Of a stretch of 64,000 nt of DNA, positions 1-64,000 are shown piece by piece. The stretch comes from Thermodesulfobacteriota bacterium (GTDB lineage Bacteria; Desulfobacterota; BSN033; WVXP01; G020346125). The notes below the pieces were generated by a model. The model searched no databases and was not told the origin of the DNA. It saw nothing but the letters and a program-made list of their open reading frames with translations. Made by a program: the position numbers and the translations under genes. The stretch covers positions 1,890 to 65,889 of the forward strand of contig JBGVTJ010000317.1 in NCBI GenBank assembly GCA_041862515.1. The letters run 5' to 3'. Numbering within the stretch: position 1 is the first letter of the stretch; every line of letters begins with the position of its first letter.

Positions 1-1
1 G

Positions 2-133
2 TCGGCCAGAAATGTACCAGGGGTTAAAGTATTGAGGGTTGACGGGTTAAATGTCTACGACATCTTGAATCATGAAAATTTGATTCTGATCAAAGATGCC
101 GTTGAAAAAATCCAAGAGAGATTAGCATCATGA
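2..133 (+). CDS. rplD: 50S ribosomal protein L4, C-terminal fragment (gene starts upstream of window)
   Basis: Frame-2 translation ...[34 protein letters not shown] ends in TGA overlapping the rplW ATG (ATGA); position in S10 operon. Confidence 0.6.
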
Positions 134-420
134 AGGAAGTCCACGATATCGTCATCAGCCCACAGGTAACGGAGAAGAGCACGATCCAGCGGGAGGCTCA
201 AAATCAATACAGTTTTAGGGTGAACAAAAGGGCTAATAAAATTGAAATTAAAGAGGCCGTTGAACGCCTCTTCAAGGTAAAGGTGAAAGAAGTGAGGACT
301 GTCATGATGAGGGGGAAAGTGAAGAGGCTGGGAAGACGGTTTGGTAAAAGGCCCGATTGGAAAAAGGCCATCGTCACAGTGAAGGAGGGGGATCGGATTG
401 ACTTCTTTGAGGGAGCCTAG
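130..420 (+). CDS. rplW: 50S ribosomal protein L23
   Basis: 96-aa ORF, L23-like sequence, operon position between L4 and L2. Confidence 0.93.
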
Positions 421-450
421 CTCCGATTCCTTGTCGAGGAGCTTTAACCC

Positions 451-1272
451 ATGGGAATTGTGAAATATAGACCTACTTCCCCGGGGAGGAGATTTCAGAC
501 CATCTCTACTTTTGAGGAAATTACCCGGGGCAAACCCGAAAAGGGACTCCTGAGGCCCTTGAAGAGAGGTGGCGGCAGGAACAACTATGGAAGGATAACC
601 ATCCGTCATTTGGGTAGGGGGCATAAGAGGAGATATAGGGTTATCGACTTCAAAAGGGATAAGAGGGATATACCGGCGAAAGTGGCCTCCATTGAATACG
701 ATCCAAATCGATCTGCTCGAATTGCCCTCTTGCAGTATGCGGATGGGGAAAGGCGATACATCATCGCCCCTGTGAACTTGAAGGTGGGGGAGACCGTCAT
801 CGCCAGTGAGTCGGCCGACATCAAACCCGGTAATGCGCTTTCCTTGCGAAATATTCCCTCTGGGAGCGCTATCCACAACATCGAATTGAAACCGGGAAAG
901 GGGGGGCAGATTATTCGGAGTGCTGGCGCCAATGGTCAGCTCTTGGCGAAGGAGGGGAAATATGCTCGCATCCGCCTTCCTTCCGGGGAGATCCGTCTTG
1001 TATTGTTGGACTGTATTGCCACGATTGGACAGGTCAGCAATATCGATCACGAAAATATTTCTCTGGGCAAGGCGGGCAGGAAGAGGTGGTTGGGAAGGAG
1101 GCCCCGGGTCAGAGGTGTAGCCATGAATCCAGTCGATCATCCCATGGGCGGGGGAGAGGGCAAGAGTTCGGGGGGGAGACATCCTTGTACCCCGTGGGGT
1201 GTTCCGACCAAGGGCTTCAAGACGAGGAGAAATAAGGCCACGGGAAAGTATATCGTTAAGAAGAGGAAGTGA
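451..1272 (+). CDS. rplB: 50S ribosomal protein L2
   Basis: 273 aa; classic L2 motifs ([25 protein letters not shown]). Confidence 0.97.
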
Positions 1273-1299
1273 GGTTCCTCAGGTAGCGGAGGTGGATCA

Positions 1300-1578
1300 A
1301 TGGGACGGTCAGTCAAGAAGGGTCCCTTTGTCGATGAAAGTCTCCTGAAGAAGGTTAGAGAAGGACAGGGAGGGAAAATTATCAAAACATGGTCAAGGCG
1401 TTCTACCGTCTTACCCGAGATGGTAGGGCTCACCATTGGTGTTCATAACGGAAAGAAGTTTTTCCCCGTCTTCATCAGCGAAGAGATGGTGGGCCATAAG
1501 TTGGGAGATTTTTCCCCCACGCGGACCTTTCACAGTCATGCCGGGGATAAGAAGACGAGGATAGGGGGAAAGAAGTAA
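1300..1578 (+). CDS. rpsS: 30S ribosomal protein S19
   Basis: 92 aa, [12 protein letters not shown]... S19 signature. Confidence 0.96.
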
Positions 1579-1591
1579 GGAGAGGAGAGCG

Positions 1592-1927
1592 GTGGAGGTT
1601 AAAGCCCGGGCGAAATTCATTAGGATCGCACCCAGAAAAGCCCGTATGGTGACTGAGCTGGTAAAGGGGAAGGGAGTTGGAGATGCCTTAAACATCCTGG
1701 CCTTTACGAAGAGGAGCCCCGCAAAGATCGTTGCCAAACTTCTGAAATCCGCCGTTGCGAATGCAGACCAGATGAAAAATATCGATGTCGACACCCTTTT
1801 TATAAAACAGATTACCGTTGATCAGGGACCGATCATGAAGCGGTATCGACCGAGGGCCATGGGGAGGGCCACCATGATTCGGAGGAGGATGAGCCACATT
1901 ACGGTGGTCTTGGAGGAAAGTTATTAG
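1592..1927 (+). CDS. rplV: 50S ribosomal protein L22
   Basis: 111 aa, L22-like; operon order. Confidence 0.94.
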
Positions 1928-1950
1928 ACCAATTTCGGGAGGATGGAACA

Positions 1951-2613
1951 GTGGGCCAGAAAGTTCACCCTACGGGTTTGCGACTGGGAATTATTAAGAC
2001 CTGGGATTCACGGTGGTATGCCGGCAGGAGTTTTCCCCAGTTGTTGGAAGAGGATATTCGAATTCGCCATTTCCTGAAGGAGAGGCTCTACCATGCGGGG
2101 GTCTCTAAGATTGAAATCGAAAGGGCCGCCGATAAAGGGAAGAAGGCGAAAATCAATATTTTTACGGCTCGACCCGGAATTATCATCGGGAAAAAAGGGG
2201 TCGAAGTGGAGAATTTGAGAAGGGAGCTTCAAAGGAAAACCCAAAAGGAGATGATTATCAATATCAAGGAGATCAAAAAGGCCGAAATGGACGCTCAACT
2301 CGTGGCGGAAAACGTGGCCCTTCAACTCCAACGAAGGGTTTCATTTCGCCGAGCCATGAAGAGGGCGGTGACTTCGGCCCTTAAGGTGGGCGCAAAGGGA
2401 ATCAGAATAGCTTGTGCTGGAAGGCTTGGAGGTGCAGAGATGGCTCGAAGGGAATGGTACAGGGAGGGACGGGTTCCCCTTCACACCCTGCGGGCTGATA
2501 TCGATTACGGGTTTGCGGAATCGAAGACCACATACGGAGTCATCGGCGTCAAGGTTTGGATATTCAGAGGCGAGATCTTCGGTTCCGGGGAAGAAGAAGC
2601 AACGGTTGCCTAA
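1951..2613 (+). CDS. rpsC: 30S ribosomal protein S3
   Basis: 220 aa, [14 protein letters not shown]... S3 KH domain. Confidence 0.97.
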
Positions 2614-2638
2614 TTCCACCAGGGGAAGATAAACTGTC

Positions 2639-3061
2639 ATGTTAACTCCCAAAAAGGTTAAGCACAGGAAAATGCAAAAAGGGAGGATGAGGGGGAAGTC
2701 TCCTCGAGGGAATAACCTCAATTTCGGCGACTATGCACTCCAGGCGACTCAGTGCGGATGGGTGACGACACGCCAAATAGAAGCCGCCCGTATAGCCATA
2801 ACGCGATTCGTTAAAAGGACCGGGAAAGTATGGATTCGAGTCTTCCCCGATAAACCCACGACCAAAAAACCTGCAGAGACCAGGATGGGAAAGGGCAAGG
2901 GGGCTCCTGAGGACTGGGTAGTGGTGATCAGACCGGGGCGTATCCTTTACGAGATGGAGGGGGTTCCGGAGGAGAAAGCAAAGGAGGCCTTTCGGCTGGC
3001 CTCTCATAAACTCTCCGTAGCTACTCGATTTATCAGCCGAGGGAGAAGCCATGAAGGCTAG
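2639..3061 (+). CDS. rplP: 50S ribosomal protein L16
   Basis: 140 aa, [19 protein letters not shown]... L16. Confidence 0.96.
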
Positions 3062-3284
3062 CCAATTAAGGGAAAAGAGCGATAGTGAACTAATCGAACA
3101 GGAGAGGGATCTGAGGGAGGAACTATTCAATTTGAGGTTCCAGCATTCGACGGGCCAACTGGAGAACACCATGTCCATCATTCGAGTTAAGAAGGACATC
3201 GCCCGAGTGAAGGCCGTCCTCAGGGAGAGGGTTTTGGGAGGGGAGGGAAAAACCGAGGCCTCAGATGTCCCAACAGACAGTTGA
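3051..3284 (+). CDS. rpmC: 50S ribosomal protein L29
   Basis: 77 aa, overlaps rplP stop; L29-like coiled-coil sequence. Confidence 0.9.
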
Positions 3285-3304
3285 TCATATGTGGGGTTAA
3301 CTAG

Positions 3305-3562
3305 ATGAAGGAGAGGGGAATTCGCAAGACATTGATCGGTACCGTATGCAGCGATAAAATGGATAAGACCGTGGTGGTCAGGATAGAACGGTTGGTCAAA
3401 CATCCTCGTTACAAGAAATATTTAAGGAAAGGGGCGAAGTATAAAGCCCATGATGAGAAGAATGAGTGCCATATTGGCGATACTGTATCGATCATTGAAA
3501 CTCGTCCACTGAGCCGAGAGAAGAGGTGGAGGGTTAAGGAAATCATCAAGAGGGCCATGTGA
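3305..3562 (+). CDS. rpsQ: 30S ribosomal protein S17
   Basis: 85 aa, S17 OB-fold sequence. Confidence 0.94.
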
Positions 3563-3590
3563 TCCCTGCTCATCGAACGGCGAGGTACAG

Positions 3591-3959
3591 ATGATTCAGA
3601 TGCAGACTATTCTCGATGTTGCGGACAATTCGGGGGCTAAAAAAGTGGGCTGCATAAAAATTCTCGGGGGAACGAGGAGGCGGTATGCCACTCTCGGGGA
3701 TGTAATTGTGGTATCCGTCAAAGATGCCATCCCCAATTCGAAGATAAGAAAGGGAGAAGTGGTGAGGGCGGTGATCGTGCGTACCAAGAAAGAGGTGGGA
3801 CGGCCAGACGGGTCTTTCATCAAATTTGACGATAACTCCGCTGTTTTGATCAATCCCCAGGGAGATCCAATAGGCACTCGGATTTTTGGTCCTGTGGCTC
3901 GGGAGCTCAGGGCCAGGAAGTTTATGAAGATCGTATCATTGGCCCCCGAAGTTTTATGA
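3591..3959 (+). CDS. rplN: 50S ribosomal protein L14
   Basis: 122 aa, [18 protein letters not shown]... L14. Confidence 0.97.
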
Positions 3960-3981
3960 CGGGGAAAGGCGGAAAGGAAGG

Positions 3982-4308
3982 ATGAGGGGCAGATTATCGC
4001 TGAAAAAGAACGATCTGGTAATGGTTATAGCGGGAAAGGAAAGGGGCAAGAGCGGTCGTATTTTGAAGGTATTCCCGGGAAAGAATCGCGTCCTCATAGA
4101 AAAGGTCAATTTTATCAAGAGGCATACTCGTCCCAGCGGACAAACAAGACAAGGGGGAATCGTCGAAAGAGAGGCCCCCATTCACGTCTCCAATGTTATG
4201 GTCATCTGTGAAAAGTGTAACCTTCCAATTCGGGTTGGGAGGAAGATCTTGGATGATGGGAAAAAAGTCCGAACGTGTAAAAAGTGTGGAGAATTATTAG
4301 ATAAATAG
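3982..4308 (+). CDS. rplX: 50S ribosomal protein L24 (with C-terminal CxxC...CxxC zinc-ribbon extension)
   Basis: 108 aa; KOW-like N-terminus, C-terminal CEKC...CKKC. Confidence 0.9.
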
Positions 4309-4339
4309 GTATAATACGGACTTTTGATGGGAGGACTCG

Positions 4340-4879
4340 TTGGGGATTTTTAGGGAGAAGTATGAAAGGGAGGTTATCTCCCAGTTGATGAAGCGGTTCG
4401 GATATAAGAACGTCATGCAAGCACCTAGGGTGAAGAAGATCCTCATCAACATGGGACTGGGAGAGGCTATACAAAACATCAAGGTATTGGATTCCGCCGT
4501 TGAGGAAATCGGGCTCATAACAGGCCAAAGGCCGGTCATTACCAAGGCGAGGAAATCCATTGCTCAATTTAAGCTCAGGAAGGGGATGCCAATCGGTTGT
4601 ATGGTTACCCTGAGGAAAGATCGGATGTACGAATTCCTCAATCGGTTGATAAATATCGCACTCCCCCGGGTAAGGGATTTCAGAGGTGTCTCCGGGAAGT
4701 CCTTCGACGGGAGGGGTAACTACGCCCTCGGAATCCGGGAGCAAATCACCTTCCCGGAAATTGACTATGATAAGATCGATAAGGTAAAGGGGATGAACAT
4801 CATCATCGTCACCACAGCAAAAACCGACGAGGAGGGAAAGGAGTTGCTGAGATTGTTGGGGATGCCCTTTAGAAATTGA
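4340..4879 (+). CDS. rplE: 50S ribosomal protein L5
   Basis: 179 aa; L5 sequence; start may be slightly upstream at a non-ATG codon. Confidence 0.93.
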
Positions 4880-4904
4880 GAGGGATGAATTTACGGGGGG
4901 AACG

Positions 4905-5090
4905 TTGGCGAAGAAAGCGTTGATGGAGAAGGCCAAAAGGCCGAAAAAGTTTAAAGCTAGAGAGTATAATCGGTGCCCACTTTGTGGGCGGCCGCGGGCA
5001 TTTTATCGAAAATTTAATATGTGTCGAATATGCCTTAGGAAATACGCCTTGAAGGGGGAGATCCCAGGAGTGATTAAGTCAAGCTGGTAA
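4905..5090 (+). CDS. rpsN: 30S ribosomal protein S14 type Z (zinc-binding)
   Basis: 61 aa with CPLCGR...CRIC zinc motif. Confidence 0.95.
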
Positions 5091-5127
5091 TCCGGAGATC
5101 GATGGAAGGAGCTAGAGGAGGTTAACT

Positions 5128-5526
5128 ATGTCCACAACGGACCCCTTGGCCGATATGTTAACCAGGATTCGAAATGCCAGTTCGGCGAGACACGATAAGG
5201 TCGATATCCCTGCCTCCCGCCTTAAGGAGGCGATAGCTAAGATCCTCAAGGAGGAAGGATATATCAAGAACTATAAGGTAATCGTGGATGAGAGGAAGCA
5301 TGCCACCTTACGGATTTTCCTCAAATATGACGCTAACCGCGGGGGGATCATTAATTTGAAACGGGTTAGTAAACCGAGTAGAAGGGTGTACGTAGGGAGG
5401 GATGAGATTCCATCCGTGTTGAAAGGATTAGGGATTTCTATCCTTTCCACCCCCAAAGGCATCCTTACCGATAAGGAGGCCAGAAGGGTCAACGTAGGCG
5501 GGGAAGTCCTCTGCTATATCTGGTAA
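5128..5526 (+). CDS. rpsH: 30S ribosomal protein S8
   Basis: 132 aa, [17 protein letters not shown]... S8. Confidence 0.97.
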
Positions 5527-5541
5527 TGGAGGGGAAATACC

Positions 5542-6078
5542 GTGTCTCGAATCGGAAAGGTTCCCATTTCTATTCCAAATGAGGTGAAGGTCAAACTGAC
5601 CGATTCGATCCTGGAGGTCGTGGGGCCCTCGGGCCAATTGACCCATCGGATTCCATCGGAAATCCAGATCTCCATCGAACCTGAACAGATATTAGTGAAA
5701 AGGCCTAATGACCATCGTACGACCCGGTCATTACATGGGCTGACCAGGGTCTTGATCGCCAATATGATTACCGGAGTGACACAGGGTTTTGAGAAAAGGC
5801 TGGAAATCCAGGGGATTGGATTTCGGGCCGACCTGCAGGGAAAGGTCCTCCGGTTGACCCTCGGTTTTTCACATCCCATACTGTTTCCCCTCCCCGAGGG
5901 GGTTAAGGTTGAAGTTGAAAGGCAGACGAGCATCAAGGTAAAGGGCATCGATAAGCAACTGGTGGGCTCTGTGGCTGCCCAAATTAGATCCCTTAAGCCA
6001 CCTGAGCCATACAAGGGCAAGGGAATTCGTTATGCCGATGAGTACGTGAAACTGAAGGTTGGCAAGGCAAAGGCCTAA
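5542..6078 (+). CDS. rplF: 50S ribosomal protein L6
   Basis: 178 aa, [12 protein letters not shown]... L6. Confidence 0.97.
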
Positions 6079-6089
6079 GGGGGGATGGA

Positions 6090-6458
6090 GTGACTGACGC
6101 CAATCGAAAGGTTGAGGCGCGGGTGAGGAGGAGAGAGAGGGTGAGGAAGAGGGTGAAGGGAACTCCTGAACGCCCCCGGCTCAGCGTTTTTCGGAGCCTG
6201 AAGCATACCTATGCCCAGGTAATCGTGGATACCACCGGACAGACCGTGGTCAGCGCTTCAACCTTAAGCAAGGAAATTCGAGGAGAATTGACGCGAACTG
6301 GTAATACCGAGGCCGCTAGAAAGGTGGGCGAATTAATAGCCAGGAAATCCATCGAGAGGGGGATAAAGACGGTCGTATTCGATCGCGATGGGTATTTATA
6401 TCATGGCAGGGTAAAGGCCCTGGCGGAAGCGGCCCGGGAAAACGGCTTGATGTTTTAG
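6090..6458 (+). CDS. rplR: 50S ribosomal protein L18
   Basis: 122 aa L18. Confidence 0.95.
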
Positions 6459-6471
6459 GGGAGGAAAGACA

Positions 6472-6969
6472 TTGCCCAAGATTAATCTCGACGAACTGGA
6501 ATTGGTCGATAAGGTGGTCCACATAAATCGAGTCGCAAAGGTGGTTAAGGGGGGAAGGAGGTTCAGTTTCAGTGCATTGGTAGTGGTCGGCGATCGAGGA
6601 GGGATTGTCGGATGCGGTCTAGGGAAGGCCAACGAAGTTCCCGAAGCCATCAGAAAGGGAATCCAGCAAGCTAAGCGAGGGTTGATTCAAATACCCATCA
6701 TAAATCAAACCATTCCCTATCAGATTATCGGTCGATATGGCGCCGCAAGGGTCCTCTTAAAACCGGCATCCCAAGGGACCGGGTTGATTGCCGGAGCGGC
6801 GGTCAGGGCGATCATGGAGTGCGGAGGGGTCCAGAATATATTGACCAAGTGCTTGGGTTCGCACAATCCCTACAATGTGGTTAAGGCCACCTTGCAGGGA
6901 TTGATGCAACTACACACCCCCGAGGAGGTTGCCCAAAAAAGGGGAAAAAAGGTTGCGGAAATCCTTTAG
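6472..6969 (+). CDS. rpsE: 30S ribosomal protein S5
   Basis: 165 aa S5 ([18 protein letters not shown]). Confidence 0.97.
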
Positions 6970-6987
6970 AAATAGAAAAGGAATTCG

Positions 6988-7179
6988 ATGGTTAAATCTT
7001 CCAAAACCCTCAGCGTTAGGCTGATCAAGAGCGGAATTGGTAGACCCCCAAGGCAGAGGAGGATCCTCAAGGGACTCAACCTCAATAGGTTGAACAAAAT
7101 GGTTACCTTGAAGGATACACGGGAAATCCGGGGGATGATCGAGAAAGTTTCCCATTTGGTGGAGATCATTGGAAAATGA
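6988..7179 (+). CDS. rpmD: 50S ribosomal protein L30
   Basis: 63 aa L30. Confidence 0.93.
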   Translation: MVKSSKTLSVRLIKSGIGRPPRQRRILKGLNLNRLNKMVTLKDTREIRGMIEKVSHLVEIIGK

Positions 7180-7616
7180 AGCTGGGAACATTGAAGGCCC
7201 CTGAGGGTTCCAGAAGCAGGGAAAAGAGGGTTGGGCGAGGGATCGGTTCGGGTCATGGCAAGACCGCCTGTCGGGGGACGAAGGGACAGAGATCCAGATC
7301 GGGGAGGGGAATCCGTCCCGGTTTCGAGGGGGGGCAGATGCCCTTGCAACGCCGTATACCCAAAAGGGGGTTTACGAACATTTTTAAGAAGAAATTCGCA
7401 TTAGTGAATGTGAGGGATTTGAACCGATTCGAGGCCAACAGCGTCGTTGACGTGGAGACCCTGCGGAAGGCCGGATTGGTCAAAAAGGTCTATGATGGGG
7501 TGAAGATATTGGGAAAGGGGAGGGTTACCGTTCCCCTTACCCTGCGAGTCCATCGGGTGAGCAAAGGAGCTGCCGAGAACATAGTGGCAGCTGAAGGGAA
7601 GATAGAGGTCCTTTAG
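7176..7616 (+). CDS. rplO: 50S ribosomal protein L15
   Basis: 146 aa glycine/arginine-rich L15; ATGA overlap with rpmD. Confidence 0.95.
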   Translation: MKLGTLKAPEGSRSREKRVGRGIGSGHGKTACRGTKGQRSRSGRGIRPGFEGGQMPLQRRIPKRGFTNIFKKKFALVNVRDLNRFEANSVVDVETLRKAGLVKKVYDGVKILGKGRVTVPLTLRVHRVSKGAAENIVAAEGKIEVL

Positions 7617-7617
7617 G

Positions 7618-8943
7618 TTGATCGGCACTTTTTCAAATATTTTCAAAATTCCCGAGCTGAAGAGGCGCATTATTATCACCTTTCTGCTCTTAGCCGTTTA
7701 TCGGATAGGGGTCCATGTTCCCACACCTGGGATCAATAGCGATGCCCTAGCCGCCTTCTTCGCCCAAGCGCGGGGAACCCTGTTCGGCCTATTCGACATG
7801 TTTACTGGGGGGGCGTTGGAAAGGTTTTCGGTCTTTGCCCTGGGAATCATGCCCTATATCAGCGCTTCTATTATCATGGAACTCTTGTCCGTGGTTATTC
7901 CTTATATCGATCGGTTGAAAAAGGAGGGGGAGTCGGGAAGAAAGAAGATCATTCAATATACCCGTTATGGAACGGTGCTTTTGAGCCTCATCCAGAGTTT
8001 TGGTATCGCGATGGGTCTCAGGCAGATGGAATCTGGGGGCATGCCTGTTGTTATCGACACCAGTTGGACATTCATCCCTATGACGATGATCACCCTCACG
8101 GCGGGGACCGCTTTCATCATGTGGCTGGGAGAGCAGATTACGGAAAGGGGAATCGGCAACGGGATTTCTCTCATCATCTTTGCAGGGATTGTAGCGAGAT
8201 TGCCCGGTGCCTTCGGCAATACCATCCGGCTGATGAGGACGGGGGAGCTACAAGTCTTCATAATACTGGCCATCCTCATGTTTATGGTTGTGGCAGTGGG
8301 GTTTATCATTTTTATGGAGACGGGTCAGAGGCGATTGCCCGTTCAATATGCGAAACGGATCGTGGGACGGAGGATTTACGGGGGGCAAAGCACTCATCTT
8401 CCCTTAAAGATCAATACCTCAGGGGTTATTCCCCCCATTTTTGCCTCATCAATATTGATGTTTCCCCTGACCATAGGTCAGTTCATGCCCAAAGCGTGGA
8501 TGGAAACTTACCCCTGGCTCAATAAGGCCATCAATAGTTTAGGCGGGGGGAGCATCTTATACAACGTCCTCTATGTCACCTTTATCATCTTCTTCTGTTA
8601 TTTTTATACCGCTATCGTCTTCAATCCGGACGATGTTGCTGAAAACATGAAAAAGTTCGGGGGATATATCCCAGGAATTCGGCCCGGGAAAAAAACGGCG
8701 GAATATATAGATCGAATTCTTTCCCGGATCACCTTAGGTGGAGCCCTTTATGTTTCGGCGGTTTGTGTTCTTCCAAGTATCTTGATTCGGAGATTCAACG
8801 TTCCCTTCTATTTCGGTGGGACGGCCTTGCTCATCGTCGTGGGAGTTGCCCTTGATACGGTGCAACAGATCGAATCCCATCTGTTGACGCGACAATACGA
8901 GGGATTGATGAGGAAAGGAAGATTGAGGGTTAGGCGTCGTTGA
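7618..8943 (+). CDS. secY: preprotein translocase subunit SecY
   Basis: 441 aa, 10-TM SecY sequence; spc operon position. Confidence 0.97.
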   Translation: MIGTFSNIFKIPELKRRIIITFLLLAVYRIGVHVPTPGINSDALAAFFAQARGTLFGLFDMFTGGALERFSVFALGIMPYISASIIMELLSVVIPYIDRLKKEGESGRKKIIQYTRYGTVLLSLIQSFGIAMGLRQMESGGMPVVIDTSWTFIPMTMITLTAGTAFIMWLGEQITERGIGNGISLIIFAGIVARLPGAFGNTIRLMRTGELQVFIILAILMFMVVAVGFIIFMETGQRRLPVQYAKRIVGRRIYGGQSTHLPLKINTSGVIPPIFASSILMFPLTIGQFMPKAWMETYPWLNKAINSLGGGSILYNVLYVTFIIFFCYFYTAIVFNPDDVAENMKKFGGYIPGIRPGKKTAEYIDRILSRITLGGALYVSAVCVLPSILIRRFNVPFYFGGTALLIVVGVALDTVQQIESHLLTRQYEGLMRKGRLRVRRR

Positions 8944-8962
8944 TGGGGGGAGGGCAAGATCC

Positions 8963-9643
8963 GTGAATGTGATAATCATGGGCCCTCCTGGATCGGGCAA
9001 GGGAACGCAAGGGAAGCTTATTGCAGACAAGTACCATATTCAACCAATATCAACAGGAGATATCCTCAGGGAAACGGCAAGGAATGGGTCGGTTCTGGGC
9101 CTCAAGGCCAAGGCCTATATGGTTCGGGGAGAACTCGTTCCCGATGAAGTGGTTATCGGGATTATTGAAGAACGGGTCATGCAATGGAATTGCGGGAGGG
9201 GATTCCTTCTGGACGGTTTCCCGAGAACCGTCGCCCAGGCCAACGCGTTGGAAAGGATAATGGAGAAAAGGGGATTGGCCATTGATCATGTGATCAATAT
9301 CGAGATCGAAATGGAAGAACTGATAAGACGGTTGAGGGGAAGGAGGACGTGTAGCAGATGCGGCGCCATGTATCATCTTCTCTTCACCCCCCCCAAGAAG
9401 GACGGAATTTGCGATATATGTGGGGGTTCCGTCTATCAAAGGGATGACGACAAGGAGAAAGCCATTCGATCAAGACTTGAAGTTTACTCCCGTCAAACCG
9501 GACCGGTCATTCAATACTACGACTCTCAGGGGTTAGTAAGGTCCATAAACGGGGTCGGTCATATAGACGACATTTTTCATCGAATTGTGGAAGCCATTGA
9601 GGACAAGGAGACGTATGCCAAAAGAGGAAGCCATCCAAGCTGA
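8963..9643 (+). CDS. adk: adenylate kinase (zinc-binding lid CSRCG...CDICG)
   Basis: 226 aa, P-loop [13 protein letters not shown] with 4 Cys. Confidence 0.96.
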
Positions 9644-9833
9644 AGGCACGGTTTTAGAGACCCTCCCCAACGCCATGTTTAGGGTGGAATTGGAAAATGG
9701 GCATAAAGTCCTGGCTCATATTTCCGGGAAGATGCGGATGCATTTCATCAAGATCCTTCCGGGGGATAGGGTGACGGTGGAACTTTCCCCTTATGACTTG
9801 TCCAGGGGAAGGATCATATACAGGGCGAAATGA
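9615..9833 (+). CDS. infA: translation initiation factor IF-1
   Basis: Internal start [15 protein letters not shown]... (72 aa) matches IF-1; track ORF 9585..9833 is an upstream extension overlapping adk. Confidence 0.9.
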
Positions 9834-9849
9834 GGAGTTGTCTCGGGAG

Positions 9850-9963
9850 ATGAAGGTAAAAGCTTCGGTCAAAAAGATCTGTGATAAATGCAAAATTCTG
9901 AAACGTAAGGGCGTTGTGAGAGTTATCTGCGATAATCCAAAGCACAAGCAGAGGCAAGGCTAA
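9850..9963 (+). CDS. rpmJ: 50S ribosomal protein L36
   Basis: Hand translation: [37 protein letters not shown] (37 aa, C-C-C-H zinc ribbon); below the ORF-track length cutoff. Confidence 0.92.
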
Positions 9964-9977
9964 AGGGGGGAATTGAA

Positions 9978-10349
9978 TTGGCACGAATAGCGGGCGTAGA
10001 TCTCCCAAAGGATAAACGGGTCGAAATAGCATTGACCTATATCTACGGCATTGGCAGGTCTGTATCGCGCAAAATCCTCACCGAAACCCAGGTGAATTTG
10101 GATACAAAAGTGAGCCAACTCACCGAATCTGAAGTCGTGAAAATCAGGGAGGCCATTGACCGGCAATATAAAGTGGAGGGGGACCTCAGGCGAGAAGTGG
10201 CCATGAATATCAAGAGGTTGATGGATATCGGTTCTTACAGGGGTCTCCGTCACCGAAAGTCCCTTCCCGTTCGAGGACAGAGAACTCACACCAATGCCCG
10301 AACCCGGAAGGGACCCCGGAGGGCGGTAATGAGTAAGAGGAGAAGGTAG
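9978..10349 (+). CDS. rpsM: 30S ribosomal protein S13
   Basis: 123 aa, [26 protein letters not shown]. Confidence 0.97.
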
Positions 10350-10357
10350 GGGGATTT

Positions 10358-10753
10358 ATGGCCAAAGCTAAGGGTAAAGGAACGAAGAAAAAGAGGGTGA
10401 AGAAGAATGTTCCAAGCGGTATTGCCCATATTCAGGCGACCTTTAACAACACCATTGTGACCATAACCGATCCCGACGGGAACGTTATCTCATGGGCCAG
10501 CGCAGGGACCCAAGGCTTCAAGGGATCGAGGAAAAGTACCCCCTTCGCGGCCCAACTGGCCGCCGGAGATGCCGCGAAGAAGGCAATGGAACACGGTATG
10601 CGGAGTATTGACGTCTACGTAAAGGGGCCTGGAGGGGGGAGGGAGGCCGCATTGAGGTCGCTTCAAGCAGCTGGATTTAAGGTCAATCTCATTAAGGACG
10701 TCACCCCAATTCCCCATAATGGCTGTCGTCCTCCCAAGAGAAGAAGGGTTTAA
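10358..10753 (+). CDS. rpsK: 30S ribosomal protein S11
   Basis: 131 aa S11. Confidence 0.97.
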
Positions 10754-10764
10754 GGAGGTATATC

Positions 10765-11391
10765 TTGGCTCGATATACAGACTCGCAATGTAGGCTATGT
10801 CGGAGGGAAAACCTCAAGCTCTTTCTCAAGGGGGACCGGTGTTATTCCGATAAGTGTGCCATCGACAGGAGGCCCTATCCCCCTGGTCAGCACGGAAAAC
10901 GGAGGCGTGAATTTTCGGAATATGGAAATCAGCTCAGGGAAAAACAGAAGGTTAAGAGGATTTATGGAGTTTTGGAAGGGCAATTCCGCAATTATTTCAA
11001 GAAGGCGGAGCGAAAAAAGGGAATTACGGGCGAAAACTTGCTCATCTTTTTGGAAAGACGGCTGGACAGTGTCATTTATCGCCTCGGTTTTGCCAGTTCC
11101 AGGAATGAGGCCCGGCAACTGGTAAGACATTCCCACTTCTTGGTCAACGATAAGAAGGTGGATATACCCTCATACCTCATTAAACCCGGAGATGTGATTC
11201 GGTTAAGTGATAAGAACAAAAATATCTCCAGAATATCGGAGGCCCTCGAATCCGTTGCTCGACGGGGAGTTCCCCAGTGGCTCGAATTGGATAAGGCTAA
11301 CCTGAGGGGAACGGTGAAGGGCCTTCCCTCGAGAGAAGATCTGACGATGCCCATTCAGGAGCAGCTCATCGTCGAACTCTATTCGAAATAG
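10765..11391 (+). CDS. rpsD: 30S ribosomal protein S4
   Basis: 208 aa S4 with N-terminal CRLCRRE zinc motif. Confidence 0.97.
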
Positions 11392-11490
11392 AAAGTTTAT
11401 GGCGAAATCGGGGGGCCACTATTACCTTCCATCTTATGGAGTGGAAATCACCATTGGCTTTTCCCGTAGCCTCTATTCGAGGGGGAAATC

Positions 11491-12510
11491 ATGCAGAGGA
11501 ATTGGAAGGATCTCATAAAGCCTAAGAAGTTAGAGGTCGAAAGGGAAACCCTGACCCCATTTTATGGGAAATTTTACGCTGAACCTTTTGAGCGTGGATT
11601 TGGCATTACCATAGGCAACTCCCTTAGGCGAATCTTGCTGTCATCTCTTCAGGGAGCCGCCATAACCTCGGTAAATATTGACGGAGTCCTCCATGAATTC
11701 ACCAGTATCCCCGGTGTCACGGAGGATGTTACAGATATTATCCTTAACCTCAAGGAGGTTAAGATTAAACTACACGCCGATGGCCCTAAGACCATACGAA
11801 TTGAAAAGGAAGGAGAAGGGATGGTTAGGGCAGGCGATATTATCACCGATGACACGATCGAGATTATGAACCCAGATCATCCCATTGCTACCTTGTCCCC
11901 TGATGGAAAGTTGAAGATGGAGATGGTGGTTAAGCGGGGGAAGGGATATGTGCCCGCTGAGAGGAACAAGGAGGAGGACCAACCCATTGGCACCATCCCC
12001 ATCGATGCCATATTCTCACCCGTTACCAAGGTAAATTATACGGTTACCAATGCACGGGTAGGGCAGATCACCGATTACGATAAGTTGACCGTGGAGGTGT
12101 GGACCAACGGATGTGTTCGCCCGGAAGATGCCGTTGCCTATGCCGCCAAGATATTGAAGGACCAGCTCAGTATAATGATCAACTTCGAGGAGGAGGATGA
12201 GACAGACGAAGAGGAAATGGAACATGAACAGGAGCAGTTGAACGAAAACCTTTTCAAGAGCGTGGATGAATTGGAGCTTTCAGTCAGGTCTGCCAATTGC
12301 CTCAAACATGCCGACATTAGATTGATCGGAGAACTTGTCCAAAAGACGGAATCGGAGATTCTGGCGACAAAAAACTTCGGGAGGAAATCCCTGAACGAGA
12401 TCAAGGAGATATTGGCGGAAATGGGTCTCAGTTTGGGCATGAAGTTGGAAAATTTCCCTGCTCAACTCGAAGGGAAGGCCGAAGAGAATTCAACAACCCC
12501 GAATGAATAA
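11491..12510 (+). CDS. rpoA: DNA-directed RNA polymerase subunit alpha
   Basis: 339 aa; NTD and CTD ([11 protein letters not shown]) of RpoA. Confidence 0.97.
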
Positions 12511-12524
12511 GGAGAGATTCCATC

Positions 12525-13043
12525 ATGCGACATCAAAAAGCGGGGAGAAAGCTCGGTCGTGACTCAAGCCATAGGATATCCATGTTGAGAAATATGGTTA
12601 CCTCGTTTTTCGGCAAAGAGAGGATAGAGACCACGGATGCCAAGGCAAAGGAAGTTCAAAAACTCGCCGAAAAAATGATTACCCTTGGAAAACGAAGCAG
12701 CCTCCATGCAAGGAGGAATGCCCTGACCGTTATCAAAGACAGGAAAATTGTTAAAAAACTCTTTGAAGATATTGCCCCTCGCTTTCAAGACCGACAGGGG
12801 GGATATACACGAATCTTCAAAGCAGGGCATCGCCCTGGGGATGGGGCTCTTTTGAGTGTGATCGAGTTGACCACCAAAGCGCCTTCCGCCGATAAGGGAA
12901 AGGCGAAGACAAAGAAGAAAGCTTCCACATCCAAATCGGTTTCCAAAAAGAAAGGACCCACCAAAAAATCCTTGCCGAAGGGAGAAAAGGGAAAAAGATT
13001 ATCGAGGGGAAAAGGTCCTGGAGAAGGGGAAGAGACCAAGTAA
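12525..13043 (+). CDS. rplQ: 50S ribosomal protein L17 with ~50-aa lysine-rich C-terminal extension
   Basis: 172 aa; L17 core, then [32 protein letters not shown]... Confidence 0.93.
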
Positions 13044-13068
13044 TTCCGGTTTTGTCCAGGTAGAGGCA

Positions 13069-13935
13069 ATGCTGATCTCTCGCCCTTTTCATCGCCCGGA
13101 TATCAAAACAATGCTCGAATTAAGAAAGGTTAGTTTTACCTATAGCGATAAGGAAATAAGTGGATCTTTGCTCATAAATGGCGTTGACCTCATGGTTGAA
13201 AGGGGGGAATATATCGCCATCCTGGGGAGAAATGCGGCGGGTAAGACCACGTTGGCCAAATTGATCAAAGGCTTGCTCCGTCCCTCATCGGGGCAAATTT
13301 TAGTCGATGGACGACCAGTCAACCCAGGCGAGGGAGGGTCTAATATTGGCCTGATTTTTCCCAACCCCGATGACCAGCTCCTTTCCCCCCTAGTAGAGGA
13401 GGAGATAGCCTTTGGCTTGGAATGTATCGGGGTGGATAGGCAGATGATAAGAAAGAGGATAACGGAATATCTGGGTTTAGTTGGAATGAAGCAATTTCTC
13501 AGTTTTCCCTTACACTTCCTTTCCAAATGCCAGCAGCAAAGGGTAGCCATTGCGGCAGTCCTGGCCCTGGAACCGAATTACCTCCTCCTCGACGAGGCTA
13601 CCTCCTTCCTTGATCCCCATTGGAGAAGCCGATTCATGTCCGTTTTGTCTGAGCTGAACATCACAAGGAGGATGGCCGTCATCCACTTCACCACTTCCGT
13701 TGAGGAGGCCAGCTATGCTCATCTCATTCTCGTTTTGGAGAATGGTGAGTTAAGTGCTCAATATATCCCCGCTGAAATTTCCTCCCTTGGGAGTAGTTTA
13801 CTGGAAAAGGGCTACTGCCTTCCTCCTGTCGCCGAACTATCCCTCCTCCTTGAACAAATGGGCCACTCCATTCCCCCGGGAATCCCGACTATGGAGGAGA
13901 TGGAGGTGTTTCTCCTGAGGGCAATGAGGGATTAG
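13069..13935 (+). CDS. ABC transporter ATP-binding protein, ECF/EcfA-like, with degenerate signature motif
   Basis: Walker A GRNAAGKTT, Walker B LLLDEATSFLD, H-loop present, but LSGGQ replaced by LSKCQQQR; likely start at internal Met (13111, MLELRKVSFTY). Confidence 0.8.
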   Translation: MLISRPFHRPDIKTMLELRKVSFTYSDKEISGSLLINGVDLMVERGEYIAILGRNAAGKTTLAKLIKGLLRPSSGQILVDGRPVNPGEGGSNIGLIFPNPDDQLLSPLVEEEIAFGLECIGVDRQMIRKRITEYLGLVGMKQFLSFPLHFLSKCQQQRVAIAAVLALEPNYLLLDEATSFLDPHWRSRFMSVLSELNITRRMAVIHFTTSVEEASYAHLILVLENGELSAQYIPAEISSLGSSLLEKGYCLPPVAELSLLLEQMGHSIPPGIPTMEEMEVFLLRAMRD

Positions 13936-14174
13936 ACCTCTCCCGGCTATCGGCAATCTTGACGGCATTGTAAAAAGTTGAAATCAGACGGCAAAGAAAA
14001 AAGATCCAGATGTAAGGCGCGCAAATCCTGAGGAATGAGGCGTACATAGAAGTACGCTGCAGTGGCGAAGGATGAAGCGCAACGCAGCCCTTCGGCTTTG
14101 CTCAGGGCCGTGAGCATGTCGAACGGCAGATGGACTTTTTGCGAAGCCGTCAATCTTGAAAGAGGATAAAGCCA

Positions 14175-15056
14175 TTGGCCATCAAGATGAAGGGCAAGAA
14201 GGCCCTCCACGCTGTTATTTTCATCTTCCTTGGCGTTTTCCTTTTCATCCTCTTTCTCTATATCGGGTTCCCCTATGAAGCCCTCAAGAGAAGAATCATC
14301 GGGGAGCTGGAGGCTAAGACTCCCTTCCGTTATGAAATTGAGGAAATTCATCCTCATCCCTTATCGGGCTTAGCATTTAAGAACATAGGCGCCTATGCTC
14401 TGGTGGATTCAAAAAAGGTTAAAGTGTTAGGTGTGGAGCGGTTAAGGATTACCCTTTCCATCCTTCCCCTTGTGTGGAGAAAAGTCCACCTTCGATTTTG
14501 GGGAAGAATGTTAGATGGCACCGTGGACGGGGATTTTTCCAAAAAAGGAAGAGAGAACCAATTAACGCTTGTGGGAAGGAATGTGAATCTCCAACGCATC
14601 CAGTTTCTTCGGGAGGTTAAGGGGATGGAGATGGCGGGAATCCTGAAGGGGAAAACGCTGATGACTTTCAGGAAAGGGGATCTTTCTGGGCACTCCGGAT
14701 CAGCTGAATTTCAGATAAGCGAGGTGATGCTGAACAGATTGCCCTTGCCCGGCATAGCCCCTCTCCGAGTGGGCCACATTCAAGGTAGCATAGAACTAGA
14801 ACGTGGAAAAGTCATTATTAAGCAACTCGTCTCCTCAGGAGGGGATTTCAATGGTCAGGTACTCGGGAATATCTTCCTCAATTCCCATCTTCCCCAAAGT
14901 CGGTTCAACCTGAAGATTACGATTAAACCTTCCGGGAAATTCGATTCCAGGTATCGGATGCTTCTCTCCCTTTTCGGCCCGCAAAGCAAGACCGGGGGAG
15001 TTTACGCCTTCTCATTGGAGGGAACATTACTCCAGCCTCGTTTTGCGACGAGATGA
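14175..15056 (+). CDS. hypothetical N-terminally membrane-anchored protein (possibly GspN-like; assignment uncertain)
   Basis: 293 aa ORF with one N-terminal TM helix (LHAVIFIFLGVFLFILFLYIGF), RBS-like AGAGGATAAAG upstream. Confidence 0.6.
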   Translation: MAIKMKGKKALHAVIFIFLGVFLFILFLYIGFPYEALKRRIIGELEAKTPFRYEIEEIHPHPLSGLAFKNIGAYALVDSKKVKVLGVERLRITLSILPLVWRKVHLRFWGRMLDGTVDGDFSKKGRENQLTLVGRNVNLQRIQFLREVKGMEMAGILKGKTLMTFRKGDLSGHSGSAEFQISEVMLNRLPLPGIAPLRVGHIQGSIELERGKVIIKQLVSSGGDFNGQVLGNIFLNSHLPQSRFNLKITIKPSGKFDSRYRMLLSLFGPQSKTGGVYAFSLEGTLLQPRFATR

Positions 15057-15128
15057 GGATTGGTAGCTATGAGAAAAAGACCTCATCCTCTCATCGCGGA
15101 GGGAAGCCAACCGTGGGGTTGAATCGAA

Positions 15129-15788
15129 TTAAACCGATAGGAGATAGGCCAGGTTATCCAGGACGGTCGTGAAGAAGACGTTCTTCACGATATACCCTTC
15201 CGGAACCTCTATTTGGGCGGGGGCGAAGTTGAGGATTCCCCTGACACGGGCTTCCACAAGTTGATCCGCCACCCTCTGGGCTTGATCCGCGGGGGTCGAG
15301 ATTATCCCGATCTCGATGTTTCTCTCTGTTACTACTTCCCTCAAGGTGTCGGAATGAAGGATTTCCACGGGCTTGCCCAGCTTTTCCGATATCCTCCCAA
15401 TGACCTTAGGGGGATCGATATCGAAAGCGGCCACGATCTTATAGTTTTGCTTCAGAAAATCCTTATATGAGAAGAGCGCTGAACCCAGATTTCCCATCCC
15501 GATAATTGCCATTCTCCATTTTTTGTCCGATCCGAGGATTCGTTTAATATCGAATAACAAATCCCTGACGTAATAACCAACCCCCCTGATACCAAACTCA
15601 CCGAAGTAAGCCAAATCCTTTCTCACTTGGGCGGCGTTGACTGCGCACCGAGTGGCCAATTGGGCCGAGGAAACAACTTTTTCTCTCTTGGCCTGTAATT
15701 GCTCCAAACACCTTGAATATCTTGACAACCGCCTAATGGTCGCCTCTGGAACCTTCGAAAATTTCAACTCCCAACTAACCCCCTTCAC
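15129..15788 (-). CDS. rex: redox-sensing transcriptional repressor Rex
   Basis: 219 aa; N-terminal wHTH (PEATIRRLSRYSRCLEQL), Rossmann motif IIGMGNLGSALFSY, Rex-family C-terminus. Confidence 0.9.
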   Translation of the reverse strand: MKGVSWELKFSKVPEATIRRLSRYSRCLEQLQAKREKVVSSAQLATRCAVNAAQVRKDLAYFGEFGIRGVGYYVRDLLFDIKRILGSDKKWRMAIIGMGNLGSALFSYKDFLKQNYKIVAAFDIDPPKVIGRISEKLGKPVEILHSDTLREVVTERNIEIGIISTPADQAQRVADQLVEARVRGILNFAPAQIEVPEGYIVKNVFFTTVLDNLAYLLSV

Positions 15789-16137
15789 TGAAAAAGTGGA
15801 TGCATTTCTCGGTAATCTGAGATTCTTAACCCCCTAACTATACAGTACCTAAAACGGATATGCAAGCAGAAAGAAATTTTTTTCACAAAATCATTTGCTC
15901 CCTCAATTCTCACTCTTGGGCCATGTTTCCCCGGTGGAAACTCATACGTCCTGAATCGGTCCAGGCGATTCGTTCAGTATATCTTGACATTAACCCCATC
16001 CCCATGCTACATATGACATTGTTCAATGGTGGAAAGGGTTCAGGCATATACTCCATTTCCTTGGGTAGCTGAGAAGGATTTAGGCAACAACCCATCAATA
16101 CGGTGAGACCGTAAGATCTTCGAATGGGATTTCGACC

Positions 16138-16791
16138 GTGAATATCGGGGCTCGCTTGAGGGAAGTGAGGATCTTGAGGGGAATATCACTTCGCAATTTG
16201 GCGAGAAAGGTCGGAGTTTCAGCGAGCTTCATTTCTCAAGTCGAACAGAATAAGTGCCAACCTTCTTTGGAGACGCTACGGAAGATTTCAGAGGTGCTAG
16301 AGGTCAACACGAGCTATCTCCTTGAACCTCAAGACTATGAGCTAGCCCCATCCAAAGAAGTTGTGGAGATCCGGCTACCGAACCGGTTGCGGTACCTATC
16401 TACCTTAGCGGATTTTTTGAAGAGCGTTTGCCAAAAGAATGGGGTACCCACCGAAGACATCGAGGATATCCTCGTGGCGGTCGATGAAGCTTCCACCAAC
16501 GTTATAAAGTACGCCTATCAAGTTGGCCCCCTCAATTACTTTAAGGTGAGGGTTTCGTTAGACCGGGACCTGGTTCAGATAGACGTTCTCGATCGAGGAA
16601 AAAGGTTTAACCCCTTAGAAAACCCTCCTCGTAGCAAAAACAAGCCTTCAGGAGACGAGGAAGACTTAGGTATTGGAATCTACGTTATGAAGAAGGTGAT
16701 GGATGATATTCGCTACCGTTATTCGCCAAACGAAGGGAACCATCTGACTTTGATCAAAAGGATATTTCAATCAAAGGGGAGAGGTCAATGA
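16138..16791 (+). CDS. fusion protein: XRE-family HTH DNA-binding domain + RsbW/SpoIIAB-type anti-sigma serine kinase (HATPase_c) domain
   Basis: N-terminus LREVRILRGISLRNLARKVGVSASFISQVEQNKCQPSLETLRKISEVL = XRE HTH; C-terminus EASTNVIKYAY...LDRGKRFNP...GIGIYVMKKVMDDIRY = GHKL anti-sigma kinase. Confidence 0.8.
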   Translation: MNIGARLREVRILRGISLRNLARKVGVSASFISQVEQNKCQPSLETLRKISEVLEVNTSYLLEPQDYELAPSKEVVEIRLPNRLRYLSTLADFLKSVCQKNGVPTEDIEDILVAVDEASTNVIKYAYQVGPLNYFKVRVSLDRDLVQIDVLDRGKRFNPLENPPRSKNKPSGDEEDLGIGIYVMKKVMDDIRYRYSPNEGNHLTLIKRIFQSKGRGQ

Positions 16792-17156
16792 AGATCGAAG
16801 TTATCGATACCCAAAGGAATGACATTCATCTCGTTAAATTGGAGGGGCGATTGGATGCCAACTTCTCCTCCCAATTGGAGGATGAGATTGACAGGGTGTT
16901 GGAGCAGAAAACGAAGAGCATCATTCTGGATTTATCCGAGGTGACTTACCTGAGCAGCAGCGGCTTGAGGGTTTTGCTCGCCATCAATAAAGAAACGGAA
17001 AGGGATGGAGGCCTTGTTCTGATAAATCTTCCGGGGATCGTCAAGAGAGTTATCGAGGTCGCCGAATTGAAGGATTATCTGACCCAAGCGGATACGCTCG
17101 AGGAGGCGATGGCGCTACTGGAGGCCCAAAGGCAAGTTAAAGGAACGAGCTCATAG
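16788..17156 (+). CDS. STAS-domain anti-sigma-factor antagonist (SpoIIAA/RsbV-like)
   Basis: 122 aa; ...LDLSEVTYLSSSGLRVLL... conserved phospho-Ser region; ATGA-coupled to the upstream kinase gene. Confidence 0.88.
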   Translation: MKIEVIDTQRNDIHLVKLEGRLDANFSSQLEDEIDRVLEQKTKSIILDLSEVTYLSSSGLRVLLAINKETERDGGLVLINLPGIVKRVIEVAELKDYLTQADTLEEAMALLEAQRQVKGTSS

Positions 17157-17166
17157 GGTTTCCGAC

Positions 17167-19110
17167 ATGAATCTAAACCTCCGTCGCATGAAATTTCACT
17201 TTACCGTCTCCAGGAAATTGCTCATCTTCTTCGTTATCGTTGCTCTGGTCCCCTTGGGATTCGTCACGGCCGTCACTCTGAGACGTTTACAGGAGACGAT
17301 GAACCTATACAATCAGGCCAAAATCTCCACCAATCTGAAGACGGCCTGGGGGATCTACCAGGCAGAATTGGAAAAGATCGCCGACGGCATCCGGATCCTC
17401 TCCTCCCTGCCGGAGATTAAGCAAAAGATTCTTGACCGGGAGACCAGCGGATTAAGAAAGAAGGTCACCGTGTCCAAGCGAATCCTTAACGTCGACCTGA
17501 TCAATCTGATCGACGTTTTTGGAAATGTCCTCTGCAAGACTAATAACGATCGGGACGAGTATGCCCTCATGCATCTGGTAAGGGAGGCCCTTAAGGGAAA
17601 GGAGATTATCTCCACGGAGATCTTTACCCCCAAGGAGGTGGATATCGAGGATGATACAAGGCAGACCTATGCCCAACAGTTAACCGTTAGGTACCGGGTC
17701 ACTCCAAAAGCGAGGCCCCTCAATATCGAAAAAGGCCTGATGGGCATGGCCTTGGTGGCTTTGATCCCTGTGATGGATGAAGAAAAGGTGATTGGGGTAG
17801 TGATGGGGGCCCAATTTCTGGTGAGAAACTATAAAATCGTGGATAAGATCGTGGAGAGTGTGGGAGAGGGGACAGCCACCATCTTTCAAGACGATCTTCG
17901 GATCTCTACCAATGTCAGGGACTTGGAAGGCCACAGGGCAGTGGGTACTCGGGTATCCGAGGAGGTATACAATCAGGTGATCAAGGAGGGAAAACCCTGG
18001 AATTCCAGGGCATTTGTGGTGACGGACTGGTACATCTCCTCCTATGAACCTATCAAGAACTATTGGGGAGACCGAGTTGGCATCCTCTATGTTGGTACCA
18101 AGGAGGCCTTCTTTACTCCATTGAGCGAATCCATATTGAGGCGTACCTATCTCATCGTGATCGGGGTTCTCCTGTTTACCATTCTCCTTTCCTCGAAGAT
18201 TTCCAAAACCTTTACCCAGCCAATACTGAGCATTATCGCGAAGACCAAGGTCATTGCGCAGGGAAAATTGGATACCAGAATCGACGTCCAGAGCAAGGAT
18301 GAATTGGGGGAACTGGCAGAAGCTCTCAACACCATGACCCAGAAATTACTGGAGAACCGGGATGAGATTCTCACCAAACAGAGAATGGAGAGGGAGCTTG
18401 AGATAGCCTACGACATGCAGAAGAGGCTCCTGATCGAAAAATTTCCCGAGGTGAAGGGTTTAGAAATTGCTGGTGAGTGTATTCCCGCCACAGAAGTGGG
18501 AGGTGATTTCTATGACCTCCTCCGGGTCGGCGATGGCTACAGTACCATCGTCATCGGCGACGTGGCGGGGAAGGGGATGCCCGCGGCTATGTTCATGGGG
18601 ATTGTGAGGAGTATCATCAGAGCCGAGGGTTTTGAGAGCCTCAGTGCCTCCGAGGTCATGAAAAAGGCCAACCGATTGATCTGCTTGGATTCTCAATCCG
18701 GCATGTTCGTTACCATCTTTTATGCCATTTACAGCGAGACGGACAGAACACTGGAATATTGCAACGCTGGACATATCTATCCCATGTTGTACGATCCGGG
18801 GTCCCAAAAATTCACCTATCTCAATACGGAGGGGAGGCCTTTAGGAATAACCACCGAGAGCAATTATGAGGCAAAGAAGCTCATCCTGGAAAGGGACCAG
18901 ATTCTTACCTTGTATACTGACGGCGTGGTAGAGGCCGTTGATGAGAATAACGTCCCCTTCGGAGAAGACAGGTTGAGGGGTTTGATTCGGGAGCATTCTC
19001 AGGCGTCTGCCGTTGACATTGTTCAAAAGCTGAAGGGTGAAGTCGTTCTACACCGGGGGGCCGCCCCACAATTCGACGATATAACTCTCATTGTGGTGAA
19101 GGGCATATGA
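17167..19110 (+). CDS. membrane sensor PP2C-type serine phosphatase (RsbU/SpoIIE-like): TM - extracytoplasmic sensor domain - TM - HAMP - PP2C
   Basis: 647 aa; 2 TM helices flanking ~280-aa periplasmic domain, HAMP (ELGELAEALNTMTQKLLENRDEI), SpoIIE/PP2C motifs (GGDFYDL, GDVAGKGMPAAMFMG, DGVVEA). Confidence 0.85.
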   Translation: MNLNLRRMKFHFTVSRKLLIFFVIVALVPLGFVTAVTLRRLQETMNLYNQAKISTNLKTAWGIYQAELEKIADGIRILSSLPEIKQKILDRETSGLRKKVTVSKRILNVDLINLIDVFGNVLCKTNNDRDEYALMHLVREALKGKEIISTEIFTPKEVDIEDDTRQTYAQQLTVRYRVTPKARPLNIEKGLMGMALVALIPVMDEEKVIGVVMGAQFLVRNYKIVDKIVESVGEGTATIFQDDLRISTNVRDLEGHRAVGTRVSEEVYNQVIKEGKPWNSRAFVVTDWYISSYEPIKNYWGDRVGILYVGTKEAFFTPLSESILRRTYLIVIGVLLFTILLSSKISKTFTQPILSIIAKTKVIAQGKLDTRIDVQSKDELGELAEALNTMTQKLLENRDEILTKQRMERELEIAYDMQKRLLIEKFPEVKGLEIAGECIPATEVGGDFYDLLRVGDGYSTIVIGDVAGKGMPAAMFMGIVRSIIRAEGFESLSASEVMKKANRLICLDSQSGMFVTIFYAIYSETDRTLEYCNAGHIYPMLYDPGSQKFTYLNTEGRPLGITTESNYEAKKLILERDQILTLYTDGVVEAVDENNVPFGEDRLRGLIREHSQASAVDIVQKLKGEVVLHRGAAPQFDDITLIVVKGI

Positions 19111-19156
19111 TTCCTTCCGTGGAACAAGATCAGGGTTCGTAAATGCCTGCTTATTC

Positions 19157-21307
19157 TTACTTCTCTCTTTTCCCCTCTTTTTCCTTTTCTTCCTGTAAGG
19201 CTTTTTTGGCTCGGTCGAGCTTGAATCTCCTTGAGCTATAAGGGGTCATGCGGGAGGTGAGATTCCACGGGCCGTTGAAACTCTTGCTCTTTTCGGCCGA
19301 TTTCTCCTCCATCCTTGCGATCATCTCCTTCTCCCGTCTTTCCTCTTCCGTCTCATCTGAAATGAACTTCCTTCCTTCCATCTCCTCCAACTCCAGCGGG
19401 TGGTGAAGCTTCATCTCTTCTTCCGAGATCTTCCCGGTAATTTTCGCCCAGTTCATGGGATAGACTTCAGGATCGAACATGACGGAATAGAGGTGCCAGA
19501 CGAGGATGGTCATGCTTGCCAGGATAGCCTCATAGAAATGAATTATCCTGGCCACGTTTACACCCCAACTGGGTAAAAAGAGGCTGAAGATCTTAGGATA
19601 CCAAAGGATGAATCCCGTGAGCGTCATGACTAAGGTTCCCCACAGACCCCCAAAGTATTCGATCTTCTCTATATAGCTGTACCGCCCAAATTTCGGTCGT
19701 TTATTTGATATACCGAGATCATATCCGATCAATTTCAAGGCATCCAGGAGGTCTTGGAAGACGGGGATCAGGGCTATCATGTGGCTCCGCCCTCTTTTGG
19801 TGGATATCATGTACAGGACATGGTAGACGCCGAGGAATACTGTTACCACTCCCGCTATCCTGTGGAGCAGACCCCTCATGGGGCTGGCAGGAGGGTGAAA
19901 GAAAATCCCTACCCACCACGCATCGGGATATTTCAGTGCGAACCCCGTGACCACCAAAACGATAAAGCTTACTGCCAGGACCCCATGTTGAACCCTTTCG
20001 TTAACGGTGAGTCTCTCGTAATACTTGACCCCTTCCCGTTTCCTGACTGCCAGCCACTTCCGGATGAAATCAATCCCCCCGTGGAAGTACATGAAGACGA
20101 TCACGAGGATGATCAGGATAATATAAAATACCCTCACCCAGGAAGCTACCTTGTCCCCGATGGGGCCGGCTCCCGTTGACGGCATAAAATGGACGGGAAA
20201 CATGGCGAAGTTCTCCGAAGCACCCGGGTGACAACTTCCACATGTTTTTACAAGGTTGGACTTATGGATTGTCGACTTTGGATCGCTGGATGGCCGTATA
20301 TCGTGAACCCCATGGCAACTGGCGCAGTTGGCCGCAACCACGTCTCCTCCCTTTCTGGCCAAACCGTGGTAACTATCCAAGTAGGACTTGACCTTGATGG
20401 TGGATACCCCGTATTCCCGGGTGATCCACTCCGCTCCGTGGCATTGGGGACAGGTGGTCATGGCAATCTTCTGTTCCGCAATCGAGGAATCCGGGTCAAC
20501 CTTGGCCTTGATGCTGTGGATACCATGGCAATCGGTACAGACGGGGGATCGTCCCACCCCCTTTTTCGCCGCAAGTCCGTGGACACTTCCCTCATATTCT
20601 CGAAAAGCCTCAGGATGACACTTTCCGCAGGTGGAGCAGACATTTTGACGGGAGATGAGGGATTTTGGGTCTAAGGGACTCTTCAGATTGTGGGGGCTGT
20701 GACAGTCGCTACAGGCAGCAGCTCCCTCAATACCCCTCTTAACGGCACGTCCGTGAACGCTTTCCTTGTAAATCATCCCGGGCAATACCCGATCGGGAAT
20801 TCCCCGGTGTTCCTTCACGAAGGCCACATCGGCGTGGCATCGATCACAGGTCTCCTCCAAATTCAGGGGGTTAACCTTTGACATAATGTGGCCTTGGGGG
20901 TAGACGTAATGATAGCCGTGGCAGTCGGGACACCGAGCCGAATCCACCACACCGCGTTTGACGGCCTCTGCATGGAGGCTCCCCTGGTAAACCTTTTCCA
21001 CTTCCTCATGGCATTGGCCGCAGTTGACCGGTTTGAGCCTCGCGGTATGTTCCGCCTCCATATCCTCCAGATCGGTATGGCAACCTACACATGAGACCTC
21101 TGCATGAACGGAGTTCTCCCAGTTCGCCTTGTCCACATATAAGGAAACCTCCCTTCCTGCATCATCAACCTTAACGAGCCCCTTATCGCTATGGCATTCG
21201 AAACAGAGGCTATCCTCCTTTGCCCAGAGATCCCCAGGAGTGAGGAAACATCCAATGGTCAATAACACCAACGTCAGGACCCGAAATTGTGGTTTTGTCC
21301 TTCCCAT
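19157..21307 (-). CDS. CbcL-like inner-membrane quinol oxidoreductase: periplasmic 11-haem cytochrome c fused to HydC/FdnI-type dihaem cytochrome b, with charged cytoplasmic tail
   Basis: 716 aa; signal peptide, 11 CxxCH motifs, then 4-TM His-rich cytochrome b domain, then glutamate/lysine-rich tail ending ...NGPWNLTSRMTPYSSRRFKLDRAKKALQ. Confidence 0.85.
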   Translation of the reverse strand: MGRTKPQFRVLTLVLLTIGCFLTPGDLWAKEDSLCFECHSDKGLVKVDDAGREVSLYVDKANWENSVHAEVSCVGCHTDLEDMEAEHTARLKPVNCGQCHEEVEKVYQGSLHAEAVKRGVVDSARCPDCHGYHYVYPQGHIMSKVNPLNLEETCDRCHADVAFVKEHRGIPDRVLPGMIYKESVHGRAVKRGIEGAAACSDCHSPHNLKSPLDPKSLISRQNVCSTCGKCHPEAFREYEGSVHGLAAKKGVGRSPVCTDCHGIHSIKAKVDPDSSIAEQKIAMTTCPQCHGAEWITREYGVSTIKVKSYLDSYHGLARKGGDVVAANCASCHGVHDIRPSSDPKSTIHKSNLVKTCGSCHPGASENFAMFPVHFMPSTGAGPIGDKVASWVRVFYIILIILVIVFMYFHGGIDFIRKWLAVRKREGVKYYERLTVNERVQHGVLAVSFIVLVVTGFALKYPDAWWVGIFFHPPASPMRGLLHRIAGVVTVFLGVYHVLYMISTKRGRSHMIALIPVFQDLLDALKLIGYDLGISNKRPKFGRYSYIEKIEYFGGLWGTLVMTLTGFILWYPKIFSLFLPSWGVNVARIIHFYEAILASMTILVWHLYSVMFDPEVYPMNWAKITGKISEEEMKLHHPLELEEMEGRKFISDETEEERREKEMIARMEEKSAEKSKSFNGPWNLTSRMTPYSSRRFKLDRAKKALQEEKEKEGKREK

Positions 21308-21599
21308 TCACGATCCCTCCTTTGGGTTTTGTGATTTTTTTAACATAGTATTTTTCAATTGTCAACTAAATTATCAAGTTGTACTTAACGCACCGAAAAC
21401 GGGAATAATCCTTTTAGGGCCTATATTCCCGATTCTTTGGTTCAATCCAAAGCAAATAATTCCTAAGAAACAACATTGTTTATTGGTAGAGAGTAATCAG
21501 TCTCTCTTGTATTCCTCATTTTGGTTAACTATGAAAATGTGACCAAAACATATAAGAGGAAGGGAGTGCTGTGCTGAAGGCTGGTTTTGCAGATTGATC

Positions 21600-23123
21600 C
21601 TACGTGCGGGCTTTGACGTGAGATAGATATTCATGATCGTCCTGGACATTGCTGTTTTTTGGTGATCCTCCAGTTTTTCCCCGGAAGCAGTTAGGGTCTG
21701 GTCCAAAGAGGTCTCCGAAGTAGGTGTAGGCACGTGCCCTGCATCCTCCACAGATATCACGGATTGAACAACGCCCGCACCAGCCTCCGATATTCTCCCT
21801 GTTCCTCAGTTTTATCAAGACAGAGTTTTTAGTCCAGACTTCCGCGAGAGTTTTTTCCCGAATATTTCCGATCTTCAATGGAAGCATGTCGCAGGGCCTG
21901 ATAGAACCATCAGGATCAACCGAAAGGAGAGTGATGCCTGCAGAACACCCCTTGGAGAAAAAAGCGGCTCCCGCCTGGATGCGGCCATAGGGGAGGAGCT
22001 TCATTGCTCCCTTGACTAACTGGTTAAAGGAGAATTCCCTCAGTATTCTATCGGCAACGAGTGGGGCCTGGGGAGCCGTCGTCGATATCTCCAGGGGACT
22101 CTCCCCCAAGATCTTACAGCGGGTTTCAGCCATGGTGAGATGGAGCATCTTCCTTCTTTTTTCACCATCCAGATCCAGTTCAACTTCATTACCTCCGCGT
22201 CCGCTGGGAACAAAGTTGAAGATAATGATCCTCTTGCAGCCCAGTTCCTTGGCCATCTGAACGATTGCGGGGATCTCCCGGAAGTTCGCTTGGGTGGCTG
22301 TGATTGAGATTCCCGTGTCCAGACCTACGTCTACTGCATCTTGAATCCCTGCAATGGCCTTTTTCCAGCATCCCTTTCCGCGAAGGAAATCGTGGATTTC
22401 CGGGGAAACTGAATCGACACTGACTTTGACGTAGTCGAGACCAGCTTCCTTTAAGCAGCCAGCATTTTCGCGGGTAAGGAGGGTGCCATTGGTGATGAGA
22501 ACGGTGTAAAGTCCTTTTTGATGGGCCTCGTGAATCATTTCAGGCAAATCGGGAGCAGTCAGAGGCTCGCCGCCGGCAATCATAAGGGCGTTAGATCCCG
22601 CTTCCGCAACTTGCTGGATTAACTCAAGCTTCTCACCTCGGGTTAGTTCGTCTTTCATGGGGTTTTGATCGGCATCCACATGACAGTAAACACAACGAAG
22701 GTTACAGGATCGAGTAATTTCCCATACAAGGATAACCGGTGCCCCTGATGGCTGTGGAGTGGTTGCCCCGAACCGGCTGAATCCTCGAAGATAATTGAGA
22801 ATCAGATGGCGAGTGTGTTTTTCCGACAAGAGCGCCCTGAATACAGGACGGTCCACTCCGAGCCAGCCTCTCGGTATTTCCAAGAGAAATTGATACGCCA
22901 ACACTTCCAGGTAACAGAGCCAAGGAATAGAAATTTTGTTGTCTCCTTTTTCACCATAGTGAGCCATGGCCCTTTCCAGGTGATTGTCGCGACAGAGAGT
23001 GCATCGAGAGCTGGAGCTTCTCAAAAAGGACCGGAAAAGGGGGAAACCCGCCAACCGCTGTAAGCGTTCAATTGTCCCGAGGGTTGGGGTCGAGTAAAAG
23101 GACCGATTGGAGGATATTTTCAT
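21600..23123 (-). CDS. radical SAM / SPASM-domain enzyme with ~150-aa N-terminal extension (peptide or cofactor maturase, function unknown)
   Basis: 507 aa; CNLRCVYC (Cx3Cx2C) at ~res 155, C-terminal SPASM Cys cluster CGRCSIRDICGGCRARAY; N-terminal extension could be an RRE-like domain. Confidence 0.8.
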   Translation of the reverse strand: MKISSNRSFYSTPTLGTIERLQRLAGFPLFRSFLRSSSSRCTLCRDNHLERAMAHYGEKGDNKISIPWLCYLEVLAYQFLLEIPRGWLGVDRPVFRALLSEKHTRHLILNYLRGFSRFGATTPQPSGAPVILVWEITRSCNLRCVYCHVDADQNPMKDELTRGEKLELIQQVAEAGSNALMIAGGEPLTAPDLPEMIHEAHQKGLYTVLITNGTLLTRENAGCLKEAGLDYVKVSVDSVSPEIHDFLRGKGCWKKAIAGIQDAVDVGLDTGISITATQANFREIPAIVQMAKELGCKRIIIFNFVPSGRGGNEVELDLDGEKRRKMLHLTMAETRCKILGESPLEISTTAPQAPLVADRILREFSFNQLVKGAMKLLPYGRIQAGAAFFSKGCSAGITLLSVDPDGSIRPCDMLPLKIGNIREKTLAEVWTKNSVLIKLRNRENIGGWCGRCSIRDICGGCRARAYTYFGDLFGPDPNCFRGKTGGSPKNSNVQDDHEYLSHVKART

Positions 23124-23550
23124 CTGCGTTGCTCCCGGACGTTCATTTAAAAAGCCTGTTGTGCGGAAGGGAGAGTTTCATTCCTAGCATTGATCTAGTA
23201 AAGAAAGGATTCGTGCTCAAATTTTTCAGGTTGCTGATTAGACGCTCACCACCTGAAGGATAAAGAGCACAAAGCTCAGCTTTTGGGTTGTTCCACAAGC
23301 CCTAGGTAGATAGTAAGGATAAGCGATAAGAGGAGGTGTTGTCTAAAGGTTTGAAATTATAAATGAAATTGGGGGGTTGTGGAACTGCTATTACCTTCTT
23401 TCCTCATCCCCGTGTAAATTTCGATTAGAATCCTTGTGACCAATCAGAGATCCACCAACCCTCACAAAAGCATTTAAAAGGTCATAATATGCCTCATTAC
23501 AATTTGTAAATTGGCCTACCGAGGGATAGAGGGTAAAAGAATGTTAAACT

Positions 23551-23670
23551 TCAACTTGTCCTGGATTGGTGTTGACCATCAAAAATTGCCAAGAAGAGAC
23601 AAAATAGGGGGAGGATAAAAATCATCAAGCAAAGGCCGATTGCGACAATGATAAGGATAAACTTCACCAT
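23551..23670 (-). CDS. hypothetical 39-aa hydrophobic peptide (single TM) upstream of radical SAM gene
   Basis: Hand translation MVKFILIIVAIGLCLMIFILPLFCLFLAIFDGQHQSRTS*; RBS GGAGGAGG 7 nt upstream; not in ORF track (<60 aa). Confidence 0.35.
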   Translation of the reverse strand: MVKFILIIVAIGLCLMIFILPLFCLFLAIFDGQHQSRTS

Positions 23671-24083
23671 GGTCATACCTCCTCCTTGGTTTTTGAATAG
23701 AACTGCATGGCTCTTAATTCCGGCCAAGTCATTTTGTTAATAATAACTTAACACGACATGCCAGCCCTGTCAAGACGAAATGAGGAATATGAGAACGCAT
23801 GACCCTTTGCATATTACGGCGCATTAGCGATTTTCACTTGTTTTTCGTTCTTTGATTGATAGAGAACTGAGGAATTCTCTTGGACTTAGGTCCTGGCGGG
23901 ATCGAACTGGAGAAGGAACCCCAAAAATCGTTACCTGGAATCGATTGTAGGTATTCCAAGAGTAGGAGATTAGTGGGATCCGTACCCCGCTCCACATGAC
24001 ATGCATTTCTGCGAGAAAAAGGCTGACAACTGTCGTAAATCGGTATTAAGTGTTCCTTAACAAATGCGCAATTAATTGGAACT

Positions 24084-25010
24084 GTGCAGCAGGAAAAGGG
24101 GGAGCATGGAGAGTGGCAAAAACCGACTAAGCCGTTATGTGGAGGAAACGAGTTGAAAATAAGAGATATCATGACGGAAAATCCCATCACCGTGGACCGC
24201 GAGACTTCCATTTTAGAGGCTATGGGGATTATGAAGGAGAACAACATTCGACGGCTCCCCGTAGTCGATAAGGGTAGACTGGTTGGGATGGTTACTGAAA
24301 GGATGATCTTGGAGGCTTTTCCCTCTCCGGCCATGTCGTTGTCGATTCACCAAGTCCGTTATCTTATAGAGACGGTGATGGTGAAGGATATCATGGTCAA
24401 AAACCCCATTACCATTCCTCCGGGTGCGAATTTTAAAGATGTACTACTCTTGTGTCATGAGAAAAGGATCTGCAGTTTCCTGAGTTTCTAGGGAGCACCG
24501 CTACTCATGAGCGATATTTACCGGAGAAGGGTCACATCAGAACAGGCCGTTGCCCGGGTTCCCTGGAGCGAACATTAAAGAATTTTGGCTACCCATTCTT
24601 AGGGAAGCGAAACGACCGCAAATCCATTGTCTGAGCCCAGAGGGCGAGTTTTGGATTTGCAGTGAAGCGAACTGTAGAATGGTCCAAAATTCTTTTCAGT
24701 GAGCGAAAGGGAATTTGGGCAACAGACCCGAGCAACCGGAGGGACAACGGTGTTCACTTATGAGAAATATAATCGCATTTATAATCAATAGGTTATAAGA
24801 ATCCCATCCAAAAAACTCAGGAAACTTCAGAAAAGGACCGGGGCCCTTCCCGTTGTGGACAAAGGAAAATTGGTAGAGATTGCCACCGAATCCGAAATCT
24901 CTCACCGTTGGTGCGAAGGGGTGGGTCGCCGTCAAACAACCGCTTGCCCCATGGGTTTTGGAAATCAGCGGCGTGCGACGGCGAGGAGGCAAATAAGAGC
25001 ACGAAAATAA
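24084..25010 (+). pseudogene. CBS-domain pair protein gene interrupted in frame by a ~360-bp MITE-like insertion (5' part 24084..24491 ends in a stop inside the insertion; 3' part resumes at ~24830 in the same frame)
   Basis: 5' ORF has CBS1 (IRRLPVVDKGRLVGMVTE) and truncated CBS2 ...LLCHEKRI|; downstream in the same frame ...QKRTGALPVVDKGKLVEIATESEI... completes CBS2; duplicated EKR codons flank the insertion. Confidence 0.65.
24469..24831. mobile_element. MITE-like non-autonomous element (~360 bp) with 19-21-bp imperfect terminal inverted repeats and ~8-10-bp target-site duplication
   Basis: Left end (TC)TGCAGTTTCCTGAGTTTCT; reverse complement of right end (TC)TGAAGTTTCCTGAGTTTTT (17/19, 19/21); flanking direct repeats GAAAAGGATC / GAAAAGGACC; no internal ORF; internal GAAGCGAA-type repeats. 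Confidence 0.7.
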
Positions 25011-25047
25011 TTGCAATGAGGAAAAACTTCAGAGTGGACTTTCTCAT
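24817..25047 (-). CDS. possible small secreted protein (uncertain; overlaps 3' remnant of CBS gene on opposite strand)
   Basis: MRKSTLKFFLIAIIFVLLFASSPSHA|ADFQNPWGKRL... convincing signal peptide, but overlaps the + strand CBS remnant. Confidence 0.3.
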   Translation of the reverse strand: MRKSTLKFFLIAIIFVLLFASSPSHAADFQNPWGKRLFDGDPPLRTNGERFRIRWQSLPIFLCPQREGPRSFSEVS

Positions 25048-25161
25048 GTTCCAATATTGGCAGAGTTGAACAAGATTCATCAGAAATAAAAATCATGGAA
25101 TAATCCGACTCTTTCGACTACCGTTAGGAGTTTGTTCGGAGGGACATTTTGGAAATACTTC

Positions 25162-25401
25162 TTATCTCGCCACCCTTACATTGGCCGCCCGGAAACCTTT
25201 AGGCCCCTTCTTCAACTTGAACTCCACATTGATACCGCTTTCCAAGACCTCGAAATCCTCTCCGTGCAGAGCGGAGTGATGGAAGAAGACATCCTCCCCA
25301 TTTTCCGTCTTGATGAAACCGAAACCCCGGAACCGGATAAGGCTCTTTATCTTACCTTTCAAACCTTTCATCTCCTTCCTTAAAGCATCTATTAGCTTCA
25401 A
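25162..25401 (-). CDS. cold-shock domain protein (CspA family)
   Basis: 79 aa; RFRGFGFIKTENGEDVFFHHSAL... CSD RNP motifs; ATGA-coupled to upstream STAS gene. Confidence 0.8.
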   Translation of the reverse strand: MKLIDALRKEMKGLKGKIKSLIRFRGFGFIKTENGEDVFFHHSALHGEDFEVLESGINVEFKLKKGPKGFRAANVRVAR

Positions 25402-25745
25402 TTTTGCCCTTCTAAGAGTCGAACGGCTTCCTTTGGATCATTTGTATGGCAAAATAGATCAAGAGTCTTAGAGGTTCTGAGTACCCTCTTCGCTGTTTCC
25501 TGCAAATTGAGCAGTATCAGATCTCCCCCCTTACTCCTGAGTATATTCGTCAATGAAAGAAGGACCTTAATTCCAGCACTGCTCAAAAAAGTGACACCTG
25601 AGCATTCAAGGATGATCTTTGTAGTTCTTCTCAATATTGGTTCAAGGCAGTCCTCTAGTTGCGACGCATAATAGGAATCTAGTCTTCCCTTTACTTTGAT
25701 GAGGTGAATGTCGTGTTCTTTGAGATATGAAATATCAAGATCCAT
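25398..25745 (-). CDS. second STAS-domain anti-sigma-factor antagonist (paralogue of 16788..17156)
   Basis: 115 aa; HLIKVKGRLDSYYASQLEDCL...GVTFLSSAGIKVLL closely parallels HLVKLEGRLDANFSSQLEDEI...EVTYLSSSGLRVLL. Confidence 0.85.
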   Translation of the reverse strand: MDLDISYLKEHDIHLIKVKGRLDSYYASQLEDCLEPILRRTTKIILECSGVTFLSSAGIKVLLSLTNILRSKGGDLILLNLQETAKRVLRTSKTLDLFCHTNDPKEAVRLLEGQN

Positions 25746-25825
25746 AGCTATAGCTATCTACCTCTTTCTATCGGGCATTTCGAGCATTAAAAGCCTCTAT
25801 TTTAGGTGAGGGCTGGCTGAGCATA

Positions 25826-26101
25826 CTAAACCTGGCTGTCAAGACCATCAGCCCCCCTCTTTAAACGGTAAATCAGATCGCCAGAGTCATCATCGTTTTC
25901 TGCCCCCATAATTCTTTCTACTAACCCTTTGACGCTGAGATACTCCAGCCTCTCTGAAATTTCTTCTTTAGTTGTGCGCCCCTTCAATGCGTCGTCTTCA
26001 CCACATTCGTACCAGAGCTGCGAAAGGTTCAAATGTTCATAGAGGGAAAGGATCCGTAAGATATTTCGGTCAATTGTGTCTAATCTATTCTTTCTTTCCA
26101 T
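25826..26101 (-). CDS. hypothetical small protein, possible winged-helix regulator
   Basis: 91 aa ORF; DTIDRNILRILSLYEHLNLSQLWYE HTH-like segment; acidic C-terminus. Confidence 0.5.
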   Translation of the reverse strand: MERKNRLDTIDRNILRILSLYEHLNLSQLWYECGEDDALKGRTTKEEISERLEYLSVKGLVERIMGAENDDDSGDLIYRLKRGADGLDSQV

Positions 26102-26471
26102 TGGGATATTTCAATTGTTTTTGGAAATTCTCCACTCGTGCAAGTGTTAGTGACAACAAAGCCTTCACGTCAGGGAGAAAAATTGAGCATTGATAGACGG
26201 TTACTTTCCAACCGGGTCTGGCTATTCAGAGTTCACATTCTTCCAGGGTTCTTTCCTTTCAGATGTTAAGTATATGTTAACGACTATTAGGTGTAAATAG
26301 AAAAATAATTCGCTATGGACGTTAGGAACAGAGATCGTCCCTCGTGGCTGAGATAGGTGTAGTGCGGAAGTCTGGATATAAAGAGGTGAGGCTTTAGCCT
26401 AGTCAGTGGATGTTTTCAAAACCGAAAAGCCGGAACAATCCTTTCAGACACCTACAAGCCAGAGAGAAAAG

Positions 26472-26509
26472 GTTGCATCTTTGGTTCAACTTGCCCAAAG
26501 GTGTGCAAC
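26472..26509. terminator. hairpin (GTTGCA...TGCAAC stem) flanked by T-runs on both strands; probable terminator of the 26527..29190 gene
   Basis: GTTGCAtctttggttcaacttgcccaaaggtgTGCAACTTTTT on +; CTTTTCTCTCT follows on the - strand, 18 nt after that gene's stop. Confidence 0.45.
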
Positions 26510-26526
26510 TTTTTCAGAAAATTACT

Positions 26527-29190
26527 TCACGTGGGAGTCCTCAAGGATGCAAAAAGCAGAAGATAGACTGCACCATAGATACCCAAGAGGATTGCGTGGT
26601 AGGAGAAGATGTGGGAATTCCCCGGGGACCCGGTTGTCTCGCGCTCCATTGCTTGGATCTTGTACAGGATGTAGAGGGCCCATCCGATTCCGATGATGGT
26701 CAAAACAATCTGTACCGCCCATATGAGGTTTATGGTGATGATGGTAGATGAACTCTCTGTCCCGGCCGCAAATGGGATCTTAATCAACTGTAATGTCAGG
26801 CCGCTGCCCCCCGGCACATAGCGAAGATGATTGGCAAAATGACCACAGAGGGCCAGGGGGATAAAGGCGAAGCTGTAGCGGGTAACGTTCGTATCCGTTC
26901 CCGTTTTTTCTGCATCCCGATAGAAGACCAACCGGGGAAACTCCACGAGGAATAAGGAAAAGAAAACGATAATAACGAGGAGGATTGTGTAACCTTGGTC
27001 GGGAGTCAACCTTGGAAAGGGAAAAGCGGACTCAAGGAACAATCCAAATTGGGGCAAATCCGGCAAGATTTCCACAAACAGGAGGCTCGCCAGAAGGAGT
27101 GAAAAGAATGCTCCTCCTTTAACAGGTTTCGTTTGCGTCCATATCTCTTGTCCCGGCACACGCAAATTCAACTGGACCGACCTGTAAGGACAGTTTTGGA
27201 TGCAGTAGGTACAAACCCGGCAGCTCTGGTTATCTTCCAGGAAAAGGGGGTGGCGAAACATAGGGCATCCATAGGTCTTTCCCCCTTTGAAACATTCGTG
27301 GGTTTTGCACTCATTGATACAAACGTTGGTATTAGCTCGCACTTCCAGAATGGAGGCCATCGCATAGATTCCGCACATATTGCCAAGGGCACAGATGTAC
27401 CGACACCAGACTTTTCTTTCGAAGATGAGGCTGAAAATAATAGCTCCTAACGTAATGGATAGTAAGACGAACCCGGTAGGCAAGGGGAATTCACGGGCCC
27501 TCGTCACCTTCTCCAACCAGAGGATAAGCACGAAGAGAAAGGCGGGTAACCAGAGTTCCGTCCGCTTCAAGATTCCCGGGAGTTTCCGTTGAAGGCTGAA
27601 AAACCTCTGGATAAATCCTGAGACGGTCCCGATTGGACAGATAGCGCACCAGCTTCTGGCGGAGAAGAAGGAAAGGAGAAAGAGGCTCGGCCACCAAAGG
27701 GACAAGACCAGGATGTTGCCGATATTGTCCCCGCTTCCCCTCGGACCGAAGAAGAGCGAGTAAGATATGAAAACGAATACCACAACCGTGAAAGCACGGA
27801 CCAGATAGGGGTACATGCTGCTCTGGAAGTATCCTCGAACTAATGTGTTTCTGAGCAGGTTGTACTTTCCCCTTCCCTCAATGGAGGGAAGTCCCAGATA
27901 GATCTGATCGGGTACAATGGTATGCCCCTCGGTCAGGACGACGGCCCGTTCCACCACTTCTTCGAGTTCACCGACATTACCCGGGTATTGGTACGTGAGG
28001 AGGAGGTTCATCGCATCCGTTGAAACCCTTGGAATGGTCTTTCCCATTTGCCGAGCCGATTTTTGGGCGAAATGCTCAACCAATTCGGATATATCCCGTT
28101 TCCGTTTCCGCAAGGGGGGAACTTCGATATCAATACCCTCAAGTTGGTCCAGGAGTCCCTTGGAAAATGTTCCCCGTCTTGCCATTTCGGCGAGATCCAT
28201 CTCTGTAGTCGCGATCACCCGGACATCCGTCGAAAGCGTGTCCCCACCTCCAAGCCGTCGAAACTGTTTCCTCTCCATGAAGTCCGCCAACAGCCTCTGA
28301 GTGTCGTAAGGGAGCCTATCAACATTCTTCATGAGAAGAGTTCCCTTGTCGGCCAATTCCAGATAACCCAATCTCCGAGCGGTTGCCGTGGTAAAAGCCC
28401 CTCTTTCATATCCCACCAGCTCGGATCCCCAGGCCTCCCTCTTCAGCAATTCGCAATTGATGACGATGAATGGCTCCTCTTTTCTCTCCCCCTGATAGTG
28501 GATTGTGCGAGCCATCAATTCCTTGCCCGTTCCCCTCTCCCCCCGAATGAGGACGGGGTAGGAATTTGTGGAGGCCTTGCTCACGAGCTCCAAGACGGAA
28601 CGCATCTTCTTTGAACTGCCCACGGGACGGCTGTACCGAAACTCCTGTTCTTGACGGAGAAATCGGTTGAAGGCGACCTCCTTATCCCTGGCCTCTTCGA
28701 TCTGCTCATTAACCTTACGGATGCGCTGAGAGAGGATCGTAATGAAATGTCGATTAATGCCCGGATTGTCCTGTAATACCTCATCAAAATGCATTTTATA
28801 GAGGACCAGGACCTCCGTATCTTCAACCGCCTTGGTAGTAACTCCGCTCGGCTCGCCAGTTAATAATGACATCTCCCCAAAATAATCTCCAGTATGGTAG
28901 TCGGCGAGGATGATTTCCGCCCCCTCAACGTTGACCTCGATGGCCTGGACGTGCCCCTTCTTGATGATGTAGAGGCAGGCTACAGGAAGGTCCTTTTTGG
29001 TGATAAAAAGACCTTTAGGAATGTCTTCTACGAAAAGCCGTGAGGCTACCTTTTCCCTGGCCTCATGGGATATATCTTTAAATAAGCTAATCCCTTTAAG
29101 GAAATAGGCCAATTCCTTATTCTCGTTTTCCTGTAAGAATCTGTTAGGGGGTTGTTCAGTGGATTCCACCATATACTTATTCCCGAACAA
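26527..29190 (-). CDS. novel fusion: cNMP-binding domain + sigma-54-activator-type AAA+ domain (GAFTTA, Walker B DE->KN, no HTH) + NapH/MauN-type polyferredoxin membrane domain with two [4Fe-4S] motifs
   Basis: 887 aa; GDYFGEMSLLTGEPSGVTTKA (cNMP); GERGTGKE...GYERGAFTTATARRLGYLELADKGTLLMKNVD (EBP AAA+); ~10 TM helices with WCAICP and WCRYIC motifs, CINECKTHEC and CRVCTYCIQNCP ferredoxin motifs; no Fis-type HTH. Confidence 0.8.
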   Translation of the reverse strand: MFGNKYMVESTEQPPNRFLQENENKELAYFLKGISLFKDISHEAREKVASRLFVEDIPKGLFITKKDLPVACLYIIKKGHVQAIEVNVEGAEIILADYHTGDYFGEMSLLTGEPSGVTTKAVEDTEVLVLYKMHFDEVLQDNPGINRHFITILSQRIRKVNEQIEEARDKEVAFNRFLRQEQEFRYSRPVGSSKKMRSVLELVSKASTNSYPVLIRGERGTGKELMARTIHYQGERKEEPFIVINCELLKREAWGSELVGYERGAFTTATARRLGYLELADKGTLLMKNVDRLPYDTQRLLADFMERKQFRRLGGGDTLSTDVRVIATTEMDLAEMARRGTFSKGLLDQLEGIDIEVPPLRKRKRDISELVEHFAQKSARQMGKTIPRVSTDAMNLLLTYQYPGNVGELEEVVERAVVLTEGHTIVPDQIYLGLPSIEGRGKYNLLRNTLVRGYFQSSMYPYLVRAFTVVVFVFISYSLFFGPRGSGDNIGNILVLSLWWPSLFLLSFFSARSWCAICPIGTVSGFIQRFFSLQRKLPGILKRTELWLPAFLFVLILWLEKVTRAREFPLPTGFVLLSITLGAIIFSLIFERKVWCRYICALGNMCGIYAMASILEVRANTNVCINECKTHECFKGGKTYGCPMFRHPLFLEDNQSCRVCTYCIQNCPYRSVQLNLRVPGQEIWTQTKPVKGGAFFSLLLASLLFVEILPDLPQFGLFLESAFPFPRLTPDQGYTILLVIIVFFSLFLVEFPRLVFYRDAEKTGTDTNVTRYSFAFIPLALCGHFANHLRYVPGGSGLTLQLIKIPFAAGTESSSTIITINLIWAVQIVLTIIGIGWALYILYKIQAMERETTGSPGNSHIFSYHAILLGIYGAVYLLLFASLRTPT

Positions 29191-29264
29191 AGTTGATCGC
29201 CAAAGCTAATAACAAGAAAGTAGATTTTGTCAAGCTCATCACCGGCAGAGAGGTTGCATTTTCC

Positions 29265-29270
29265 ATTATA
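29265..29270 (-). promoter_or_regulatory. candidate -10 element (TATAAT, preceded by TTG) about 70 nt upstream of the 26527..29190 gene
   Basis: minus-strand sense ...ggatttattgTATAATgg... Confidence 0.25.
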
Positions 29271-29543
29271 CAATAAATCCATAGGTAGACAGAAGGGACT
29301 TCCGAAAATCAAGGGGATACGATTTGTTAAACGTCTAGTGTCCTTCCCAGATCCAAGAGAAAATCGAAGGGTTGCCCGATGGGTAGTAAGATGGAGGGGC
29401 TGAAGGTTTAACTTCTCCGAGGGGGAGATCATGGGTAAAAGAGGGTTCGTAACTGCTAGGATGATCTCGCGTCGGCCGCACCAGAGGATGCGAATATTAA
29501 GGATACTGAAGAGAGTGCTGTCTTTTAGAACTTTTACTTTTTC

Positions 29544-30270
29544 CTACTGAATACACAATTTCAACAGGGTAAATATCCCCAATATCAACGTGGAAACTCC
29601 GATATAGATCTTCATTTTGTGCGTCTGAATCCTGTTTACGCTCAATGCGCTCATCGGAATCGAGTAGATTCCTTCCAATACGAGGGGTCCTGCTAATGTC
29701 CAATTTATTCCACCATCCAATATTACATAGGTTGCCAATCGCACCATACAGGTCAAACCTCGAGCCAGAGAAGTTATGCCGACGGCATTATTTCCCTTGA
29801 TACCAGAAAGGAGTTGACCTCCTGTAACAACAGGCCCATATTCCCCACCGCTTATGCCTTTGTTGAATGCGGCAACAGAACCGAGAATGAAAATCTTTTT
29901 CCAGGAGAATGGATAATTCTTGTTGAGGGTTATCAAAATCACCCCCCTAGATAAGACCAATAGGCTAATGTATATCTTGAGGGCCCAAGATGGAAGCCTT
30001 ATGGCTACAGCCACTGCTAACAGTGAACCCACTATGCTACATATAGCAAGAGAAATTGCTACCTTTGCGTGATTTGATCCTCGGGAAAAATCCACGTTTT
30101 CAACGTTATGGCGAAAGAATCCCGCCATTACCCCTGTAACGAGTTCAGAAATGAGAATGCATGGGACGACCTGGAGGGGGTTCAAAGCCTAGGATGAGAG
30201 GAACAGGGGTGAGTGTGGTCCCATATCCCATGCCTAATGTTGAATCGATATATTCACACAAAAAAGCCAT
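29544..30270 (-). pseudogene. TauE/SafE (TSUP, DUF81) family sulfite/anion exporter, frameshifted near a C5 homopolymer (or sequencing error)
   Basis: N-terminal 31 aa MAFLCEYIDSTLGMGYGTTLTPVPLILGFEP in one frame from ATG at 30270; remainder (213-aa ORF 29544..30185, ...LQVVPCILISELVTGVMAGFF...) in another frame; shift lies within ~40 nt containing CCCCC (30176..30180 on +). Confidence 0.65.
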
Positions 30271-30440
30271 ACAAAGAATAAGATACCAATGAGGAACAAA
30301 AAAGGCCGAGCAGGGACCTGATGGGTAATCCCTTCAATGGTTATTGGAATGATGAGAAGGAATCCTATCGATGAAATGAGGGTACTGACCAAGCGGTCAT
30401 GGCACGTTTCATTGTTTCACCTCCAGTGACGCATTAGATT

Positions 30441-30471
30441 ACACTCTGATAACACTCCTATGAGAGTGTTA
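30441..30471. promoter_or_regulatory. candidate operator: three ACACTC half-sites including perfect palindrome TAACACTC-N6-GAGTGTTA
   Basis: ttACACTCtgaTAACACTCctatgaGAGTGTTAcac; ~180 nt upstream of TauE start, downstream of acs. Confidence 0.4.
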
Positions 30472-30877
30472 CACAATTTAGCTTTGTCAAGAAAAAATTT
30501 TAGCATTTGCTAGATTTTGGACGATATCGTTGTCGGCGAGTGTAATGTCTGTGAGAAATAGGATATCCATTCAGGGTGAACAACGAGGGTAAGGCAATCA
30601 GTTAGCAAGGGTCGCACACTGAGGTGCGGTGTGCGTTACACACGGAAGAAACTGAAAGGGGGAGGTACTCAGTGCCTGCGAAAACCCAGAGGGTCACCGT
30701 TGAAGCACTGAAACGGAGGGACTATCATCCTTTGAGATACCGCTGCAGCCGGATGGCAGGCAGGATTCTCATAGAGCGAGGCCAAGGGCTGCAGTGTTGG
30801 AATAAAACGGACCGGCTGTTCCCGGAGAACCGTGCCATTGATAGAAAGGGCGGGATAAAACCGACCGCCTGCACTTC

Positions 30878-32857
30878 TCATTGCCTTCCTGAGATAAGGA
30901 CCTCTACAACGGATGGATCGGCCAGGGTGGAAGTATCGCCCAAATTGTCGATATCCCCCTCGGCTATCTTTCGCAAGATTCTCCTCATGATCTTTCCGCT
31001 TCGAGTCTTGGGCAGGGCATCTGCAAAATGGATCTTATCCGGTGTGGCAATGGGACCAATTTCCTTACGGACATGGCCTACCAAGGTTTTCTTTAAATTT
31101 TCCGCTTTTTCAACACCGGATTTCAGCGTCACAAAGGCATAAATCCCTTGCCCCTTGATATCATGGGCAAACCCCACGACAGCCGCTTCGGCTACGAATG
31201 AATGGGAGACGAGGGCACTTTCGATCTCCGCCGTACCGAGGCGATGTCCCGACACGTTGATGACGTCGTCCACCCTTCCCATTAACCAGAAATAGCCATC
31301 CTCATCCCTTCGCGCTCCATCTCCCGTGAAGTACATCCCCGGAAATTGGGAAAAATAGGTTTCCCTGAATCTCTCTGGATCGCCATAGACGGTCCGCATA
31401 ATCCCCGGCCACGGTTTGCGAACGCAGAGATAGCCCCCTTCATTGATGCGAGATTCCGATCCATCCTCCCGGACCACAACGGTATCAATACCGGGAAAGG
31501 GAAACGTTGCGGACCCTGGCTTGATGGGAATTGCACCAGGAAGAGGACTGATGATGCTTCCCCCCGTTTCCGTCTGCCAATAGGTATCCATGATAGGACA
31601 CCTCCCCCCCCCGATCACGTTGTAATACCACATCCAGGCCTCCGGGTTGATGGGCTCGCCGACCGTTCCCAGAATTCGGAGGCTGCTCAAATCCCTTTTC
31701 CGCGGCCAATCATCCCCTTCCCGCGCAAGGGCCCGGATGGCGGTAGGCGCCGTGTAGAAAATGTTTACCTTGTATTTTTCCACGATCTCCCAAAAGCGAT
31801 CGGGATTGGGATATGTGGGAACGCCCTCGAACATCACGCTCGTAGCCCCTAATGCTAAGGGACCATAGACGATATAGCTATGCCCGGTGACCCACCCAAT
31901 ATCGGCTGTGCACCAATAGGTGTCTTCATCCTTAACGTCGAAGATCCATTTCGTGGTCTGCAATGCGTAGAGGAGATACCCACCGGTGGTATGGAGCACC
32001 CCTTTTGGTTTACCGGTACTCCCGCTGGTATAGAGGATGAACAGTGGATCTTCGGCATCCATGTCCTCGGGCTCGCAGTGTGGCTTGATATCTTCAGCAG
32101 CCATCTCTTCCTCCCACCAGCTATCCCTTTCCTTTTCCATATTGACATCGATACCTGATCGTTTGCATACGATACATGCTTCAACACTGGGACATTCCCG
32201 CAGGGCGATGTCCGCATTCTGCTTGAGGCCGATAACCTTCCCGCCGCGAAAGCTACCATCGGTGGTGACCAGGAGTTTGGCCCCGCAGTCCAATATTCGA
32301 TCCCTCAATGATTCGGCGCTGAAACCCCCGAAGACCACGCTATGGATCACCCCGATTCGAGCGCAAGCTAACATCGCGATGGGAAGTTCAGGGACCATGG
32401 GCATATACAGGGCAACTCTGTCACCCTTCTTAAGTCCCTTCTTCTTCAGAACATTGGCAAACTTACAGACCTCATGGTGGAGCTGCTGGTAGGTATAGAC
32501 CCTACTTTCCCCATTCCGTTCTCCTTCCCAAATGATCGCGGCTTTGTTCTTCCGCCAAGTCTGAAGATGTCGATCGAGGCAGTTGTAAGCGGCATTTAAC
32601 TTTCCCCCGCCAAACCACCGAATAACACCTTGCGAGAAATCCCCTCCCGCGACCTCGTTCCATTCCCTAAACCATTCCAATTGCCTCGCCTTCTCGGCCC
32701 AGAAGCCTTCAGGATCCTCGATGGACCTCTTATAGATCTCCCTGTATTCATCGAAAGTTTTCACATGAGCCTCTGCGGTGAGAGCCTTTGGAGGGTTAAA
32801 TACCCGGGTCTCGTCCATCACTGAATCAAATGCCTTCTTTTCCTGCGCCATAGCCAA
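30878..32857 (-). CDS. acs: acetyl-CoA synthetase (acetate--CoA ligase)
   Basis: 659 aa; AMP-binding motifs [11 protein letters not shown], canonical Acs N- and C-termini. Confidence 0.93.
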
Positions 32858-33337
32858 AACCTCCTCTTCTCTGCTGCTATAAAAAGATTAAAATATACCA
32901 CACATTTCTTCCCTTTCAAGCTAATCATTCTGGAATTTTTGAGTTTTCCCAGTGGCTTTGTCGTATCGCCTCGGTGCCTTCGAGTTGACTCTTTTGAGTT
33001 CGAAAGCAGGAGAAAGTGTTAACTATAACTTAACAAATTTGTGCCGCGTTCTTCAAGAGTAAGTGCAGGAAAGCAGGGGCTTTTTCCATGAAAATATGGT
33101 TTGTTCTGTCCTCCATTTTTGCTCCAGGGTTTCGGCAGGGGACTGTAGAGAAGGGATGATCCTGAGATTTTCCGACTAGTGGGATCGGAGAGGGCTTCTC
33201 CTTTCGGAAAGAGCTCGCAAGGGAGAGAGCTACCGGAATTATTGAGTACTGGGTGACATATGATCGAAGAGGGGAACTCTGGATTCCAAAGGCCCCTTCT
33301 GGTAACGAATTTGGATATACCATTAATATCTGACTGG

Positions 33338-33667
33338 CTATTTCTTTTTCAATATCTCCTTCGCCCTGAACAATTGGAAGAGCTTGGAACTATATGGTTT
33401 TACCTTGGGAGTAAGGGTCCAGGGGCCTTTGAATTCTCTTCTTCGCTCCTCTCTCAGCGTTTCTGCCTGAGCTATCAGGGCTTCCTCTTTGTCACCGATG
33501 GTGACTATTCGAAGCTTTTTTTCGATATACTCTAGAATGGATACCACTAAGAGAGCCACTGCCCCTATAGAAACAACGATGGCCAAGACTGCCACGCCAA
33601 AGACGAGCAGAATGGTAAACGCCCACCAGAGTAAGTTCATGTGCTTGCTCCCTTTTAGGGTTCCCAA
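33338..33667 (-). CDS. small membrane protein (2 TM) with conserved C-terminal GPWxLT...PYSS...F.L.RAK tail motif
   Basis: 109-aa ORF (probable start MNLLWWAF at 33640); tail REFKGPWTLTPKVKPYSSKLFQLFRAKEILKKK matches C-terminus of cytochrome 19157..21307. Confidence 0.6.
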   Translation of the reverse strand: MGTLKGSKHMNLLWWAFTILLVFGVAVLAIVVSIGAVALLVVSILEYIEKKLRIVTIGDKEEALIAQAETLREERRREFKGPWTLTPKVKPYSSKLFQLFRAKEILKKK

Positions 33668-33743
33668 CTGAACCTATACGTTTTGACCGAAAATAGGTCT
33701 TAATCTTCTTGTTTCCCCAGGAACTGTATGATGGGAAACCGAA

Positions 33744-34400
33744 CTATTTGAACCTCTTCTCGCCACAGCGTATAGCCGTATCCAAGGTATTCTCGTCATT
33801 TGCATAGGGGCACGTGTACTTCGGGTTATAAGCACAATAAGGATTGGAGGCCTTATTGAAATCGATAATAACACGTTTCTCCCCTACACATTCCACCTCT
33901 AAATATCGCCCATTTTCATAGGTTTCCAAACCGTTGGTCTTATCCTTGAAGGGAAGAAAGAAATTGGGCCTCCCCAAGTGTCGGTAGATTGTGAGGACGA
34001 ATTCTCGACCGTCAATGCTAAATCTGAATTTTCCCTCTTTGACATATTTCCGAAAATTACCCTTGCTGGTGGGAAGGTTGATGTATTCGGTGCGGCCTTT
34101 GGGGTTCCTTTCGATCTCTCCCGTGAACACATATCGGAAATCTATGGGATAGTAGTCCAGTTTTTTGAAATCGATGATATCCTGAGCTCTCAGTGGGGAC
34201 TTGGGGTTTTCCTTAAAAAATCGGTCTTTTTCGACCCTCTCCTCCTCGATCTCTTTCTGCCTGGATTGGAGCAGATTTGAATCAAACTCCTCGGTTAAAG
34301 CCAGAACCTGAAGAGGGAGAATGAGATTTGTCCCTACCAAAAGGTATTTTATCCACTTTTTCCCGGTTCCTCCGCTTTTTTTCGGCTTTTTCAATACCAT
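33744..34400 (-). CDS. secreted DUF1684-like protein, paralogue A (family assignment tentative)
   Basis: 218 aa, signal peptide; shares RDRFFKE..SPL, YYPID, IPFRDKTNG, TYEGGRYL, DFNxAxNPxCxYN with 40846..41481. Confidence 0.7.
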   Translation of the reverse strand: MVLKKPKKSGGTGKKWIKYLLVGTNLILPLQVLALTEEFDSNLLQSRQKEIEEERVEKDRFFKENPKSPLRAQDIIDFKKLDYYPIDFRYVFTGEIERNPKGRTEYINLPTSKGNFRKYVKEGKFRFSIDGREFVLTIYRHLGRPNFFLPFKDKTNGLETYENGRYLEVECVGEKRVIIDFNKASNPYCAYNPKYTCPYANDENTLDTAIRCGEKRFK

Positions 34401-34504
34401 TCTTTGGCTTTATCAAGGGAAATTGGGTGGCTTTGTTGAAAAGGTGAGGGCATTTGGTATCACACTCGTGCCCACCGTGAACCGGTACGACGAATCTCAA
34501 ATCC

Positions 34505-34756
34505 TCAAATTTCCTTCCCAATCCGCGTAATCTTGATCCATAGAGTCTTGATAAGATAAGCGATGGCCATGGATAGCAAGCCAAAAATCATGATCGTCAC
34601 TGCCGCGCCATAGAGGAATTTCCCCAAATTTACGTTCCCGGTAAATAGTAACCCCTTGAGGTATATCGCTGCCGTAATGAGGATAAAAATGCAGAACCCC
34701 AGGAAGAGGCTATAGTAAATCCACCAGAAAAATGACCTCATATTCCTTCCATTCAT
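34505..34756 (-). CDS. hypothetical small 2-TM membrane protein
   Basis: 83-aa ORF between cytochrome and DUF1684-like gene, two hydrophobic helices. Confidence 0.45.
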   Translation of the reverse strand: MNGRNMRSFFWWIYYSLFLGFCIFILITAAIYLKGLLFTGNVNLGKFLYGAAVTIMIFGLLSMAIAYLIKTLWIKITRIGKEI

Positions 34757-34796
34757 CGTGACATCAAGTCATCGATATTGAAGCCTCATATCCAGG

Positions 34797-36947
34797 TTAT
34801 TCCTTCTTGCCCAGCATAGGTTCTATCTGATCTAGATTCTTCTTGGCAGCCTCGATCAGTTCCGCTGCATACTCCAGGTTATGGACCCCTTTACCCTCTC
34901 CCACCAGACTAATATTGTATTCGGCATCTCCGAACAATTTGGTAAAGGCGAAGGTGTGCTGTCCCCTTTTCTCCAATCTTTGGATATGTTCCTTTATCCT
35001 TTTCAGCTTTGAAGAGGTTCTCTTGAGCAATTCATCCGCCGTTGACTTCCAATCTTCGGCCATCTTCCCGTAACTTTCATCATGGCACTTGATGCAGGTG
35101 GCCCTGATGGCCTTGAAGGATTCCTTCTGTCCTTCAGCGATACTGCGGTGGCAATCCACGCATTCCACCACATCGACTTTGATGCTGGGTAGGTCTTCGA
35201 CACCGATGCCAGTTTTCCCGGAAAAAAGCCTTTTTACGCTCAGGTGACAATCCCCACACGCTACCTTTCCCGCCCCATCGCCATGGTGGCACTCAGCGCA
35301 ATTCTTCAAGTACGTTTTGCCATGGTTCTCCCTGGGGGAGTGACAGTTGCGGCATTGCAAATCCATCCCCATGTGGACATCATGGGGGAATTGGATCTCA
35401 TTGAAGGGAACGGTACGTCGCTCTAACCCCACGTGGCAAAGGCTTGTACACGTATATTCCGTTTTATACTCCTTGAGCTGATACCCGTCCTCGATGAGGG
35501 TCAGGGCCTTTTCCATATTATTGTTGGCATGGTTCAAGAGCTTCAGAGCGTATTCGATGTTGTGAACCCCCTTGCCCATGAGGGAAAACGTATAGTTGTA
35601 CCTGGCCTCGTTGATAAGATTTTGGGCTTTCTTGAAGCGTTGACCCTCCAGCCCCGCTTTACCCGCTTCGTATAGCTTCTTTTGAGCATTAAATATTCGG
35701 CTGTTGACCTCATTCTCCGCCTTAACTAGGAGCTCCTTCCAATGGAAGAGCATCTCGTCGTAACCCTCCCCATGACATCCCACGCAGGACTCGGCTAAGG
35801 CCCTTTCCGAATATTTTGTCGTATATAAAGCCGCCTTGCTCTCCTCTCGGGTTTTGTGGCATCCCACACAATCCACTCTGATGGTGAACATCTTGCTCGG
35901 TGAATCGGTGACACCGATCCCTCCGATTCCCGTGTACATCTCCTTAGGTCCCCTATGCATCTGTTCTATATGACAGTGATTACAACTCTCCGTAAACTTC
36001 GCCATGGTGGGCATTTCCCCGACTTCGTGTCTTATTTCGGTGTGACATCGATAGCATTCGATTTTGTGATCGGTGACGTGCATTCGATGGGTAAATTCCG
36101 ATGTATATTTCGTCGCGAGAAGATTGGGCTCATTATGGCACTCCAGGCACTTATTCTCAGGGACGTGGCCATCGCCTTTATTGTGGCCTACGTGGCACTC
36201 AAGACAGCTCACTCCCCGCTCGATGTATCGCTTGTGGTTGAAGCTTATCCCCTTGACCGAGAGTTCGCCCTTTGGCTGGATATGGCATGCACCACATTCC
36301 GCGCAGGAGAGGCAATCCTCTTCACCCAGAGTTCCTGCCTTATAGAAGTGACAGATGAAGCAGTCCGTTTCCGTAACGGTTAAATGAGCGCCTTGAACGA
36401 TTTGGGCGTGGCACGTAGTACAGCGCAGTTTCTTCCCCCTTCTCAACTCCTCCAGATGTTTTCCGTGGTCAAAGGCCACGTTCTTGAAGACCATTTTTTC
36501 CTTTAAATCCTCACTGCGGTGACATCCCTTCTGAAGACAGCTGGCGTCACTGATCTCCGCATGAGGCATAGTCGGCCCTTTGCCGGTGATAAACATGACC
36601 AGGGAAACCTGTCCATCCTTCCATTTTCCCTTCAAATGGTTGAAAAAGCCGGGTTCATAATGACATCCGGCACAGGGAACGAAGTTGTGGGTGGACGTCT
36701 TCCAGGAATCTACGTACACCTTCATGTTATGGCAGAGATTGCAGAAGGTAGGAGTTTCGGTGAATTTGTACATAGTCCCAGCCAGAAATATCAGGATGAA
36801 AAGACAGATGCCGAGGAACAGGGTGACCCCCTTCTTGTGTTCCTTCGTCCCCCGGTAGGTCTCCTTCCAAAAGGAGATCCAGAAGTTAGAGACGTATTTA
36901 AACAGATCACCTAAGGTCCTAAATCCACGTCTGATTAAGCTTCCCAT
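34797..36947 (-). CDS. NapC/NirT-family membrane-anchored multihaem cytochrome c (~17-18 haem motifs)
   Basis: 716 aa; N-terminal TM then CNLCHNMKVY (NapC/NirT signature), ~16 CxxCH plus CX4CH (CLQKGCH) and CX3CH (CTSLCH) motifs. Confidence 0.85.
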   Translation of the reverse strand: MGSLIRRGFRTLGDLFKYVSNFWISFWKETYRGTKEHKKGVTLFLGICLFILIFLAGTMYKFTETPTFCNLCHNMKVYVDSWKTSTHNFVPCAGCHYEPGFFNHLKGKWKDGQVSLVMFITGKGPTMPHAEISDASCLQKGCHRSEDLKEKMVFKNVAFDHGKHLEELRRGKKLRCTTCHAQIVQGAHLTVTETDCFICHFYKAGTLGEEDCLSCAECGACHIQPKGELSVKGISFNHKRYIERGVSCLECHVGHNKGDGHVPENKCLECHNEPNLLATKYTSEFTHRMHVTDHKIECYRCHTEIRHEVGEMPTMAKFTESCNHCHIEQMHRGPKEMYTGIGGIGVTDSPSKMFTIRVDCVGCHKTREESKAALYTTKYSERALAESCVGCHGEGYDEMLFHWKELLVKAENEVNSRIFNAQKKLYEAGKAGLEGQRFKKAQNLINEARYNYTFSLMGKGVHNIEYALKLLNHANNNMEKALTLIEDGYQLKEYKTEYTCTSLCHVGLERRTVPFNEIQFPHDVHMGMDLQCRNCHSPRENHGKTYLKNCAECHHGDGAGKVACGDCHLSVKRLFSGKTGIGVEDLPSIKVDVVECVDCHRSIAEGQKESFKAIRATCIKCHDESYGKMAEDWKSTADELLKRTSSKLKRIKEHIQRLEKRGQHTFAFTKLFGDAEYNISLVGEGKGVHNLEYAAELIEAAKKNLDQIEPMLGKKE

Positions 36948-37124
36948 AGTCCCCTCTTATGTTAGTGAAGATGAATCAAATTCCTCCTATCCAGAATTTT
37001 CCTGGGTTTCAATCCCCCATGATTTATCTTGACCGGATCGTTAAGATAATGTAGTTAACTACATTTGTCAACGGATTTTTCCGAATTCTTTCGTCTATGT
37101 GGAGCGTTTGGTGAGGTGTAGGAG

Positions 37125-38732
37125 ATGGAACTGAAATTCGTCGTGTGGCCGTTGGTGGGCTCATTTTTCCTTTTGACTATTGGTTCCCACGCCGCAAAAG
37201 GGGCTCAGCAAAGGCGTGATTTGACCATTGTTTACACCAACGATGTCCTCGGCGAAATTGAGCCCTGTGGATGATTTAAAAACCCCCTTGGCGGTGTCGC
37301 CAAGAAGGCAACGATAATCAAGGGGATGAAGGAGGAGGGGAGAAACCTCCTAGTGGTTGACGCCGGGAATATGCTCTTTCGAAAGCCCCCAACTTCTCAA
37401 GAGCGGAGAAAAGAAGCCCTGTTGAAGGTTAACGTCCTCCTCAGAGCGTATGAAGAGATGGGCTATTCCGCCGTCAACATAGGGGAGAAGGATTTAACCT
37501 TGGGCCTTGGATTCTTGGGTGAGGTAGCGAGAAGAACGAAGTTCCCCTTCATTTCAGCAAACTTGATCGACAAAAAAAGTCGAAAGACCGTTTTCAGGCC
37601 CTTTATAACGGAGGAGATCGCGGGAATAAAGGTCGGCGTAATCGGGTTGATGGGCCGTTGGGTCAATGAGGTGCTTAAGGAAAAAGAGCCATATTTGGAG
37701 GTTCTGGATCCCCTTGACGCGGGTAAACCCTATGTGACGGAGTTACGGAAAACCTGTGACCTCGTCAGCGTGCTATCCCAACTAGGGGAGCGGGGCGATA
37801 GGGAATTAGCCTTGAAGGTCCCTGGCATCGATATTATCGTCGGGGGGAAGCGGGGTAAGAGGATTAGGTATTCGAAGATCAGAGAGACCCTCATGTACCG
37901 CCTGGAACCCCGTGGGGGGTATTTGGGGAAGCTGGATTTATCTCTGGCCCGAAAAGGCAAGCCGCTAAACCTAACCGATTATGAACAAAGGGAGCGCATT
38001 GTTAAGAAAATGGAGACCATCCAGAAGCGATGGATGGAAATAAAGAGCGAAATAGAAGGGGACAGCGGAAAATCTCCCTCCAAGAGGGAGGTGAGAGTGA
38101 AGGAACTGGCTATCCTGGAAAGAAGGGGAATGGAACTCCAACTGCGCCTAGTGGACTTCGACCAGAGGAATCTCTATAAGAATGAGGTCATCCCCATCAA
38201 GTTGGCCATCCCAGATGATCCGGTTATCGGCGAGATGATTGATGGATACGGGATAGAGGTGGCAAAGCTCTATGGAATTGAGCGAACCCTTGAGAGAGGC
38301 CCGGGAAAACCCCCATCCGATGCTCAAATTTTGGCCGGCATCTCGAAGAGCAGTTCTTACCAGGGGGCGATCTCGTGTAAAAAATGCCACAGACGAAATT
38401 TCGAAGCCTGGTCCACTACCGAACATGCCAAAGCGACCCAGACGATATCTGAGGCTTTCAAAAAGGGGCGGCCGTTGGAGGATTGTCTCATCTGCCATAC
38501 GACCGGTTATGGGGATATCAGGGAATATCGGTTTGTACAAGAGGTTCCCCTTTATCTTCGGGGGGTACAGTGCGAGGCTTGCCACGGGGTGGGAAAAGGG
38601 CACCCGGGGTTTGGAGCCAAATTCAGGAGGGTCACCTTAGGGGTCTGCCGCAACTGCCATACGAAGGATCAATCTCCTGCCTTTCACTACAAGAGCTATC
38701 TGCTCCGAATCGGCTGCACCATTCGGAAATGA
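37125..38732 (+). CDS. candidate selenoprotein: signal peptide + degenerate metallophosphatase/5'-nucleotidase-like domain with Cys-Gly-Sec (TGA at 37272..37274) + C-terminal tetrahaem cytochrome c
   Basis: ATG 37125 with AGGAG RBS; MELKFVVWPLVGSFFLLTIGSHAAKG...LTIVYTNDVLGEIEPCG-TGA-FKNPLGGVAKKATIIKG... continuous in the same frame into the 37326..38732 ORF; SECIS-like hairpin 12 nt after TGA; CKKCH, CLICH, CEACH, CRNCH at C-terminus. Confidence 0.6.
37287..37304 (+). ncRNA. SECIS-like stem-loop (CUUGGCG-GUGU-CGCCAAG) 12 nt downstream of in-frame UGA
   Basis: Perfect 7-bp stem, GU-containing tetraloop, spacing similar to E. coli fdhF SECIS (~11 nt). Confidence 0.5.
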
Positions 38733-38741
38733 TCCTACCGT

Positions 38742-40664
38742 TTATCTCAGAAATGCCCATATGATGAGCAGCAGGGCGATCAACCCTACAAATATCGCTC
38801 CGAAACCGGAGAGCTGCCCCCAGAGGTAGGTAAGAATGGCGGGGTGTTTGGCCTTAAAGGTTTCGAGTTTTCCCTCGGCGACTAGCCTATCATAGTGCCC
38901 CGGCCGATCATCGATGAATTCCACCTTGGGAAATCTCCCGGTGAAGATGCCCACGTCCAGAGGAAATTTCTCGGGTCTGAAATGGACGTTGAAAAAATGA
39001 GCGGTAAAAACATAACCGGCAGCCAGGAGGGCCTCGTCTGAATGGATGATATAGGCAATATTAAAGACCCATCCGGGGAGAAAGATCGAGAAGAAGTCGG
39101 GGAACCACAACATCAAGCCTGTAAGCCCTATGGCTAACATCCCCCAAAAAACCGCCAGGAAATCGAATTTCTCCCAGTAAGTCCACCGATCGAACCGAGG
39201 TTTGGGGCCCTTTCCGAAAAACCACTTGAACATTCCCTTCATATCCTTCACGTCCTGCCATCTCGGTGCCAGGGAGTCTGGACCGAAGAGTCTCTGTAAA
39301 GGATTCCCCTTCACATCCTTCCGGTAGAAAGTGAAATAAACGATATTCACCAAAACTGCGCCGAAGTAGGCGAAGGTAATGACCGCGCAGAATCGGTGAA
39401 TATCGCCAGCGATACGGGCTCCGCCAAACAACTTCACCAGCTCCTTGGCCCAGAGTGAGTGAGCGAATTTCAGGGGAAGGCCCGTCAAGACCAAGAGGAT
39501 AAAGGTTACCATCATGATGAAGTGGATGACGATGTCGAAGTTATCGAACCTCTGATAAATCTCCCCCGATTTTTCCACGTAAGGTGGCAGGTATTCCCCT
39601 GCTGCCCACATCTTCCTCTTCTCCCGATAGGCCCGTTGCCACCACATGATGGAGTGAAACCACCAGAAGGCAAAAACGGAAAGCAGTAAGGCTGTCATGA
39701 AGACGAAGGCAGAATAGAGGAAGGGATAGTTCTCCTTGTCGTAGTGATTGGCATGGGCATACCACTGCACGAAATTTGCATTGGCCTTGGTGTGACATTT
39801 GCCACAGGTTTCGACAAGCCTATTCTTGGAAATGGTCGAACTGGGATTGTCGGATTTCAAGGCGCTGTGGTAGCCATGGCAATCGGCACAACCCGCCACA
39901 AAGATAGGATACCCCAGGTATTCTACCTTGCCGTGATAGCTCTCCTCGTAGGTTTCGTTTGCGATGAGCACGACCTTATTGCGCCTCATCATCTCCTCAT
40001 CGGCATGGCATTTCTGGCAAACCGCCGTATGGAAGTTGCGCCGAAATTCGATGTTCTCAGGCTCCTCCCCCGACAGGATGGGGATTTTATGAAGCCCGTG
40101 ACAATCCGAGCAGTCCGCCGAGTCCCTGTTCCCAGCATAGACCGCTTCCCCGTGGATGCTTTCCGAATACCCATCATCATCGTGGCATATCGTGCACGTT
40201 TTGATTACCCTAGCTTTGTCATCCCCCCAGGGTGTGATTTCATGGATCTTCACATGGCAGTCCGGACACCTCACATCATTGATGAAGTGGGAGCTGGCGT
40301 AGTGTTCGGCCCCCTCGACTTTGTGGCACCGATGACAGGTGACCGACTCGGCTTGGATTCTTCCCCCCTTTGCCGTGTGTTCCTCGATATCAGTGATATC
40401 CCAGTGGCAGCTATTACAGGAATTGGCCCCGTGGACCGACTTGGCGAATTTGGTCTCATCGACAGTTTCATGGCACTCCAGGCATTTTGAGTTGTCGATA
40501 CATTCCAAACAGTACTCCCGCCCCCTGATTTTAAACTTCTTCTTGGCCAGCTCAAGTTCCTCATGGAATTTCAATTGCTGAGCGGAACTGGTCACGAGAA
40601 GGGAGAAAAGGGATAGGAAGAGGAGGAGAGATGAAAGAAAAGAAATCTTCAGTCTCGATCGCAT
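38742..40664 (-). CDS. CbcL-like inner-membrane quinol oxidoreductase: 9-haem cytochrome c + HydC/FdnI-type cytochrome b
   Basis: 640 aa; signal peptide; 9 CxxCH; C-terminal 4-5 TM His-containing cytochrome b domain. Confidence 0.85.
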   Translation of the reverse strand: MRSRLKISFLSSLLLFLSLFSLLVTSSAQQLKFHEELELAKKKFKIRGREYCLECIDNSKCLECHETVDETKFAKSVHGANSCNSCHWDITDIEEHTAKGGRIQAESVTCHRCHKVEGAEHYASSHFINDVRCPDCHVKIHEITPWGDDKARVIKTCTICHDDDGYSESIHGEAVYAGNRDSADCSDCHGLHKIPILSGEEPENIEFRRNFHTAVCQKCHADEEMMRRNKVVLIANETYEESYHGKVEYLGYPIFVAGCADCHGYHSALKSDNPSSTISKNRLVETCGKCHTKANANFVQWYAHANHYDKENYPFLYSAFVFMTALLLSVFAFWWFHSIMWWQRAYREKRKMWAAGEYLPPYVEKSGEIYQRFDNFDIVIHFIMMVTFILLVLTGLPLKFAHSLWAKELVKLFGGARIAGDIHRFCAVITFAYFGAVLVNIVYFTFYRKDVKGNPLQRLFGPDSLAPRWQDVKDMKGMFKWFFGKGPKPRFDRWTYWEKFDFLAVFWGMLAIGLTGLMLWFPDFFSIFLPGWVFNIAYIIHSDEALLAAGYVFTAHFFNVHFRPEKFPLDVGIFTGRFPKVEFIDDRPGHYDRLVAEGKLETFKAKHPAILTYLWGQLSGFGAIFVGLIALLLIIWAFLR

Positions 40665-40845
40665 CGGTGATATCCTGTATTTTGAAAAAAAAATTCACAA
40701 ATGAACCGGGAGACACTTAGCAAATATAATACCCTTTGTCAAGGGGAAATCTCAAGGCAAGCCCATTGTTCAAGCCATACAAAAGCATACGGATACTCTT
40801 GGTTGTTTCCCCAGTCCCAGTATCAAGAGATTAGATTCGCTCCGA

Positions 40846-41481
40846 CTATTCGAATTTCTTCTCCCCGGCCTTAATCTCCAAGTCGAAATTATTCTCCTCC
40901 GGAGGAATGATACAGATAAACTTCTCGTTATAAACACAGGAGGGGTTGTAGGCCATATTGAAGTCGAGGATCGTTCTATAACCCGGCATGATGATTTCTG
41001 CATCCAGGTAGCGTCCTCCCTCGTAGGTTCCATCTCCATTGGTCTTATCCCTGAAGGGGATGAAGAGGTGGTCGCTCCCGGGGGATTTATAGAGCTGAAT
41101 AGTGAATTCCTTGCCATTGATCTGAAATCGGAACCTTCCGTATCGAATGTATCTCTTCTTTATTCCCTTGTTGGTTAGGAAATTGGCGTAGTATTTCGGG
41201 TTCATGATGTGGTACTTATATCGTTCGATGTTTCCCTCGAGGCGATACTTCAGGTCAATGGGATAATAAGCCAACCCTTTAAAGTTACTACGGTGTGAAT
41301 CATCCAAAGGTGACCGAGAATGTTCCTTAAAAAATCGGTCCCTCCCCTCCCTAAAGTCCCTGATGCGCTGAATGTTCTGTTGGTCGGGTTTCTCCAGAGG
41401 ATGACCCAGTGCGCTCCAAAGGGATGTGATCATAAGAAGAAGGACCCCGGTGAAAAGCTTTGAGCCTAATCTCGCAACCAT
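40846..41481 (-). CDS. secreted DUF1684-like protein, paralogue B (family assignment tentative)
   Basis: 211 aa; signal peptide; conserved blocks shared with 33744..34400. Confidence 0.7.
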   Translation of the reverse strand: MVARLGSKLFTGVLLLMITSLWSALGHPLEKPDQQNIQRIRDFREGRDRFFKEHSRSPLDDSHRSNFKGLAYYPIDLKYRLEGNIERYKYHIMNPKYYANFLTNKGIKKRYIRYGRFRFQINGKEFTIQLYKSPGSDHLFIPFRDKTNGDGTYEGGRYLDAEIIMPGYRTILDFNMAYNPSCVYNEKFICIIPPEENNFDLEIKAGEKKFE

Positions 41482-41545
41482 ACTTCATCTCCTTCCTTAT
41501 TATATTTCCAGGAATCCGGATCTTGGTACCCTCGCAGCATAGACA

Positions 41546-43498
41546 TTATTGAGCCTTGAGGGCTATCTCCATCTTTTTTGAGAATTCTGCCGGGCTAATC
41601 ACCTCATAGAAACGGAGGTTTTCAATCTCCTTGCCTCGTTGATCAAGAAAGATGACCGTTGGAACACCCTTGATATGGTACCTGTCCATCAAAGATTGAC
41701 TCTTGGGTTGAGTCGAGTGGGTAAGATCAACCCGTAACGTTAAGAATTGTTTTGCTTTGGCAATAACTGGTGGGGATGCAAAAGTCCGTTGTTCCATTAT
41801 TCGACAGGGAACACACCAGTCCGCCGTGAAATCGATGATGACGGGCTTTGCCTGCTTCTTTGCCACTTGGATCAGCTCCTCATGGTAATCGAGCCATTGG
41901 ATGCCTTGCCGATGAAAGAAGAGGTGACCAGGTGCCAAAACGAGATACGAAGAAAGGCAGAGGCCGAAGATGCCCATACCCCTTTTAATACCTCGGAAGC
42001 CTCTTAAGCCCTTACCTGATCGTTCAACCCATCCCAAATATATCGAGCCCATGGCTGCAATGGAAACCTGCAGGAGCCAATAGAGTTCGCTGGAGATGAG
42101 ATACCGCAAGAAATAGACGGCCATTCCCAGCATAACGAATCCAAAAATCTTCTTCACCCAGACCATCCATTCACCGGAGCGCGGAAGCCTATTGAGACTT
42201 CCCGAGAGAATACCCAGGAAGACGAACGGGGTTCCCATGCCCACGGCCAAGACAAAGAAGGTCCAAAACCCGAGGACTGGATTCCCCCTCTGCCCAACGT
42301 AGGACAATAACCCAATGATAAAGGGTCCGATACAAGGGGCAGCAAGAATCCCCACGGTTAGGCCCATGAAGAGGGCCCCGAAGATCCCCTGCGATGATTG
42401 CCCGCCAATCCGGGTGAGAAAGGCTGGAATCCTGATTTCGTAGACACCAAACATAGAGAGGGATAAGCCCACGAGGACGCAAGCGATCAAGAGGAGGACG
42501 AGGGGATTTTGTAGCGCTGACCCGAATAGGCCTCCCGTCAAGGCTGCGACCGTTCCAAGTATGGAGTAGGTGATTGCCATGCCCAGAACGTAAGAGAGGG
42601 AGAGGACAAACACCCACCGTGAACTCCCTGCCCCTTGGGCAACGAAGAACCCGACGGTAATGGGGATGAGGGGATAAATACAAGGCGTCAGGTTGAGCCC
42701 CAATCCCGCCAGGAAGATGATAAAGAGGGAAAGGATACCTCCTCTTTGAAAGGGAATCGGGGAGCGAATATCTTGGGCTTTGGAAAAAATCGTCTCTCCT
42801 GGGGACTGGAAGATTTTGGCGTGGATGGGGCGGATCTCCGTTGCATCCTTGGTGATGGGGATCGAAGTCGAAAAGGCTGCTTCCATTGGAAGAAGACAAC
42901 TCCGATCATCGCAAGCCTGGTATTTTATTTTGCCCGAAATCCGGCTTTCCCCTGGGGCTGCTTCGGCGGAGACAGCGAGGTCTATAAAGACAAACACTTT
43001 GCCCTCATATATTTCCAGCTTTCCCTGGATAAATTCGAAGGTTTTGCGTTTGGGTTTCGGATAGTGCATCTCTTCCACTGTGAAGTGGGGATCCGCCTCC
43101 AGAACGACCTCTGTTGGAATGAGCGATGTTTCAAGGGGTTTATGGGCGTTAATGTGCCAGCCTTTTTCAATATCCAGTTGGAGGGCAACCCGTATTTCTC
43201 CACCCGAGAGGGCGCTGTTTTTCGACAAAAAAACCTTGGTTGAAAAGACCTTTGGCTGAGCATGGGAAGCGGTGGCCATGAAAAGGGCTAACAGGATTTG
43301 AATAATGGTGGCCCAATAGGACCCGGTTATACCCTTCATACGGGTTATGATCCCCATGAGAGGAAAAGCAACGGGAACTCCCTTCGCAATAGTGTAAGAG
43401 AAAGACTTTTGCGAGAAATGGATGATAAATCCAAAGATCCCAAATAGAAAACTTGTACTGAAATATAACAAAATAACAAAAACGATGAGCTTCGTCAA
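41546..43498 (-). CDS. dsbD: thiol:disulfide interchange protein DsbD (alpha domain - CcdA-like TM core - thioredoxin domain)
   Basis: 650 aa; TM-core Cys LTPCIYP and APCIGPF, C-terminal WCVPC thioredoxin motif; true start probably internal (signal peptide MKGITGSYWATIIQILLALFMATASHA). Confidence 0.88.
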   Translation of the reverse strand: MTKLIVFVILLYFSTSFLFGIFGFIIHFSQKSFSYTIAKGVPVAFPLMGIITRMKGITGSYWATIIQILLALFMATASHAQPKVFSTKVFLSKNSALSGGEIRVALQLDIEKGWHINAHKPLETSLIPTEVVLEADPHFTVEEMHYPKPKRKTFEFIQGKLEIYEGKVFVFIDLAVSAEAAPGESRISGKIKYQACDDRSCLLPMEAAFSTSIPITKDATEIRPIHAKIFQSPGETIFSKAQDIRSPIPFQRGGILSLFIIFLAGLGLNLTPCIYPLIPITVGFFVAQGAGSSRWVFVLSLSYVLGMAITYSILGTVAALTGGLFGSALQNPLVLLLIACVLVGLSLSMFGVYEIRIPAFLTRIGGQSSQGIFGALFMGLTVGILAAPCIGPFIIGLLSYVGQRGNPVLGFWTFFVLAVGMGTPFVFLGILSGSLNRLPRSGEWMVWVKKIFGFVMLGMAVYFLRYLISSELYWLLQVSIAAMGSIYLGWVERSGKGLRGFRGIKRGMGIFGLCLSSYLVLAPGHLFFHRQGIQWLDYHEELIQVAKKQAKPVIIDFTADWCVPCRIMEQRTFASPPVIAKAKQFLTLRVDLTHSTQPKSQSLMDRYHIKGVPTVIFLDQRGKEIENLRFYEVISPAEFSKKMEIALKAQ

Positions 43499-43601
43499 TT
43501 TTAGGAGCAGGTTGTATTAAAAGAGACGGGAGATCATACCATGGTTGACGCCTAAATTCTCACGAAGGAACCGTACACTCGGCACGAGAAAAACATTTCC
43601 G

Positions 43602-43629
43602 TTGACAAAAGGACAGAGGTTTTATAAAA
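43602..43629 (+). promoter_or_regulatory. candidate sigma-70-type promoter for mltD-like gene (TTGACA-N15/16-TATAAA)
   Basis: ccgTTGACAaaaggacagaggtttTATAAAagg ~70 nt upstream of ATG 43702. Confidence 0.35.
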
Positions 43630-43701
43630 GGTTTCACGAATATGGCCTGGAAATTGCTTCAATTCTTTGGTAAAAGGATGCAATGAGAAAGGAAACGTGG
43701 A

Positions 43702-45396
43702 ATGAAGAATTTCCTTATAGTAGGATTGGTGCTCCTTTTGATGGGCTGCTCAAATATCGTTCAACTTCACAAGGGAACCAAGGATGATAAACTAACAAGG
43801 GAATCTCCATCATACCCAGGGGAGACTGCCTCAAATCTGGGGGAAATTTTCGGTATGCCCACAGATGAGATAGTAGAGCTCCTTCAGGTAAGCGATTTTC
43901 TCCCTTCGAATCAGACTCTTGAAGGAGGAGAAGGAGAGTGGCAGGAACTCATTGTTGGCATTCCCGGTCCCCCCTTGGATGACCAAGTTCGTGCCTTCAG
44001 TGAACCGGATTTGCTTCCCATGGAACAAGGGCTCTTCGGGGGAGAAATGGAGGTTCAGCTTTCCCCCGACTTCCCTGGGGAAGATGAAGACAAACCCGTC
44101 CTAGAGGCGGAAACACACTTTCAAGATCAAGTTCCATCCCAGGAAGATGAGGCTGTCCGGGAACCCGTCTTCGATATCCCGATCATCATCAACGGGAAAG
44201 TGGAGCAGTTCATCAAATATTACCAGACCAAGGGACGGAAGGTCTTCAGTCGTTGGCTCGCACGATCAAGGAGGTATATCCCCTTGATGAAAAGACTCTT
44301 GAGGGAGAAGGGGCTGCCCGAGGATCTGGTCTATCTGGCCTTAATCGAAAGCGGGTATAATCCCCGTGCCTATTCGAGGCGAAAGGCTATGGGCCTCTGG
44401 CAGTTCAGGTATCAGACGGGAAAGCGGTACGGGCTGAAGGTTGACTGGTGGATCGATGAGCGGAGGGATCCGGTGAAATCAACAATCGCTGCCGCCAGAT
44501 ATCTGAAGCATCTCTACGATCGGTTTGAATGCTGGTATCTGGCGGCAGCCGGCTACAACGCCGGGGAGGGAAAGATCCTGAGGGCCATCAAGCGATACAA
44601 GACGGAGGATTTTTGGGAATTAACCAGGTATCCGTATTTGAAAAGGGAGACGAAAAACTTCATCCCCAAAATGATCGCTGCCGCTCTGGTCGCCAAGAAT
44701 CCGGAGGACTATGGTTTTTCAGACATTGCATACGAAGAGCCGATTCGTTTTGAAACGGTGAAGGTGCCCGATGCCACGGATTTACGGGTAATTGCCGCGG
44801 CATCAGAATCAACCTATGAGGAATTGAAACGCCTCAACCCAGAGCTGAGGAGGTGGTGTACTCCGCCCAATTATCCGGATTACGAGCTGAAACTTCCGGA
44901 TGGGAAAAAGGAAATCTTCTTGGAGAACTTCTCCAAAATCCCTCCTTCAAAGAGAATAACGTTCCGGAGGCACGTGGTTCGCTCCGGTGAAACCCTCTCT
45001 CACATCGCCCTTCGATACCGAACCGATATTGGGGCTATCATGAGGATGAACCGTATTAGAAACCTGCACCGCATTAGGGCCGGGCGATCTCTCATCATCC
45101 CTATCAGGGGAAGCGACAAATTCGAGAGGGGGATGATGGCGGAGAGGTTGTATCAGGGGAGGGATCTCTTTGACTACGAGGGGCAGGCTTTTATTTATAC
45201 CGTAAGGGAGGGTGATACCCTCTGGGATATTTCGCGTTCTGCCGGGATCGCTGTTGAAAGCCTCTGTCGCTGGAACGGAATTCAAAACGCCAGCAGGATT
45301 TACCCCGGAGATAAGCTAAAGATACCTGCTGACGACACATCCACCCCCTCGGGAACCGAGGGGAAAATCCCGTCTGCGAGAAATCCCGAGGGATAA
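43702..45396 (+). CDS. mltD: membrane-bound lytic murein transglycosylase D-like lipoprotein (SLT domain + 2 LysM)
   Basis: 564 aa; lipobox LLLMGCS; SLT motif ESGYNPRAYSRRKAMGLWQF; two C-terminal LysM repeats. Confidence 0.85.
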   Translation: MKNFLIVGLVLLLMGCSNIVQLHKGTKDDKLTRESPSYPGETASNLGEIFGMPTDEIVELLQVSDFLPSNQTLEGGEGEWQELIVGIPGPPLDDQVRAFSEPDLLPMEQGLFGGEMEVQLSPDFPGEDEDKPVLEAETHFQDQVPSQEDEAVREPVFDIPIIINGKVEQFIKYYQTKGRKVFSRWLARSRRYIPLMKRLLREKGLPEDLVYLALIESGYNPRAYSRRKAMGLWQFRYQTGKRYGLKVDWWIDERRDPVKSTIAAARYLKHLYDRFECWYLAAAGYNAGEGKILRAIKRYKTEDFWELTRYPYLKRETKNFIPKMIAAALVAKNPEDYGFSDIAYEEPIRFETVKVPDATDLRVIAAASESTYEELKRLNPELRRWCTPPNYPDYELKLPDGKKEIFLENFSKIPPSKRITFRRHVVRSGETLSHIALRYRTDIGAIMRMNRIRNLHRIRAGRSLIIPIRGSDKFERGMMAERLYQGRDLFDYEGQAFIYTVREGDTLWDISRSAGIAVESLCRWNGIQNASRIYPGDKLKIPADDTSTPSGTEGKIPSARNPEG

Positions 45397-45768
45397 TCTA
45401 TGTCGGAGTGAATGAGAGCGGCTTTCCATATTAATTCCTAATAGGTTGTTGCGCAAATCCCCCTGCGCTCACGAGAGGATTTTTTGACCATTCTCAAGCT
45501 CGCTTAGGCCAATTGAGCCCTCACGCGCCATTTCATGTCCTGGTTTACCCTTCGGTGGCAAACGGGGAAGAGTGTTCCCCTTTCCCCTCGGTAGGAATGA
45601 TTCCCAGGAATTCTTTCATATTCTTTCTGATGGTATAATGTCTCATCGGCAGCCTTTACGGTGGAGGTGAATCGGACCGCCACAGGGGTCCAGGTCATCG
45701 GCCGGGGTACCTGCACCCTTTCCTAAGAACCCGAATGAACCACGTGTCGGTCAAACCAACGGCATCGG

Positions 45769-47496
45769 ATGGAAAGAATTACGATGGGCGATCTGGAGGA
45801 GGGGATTAAAGCCGCCCGGGGAGACAAAAGGGTTAATCTCGTCTTGAAAAATGCAAACCTGATCAATGTCTTATCCGGAGAAATCTATCCCGCGGACGTG
45901 GCCATACATGGAGATACCATCGTGGGCATTGGTCACTATGAGGCGGAAAGGGAAATGGATTTGGGTGGGAAATTCCTCTGTCCCGGGTTCATAGACGCCC
46001 ATGTTCACATCGAAAGTAGTATGGTGATCCCTCCCGAATACGCCAAGGCAGTGGTTCCCCGGGGTACGACTTCCGTCATCAGCGACCCCCATGAGATTGC
46101 AAACGTGATGGGGATCGAGGGCATAACCCTCATGGCCGAGATGTCAGAGGGAATTCCCCTCAATACCTATATTATGCTCCCCTCCTGCGTCCCCGCGACG
46201 GAGATGGAAACCTCCGGGGCACGGCTCGATGCCCGGGATTTGGAAGGATTGGTGGATAAGGGGTGGGTGCTGGGCTTGGGGGAAGTAATGAACTTTCCCG
46301 GTGTGATCCAGTGCATGCCCGATATGCTGGAAAAAATTGAGATGGCCTCGGGAAAACCCATCGATGGCCATGGGCCTGGCCTCACGGGAAAAGACCTGGC
46401 TGCTTACATTACCGCCGGCATTCGGTCGGACCACGAATGCACGAACCTGGAGGAGGCCAGGGAAAAGCTTCGCAATGGGATGGCAATTCTGATCAGGGAA
46501 GGATCGATGGCCAAAAACCTGGAAGACCTCCTTCCCCTGGTGACCTCGGAAAATGCCCGGAGATGCCTCTTCGCATCGGACGATCGGCACCCCGACGACC
46601 TCATGGAGGAGGGGCATTTCGATTTCATCCTTCGCAAATCCATTGGGCTTGGATTGAAGCCCATTACGGCGATTCAGATGGCCACCATCAATGTGGCCGA
46701 GATTTATGGGCTAAGGAATGTGGGGGCAGTTGCCCCCGGATTTAGAGCGGACCTCGTCGTCCTCGATGATTTGGAATCATTCATCATTGACGGTGTCTTT
46801 AAGGATGGGAGACTGGTAGCCCAGGGAGGGAAGATGTTGCCCGGGATCATATCCCCCAAAGAGATCGAGATGAGAAATACCGTGAAGGTGAGGTCCATTA
46901 GCCCAGGGGCGATAGCGATAAGGGCGCAAGGACCCCTGGCCAAAATCATCGAGATCATCCCCGGTCAGCTCATTACGAAGGCAGTCGTTGAACCGGTAAC
47001 CATAAGGAATGGGAAAGCAGAAGCGGATCCGGAACGGGACATCCTCAAGGTGGCCGTTTTCGAAAGGCATACTGCTTCGGGGAACATCGGGCTGGGTTTC
47101 GTGAGGGGCTTTGGACTTACGGGTGGGGCCATGGGTTCTTCTGTAGTTCATGACGCCCACAATATCGCTGTCGTCGGAGATAACGATATTGATATGGCAA
47201 TGGCTGCGGGAGAAATAGCGAAGATGGGAGGTGGCCTCGTCATTGTTCAAGGTGGGAAAATTTTGGGGTCTTTGGCGCTTCCCATAGCCGGGCTCATGTC
47301 CGATAAGGGCATCGAGCATGTGGGGAAACGACTGAAGTTTATGAGAAAAATTGCCCGAGACATGGGATGTAGACTGGGAGATCCCTTTATGGCCCTCGCC
47401 TTCTTATCCCTTCCCGTAATTCCGGAACTCAGGGTCACCGACCGAGGATTGGTTGACGTCAGTCAATTTCGGATCGTCCCCCTTTTCGGGGAGTAA
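45769..47496 (+). CDS. ade: adenine deaminase
   Basis: 575 aa amidohydrolase, GFIDAHVHIESS motif, length typical of Ade. Confidence 0.85.
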   Translation: MERITMGDLEEGIKAARGDKRVNLVLKNANLINVLSGEIYPADVAIHGDTIVGIGHYEAEREMDLGGKFLCPGFIDAHVHIESSMVIPPEYAKAVVPRGTTSVISDPHEIANVMGIEGITLMAEMSEGIPLNTYIMLPSCVPATEMETSGARLDARDLEGLVDKGWVLGLGEVMNFPGVIQCMPDMLEKIEMASGKPIDGHGPGLTGKDLAAYITAGIRSDHECTNLEEAREKLRNGMAILIREGSMAKNLEDLLPLVTSENARRCLFASDDRHPDDLMEEGHFDFILRKSIGLGLKPITAIQMATINVAEIYGLRNVGAVAPGFRADLVVLDDLESFIIDGVFKDGRLVAQGGKMLPGIISPKEIEMRNTVKVRSISPGAIAIRAQGPLAKIIEIIPGQLITKAVVEPVTIRNGKAEADPERDILKVAVFERHTASGNIGLGFVRGFGLTGGAMGSSVVHDAHNIAVVGDNDIDMAMAAGEIAKMGGGLVIVQGGKILGSLALPIAGLMSDKGIEHVGKRLKFMRKIARDMGCRLGDPFMALAFLSLPVIPELRVTDRGLVDVSQFRIVPLFGE

Positions 47497-47643
47497 CATC
47501 CCCGGACAAAAGAAAAAACGATATGAGCGGATAAGTCGATTAGGAAATGGTTCCCCGAGGGGGTTAATACTCTCCGTGAATGTATCCGAGTGACATGCGC
47601 AATACCCCGGGAAACGAGATGCCAGGAGCCCGCCGTTAAGACG

Positions 47644-48333
47644 TCAGCGATCAGTGGCGTCCTTCGCCTTTTTGAAGGCCTCTTCGGCCTTGGATCCTTC
47701 GCCGATGCCATCGTAAGCAGTACCCAAATGCCGGTATACCTGGCCGAGAAGGTCCGACTGTGTTTCATCAAAAAAGGGGATGGCCGTCTCCAACACTCCG
47801 ATAGCTTCCCTGTACCTGTGCTGCTTTAGGTAGATGGCCCCCAGGGTATCAAGGTAATATCCCCTGTGTTCCGGGGTCAATTCCATTGCCCTCGATATCA
47901 GGCTTTCCGCCTTTTTGAGCTTCTTCCCCTGGGAAAGGTAGACCCAACAGAGGTTATTGTAAAGGTCGCCATTTCGTGGTGACACTTCGATGGCCTTTTG
48001 GTAGTACCTCTCCGCTTGACCGTAAAGGCCCATTACGTAGGAGAGTTCCCCCAGGCGGGTCATTGCTGGAAGGAAATGTGAATCCTTGTTCAAGGCCATT
48101 TCATATTCCCTCAGAGCCAATTCCGGCTCCCCCCTGTTCTCATAGATGGACCCCAGGGTGAAATGTTCCTGCGCCGACAATGGATCCTCTCCCCGGTCCT
48201 TAAAGCCAACATGACCGCATCCCGCAACCATCATGAAAAAAGGGATGACTATGAGGAGGTTGGCAGATTTAATGAATCCCCAGCTTCCCTGTTGGGAAGG
48301 ATGAGGAGGGTCCAGTAGTCCATCCGTGCCCAT
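47644..48333 (-). CDS. TPR-repeat lipoprotein (PA2778-cluster partner)
   Basis: 229 aa ORF; lipobox MVAGC; multiple TPR repeats; 5' end overlaps upstream peptidase ORF so real start may be internal. Confidence 0.75.
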   Translation of the reverse strand: MGTDGLLDPPHPSQQGSWGFIKSANLLIVIPFFMMVAGCGHVGFKDRGEDPLSAQEHFTLGSIYENRGEPELALREYEMALNKDSHFLPAMTRLGELSYVMGLYGQAERYYQKAIEVSPRNGDLYNNLCWVYLSQGKKLKKAESLISRAMELTPEHRGYYLDTLGAIYLKQHRYREAIGVLETAIPFFDETQSDLLGQVYRHLGTAYDGIGEGSKAEEAFKKAKDATDR

Positions 48334-48881
48334 GATCTCAAGAATCTTTCATAGGAGACGATCTTATTGATTCGCTTCCCCGAGTGGAGAATAAGGATTC
48401 CTTCGGCATCGTCGTAACCGATGGCCACCGAAAAATGCCGTATCTGAAGGAGAGGGTACCCCAAATCCTGGAAGACGATGAGCGGACGATCCTTCGAAAT
48501 ATGGCCCTTTAAGTCGGATATGCTTCCCCTGTAGGCCCTGGCATCAAACCCCATCCTTCGGGCAAAAAGGATCATGTCGATGCTGAGGGTTCCCTTTAAC
48601 GGTTTCTTGTAAATCGCCTCCACAATCGTCCCTTGAGTTACTCGGCATCCGTAGTAATTGAGGACGCTGGCTAAGGCTGCGGGACCGCATTGATACTTGG
48701 ATTGGGCGAAAAAGGGGACACCGGAGATGTAATGTCTAGTTGCAGGGTCTTCGGGACCCGCCTTCCCGACTGGAACGAGGCCTTGCCGAGCGCAACGAAG
48801 GAAAATGAGGCCCAGCAGGATCGTGAGAAAAAGGGCCCTTCTCATCGTTCCGTGGCGACCGAGGGCCTCAGAAATTACCAT
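48249..48881 (-). CDS. C39-like (papain-fold) cysteine peptidase, PA2778-family-like
   Basis: 210 aa; catalytic-Cys region SKYQCGPAALASVLNYYG; signal peptide from MRRALFLTILL (probable start 48845). Confidence 0.75.
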   Translation of the reverse strand: MVISEALGRHGTMRRALFLTILLGLIFLRCARQGLVPVGKAGPEDPATRHYISGVPFFAQSKYQCGPAALASVLNYYGCRVTQGTIVEAIYKKPLKGTLSIDMILFARRMGFDARAYRGSISDLKGHISKDRPLIVFQDLGYPLLQIRHFSVAIGYDDAEGILILHSGKRINKIVSYERFLRSWARMDYWTLLILPNREAGDSLNLPTSS

Positions 48882-49345
48882 TTCAGAACGTCTATGACTC
48901 CCGCTATTTCCAGGACAAGGAATCCGATAAGCGCCAAGAGAACGATTATGATGACAGTCACAGCGCCGTTTCCTCCTGGCTCCAAGGCATGGATTTGGCT
49001 GGCGATCTGGTGGATTTGTTCATCATCGAGCTGGTGAAGCCGAGCCTCGATTTCCTCATTAGTCAATCCGAGTTTCGAAAGTTTGTGTTGGACGAGTTTT
49101 GACTCCAGGAGTTTTTGGATTGTCTGGAGGTCGGTGTCTCTATGGCTGGTTCCATTCCCCTCGTACGAGGATGGAATGAACATGGCTGGTGCACTACTGG
49201 CAAAGGATAAAATTGAAAAGGCCACAGTGAGATACGACACAAATACCCTATTAAAAAAGAATCTCTTGACGAAGATCATGAGCTCCCCTCCTTTTTCATG
49301 GGTTGATAATCCATATCGCGTATCAAAATTTTCCCGCATTGTCAA
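48875..49345 (-). CDS. small signal-peptide protein with C-terminal TM anchor (PA2779-family-like)
   Basis: ORF 156 aa, probable start MIFVKRFFFNRVF... (49279); C-terminal GGNGAVTVIIIVLLALIGFLVLEIAG TM. Confidence 0.6.
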   Translation of the reverse strand: MTMRENFDTRYGLSTHEKGGELMIFVKRFFFNRVFVSYLTVAFSILSFASSAPAMFIPSSYEGNGTSHRDTDLQTIQKLLESKLVQHKLSKLGLTNEEIEARLHQLDDEQIHQIASQIHALEPGGNGAVTVIIIVLLALIGFLVLEIAGVIDVLKW

Positions 49346-49616
49346 GTCTAAAATGTGTGGGAGTTTCCTGGGTTTTTCTCCTGCGATTCTGTGACATAGT
49401 GATCTAAAAAAGGAAGTAAAATTTCAAAAGTGAAAAGGCCGTTGTCTTCTGCTCTAAAAATATTGCCGAGTTTGGAGGAAGGGTCGGCTAAAAGTTCGTA
49501 CCAGAGCGAAAAAGAGAATGTCCATGGAAGAAAATACCATCATGGGAGCCAAAATCAACACTCAGCTCTCTAAAATCTCGGGAATCATTTCTGAATTCTG
49601 CCACAAGCGCGAGCGA

Positions 49617-49835
49617 TCATTTCCGGAAAAATGCGAACAGAAGTGTCAAGATAATGCTGATAATGACACAAGTAATAAGGGGAAAATAGAAGGCGAAGTT
49701 ATCCTCCTTAATGTAAATGCCTCCGGGAACTCGACCGATCCATGGGATCCTATCCTTTACCATAAGGACCAGTCCCATAAGGACGAGAACCCCCCCAGCG
49801 ATCAACAACACCTTGCCCATTCCACTGAGATTCAT
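49617..49835 (-). CDS. DUF2905 family small membrane protein
   Basis: 72 aa; PGGIYIKEDNFAFYFPLITCVIISIILTLL typical of DUF2905. Confidence 0.8.
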   Translation of the reverse strand: MNLSGMGKVLLIAGGVLVLMGLVLMVKDRIPWIGRVPGGIYIKEDNFAFYFPLITCVIISIILTLLFAFFRK

Positions 49836-49880
49836 CCCTCCTGTCCCTACAGACTAAGATGGCGATTGATTTTTAGCGCC

Positions 49881-50417
49881 CTATGTCTTCTTTCCCCAAT
49901 ACCTCTCCTTTTCGCTGTAGATACAACCACAGTACTGCTGGCGATACAGGCCCGTGGCTTTGGATTCCCGGACCCCTTCCTGCCACCATTTCCGAAAGTC
50001 CTCATAATAGAAGGGTACTGAGAACTGTTTTGCGAGGCTCTCGCCAATCTCCTTGATGACGGCGTGATTCTGATATTTACTATACAACAACGTGGTGGTA
50101 AAGGCTTCGAATCCGCACGATTTCGCCATCTGAACGGTGGCTTCCAAACGAGAGTAGTAACAATATCGGCACCGTTCATGCTCGCGATAGACCACACCCC
50201 GAAGAAACGCCTCTAAGTCGTATTCATCGCGGTAAATCATCTTCAATCCTGCCTGCGTTTCATATCCTCTCAGTGTCTCCAGCCTCCGCTGGTACTCTTG
50301 ATAGGGGTGGATGTTGGGGTTGTAGAAAAAACCCGTCGTCTCCCAGCCCGCTTCACGCAACATCTTCAGCGGATAAATGAGGCAGTTGGCACAACAAATA
50401 TGGATTAATCCCTTCAA
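49881..50417 (-). CDS. queH: epoxyqueuosine reductase QueH (DUF208)
   Basis: [13 protein letters not shown] + downstream Cys; proposed TTG start at 50417 directly after ppdK stop with GGAAGGGGA RBS (track ORF 49881..50558 overlaps ppdK). Confidence 0.8.
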
Positions 50418-53161
50418 TTCCCCTTCCGTTCCTTCAAGGCCCCATGCGCGGCGGCCAGTCGGGCGATGGGGACCCGAAAGGGAGAACAACTCACGTAATC
50501 GAGCCCTAACTGATGGCAGAACTCTACTGAACTCGGCTCCCCACCATGCTCTCCGCAAATCCCTATCTTGAGATCTGATCTAGTCGTCCGTCCTTTTCTC
50601 ACAGCGATATCCATCAGCTGTCCGACACCACTCCGGTCGAGTTTTTCAAAGGGGTCAAAGTCCCAGATATCCGCATCAAGGTATGAATGCAGAAATTTGC
50701 CCGCGTCATCCCGGCTTATCCCGTAGGTAGTTTGGGTTATATCATTGGTCCCGAAGGAAAAGAAATCGGCCTCCCGCGCCACTTGGTCGGCGGTGAGGGC
50801 GCCCCGGGGTACCTCGATCATGGTCCCCACTTTGTACTCCACTTCCTTCCCATACCGGGAGAATACCTCACGGGCCACCGTTTCGACTACCCGTCTCTGG
50901 TTCGCCAACTCTCGTACGTCTCCTACCAAGGGGATCATGACTTCAGGGTGAACCGTTATCCCTTCCTCAGCTACCTCGCAGGCCGCCTCGAAGATAGCCA
51001 TCGCCTGCATGGCCGTTATCTCAGGAAAAACGATCCCAAGGCGGCATCCACGATGCCCCAGCATGGGGTTGCTCTCATGGAGAGCATCGATCTTGGTCCT
51101 TAGGTGCTCCTCAAGGATCCCCATTTTCTTGGCCAATTCCTTGACCTCTCTAGGGGTGTTGGGGAGGAACTCATGGAGGGGGGGATCCAGGGTCCGGATG
51201 GTGACCGGTCTTTCCTTCATCACCTGGAAGATTCCCTTGAAATCCTCCTTCTGCATGGGCAGCAGTTTTGCAAGGGCCGCTTCTCTCCCGTCCCTATCCT
51301 CGGCCAGGATCATCTCCCTGACTGCATCGATCCGATCTCGTTCGAAGAACATGTGCTCTGTGCGACAGAGCCCAATCCCCTCGGCCCCGAAGGCGAGGGC
51401 GATCTGAGCCTGATCGGGTTTGTCAGCATTCGCCTGCACCCCCAATTTCCTGACCTCGTCGGCCCAAGACATCAACTCCGCATAGTATCCGTAAATCTGG
51501 GATTTTTCGCGCCGAGCGCTCGGTTCAATGAGTACCTGTTGAATTTCGGAGGGCCTGGTGGGAATCCTGCCCAGGATTACCTCCCCAGTGGTCCCATCGA
51601 TTGAGAGGTAGTCGCCTTCCTTGATAGTGAGGCCATTGATCTTCATCTGCTTTCTCTTGTAGTCGATGTCGAGTTGACCGCATCCTACCACACAGACTTT
51701 GCCCATCTGGCGTGCTACCAGAGCGGCATGGGAGGTCATTCCCCCCCGGGCAGTTAAGATCCCCTGAGCTGCGTTCATCCCTCGGATATCCTCAGGAGAC
51801 GTCTCAATCCTCACCAATAGAACCTCCTCCCCGCGGGCCGCCCACTCCTCCGCATCGGGGGCATTGAAAACCACCTTCCCCGTCGCCGCACCCGGACCGG
51901 CATTCAGACCATGGGCAACGAGATTTCCCTCGTCAATAGCACGCTTTTTCTGGTCCGGATCAAAGACTGGCCGCAAGATCTGGTTTAGTTGGTCAGGCTC
52001 CACCCGCAAGAGGGCCTCCTCCTTTGTGATAAGTCCCTCATGTACCATATCCACGGCCATCCTCACCGCAGCCAATCCAGTGCGTTTTCCCCCTCGGGTC
52101 TGGAGCATCCATAGCTTTCCCTGCTGGATCGTGAACTCGATATCCTGCATATCCCGGTAGTGCCGATCGAGGTTTTTCCGGATCTCCTCCAGTTGGTGAT
52201 AGATGTCAGACATCTCCTCTTCTAGGCAGGGGATATCCTTGTTGCCTTTCTGTCGTCGGTTGATGGGTTGAGGAGTGCGGATCCCGGCAACCACATCCTC
52301 TCCCTGAGCGTTCAACAAGTATTCCCCATAAAAGACTTCTTCTCCGGTGGCCGGATCCCTGCTAAAGGCTACTCCTGTACCGGATGTCTCCCCCATGTTG
52401 CCAAAGACCATGACCTGGACATTCACGGCTGTTCCTAGGTCGTCGGGGATGGCGTTCAACTCCCGATAGGCGATGGCCCGGGGGGTTTCCCAAGAGCGGA
52501 TGACCGCTCCGATGGCCTCCCATAGCTGCTCCTTAGGGTCTGCCGGAAAAGCAACTTTTCGTCTTTTCCCTATTTCTTCCTTGAATGCATGAACGAGCTC
52601 CTTCAGATCCTGAACGCTCAGTTCATGATCGTAGCTGACACCTCTGGAATCTTTTTTGGCCCCCAGGATCACCTCAAAGGGATCGATCTCATCCTTCTCT
52701 TGAGGTTTGAGCCCTAATACGACATCGCCATACATGGCCACAAACCGACGATAGCAATCATAGGCAAACCGCTCATCCCCCGTGCGCTTCGCCAACCCCT
52801 GCACCGTCTCGTCGTTCAGGCCAAGATTCAGGATGGTGTCCATCATGCCGGGCATGCTTACCGCGGCACCGGAGCGTACCGAGACCAACAGAGGGTTTTC
52901 AGGGTCTCCAAACCTGGCCTGCATAACCTCTTCCACGTCGGAAAGGGTGATCTCCACCTCCTGCGCGAGTTCAGGTGGATACGTCTTATCGTGCTCGTAG
53001 TAATAACGACAGACCTCCGTGGAAATGGTAAACCCGGGGGGGACAGGTATACCCAAGTTGACCATCTCCGCCAAATTGGCACCTTTACCCCCCAACAGTC
53101 CTTTCATCTGGGCGTTTCCGTCAGCCCTTCCCTCACCGAAGAAATACACGTATTTGGACAT
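50414..53161 (-). CDS. ppdK: pyruvate, phosphate dikinase
   Basis: Starts [33 protein letters not shown] (internal Met of 922-aa ORF); His-domain and PEP-utilizing domain motifs. Confidence 0.95.
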
Positions 53162-53189
53162 CTCAACTTCCCTCACTCGCACTTGGCGT

Positions 53190-55277
53190 TTATTTGTTGC
53201 CCGAATCCGTAACCCTTACACGGGAAAAATCAGCCACCTGTGAGAAGAGCGCATAGATCTCCCCAAGGAGGGCCAATCGGTTGTCACGTACCTCTTCTTT
53301 TTCCGCCATGACCAAAACATAGTTAAAAAACTCATTCACAGGCACATGAAGCCTGGCCAACGCTCCCATAACCTCCTCATAATTTCCATTCTTTATTAAT
53401 GAATCAAAATTCTCCTTCATTTCAAGATACTGTTGGTGAAGTTTCTTCTCTTGAGGCGTCTCAAAGAAGGCTGGATCTGTCTTCGGGCTGTAATCCACTC
53501 CTTTCAATATGTTGGCCACTCTCTTAAAGACAACGGCCAGGGGCTCAAACTCGGGCTGCTCCTTGAATTTAGCCAAGACCTCCACCCGTGAGCGGGCATC
53601 CTGAAGATCATCCCCTTGGACAGCCAGCACGGACTCGACCAAATCACTGGGATACCCTTGGGATACTAACAGGTTGACAACACGCCCTCGAAAAAAGGCT
53701 AGGACATCGGCCTCGATCTCCTCGGGGGAGCGTTCTATTTTCCCCACCAGAAGTTGTATGGCCATCCGGGTCAGCTCCCGCAGCGAGATGGGATACCCCT
53801 TGCCCAAGATGATATGAATGATTCCCAGGGCCTGCCGCCTCAGGGCAAAAGGATCTCCTGCACCCGTAGGCATCAACCCGATGCCGAAACACCCCACAAT
53901 GGTATCCAACTTGTCGGCGATACTGATAAAATCCCCAATAGGGCTGGATGGCAAGCGGTCGCCAGCAAAAGCGGGAAGATAGTGCTCAAAGATAGCAATG
54001 GTCACGTCCTCGTCTTCCCCTGAAATCAGGGCGTACTCCCTTCCCACCACGCCTTGAAGGCTAGGAAACTCTCCCACCATACCCGTAACCAGGTCCGCCT
54101 TGCAGAGCATCGCGGCCCTTTCAACCTTACCCTCCAAATCCGGTCGCAATTTCCGGGCGAGGGAGAGGGCCAATTCCTTAAATCGAAGGATTTTCTCGTA
54201 AGAAGTCCCCAACTGAGCTTGAAATATCACCTCCTTCAGGGCTTCCACCTTCCGATTTAGGGGCTCCTTTGTATCCTCCTCGAAGAAGAATTTGGCGTCG
54301 GAAAGCCTGGCCTTGAGGACCCGTTCATTGCCCCTTTTTACCGTTTCCATATCCGGTGCTCGGGTATTGCATACGCACACGAAATAGGGCATGAGGTTTC
54401 CCCTCTCGTCTACTACTGGGAAATACCTCTGGTGGTCCTCCATAGCATGTATCACGACCTCCCTGGGGAGGTTCAAGAACTCCTCCTCGAATCCTCCCAC
54501 AACAGCCGTGGGATACTCCACCAGATGGGTGACCTCTCCCAGAAGATCCTGATTACTCAATACCTTTCCCGAGACCTCCATTGCTGCCTTGGTGATTCCC
54601 TCCTCGATCATCCTTTTCCTTTCTTGAGGATCCACAATGACAAAGGCCCCTTTGATTTGCCTCTCATAGGTCTGGAAGTTCTCTACCTCAAAGGCATGGG
54701 GGCTCATAAACCGGTGACCATAAGACCGATGCCCACTTTCGATGCCTCCGAATTGAAAGGGAATGACCTCTCCGTTGAATATGGCCAAAATCCAGTGAAT
54801 GGGCCGGGCGAACCGGGTATTGACAGTGCTCCAGCGCATCGATTTGGGAAAGGAGAGGGAACCGATTACCCTCGGTAATATTTCCACGAGAAGGGTAACT
54901 GTCGCCTTTCCCTCCTCCTTTTTTACGGCACAGAGGTATTCTCCCTTTTCCCTTTTAATGATCTTTAGATCCTCTACTCTGACGCCTTGTCCTTTGGCGA
55001 ACCCCAGAGCCGCCTTCGTTGGCTTCCCCTTGTCGTCAAAGGCCATTTGTATGGGGGGGCCTAGTTTTTCCCTTTCCACATCCTCCTGTTTTTCGGCGAT
55101 ATCTCCCACATAAAGGACCAGCCTTCGAGGAGTCCCCAGTGTTTTCACCTCTCCATGGGCAATTCTGATGGCATCTAGTTCCCTTCGAATCAAGAGGGCC
55201 ATCTCTTCTAGGGCACTTGAAATGAAACCCGCCGGAATCTCCTCGGTGCCGATTTCCAAGAGCAACTCCTTCCCCAT
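53190..55277 (-). CDS. glyS: glycine--tRNA ligase beta subunit
   Basis: 695 aa GlyS; immediately downstream of glyQ. Confidence 0.93.
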
Positions 55278-55331
55278 TCCGCCTCCTATCGAGTGACCTC
55301 TTATTCCTTAACCCCTCGAGCTATGCAATGG

Positions 55332-56210
55332 TCATCCCTCTTGAGATTTCAACAGGGGAAATCCCATCTTTTCCCTCTGGCTCAGATATTTCCCGGCACA
55401 TGCCCTGGCGAGGTCTCTTACCCTATGAATAAATCCCGTTCTTTCTGTGACGCTGATTGCGCCCCTCGCATCGAGAATGTTGAAGGTATGAGAACATTTT
55501 AAACAGTAATCGTAAGCGGGAAAGATAAGACCTTCGTCGATGAGCTGATTACATTCCCCCTCGTACATGTCGAAGAGTCGAAGGAGCATCTGAATATCCG
55601 CCCTCTCAAAATTGTAGGTAGAATATTCCCACTCCCTTCTGTGATAAATATCTCCATATGTGATGTCCTCCGTCCATTTCAGATCGTAGACATCATCGAT
55701 TTCCTGAAGATACATGGCGATGCGTTCCATTCCGTAGGTCAATTCAACGGGGATGGGATCGAGCTTGAACCCGCCTGCCTCCTGGAAGTAGGTAAATTGG
55801 GTAATCTCCATACCGTCAAGCCAAACTTCCCACCCAAGGCCCCAAGCACCAAGGGTGGGAGATTCCCAATCATCCTCCACGAAACGAATATCGTGGGCTA
55901 AGGGATCAATGCCGAAGCTCCTCAGGCTATGGAGGTAAATCTCCTGAACGTCGATTGGGGAGGGCTTCAAAATGACTTGATATTGCGTGTGCTGTTCGAG
56001 GCGATTGGGATTCTCCCCATAACGCCCATCGGTGGGGCGACGTGAGGGTTCTACATAGCCAACTTTCCATGGTTCAGGGCCCAATACCCTGAGGAAAGTG
56101 GCGGGATTCATGGTTCCGGCTCCCACCTCGGTATTATACGGCTGTTGTATGAGGCAGCCCCGACGAGCCCAGAATGTCTCGAGGGCCAAAATCATCTCCT
56201 GAAATGTCAT
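55332..56210 (-). CDS. glyQ: glycine--tRNA ligase alpha subunit
   Basis: Start [19 protein letters not shown] (internal Met of ORF 55332..56240); GlyQ motifs. Confidence 0.95.
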
Positions 56211-56259
56211 CAATAGGCCTCCAATTGGTTGAATTTCCATTAGAAAAACTGAAATTCAT

Positions 56260-56293
56260 TACCATGTTACCATATCCCTGTCAAGATGCCACA
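56260..56293 (-). promoter_or_regulatory. candidate glyQS promoter (TTGACA-N17-TAATGA, TGg extended -10)
   Basis: minus-strand sense cTTGACAgggatatggtaacatggTAATGAat; RBS GGAGG before glyQ ATG. Confidence 0.3.
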
Positions 56294-56380
56294 GCAAAAT
56301 GGACCATATGGAATAACTCTCGGAATTTCATTTATTTCTCTGCTGTAAAGAGCACGTTCCGGTAAATCAATATGGAAAAA

Positions 56381-56409
56381 GGCCACGGACTGCTTTTGTC
56401 CGTGGCCTT
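56381..56409 (-). terminator. intrinsic terminator downstream of PilZ gene (11-bp perfect stem + T-run on minus strand)
   Basis: aGGCCACGGACtgcttttGTCCGTGGCCt; on minus strand followed by TTTTT. Confidence 0.7.
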
Positions 56410-56543
56410 AAGATTGCTTTTACTCTTAATTAATTTGTTATTGTAGTCCTAAGGATGCCGGGGCAGGAACTCTTTGCTATTGGATGTTCTCAATGGTGAT
56501 ACCTGGGCTGAGAAATTGCTTCTGTGAATCTCTTTATGAAATT

Positions 56544-57104
56544 TCACCTCCTCGTCATAGCAGGTGTTGAGAATCTGCCTCGTGGCTTGCTATACTTCGC
56601 CTCATAGGTCTTCATCTGTTTGGATATCCTACTGGATGCCTTATCCAAATGATTTGATGCCATCTGAATGGATGCTATCACCCTCAAGGTAGGGCCCTTC
56701 TTTTGGGTGCTCTCTCGATGGTTTTTTTCGATAAAACTCGCCCACTTTCCCTCTTCTTCATGACCCATACCCGTTATGAGAACCCCCATCTTGAGCTGGT
56801 ATGGAATTTCCAGCAGGGACCATTTCACCTCGCACACGGCCAGGATCTCATCCCCTCCCAAATCGATCCCGATCTTCAAATCGTACTTCTTCTTATCCCC
56901 CATAAGCTTAGTGGCGATGGGGATCATCTGGGGGATTCCTGAGTTCATTCTTATTCCCAGCCCTCGCAGGGAAACATCCATGGTTTCCCCGGAAAAGAGG
57001 GTGTTGAGCTTTCTCCGCCTTTTGATATCGATGAGACCCAAATGGACGGGAAGGTTCACGTCCAGTCTGGGATATGCTCTTTTTCCGACCCAATCGTCCT
57101 GCAT
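56544..57104 (-). CDS. PilZ-domain protein (c-di-GMP receptor)
   Basis: RxxxR (KRAYPRL) and DxSxxG (MDVSLRG) motifs; probable start MQDDWVGK (ORF extends to 57155). Confidence 0.75.
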   Translation of the reverse strand: MQDDWVGKRAYPRLDVNLPVHLGLIDIKRRRKLNTLFSGETMDVSLRGLGIRMNSGIPQMIPIATKLMGDKKKYDLKIGIDLGGDEILAVCEVKWSLLEIPYQLKMGVLITGMGHEEEGKWASFIEKNHRESTQKKGPTLRVIASIQMASNHLDKASSRISKQMKTYEAKYSKPRGRFSTPAMTRR

Positions 57105-57238
57105 GTTTGCAATCCTTATGTGCTTCCATGAGTATTGGATCAAAAAGCATGCCAAAAAGAAAGAATAGACGACTCTAGCCGATTGAAGTTACCCGATTCA
57201 TCATTTTTCCCAGGGAATAGATAATCTTAGATAAAAAA

Positions 57239-57262
57239 CTCCCCCTTCTGAAAAGGGGAATC
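57239..57262 (-). terminator. intrinsic terminator downstream of recO (CCCCTT...AAGGGG stem then T6 on minus strand)
   Basis: minus-strand sense CCCCTTttcagAAGGGGgagTTTTTTATCT. Confidence 0.55.
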
Positions 57263-57417
57263 TACGGAGATTGGTAGAGCCCACAGTTTCAAATGGAATT
57301 TTTTGCACATGCTCTGAAAAAATTTCACATGCACCGATGAAATTACATTATGAGAACGATTGCACCAGGGACAGGCAAAATCCCTGAGCTGCCGAAGGTA
57401 ATCGCAATGGAGATGAA

Positions 57418-58173
57418 CTACATACCGAGGTCTTTAAGGAATTTCTTGGACTTCAGTTCTTTATTGATATGGTGCTGGATGAACTTGGAAAGAATGGTTT
57501 CGCTTTCCCAAAGGGCCAGCTTTGAGAACTTCAGCCTATGAATTTTAGATAGCTCCATTTCCATTGCGGCTTGCAATATTTTAGCCGTTCCCGGGGAAAT
57601 GGCTGGGAGATCATAATAACCCCTGGAGCATCTTTGGCAAAGCAAGCCCCCCTGCTGAACACTGAAATGGGCCGGTTCGCCATACTCGACTATTCCATTA
57701 CAGCGGAGGCATCTGTCCAGCCCCGGTCGATAGCCCAAGAGAGAGAGCAAGCGGATTTCGAAGATTCTCAGGATTTGAGCCTCAGCTTCATCATCACTCA
57801 GGAGGGAGAGGAATGCCTTAAGCATGTGGAACAGATCCGGGTTGGCTTCCCTCTCGGCAGTCATCTCATCCACGAGTTCAACGAGGTAGCATCCAAAGGC
57901 AATCTTTCGGAGGTCTTCACGTATCGCGGGAAAGGTGTTGACAATATCGCATCCTTCTATCCTTGCCAGGCCCGATTCCTTCTTATCAAAGAAGATCAAC
58001 CTGCTGAGGGTAAAGGGCTCTAGTGCATTGGAAAAACGCCGTTTGCTCTTCTTAGCCCCTTTGGCAATCCCCTTGACCTTTCCGAAATCAGAGGTATAGA
58101 AAGCGACGATTCGGTCGGATTCCCCATAATCTAGGGTTTTAATGACGATTGCCCATGTCTTGCATTGGCCCAT
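57418..58173 (-). CDS. recO: DNA repair protein RecO
   Basis: 251 aa; N-terminal OB fold (WAIVIKTLDYGESDRIVAFYT), C-terminal Cys4 zinc motif (CLRC...CQRC). Confidence 0.9.
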   Translation of the reverse strand: MGQCKTWAIVIKTLDYGESDRIVAFYTSDFGKVKGIAKGAKKSKRRFSNALEPFTLSRLIFFDKKESGLARIEGCDIVNTFPAIREDLRKIAFGCYLVELVDEMTAEREANPDLFHMLKAFLSLLSDDEAEAQILRIFEIRLLSLLGYRPGLDRCLRCNGIVEYGEPAHFSVQQGGLLCQRCSRGYYDLPAISPGTAKILQAAMEMELSKIHRLKFSKLALWESETILSKFIQHHINKELKSKKFLKDLGM

Positions 58174-58183
58174 AGGGAAGGAT

Positions 58184-59545
58184 TCAGTGAATGAGATATC
58201 TCATGAAAAGCGTAGCGACCCCGAAATAGACGAGGATGCCCGTGATATCGTTGGCAGTGGTAACGAAGGGGCCCGATGCGATGGCCGGGTCCACCTTTAT
58301 TTTCTTGAAGAAGGCCGGGGTCAACGTCCCCATGGTTGAGGCGATGGTCATGGCGACAACCATTGCGATACCTACTACCAACCCAATGGTTGGATTCCCA
58401 TGCCAGAAATAGCCGACCAAACCGACGGCAATACCACAGGCAGTGCCCATGATGACCCCCACCCGAACCTCTCGAAACAGGAAACGTCTCAAGCTATCGA
58501 AGCCTACCCTCCCCGTGGCGAACCCTCGGATCATGATGGAGGAAGATTGAACCCCTACATTTCCTCCCATTGCCGTAATGACGGGGATAAAGGTAACCAG
58601 GGCCAAAACGTCCCTTATGGTCACCTTGAAAATCCAAAGCAGATATCCAGTAATCAGCCCTCCGAACAGATTGGTCAAAAGCCAGGGGAGCCTAAGTCGG
58701 GATACTTTAAACACATTATCCCGATAGACGAATTCATCCTCGTGGGTTCCCGCCATCTTCATGATATCCTCTGTCGCTTCCTCCCGAATGACATCGATGA
58801 TATCATCGACGGTAATGATTCCAACGAGCTTATTCTCCTCGTCGACGACGGGAACCGCGAGGATATCATACCTCTCGACTACCCTGGCTACCTCTTCCTG
58901 ATCCATGTCGGTTCTCACGCTGATGACGTCATGAACCATAATCTCCCTGAGTTTTTTGGTGGGGGGGACCGTTATCAGCTGTCGAAGGGAGATAACCCCC
59001 ACGAGATGACTCCGGTCATCCACAACATAAACGTAGAAGACCATTTCCGCTTCTGATGCCTTTTGAAGAGCCTCGATGGCCTCTTTGGCCGATGTCTCGT
59101 CGGTGAGGGCGAAAAAATCGGGGGTCATAATCCGACCGGCAGTGTCCTCCTCATAGCTGAGAAGGTCCTCGACTTGGTCTGAGTGCTTTTTTGCCATTAG
59201 GCTTAAGATCTCTTCGGCTAACTCTTCCGGCAATTCGCTGATGAAATCAGCCCTGTCATCTGAGGACATTGCCTGCAGGATCTCCGTAATGCGATGCTTT
59301 TCCATTCCCTCTAACAACTGAGCGCTACTTGTCTTGTCGATTTCGCTCAATACTTGGGCCGCCTTTTCCGAATCCCCGATCAGATCGAAGATTACCCTCT
59401 GTTCTCTCTCGTTGAGATACTCGAAGAGGTGAGCAATATCAACGGGATGAGTCTTATCGAAGATCCGTTTCAAGTTTGCCGTAGCTTGCCTTCGGATAAG
59501 CCGCCTCGTTGTTTCCGACAGGAGCTGTAATTTTGGTCCAGCCAT
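58184..59545 (-). CDS. mgtE: magnesium transporter MgtE
   Basis: 453 aa; N domain, tandem CBS, C-terminal 5-TM MgtE domain. Confidence 0.92.
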   Translation of the reverse strand: MAGPKLQLLSETTRRLIRRQATANLKRIFDKTHPVDIAHLFEYLNEREQRVIFDLIGDSEKAAQVLSEIDKTSSAQLLEGMEKHRITEILQAMSSDDRADFISELPEELAEEILSLMAKKHSDQVEDLLSYEEDTAGRIMTPDFFALTDETSAKEAIEALQKASEAEMVFYVYVVDDRSHLVGVISLRQLITVPPTKKLREIMVHDVISVRTDMDQEEVARVVERYDILAVPVVDEENKLVGIITVDDIIDVIREEATEDIMKMAGTHEDEFVYRDNVFKVSRLRLPWLLTNLFGGLITGYLLWIFKVTIRDVLALVTFIPVITAMGGNVGVQSSSIMIRGFATGRVGFDSLRRFLFREVRVGVIMGTACGIAVGLVGYFWHGNPTIGLVVGIAMVVAMTIASTMGTLTPAFFKKIKVDPAIASGPFVTTANDITGILVYFGVATLFMRYLIH

Positions 59546-59560
59546 TTCCTCCCCAATGAC

Positions 59561-60241
59561 CTACCGGATGGATTCCACTGGAGACCGAAGCACTTGCGTC
59601 CCAGGGGGTATGGTGAAGGTAAACAGGGAATCCGAAAGGTTACGGTCTATCTTGATCCCCGAGAAACGGATTCGATTTATATTCTCGAAAGCGTCGTAGA
59701 TATCGGTCTGAACGATGAGGAATCGTTTGGGGTCTACTCTTAAGACAAGCCTTTGGATGTCGGCTTGGGGTTCAATGGGAACCAGATCCAAGAGATACCA
59801 AGAGTCCTCCCTTTGGCTCTCACCCTTGGGGCTTTGGATACGGAAGTCCCGCCTGAGGTCGCCCTTCCCGGAAAGAAAAGCTGTGGGAATTTTTGCTCGT
59901 ATCGTCTTCGAAATTCCTCCCACGATCACCTGGTTGTCGTCGGGCTGATAGTGCCAAATCATGGACCCGTCGCTGACTATTTCTTGGCGACGGGGTTTGC
60001 GATATTCCCATCTCATCATTCCCGATTTCTTGAAGTAGACCCTTCCCTCGGCCTTCTTGACCCGATTGAGGGATTTGTTGGTATACTCCTGAGCAAATCG
60101 GGCTTGAAAATCCGTGATTTGATCGTAATTCCGCTGAACCTTGGTGATCAGCTCTTCTACGGAAAGACCGTAGCATTCCAATACCAAACCGAAAAAGACC
60201 ATGAGAGTAAATGTGCCAACCTTTTTTATAGCCTTTGCCAT
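59561..60241 (-). CDS. lolA: outer-membrane lipoprotein carrier protein LolA
   Basis: 226 aa, signal peptide, LolA-like sequence. Confidence 0.85.
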   Translation of the reverse strand: MAKAIKKVGTFTLMVFFGLVLECYGLSVEELITKVQRNYDQITDFQARFAQEYTNKSLNRVKKAEGRVYFKKSGMMRWEYRKPRRQEIVSDGSMIWHYQPDDNQVIVGGISKTIRAKIPTAFLSGKGDLRRDFRIQSPKGESQREDSWYLLDLVPIEPQADIQRLVLRVDPKRFLIVQTDIYDAFENINRIRFSGIKIDRNLSDSLFTFTIPPGTQVLRSPVESIR

Positions 60242-60254
60242 GGATTTTTCACCT

Positions 60255-62468
60255 TTATCTCTTATGGATTAGGACTTCCCTCGGCTTTACCCCATCCGAT
60301 GGTCCTACGATCTCTTCTTCCTCCATCTTCTCGACAATCCGGGCAGCGCGATTATAACCGATCCGGAACCTTCTCTGGATGAGGGAGATGGATGCCTGGC
60401 CTGTCTCCGCGACAAAGGCCACGGCTTCATCATATTTGTCATCATATTCCTCCTCTTCTTTATCGGCTCTCTTGGCCCTTTTCTCCTCCAAGATTGATTC
60501 GTCGTAGATGGGCTTACCCTGATTTCTCAAGAAGTCCACCATCCTCTTGATCTCACCTGGGGAGACCAAGGCCCCATGAACCCGCTGCAACTTCGAACTG
60601 CCGGGGGGCAAGAAAAGCATATCCCCCATCCCTAGGAGGTGTTCTGCGCCAATAGTATCCAAGATGGTTCGGGAATCGACCTTTGATGAAACCTGGAAGG
60701 AGATTCGGGCGGGAAAGTTGGCCTTGATGATTCCCGTCAAAACATCGACCGAAGGCCTCTGGGTGGCCAGAATGAGATGGATTCCCACTGCCCGGGCCAT
60801 CTGGGCCAATCGTGTGATGGATTCCTCTACCTCCCTCGATGAAATGATCATCAGGTCGGCCAGTTCGTCGATAACCACAAGAATATAAGGGAGTTTCTCC
60901 TCTCCCACTGCTTCCGGCGTATCCCCCTGGGCATCAGACGTTTCCTCCCTCATCTCCCTTTCGATCTTTCGATTGTACTGTTCAATATTCCTTGTACTCA
61001 TGTTGGCAAGAAGGGAGTATCTCCGTTCCATCTCTTCGACCAGCCACATGAGACCCATTGCGGCCTTTTTAGGGTTTGTAACCACAGGGAGCAGGAGGTG
61101 GGGGATATCCTCGTAAGCCGACAGTTCCAGCATCTTGGGATCGATCAACAGAAACTTTACGTCATCCGGGGTAGCTCTGAGGAGAACGCTACAAATCATG
61201 GAATTGATAGATACACTCTTACCCGAACCCGTTGATCCGGCAACCAGGAGGTGAGGCATCTTGGCCAAATCAATGACGAACGGGTCCCCCGAAATATCCT
61301 TTCCCAATGCCAGGGTTAGTTTGGATTCAGATGTTTTAAAGGCTTCCGAATCGACTATCTCCTTTAGGTGAACTGTCTCCCTGAGGGCATTGGGAATCTC
61401 TATTCCCACCACTGACTTCCCCGGTATGGGGGCCACGATGCGAATACTCACTGCGCTCAAGGCCAAGGCCAGATCATCCGCAAGGTTGACGATCTTGCTC
61501 ACCTTCACCCCGGGGGCTGGTTCGAACTCATAAACCGTTATGACCGGGCCTGGCCTCACTTGCATCACCTTTCCTTCTACACCATAATCCATCAATTTCT
61601 TTTCGAGGATTCGGGAGTTCATCACCAGGCTCTGTTTATCGATGCTCACGCCCTTCAACTCCCCTGAATCCAAGAGGGACAGGGGTGGAAGGTGAAACCT
61701 TTCCGTGGGTTTTACGAAGCTGAACTCCTCCTGTTCAAATCTCGCCTTCCTCTCGGCTCTCGTGGGAGGCTCTACTACAACGGGTCCCGAGGGATCACGA
61801 ACTCCTCTTCTTTGTCTCCGCTCCGCGGAAACCTCCCTCATCCTGCGAACCCGTTCCCTGCGAATCATCATCAAGAGATTCCACCTTCGAACTCCTGCTT
61901 TGAGGACCCCAACCAAGCCGTCGATCAAGGAGACGAAGGAAAGTCCGGTACTGAGGGATATGGCCATAATAAAGACCACGAGGACGATTATAGCGGCGCC
62001 TGGGAAGTTGAAGTACCTTACCAAAAGGCGAGAGGAAAGATCTCCCAAAACACCTCCCGCAAGGACCTCATGGCCAAAAATCCGAATCTTATGAAATTCC
62101 AAGCCCAATCCCGTAGCACTGGAGAGGATGACGAGCAGAAAACCCACTCCCTTTCCATAACTCATTCCCGTTGACATGGGCAACACGAGGAAGCAGGCAA
62201 GTATTCCTATGGCAAGGGGTATCAAATAAGAGACTAAGCCCAGGCCTTGGAGGAGAAAATCACTCAGATAGGATCCCACGATGCCGCCGAGATTATGAAT
62301 CACCTTAACCCTTGTTGCATGAGTGACGTTAAAGGATGGATCGGAAGGGTTATAGGATATAAGGCTGAGTACCGTAAAGATGGCTATTGCAAACAGCATA
62401 ATCCCCAGAATCTCCCTTTTTAGGGTTCTCCCGGAGGTCCAAGAGAGTCTTCCCATGCTATCCCCCAT
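60255..62468 (-). CDS. ftsK: DNA translocase FtsK
   Basis: 737 aa; N-terminal 4 TM, linker, AAA+ motor (GSTGSGKS) and C-terminal gamma winged-helix domain. Confidence 0.93.
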   Translation of the reverse strand: MGDSMGRLSWTSGRTLKREILGIMLFAIAIFTVLSLISYNPSDPSFNVTHATRVKVIHNLGGIVGSYLSDFLLQGLGLVSYLIPLAIGILACFLVLPMSTGMSYGKGVGFLLVILSSATGLGLEFHKIRIFGHEVLAGGVLGDLSSRLLVRYFNFPGAAIIVLVVFIMAISLSTGLSFVSLIDGLVGVLKAGVRRWNLLMMIRRERVRRMREVSAERRQRRGVRDPSGPVVVEPPTRAERKARFEQEEFSFVKPTERFHLPPLSLLDSGELKGVSIDKQSLVMNSRILEKKLMDYGVEGKVMQVRPGPVITVYEFEPAPGVKVSKIVNLADDLALALSAVSIRIVAPIPGKSVVGIEIPNALRETVHLKEIVDSEAFKTSESKLTLALGKDISGDPFVIDLAKMPHLLVAGSTGSGKSVSINSMICSVLLRATPDDVKFLLIDPKMLELSAYEDIPHLLLPVVTNPKKAAMGLMWLVEEMERRYSLLANMSTRNIEQYNRKIEREMREETSDAQGDTPEAVGEEKLPYILVVIDELADLMIISSREVEESITRLAQMARAVGIHLILATQRPSVDVLTGIIKANFPARISFQVSSKVDSRTILDTIGAEHLLGMGDMLFLPPGSSKLQRVHGALVSPGEIKRMVDFLRNQGKPIYDESILEEKRAKRADKEEEEYDDKYDEAVAFVAETGQASISLIQRRFRIGYNRAARIVEKMEEEEIVGPSDGVKPREVLIHKR

Positions 62469-63168
62469 CCGCTGCTAAATTCTTCTCTAAGGTCTCCTTG
62501 ACCTTTTCCATCAGGACATCCCTCTCCCTCAATGAAAGGGATGTCGTTTGGATAGCGCTGTCAATGCTGACTCGAATCCCGCCCGGCTGCACCCTCATGG
62601 AGTCCCTTGGCATAACGTCCCAGCTCCCATTGATAGTAATGGGGATGATGGGAACTCCTGATTTAATGGCCAAAGTAAACCCACCCCTCTTAAAGGGTTG
62701 GAGAGATCCATTACGGCTTCGGGTTCCTTCCGGGAAAACGACCACGGAGACCCCTCCTCTGATTTTGTTCGCTGCCCGCTCGATGCTCTCCAAGGCCTTT
62801 CTCTTCCCGGATCGGTCGATGCTGATGTAATTGGCAGCCCTCATCGCCCATCCGAAGATAGGGATCGCAAAAAGCTCCTTTTTCGCAATCCATCTGAACT
62901 GGACGGGCAGACAGCTCAGGAGTGCGAAAATATCATAACTGCCCTGATGGTTGGACATATAGATATGGGGCGATTTCTTGTCGAGATGTTCCAATCCCTT
63001 CACCTTGACCCTAACCCCACTGACCAGTAATTGTATCCTCGCCCACCATCTGGCATAGTGGTGGACGATGTTGCCATTGCGATCAAAGGGAAAAGTAATA
63101 AAGGCCAATGTGCCCAGGCCTACGGTGGTAACGACGATGCTGGTCCAGACCAAAACCGACCGGATCAT
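62458..63168 (-). CDS. plsC: 1-acyl-sn-glycerol-3-phosphate acyltransferase
   Basis: 236 aa; HxxxxD (NHQGSYD) and FPEGTRS motifs. Confidence 0.9.
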   Translation of the reverse strand: MIRSVLVWTSIVVTTVGLGTLAFITFPFDRNGNIVHHYARWWARIQLLVSGVRVKVKGLEHLDKKSPHIYMSNHQGSYDIFALLSCLPVQFRWIAKKELFAIPIFGWAMRAANYISIDRSGKRKALESIERAANKIRGGVSVVVFPEGTRSRNGSLQPFKRGGFTLAIKSGVPIIPITINGSWDVMPRDSMRVQPGGIRVSIDSAIQTTSLSLRERDVLMEKVKETLEKNLAADGG

Positions 63169-63936
63169 TTAGGCCTCTATTCTTTCAATAATTTCCGCGA
63201 CCTCCCCCTTTATTCGATCATCGATATCATACACCGAAACCCCCTGCCTGTCCGCTTGAAGGATCTTGGGATTGAAGCTGAGGTATCCAATGATCTCAAA
63301 ATCGGAGAGGTGCTCCTCGATGATCTTCCGATCCTCTTCCGTCGTGACTTTGTTCCCCACTATCGGGACCCTCTTCATCCCCAAATCAGTAGCCAATTTT
63401 CTGATCTGTTTCGTGGTGCCGATGGAGCGAAGCCCAGGCTCAACAACTACAACGAGGGCATCCACGTATTCAGTGCTTCCCCGGCCTAAATGCTCCAATC
63501 CCGCTTCCATATCCACGATGACAACTTCATCTCTCCCGACGAAAAGATGTCGCATCAAGCTCTTTAAGAGCACGTTTTCCGGGCAGAAGCATCCCCCGCC
63601 ACCTTGGGGGATACATCCCAACAGAAGCAGTTTGACCCCTCGAAAGGATACACCGAATTCATCGGGGATATCATCCACCCTTGGATTGAGTTTGAACATC
63701 GCCCCAATAGTTCCCTTCTTCGTCCCCGTCCTCTCCTCGACCAGTGCGGTCATAGCGGCAAGGGGAGACAGCTTTTTTACCATCTCCTCGGGAAATCCTA
63801 GGGCAGAAGCCAAATTTGCATCCGGATCGGCATCGATGGCCAAGACCTTTTTACCCCTCTGGGCAAAAATACGGGCCATTACCCCTGCAAGGGTCGTCTT
63901 TCCAACGCCTCCCTTGCCCGAAATAGCGATTTTCAA
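63169..63936 (-). CDS. CooC/MinD-superfamily P-loop ATPase (Ni-insertion accessory-like)
   Basis: 255 aa; deviant Walker A ISGKGGVGKTT; CooC-like sequence. Confidence 0.8.
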   Translation of the reverse strand: MKIAISGKGGVGKTTLAGVMARIFAQRGKKVLAIDADPDANLASALGFPEEMVKKLSPLAAMTALVEERTGTKKGTIGAMFKLNPRVDDIPDEFGVSFRGVKLLLLGCIPQGGGGCFCPENVLLKSLMRHLFVGRDEVVIVDMEAGLEHLGRGSTEYVDALVVVVEPGLRSIGTTKQIRKLATDLGMKRVPIVGNKVTTEEDRKIIEEHLSDFEIIGYLSFNPKILQADRQGVSVYDIDDRIKGEVAEIIERIEA

Positions 63937-64000
63937 GAAAAGGTCCCCTTTACGAAAATGGCCACAATGAAGAATAATTACAAATATTGTACATTTCCCA

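Follow-up and report, generated by a model that had tools for sequence, protein, structure and literature searches.

The window analysed here, a 64-kb stretch of Thermodesulfobacteriota DNA, contains a TGA at positions 37272–37274 that raises the question of whether a short reading frame ends at this codon or whether the codon specifies selenocysteine (Sec) within a longer gene. The original prediction took the latter view, and proposed a novel selenoprotein with a metallophosphatase-like domain fused to a tetrahaem cytochrome. Translation of the plus strand shows a frame that is open from ATG 37125 through TGA 37272–37274 to a stop TGA at 38730–38732, a total of 535 codons, and the continuation into the 468-aa reading frame is unbroken in both sequence and translation. 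Standard ORF calling gives only 37326–38732 (468 aa). The complete recoded coding sequence (37125–38732, plus strand) specifies an UshA-like (seleno)protein of 534 residues, including Sec50. It contains the sole credible in-frame TGA junction within the window, and a search for other recoded genes in the 64 kb found none. The evidence outlined below makes it very probable that 37125–38732 is one gene, that it encodes a periplasmic UshA-like (seleno)protein of family NF041198, and that UGA 37272–37274 is read as Sec by means of a hairpin at 37287–37304.

The ATG at 37125 is the earliest possible start because an in-frame TAG is found at 37119–37121. With respect to translation initiation, the start codon first assigned stands and a GAGG is present 8 nt to its 5′ side, but the ribosome-binding site is less good than had been thought, since the AGGAG sequence directly abuts the ATG and is therefore badly spaced. 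At the N-terminus, MELKFVVWPLVGSFFLLTIGSHA shows the n/h/c pattern typical of signal peptides, and is followed by LTIVYTNDVLGEIEPCG, which resembles the N-terminus of 5′-nucleotidases; both blocks had been foreseen and are seen in the translation. The predicted Sec-type signal peptide (37125–37193, plus strand) was assigned by eye from the sequence pattern, and homologues have comparable N-termini. Export and haem attachment are predicted to depend on it, and it is missing from the truncated 468-aa reading frame.

The TGA is part of the sequence EIEPCG-TGA at 37260–37274, which provides a P47-C48-G49-U50 motif (37263–37274, plus strand) placed after the first β-strand. It was suggested at the outset that homologues be searched for Cys at the TGA position, and a Cys/Sec pair was found: the codon at this position is TGA in 115 of 143 distinct relatives and TGC or TGT in the other 28, whose PCGC motifs align to the UGA as is expected for a selenoprotein gene. 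When species-representative genome loci with the motif are counted (n = 62), 34 have TGA and 28 have TGC/TGT. Among 69 non-redundant members, P47, G49 and U/C50 are 98–100% conserved and C48 is 94% conserved, and across phyla no feature of the 5′-nucleotidase-like domain is more conserved than P-C-G-U/C. Variants with PAGU and PSGU exist; thus Cys48 is dispensable where Sec is present.

The perfect 7-bp stem with a GUGU loop that was predicted to start 12 nt past the TGA (CUUGGCG-GUGU-CGCCAAG, 37287–37304, plus strand) is confirmed by sequence and by folding. Counted from the U of the UGA, the loop has its G at nucleotide 23 and its U at nucleotide 24, which places the G within the 16–37 nt range of SECIS elements, in a hairpin immediately downstream of the codon. 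The 22-nt hairpin piece folds at −11.6 kcal/mol, and none of 200 dinucleotide shuffles was as good (z −4.1). In the 39 nt that start at the UGA the hairpin is the minimum free energy (MFE) structure, at −13.4 kcal/mol, and 6 of 200 shuffles equalled it. Resampling of synonymous codons for the same peptide gave no stem as good in 300 trials. It should be pointed out that in contexts of 63–81 nt the small hairpin faces competition from an alternative fold, CCCCUUGG/CCAAGGGG, and that the 81-nt fold favours this longer helix, but the small hairpin is the one that is conserved.

Comparison of Sec and Cys genes supports a function of the hairpin in recoding. Whole-region MFE z-scores (60 nt) barely separate the two groups, and therefore a position-restricted hairpin score was used in their place. 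Genes with TGA have a median 7-bp hairpin and a score of 18, where synonymous resampling predicts 12.2, and Cys genes show no excess (13 vs. 12.7 expected); the enrichment in Sec genes relative to Cys genes is significant (Mann–Whitney p = 1.5e-8). The hairpins of TGA genes lie 22–32 nt downstream of the TGA. In 86 of the 115 genes the loop begins at nt 22/23; in a further 21 it begins at nt 31/32, and most loops of this second group read GGUCUG or GGUC(U). Compensatory changes are found at pairs 16–33 and 18–31, with 77.6% of cells paired, a value reached by none of 500 shuffles. In an orthologue that is 88% identical, the 42 nt that follow the TGA are the same, against six synonymous changes in the 10 codons upstream of it. 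Thus the question of whether the hairpin is conserved in orthologues, raised with the original prediction, can be answered in the affirmative.

A G-U in the apical loop at 23–24 nt from the UGA is the geometry of the Escherichia coli fdhF SECIS, which binds SelB. The two elements also share a hairpin onset of about 12 nt past the UGA, and many loops of the UshA-like family read GGUC, as in the fdhF type. The element described here differs in its shorter stem (7 bp), in having no obvious bulged U and in having no Rfam match: neither a scan around the TGA at a permissive E-value nor one of the whole window at gathering thresholds returned a SECIS model or other RNA family. From sequence comparison, the reading of TGA 37272–37274 as a Sec codon is strongly supported, and the Sec/Cys pair and the hairpin statistics back the proposed selenoprotein gene, its C-G-U motif and its SECIS-type hairpin. 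The UGA would be decoded as Sec, with hairpin 37287–37304 and its apical-loop G-U as the recoding signal.

Readthrough of the UGA without Sec, either by a reassigned code (UGA as Trp or Gly) or by near-cognate suppression, has a negligible probability, as nothing specific speaks for it other than that alternative codes exist in some uncultured bacteria, while 11 of the 31 well-supported genes of the window, the UshA-like gene included, end normally at TGA, homologues without the TGA have Cys and never Trp or Gly, and a position-specific hairpin accompanies the TGA. It is also very improbable that the TGA is a real stop, created by a pseudogene or sequencing error or separating two genes, one for a 49-aa peptide and one for a 468-aa protein that starts at ATG 37326. 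Mechanical ORF calling does yield 37326–38732, public calls of orthologues are split likewise, and a search for selA, selB, selD and tRNA-Sec across the 64-kb window found none of them. Against this, the same TGA, frame and motif recur in 115 distinct sequences, which come from many phyla and many samples, and 28 others have Cys instead, the 49 upstream codons are conserved at the protein level, and hairpin enrichment is found downstream of the TGA forms only. In addition, a 468-aa product would be made without a signal peptide, and therefore its four CxxCH sites could presumably not mature in the periplasm.

The gene is not novel, contrary to what was first proposed, because its product is matched from end to end by NCBIfam NF041198 (UshA_like_PCGU) and the family has been catalogued since 2008. 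The score is 420.4 bits (cutoff 275), with residues 14–523 aligned to positions 5–519 of a 519-position profile that spans both domains. The window protein shares with NF041198 the P-C-G-U motif, a 5′-nucleotidase-like N-terminal domain and a CxxCH-rich tetrahaem cytochrome C-terminal domain, and shows no architectural difference from it. The term ‘new redox module’ is likewise not supported, as this curated equivalog already covers the fused architecture. UshA-like proteins (COG0737, CxU motif) were tabulated in the Global Ocean Sampling (GOS) selenoproteome study (Zhang & Gladyshev, 2008; PMC2398784), and the (seleno)protein family is also in Table 1 of two later papers (PMC9312934, 2022; PMC13188914, 2026); it is absent from the Olavius symbiont paper (PMC1976440). 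The gene is thus an ordinary member of a catalogued family, which also has a member in the cultivable Desulfurivibrio alkaliphilus (WP_013162925.1). It is of small value as a discovery, since the family, the CxU motif and the fused architecture are curated and the NCBI annotation pipeline has a model. A second profile, NF049981 (‘UshA-like (seleno)protein family 2’), shares the 5′-nucleotidase-like N-terminal block and a Sec near motif I, but has CxxU spacing; the match is weak (55 bits, below the cutoff of 140; residues 33–122) and covers only the first 89 of its 262 positions.

The 5′-nucleotidase/calcineurin-like (metallophosphatase-fold) domain is encoded by 37221–38294 (plus strand). A PDB sequence search matches residues 27–242 to 2z1a (E = 3e-17). 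An AF2 model of a full-length homologue (P0031) has pLDDT values of 80–94 across this domain; in the motif loop, as in the haem domain, they are below 50. Foldseek places E. coli UshA and CD73 on top (E about 1e-20), and the PDB fold search re-found 5′-nucleotidases only. The fold of residues about 30–390 and the framework motifs TND..., LEP, GGVA(K/R) and DAG are shared with 5′-nucleotidase, UshA, CD73, CpdB and SoxB, and the domain contains a long helical-hairpin insertion. The C-terminal substrate-binding (nucleotide-binding) domain of 5′-nucleotidases was not detected by sequence, as Pfam/NCBIfam matches end near residue 290; a cytochrome domain is fused in the window protein.

The metal ligands are replaced. 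In alignment with the solved structures 2z1a and 5h7w, NDTH is changed to NDVL, DAGD to DAGN, GNHE to GEKD, SHLG to SQLG and GGH to GGK, i.e. H→L, D→N, N→E, H→K, H→Q and H→K at metal/catalytic residues, in agreement with the substitutions originally pointed out (NDVL, AGN and GEKD). The catalytic metallophosphoesterase motifs (DxH, GDxxD, GNH[DE], H and GHxH) are absent, and scores with UshA, CpdB and SoxB profiles fall far under all cutoffs. Relative to these enzymes the one residue retained is the motif-I Asp (D39 of NDVL), and it is not conserved family-wide. A remodelled active site made of the clade-conserved N82, E121, K122, D123 and Q219 was also considered and rejected, as these residues are not conserved family-wide either. 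The original prediction concluded that the fold is probably non-catalytic. The phosphoesterase metal site is indeed lost, yet P-C-G-U/C is conserved more than any other feature of the domain, and therefore this appears to be a re-purposed reactive site and not a dead one.

The C-terminal tetrahaem cytochrome c554-type domain (38355–38729, plus strand) has the four CxxCH sites expected, at 38376–38390, 38484–38498, 38571–38585 and 38646–38660. The fusion of the two domains is borne out by the fold matches described above, by Pfam PF13435 (E = 1.9e-14; 54.8 bits, gathering threshold 20.8; residues 417–488), which signifies membership at the domain level only, and by a PDB sequence match to cytochrome c554 (1bvb; E = 7e-8). 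Candidate distal haem ligands that are invariant are H434 and H493. Position 531 is Cys in the window protein and His in most of the family; no description of this Cys was found in the literature on NF041198. With two invariant candidate His and the His/Cys at 531 for four haems, at least one haem has no conserved distal ligand in the cytochrome domain.

Genes on both sides encode cytochromes. A divergently transcribed gene (34797–36947, minus strand) encodes a multihaem cytochrome c of 716 aa whose N-terminus is of the NrfH/NapC type, and adjoins the UshA-like gene in 10 related loci as well as in loci L201 and L202; locus L061 has an NrfH-type match in a different arrangement. On the other side is a convergent gene (38742–40664, minus strand) for a 640-aa protein with the CbcL-like architecture predicted for this neighbour, a periplasmic multihaem domain and a membrane cytochrome b of the FdnI/HydC type (cytochrome b561/FdnI-type). 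It is kept in 12 related loci, with 52–68% identity, and also in L201–L203. The conserved neighbourhood includes a DUF1684 protein, copy a of which is at 33744–34400 (minus strand); copy b (40846–41481, minus strand) lies between DsbD and the CbcL-like gene. DsbD is syntenic in the closest orthologues only, and its role as a functional partner was rejected as unsupported. The CbcL/NrfH/DUF1684 neighbourhood is limited to the Thermodesulfobacteriota-type clade and is not family-wide, and no description of it was found in the literature on NF041198.

The conserved CbcL-like cytochrome bc, NrfH-type cytochrome and DUF1684 neighbours point to a quinol-linked periplasmic redox enzyme in the Thermodesulfobacteriota clade, with Sec as the reactive centre. 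The 5′-nucleotidase-fold domain has dispensed with the di-metal phosphoesterase site, and Cys48-Gly-Sec50, on the loop after the first β-strand, are its sole reactive residues conserved family-wide. Sec50, aided by Cys48, may be the catalytic redox centre. The four haems might wire it to the quinone pool via the neighbouring CbcL-like cytochrome bc and NrfH-type multihaem cytochrome. The UshA-like protein would then act at the end of a periplasmic chain linked to quinol, as its terminal reductase (or oxidase).

The best functional analogue is MccSep/ExtKL (GSU2937-2936), a multihaem selenoenzyme that has been expressed in Geobacter, with demonstrated activity as a polysulfide reductase of sulfur respiration (PMC13510729), which a 2022 review places under Pfam Cytochrome_C554 (PMC9312934). 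Both are periplasmic multihaem c-type cytochromes of Desulfobacterota whose single Sec is specified by an in-frame UGA and a SECIS, both have homologues of the Sec and Cys types, and both are split into two ORFs in annotations. MccSep differs in having five haems, and not four, in its Sec context (...DGUPT... near the C-terminus) and in having no phosphatase-fold domain. It belongs to a separate family (NF040886), to which the window protein has no match at E ≤ 0.01. From MccSep and from SoxB, which has the 5′-nucleotidase fold, the leading guess for the substrate would be a small chalcogen species (polysulfide/S0, selenite or a thiosulfate-type compound). A more specific proposal, which is possible but doubtful, is that the selenoprotein is the catalytic terminal subunit of an undescribed quinol-linked periplasmic respiratory module that includes the CbcL-like cytochrome bc, the 716-aa NrfH-type cytochrome and DUF1684; a Sec(-Cys)/haem site, carried by a phosphatase scaffold free of metal and accompanied by a His-to-Cys haem-ligand switch at 531, would reduce or oxidize an inorganic chalcogen or oxyanion. 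If true, the module would represent a second, structurally unrelated solution to MccSep chemistry. The linkage to quinol-oxidizing cytochromes provides a testable hypothesis, that of a second Sec-dependent periplasmic respiratory enzyme.

Sec could also be inserted in this same gene, with Sec50 and/or Cys48 coordinating a metal or, axially, a haem, and not forming a free selenenylsulfide pair, on the model of MccSep or of the [NiFeSe]/FDH type. This can be entertained tentatively. There are only H434, H493 and the His/Cys at 531 for four haems; in MccSep a Cys ligates haem and the Sec is catalytic; the motif sits where the ancestral fold bound metals; and the PAGU and PSGU variants do without Cys48. 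On the other hand, cytochrome c554 itself contains a five-coordinate haem, and thus the 5′-nucleotidase-like domain does not have to provide a ligand that is missing. The low confidence of the AF2 model at the motif loop also weighs against assigning a ligand.

Whether Sec50 is a redox centre, as is preferred here, or a ligand, the gene has a bearing on annotation. Most public gene calls for the UshA-like family are truncated at the Sec codon, and the signal peptide and reactive motif are therefore lost from them. Among the database homologues listed (120 of 390), nearly all begin just past the TGA (87% coverage), and the 88%-identical orthologue is called as two ORFs, of 49 and 468 aa.

The gene at 37125–38732 (+) belongs, as an ordinary member, to a selenoprotein family that is already catalogued and curated. 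With U read as C, the read-through protein scores 420.4 bits against the NCBIfam equivalog NF041198 ('UshA_like_PCGU', 'UshA-like (seleno)protein'; curated cutoff 275). The match runs end to end, over profile positions 5–519 of 519, and thus the curated model already spans the phosphatase-like and cytochrome domains. The UshA, CpdB, SoxB and NadN profiles give weak matches (E 1e-17 to 1e-6), far under their cutoffs, and Pfam finds Cytochrome_C554 alone, at residues 417–488. In the GOS selenoproteome study (PMC2398784), 'COG0737, UshA-like, CxU' is counted as a previously characterised family, represented by 76 Sec and 92 Cys sequences. The family is also in the tables of two other papers (PMC9312934; PMC13188914), the second of which cites NF041198 plus another family, NF049981; it is placed with selenoprotein families that are computationally predicted, not experimentally verified. 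The novelty claimed in the original prediction is therefore lost. What remains of interest is a biochemically uncharacterised family, and its conserved cluster with quinol-oxidising cytochromes in a Thermodesulfobacteriota clade.

No start earlier than the ATG at 37125 is possible, given the in-frame TAG two codons 5′; a GAGG is found 8 nt before this ATG. The first 23 residues, MELKFVVWPLVGSFFLLTIGSHA, have the pattern of a Sec-type signal peptide, and are followed by LTIVYTNDVLGEIEPCG, which precedes the in-frame TGA at 37272–37274. The frame is then unbroken up to the TGA at 38730–38732. Reading of 36900–38900 and translation of 37125–38732 recover the in-frame TGA, signal peptide, hairpin and four CxxCH motifs originally described. 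A mechanical ORF listing shows only 37326–38732 (468 aa), a product that, having no signal peptide, would presumably not have its haems attached. A six-frame scan showed no other convincing TGA junction between two open segments in the window. Public gene calls for the family consistently break at the Sec codon, being either truncated or split there, as in L201, a locus of the closest orthologue (7800–7949 plus 8001–9407), and in most of the 120 listed protein homologues. Such calls carry labels such as 'hypothetical protein', '5′-nucleotidase' or '2′,3′-cyclic-nucleotide 2′-phosphodiesterase', and the truncated ones lose both signal peptide and PCGU motif.

A reassigned genetic code is excluded, as TGA is the normal stop in 11 of 31 well-supported window genes, the terminator of the UshA-like gene included. 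Searching 5.8 billion proteins produced 390 matches; among the best 120, nearly all have 87% query coverage and start just past the TGA, as is typical where gene callers stop at a Sec codon. When one genome per species was scanned, 80 loci emerged, in Thermodesulfobacteriota/'Deltaproteobacteria', Myxococcota, Planctomycetota/Brocadiia, Krumholzibacteria, Acidobacteriota, Nitrospirota, Gammaproteobacteria and other groups. In the 62 with a locatable motif, the codon is TGA in 34 and TGC/TGT in 28, i.e. homologues do have Cys at the TGA position. The variants are PCGC (28), PCGU (27), PAGU (five), PSGU (one) and PCAU (one). Forms without Cys48 occur only alongside Sec, which marks Sec as the putative essential residue of the motif. 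A metagenome scan for G-E-x-E-P-C-G-TGA found at least 120 stretches, and in most of the 118 matches examined the frame goes on into a conserved xxxxLGG(L/V)A(K/R)(K/R)AT. Distinct members number at least 115 with TGA and 28 with Cys among the species loci and metagenome matches listed. Sec-machinery genes and tRNA are absent from the window.

Four full-length homologues (P0028, P0034 and P0045, with DPSGR; P0031, with EPCER) have Arg at the Sec/Cys position, some having lost Cys48 as well, and in P0031 CEARH replaces one CxxCH motif. They may reflect gene degeneration, sequencing errors or a subgroup of divergent function. The metagenome pattern also matched an unrelated sequence (L093, L104, L117, L127, L145, L160, L174, L184 and L191). 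It translates as EDQGIRKRGEMEPCG*ISR*GSGE..., with several stops, and its conservation across at least nine metagenome contigs is suggestive of a repetitive element, non-coding or mobile.

The hairpin CUUGGCG-GUGU-CGCCAAG (37287–37304, +) is evident from sequence and folding. The 22-nt piece has −11.6 kcal/mol, equalled in 0 of 200 dinucleotide shuffles, and the hairpin is the minimum free energy structure of the 39 nt from the UGA (−13.4 kcal/mol, 6/200 shuffles); with 81 nt of context, a competing helix has a slight advantage. Each gene was scored for its best uninterrupted hairpin with loop start 17–38 nt from the U of UGA and a G in the first two loop bases, against 300 same-peptide versions with codons resampled from the gene's own usage. 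The 115 TGA genes have a median stem of 7 bp and a median score of 18 (expected 12.2; median z 1.86; p ≤ 0.05 in 46%), whereas the 28 Cys genes have 5.5 bp and 13 (expected 12.7; median z 0.1; p ≤ 0.05 in 11%). The difference gives a Mann–Whitney p of 1.5e-8, which for related sequences is not an independent-sample probability. In 86 of the 115 TGA genes the loop starts at nt 22/23 and in another 21 at nt 31/32; in Cys genes the starts are scattered. None of 300 resamples equals the window hairpin (loop start 23).

Loops of the nt-22/23 group are mostly GGUCUG or GGUC(U). In the E. coli fdhF SECIS, G23 and U24 of the GGUC loop are the SelB-binding determinants; the window loop, GUGU, likewise has G23 and U24. 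Over 56 in-register sequences, 77.6% of cells are paired, with 0 of 500 column shuffles as high (the sequences are related), and the unslid register is best. Compensatory changes are found at pairs 16–33 (CG/UA) and 18–31 (UA/GC), and relative to the 88%-identical orthologue (L201–L203) there are six synonymous changes in the ten codons 5′ of the TGA and none in the 42 nt 3′ of it. The hairpin is thus conserved in relatives, although no Rfam model recognises it. The recoding event that the original prediction detected is thus real, and the homologue tests it proposed, for Cys at the TGA position and a conserved hairpin, are passed.

The protein aligns with solved 5′-nucleotidases, i.e. 2z1a (E = 3e-17), snake-venom enzymes, CD73 and UshA. 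In this alignment the canonical NDTH, DAGD and GNHE appear as NDVL, DAGN and GEKD, in agreement with the metal-ligand substitutions first proposed, and SHLG and GGH as SQLG and GGK. The PCGU loop stands in place of the loop joining the first strand to the GGVA(R/K) helix. For P0031, the AlphaFold model has a phosphatase-fold core of pLDDT 80–94 with a two-helix insertion, the motif loop and haem domain being of low confidence; Foldseek matches are E. coli UshA and CD73 (E about 1e-20). No 5′-nucleotidase C-terminal domain was detected by sequence, and Pfam/NCBIfam nucleotidase matches stop by about residue 290. Among 69 non-redundant members, the only domain residues at least 85% conserved are G43, P47, C48 (94%), G49, U/C50 (100%), G56, G57, R/K60, G81, A116, G127 and G264. 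The substituted 'ligand' residues N82, E121, K122, D123 and Q219 are kept in the close clade only. This family-wide conservation at P-C-G-U/C, and not at the 'ligand' residues, argues for a scaffold role of the fold and for the loop as functional site.

Translation confirms the four C-terminal CxxCH haem sites, which are invariant in the family alignment, as are H434 and H493. Position 531 (38715–38717), four residues from the C-terminus, holds His in 43 of the 69 non-redundant members (loci L001–L200); the window's clade and several other clades have Cys there. With two other invariant non-CxxCH His for four haems, position 531 resembles a distal ligand, and may be one that switches between His and Cys.

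The recoded gene thus encodes a four-haem protein, predicted to be exported, with Cys-Gly-Sec as its most conserved non-haem feature. Sec50 is probably the redox-active or ligand centre, which the haems would link to the quinone pool via the neighbouring CbcL-like and NrfH-like cytochromes. Cys48 and Sec50 could form a selenenylsulfide couple; alternatively, Sec or Cys could sit at a haem iron, by analogy with MccSep. MccSep is a five-haem selenoenzyme, shown in 2026 to act as polysulfide reductase in the sulfur respiration of Geobacter; in it, Cys ligates haem and Sec is catalytic (PMC13510729). It is of a different family, however (NF040886 does not match the UshA-like protein), with five haems, not four, and another Sec context. 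The best guess for the substrate is some small chalcogen species; that it is polysulfide specifically seems rather unlikely.

The neighbouring genes are those of a 716-aa multihaem cytochrome with an NrfH/NapC-type N-terminus (34797–36947, −), a 640-aa CbcL-like protein (MFB0508297.1; 38742–40664, −) with multihaem and FdnI/HydC-type cytochrome b parts, and two DUF1684 paralogues flanking the cytochrome cluster (33744–34400 and 40846–41481, both −). DsbD is also near; RpoA is MFB0508275.1. By tblastn against the loci, the CbcL-like protein is present in 12 (52–68% identity) and DUF1684 in 10; the 716-aa cytochrome adjoins the UshA-like gene in 10, with an extra match in L061 in a different arrangement. 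DsbD shows no comparable conservation in these searches. The conservation is within the same clade, the more distant L011, L013, L014 and L071 included, often with a Rex-like regulator nearby; other phyla have different neighbours (LptD, HU, response regulators). Synteny with the closest orthologues extends across 17 kb. No description of the cluster was found in the papers searched. In relatives, the gene immediately 5′ of the UshA-like gene, in the same orientation, is usually a DUF1684 gene.

An 887-aa sigma-54 activator (26527–29190, −) combines a cNMP-binding domain at its N-terminus with a membrane/Fer4_5 region at its C-terminus; its synteny with the cytochrome cluster is kept in L201 and L202. 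A second, distantly related CbcL-like protein (19157–21307, −; 716 aa, multihaem plus FdnI-type cytochrome b, about 30% identity) adjoins an AhbD/NirJ-like radical SAM/SPASM protein (21600–23123, −) that scores under all equivalog cutoffs. The 2.2-kb stretch at 24334–26527 has small ORFs only, among them a CspA-like 79-aa ORF (25162–25401, −) and a 115-aa ORF (25398–25745, −) that by eye is STAS/anti-sigma-antagonist-like.
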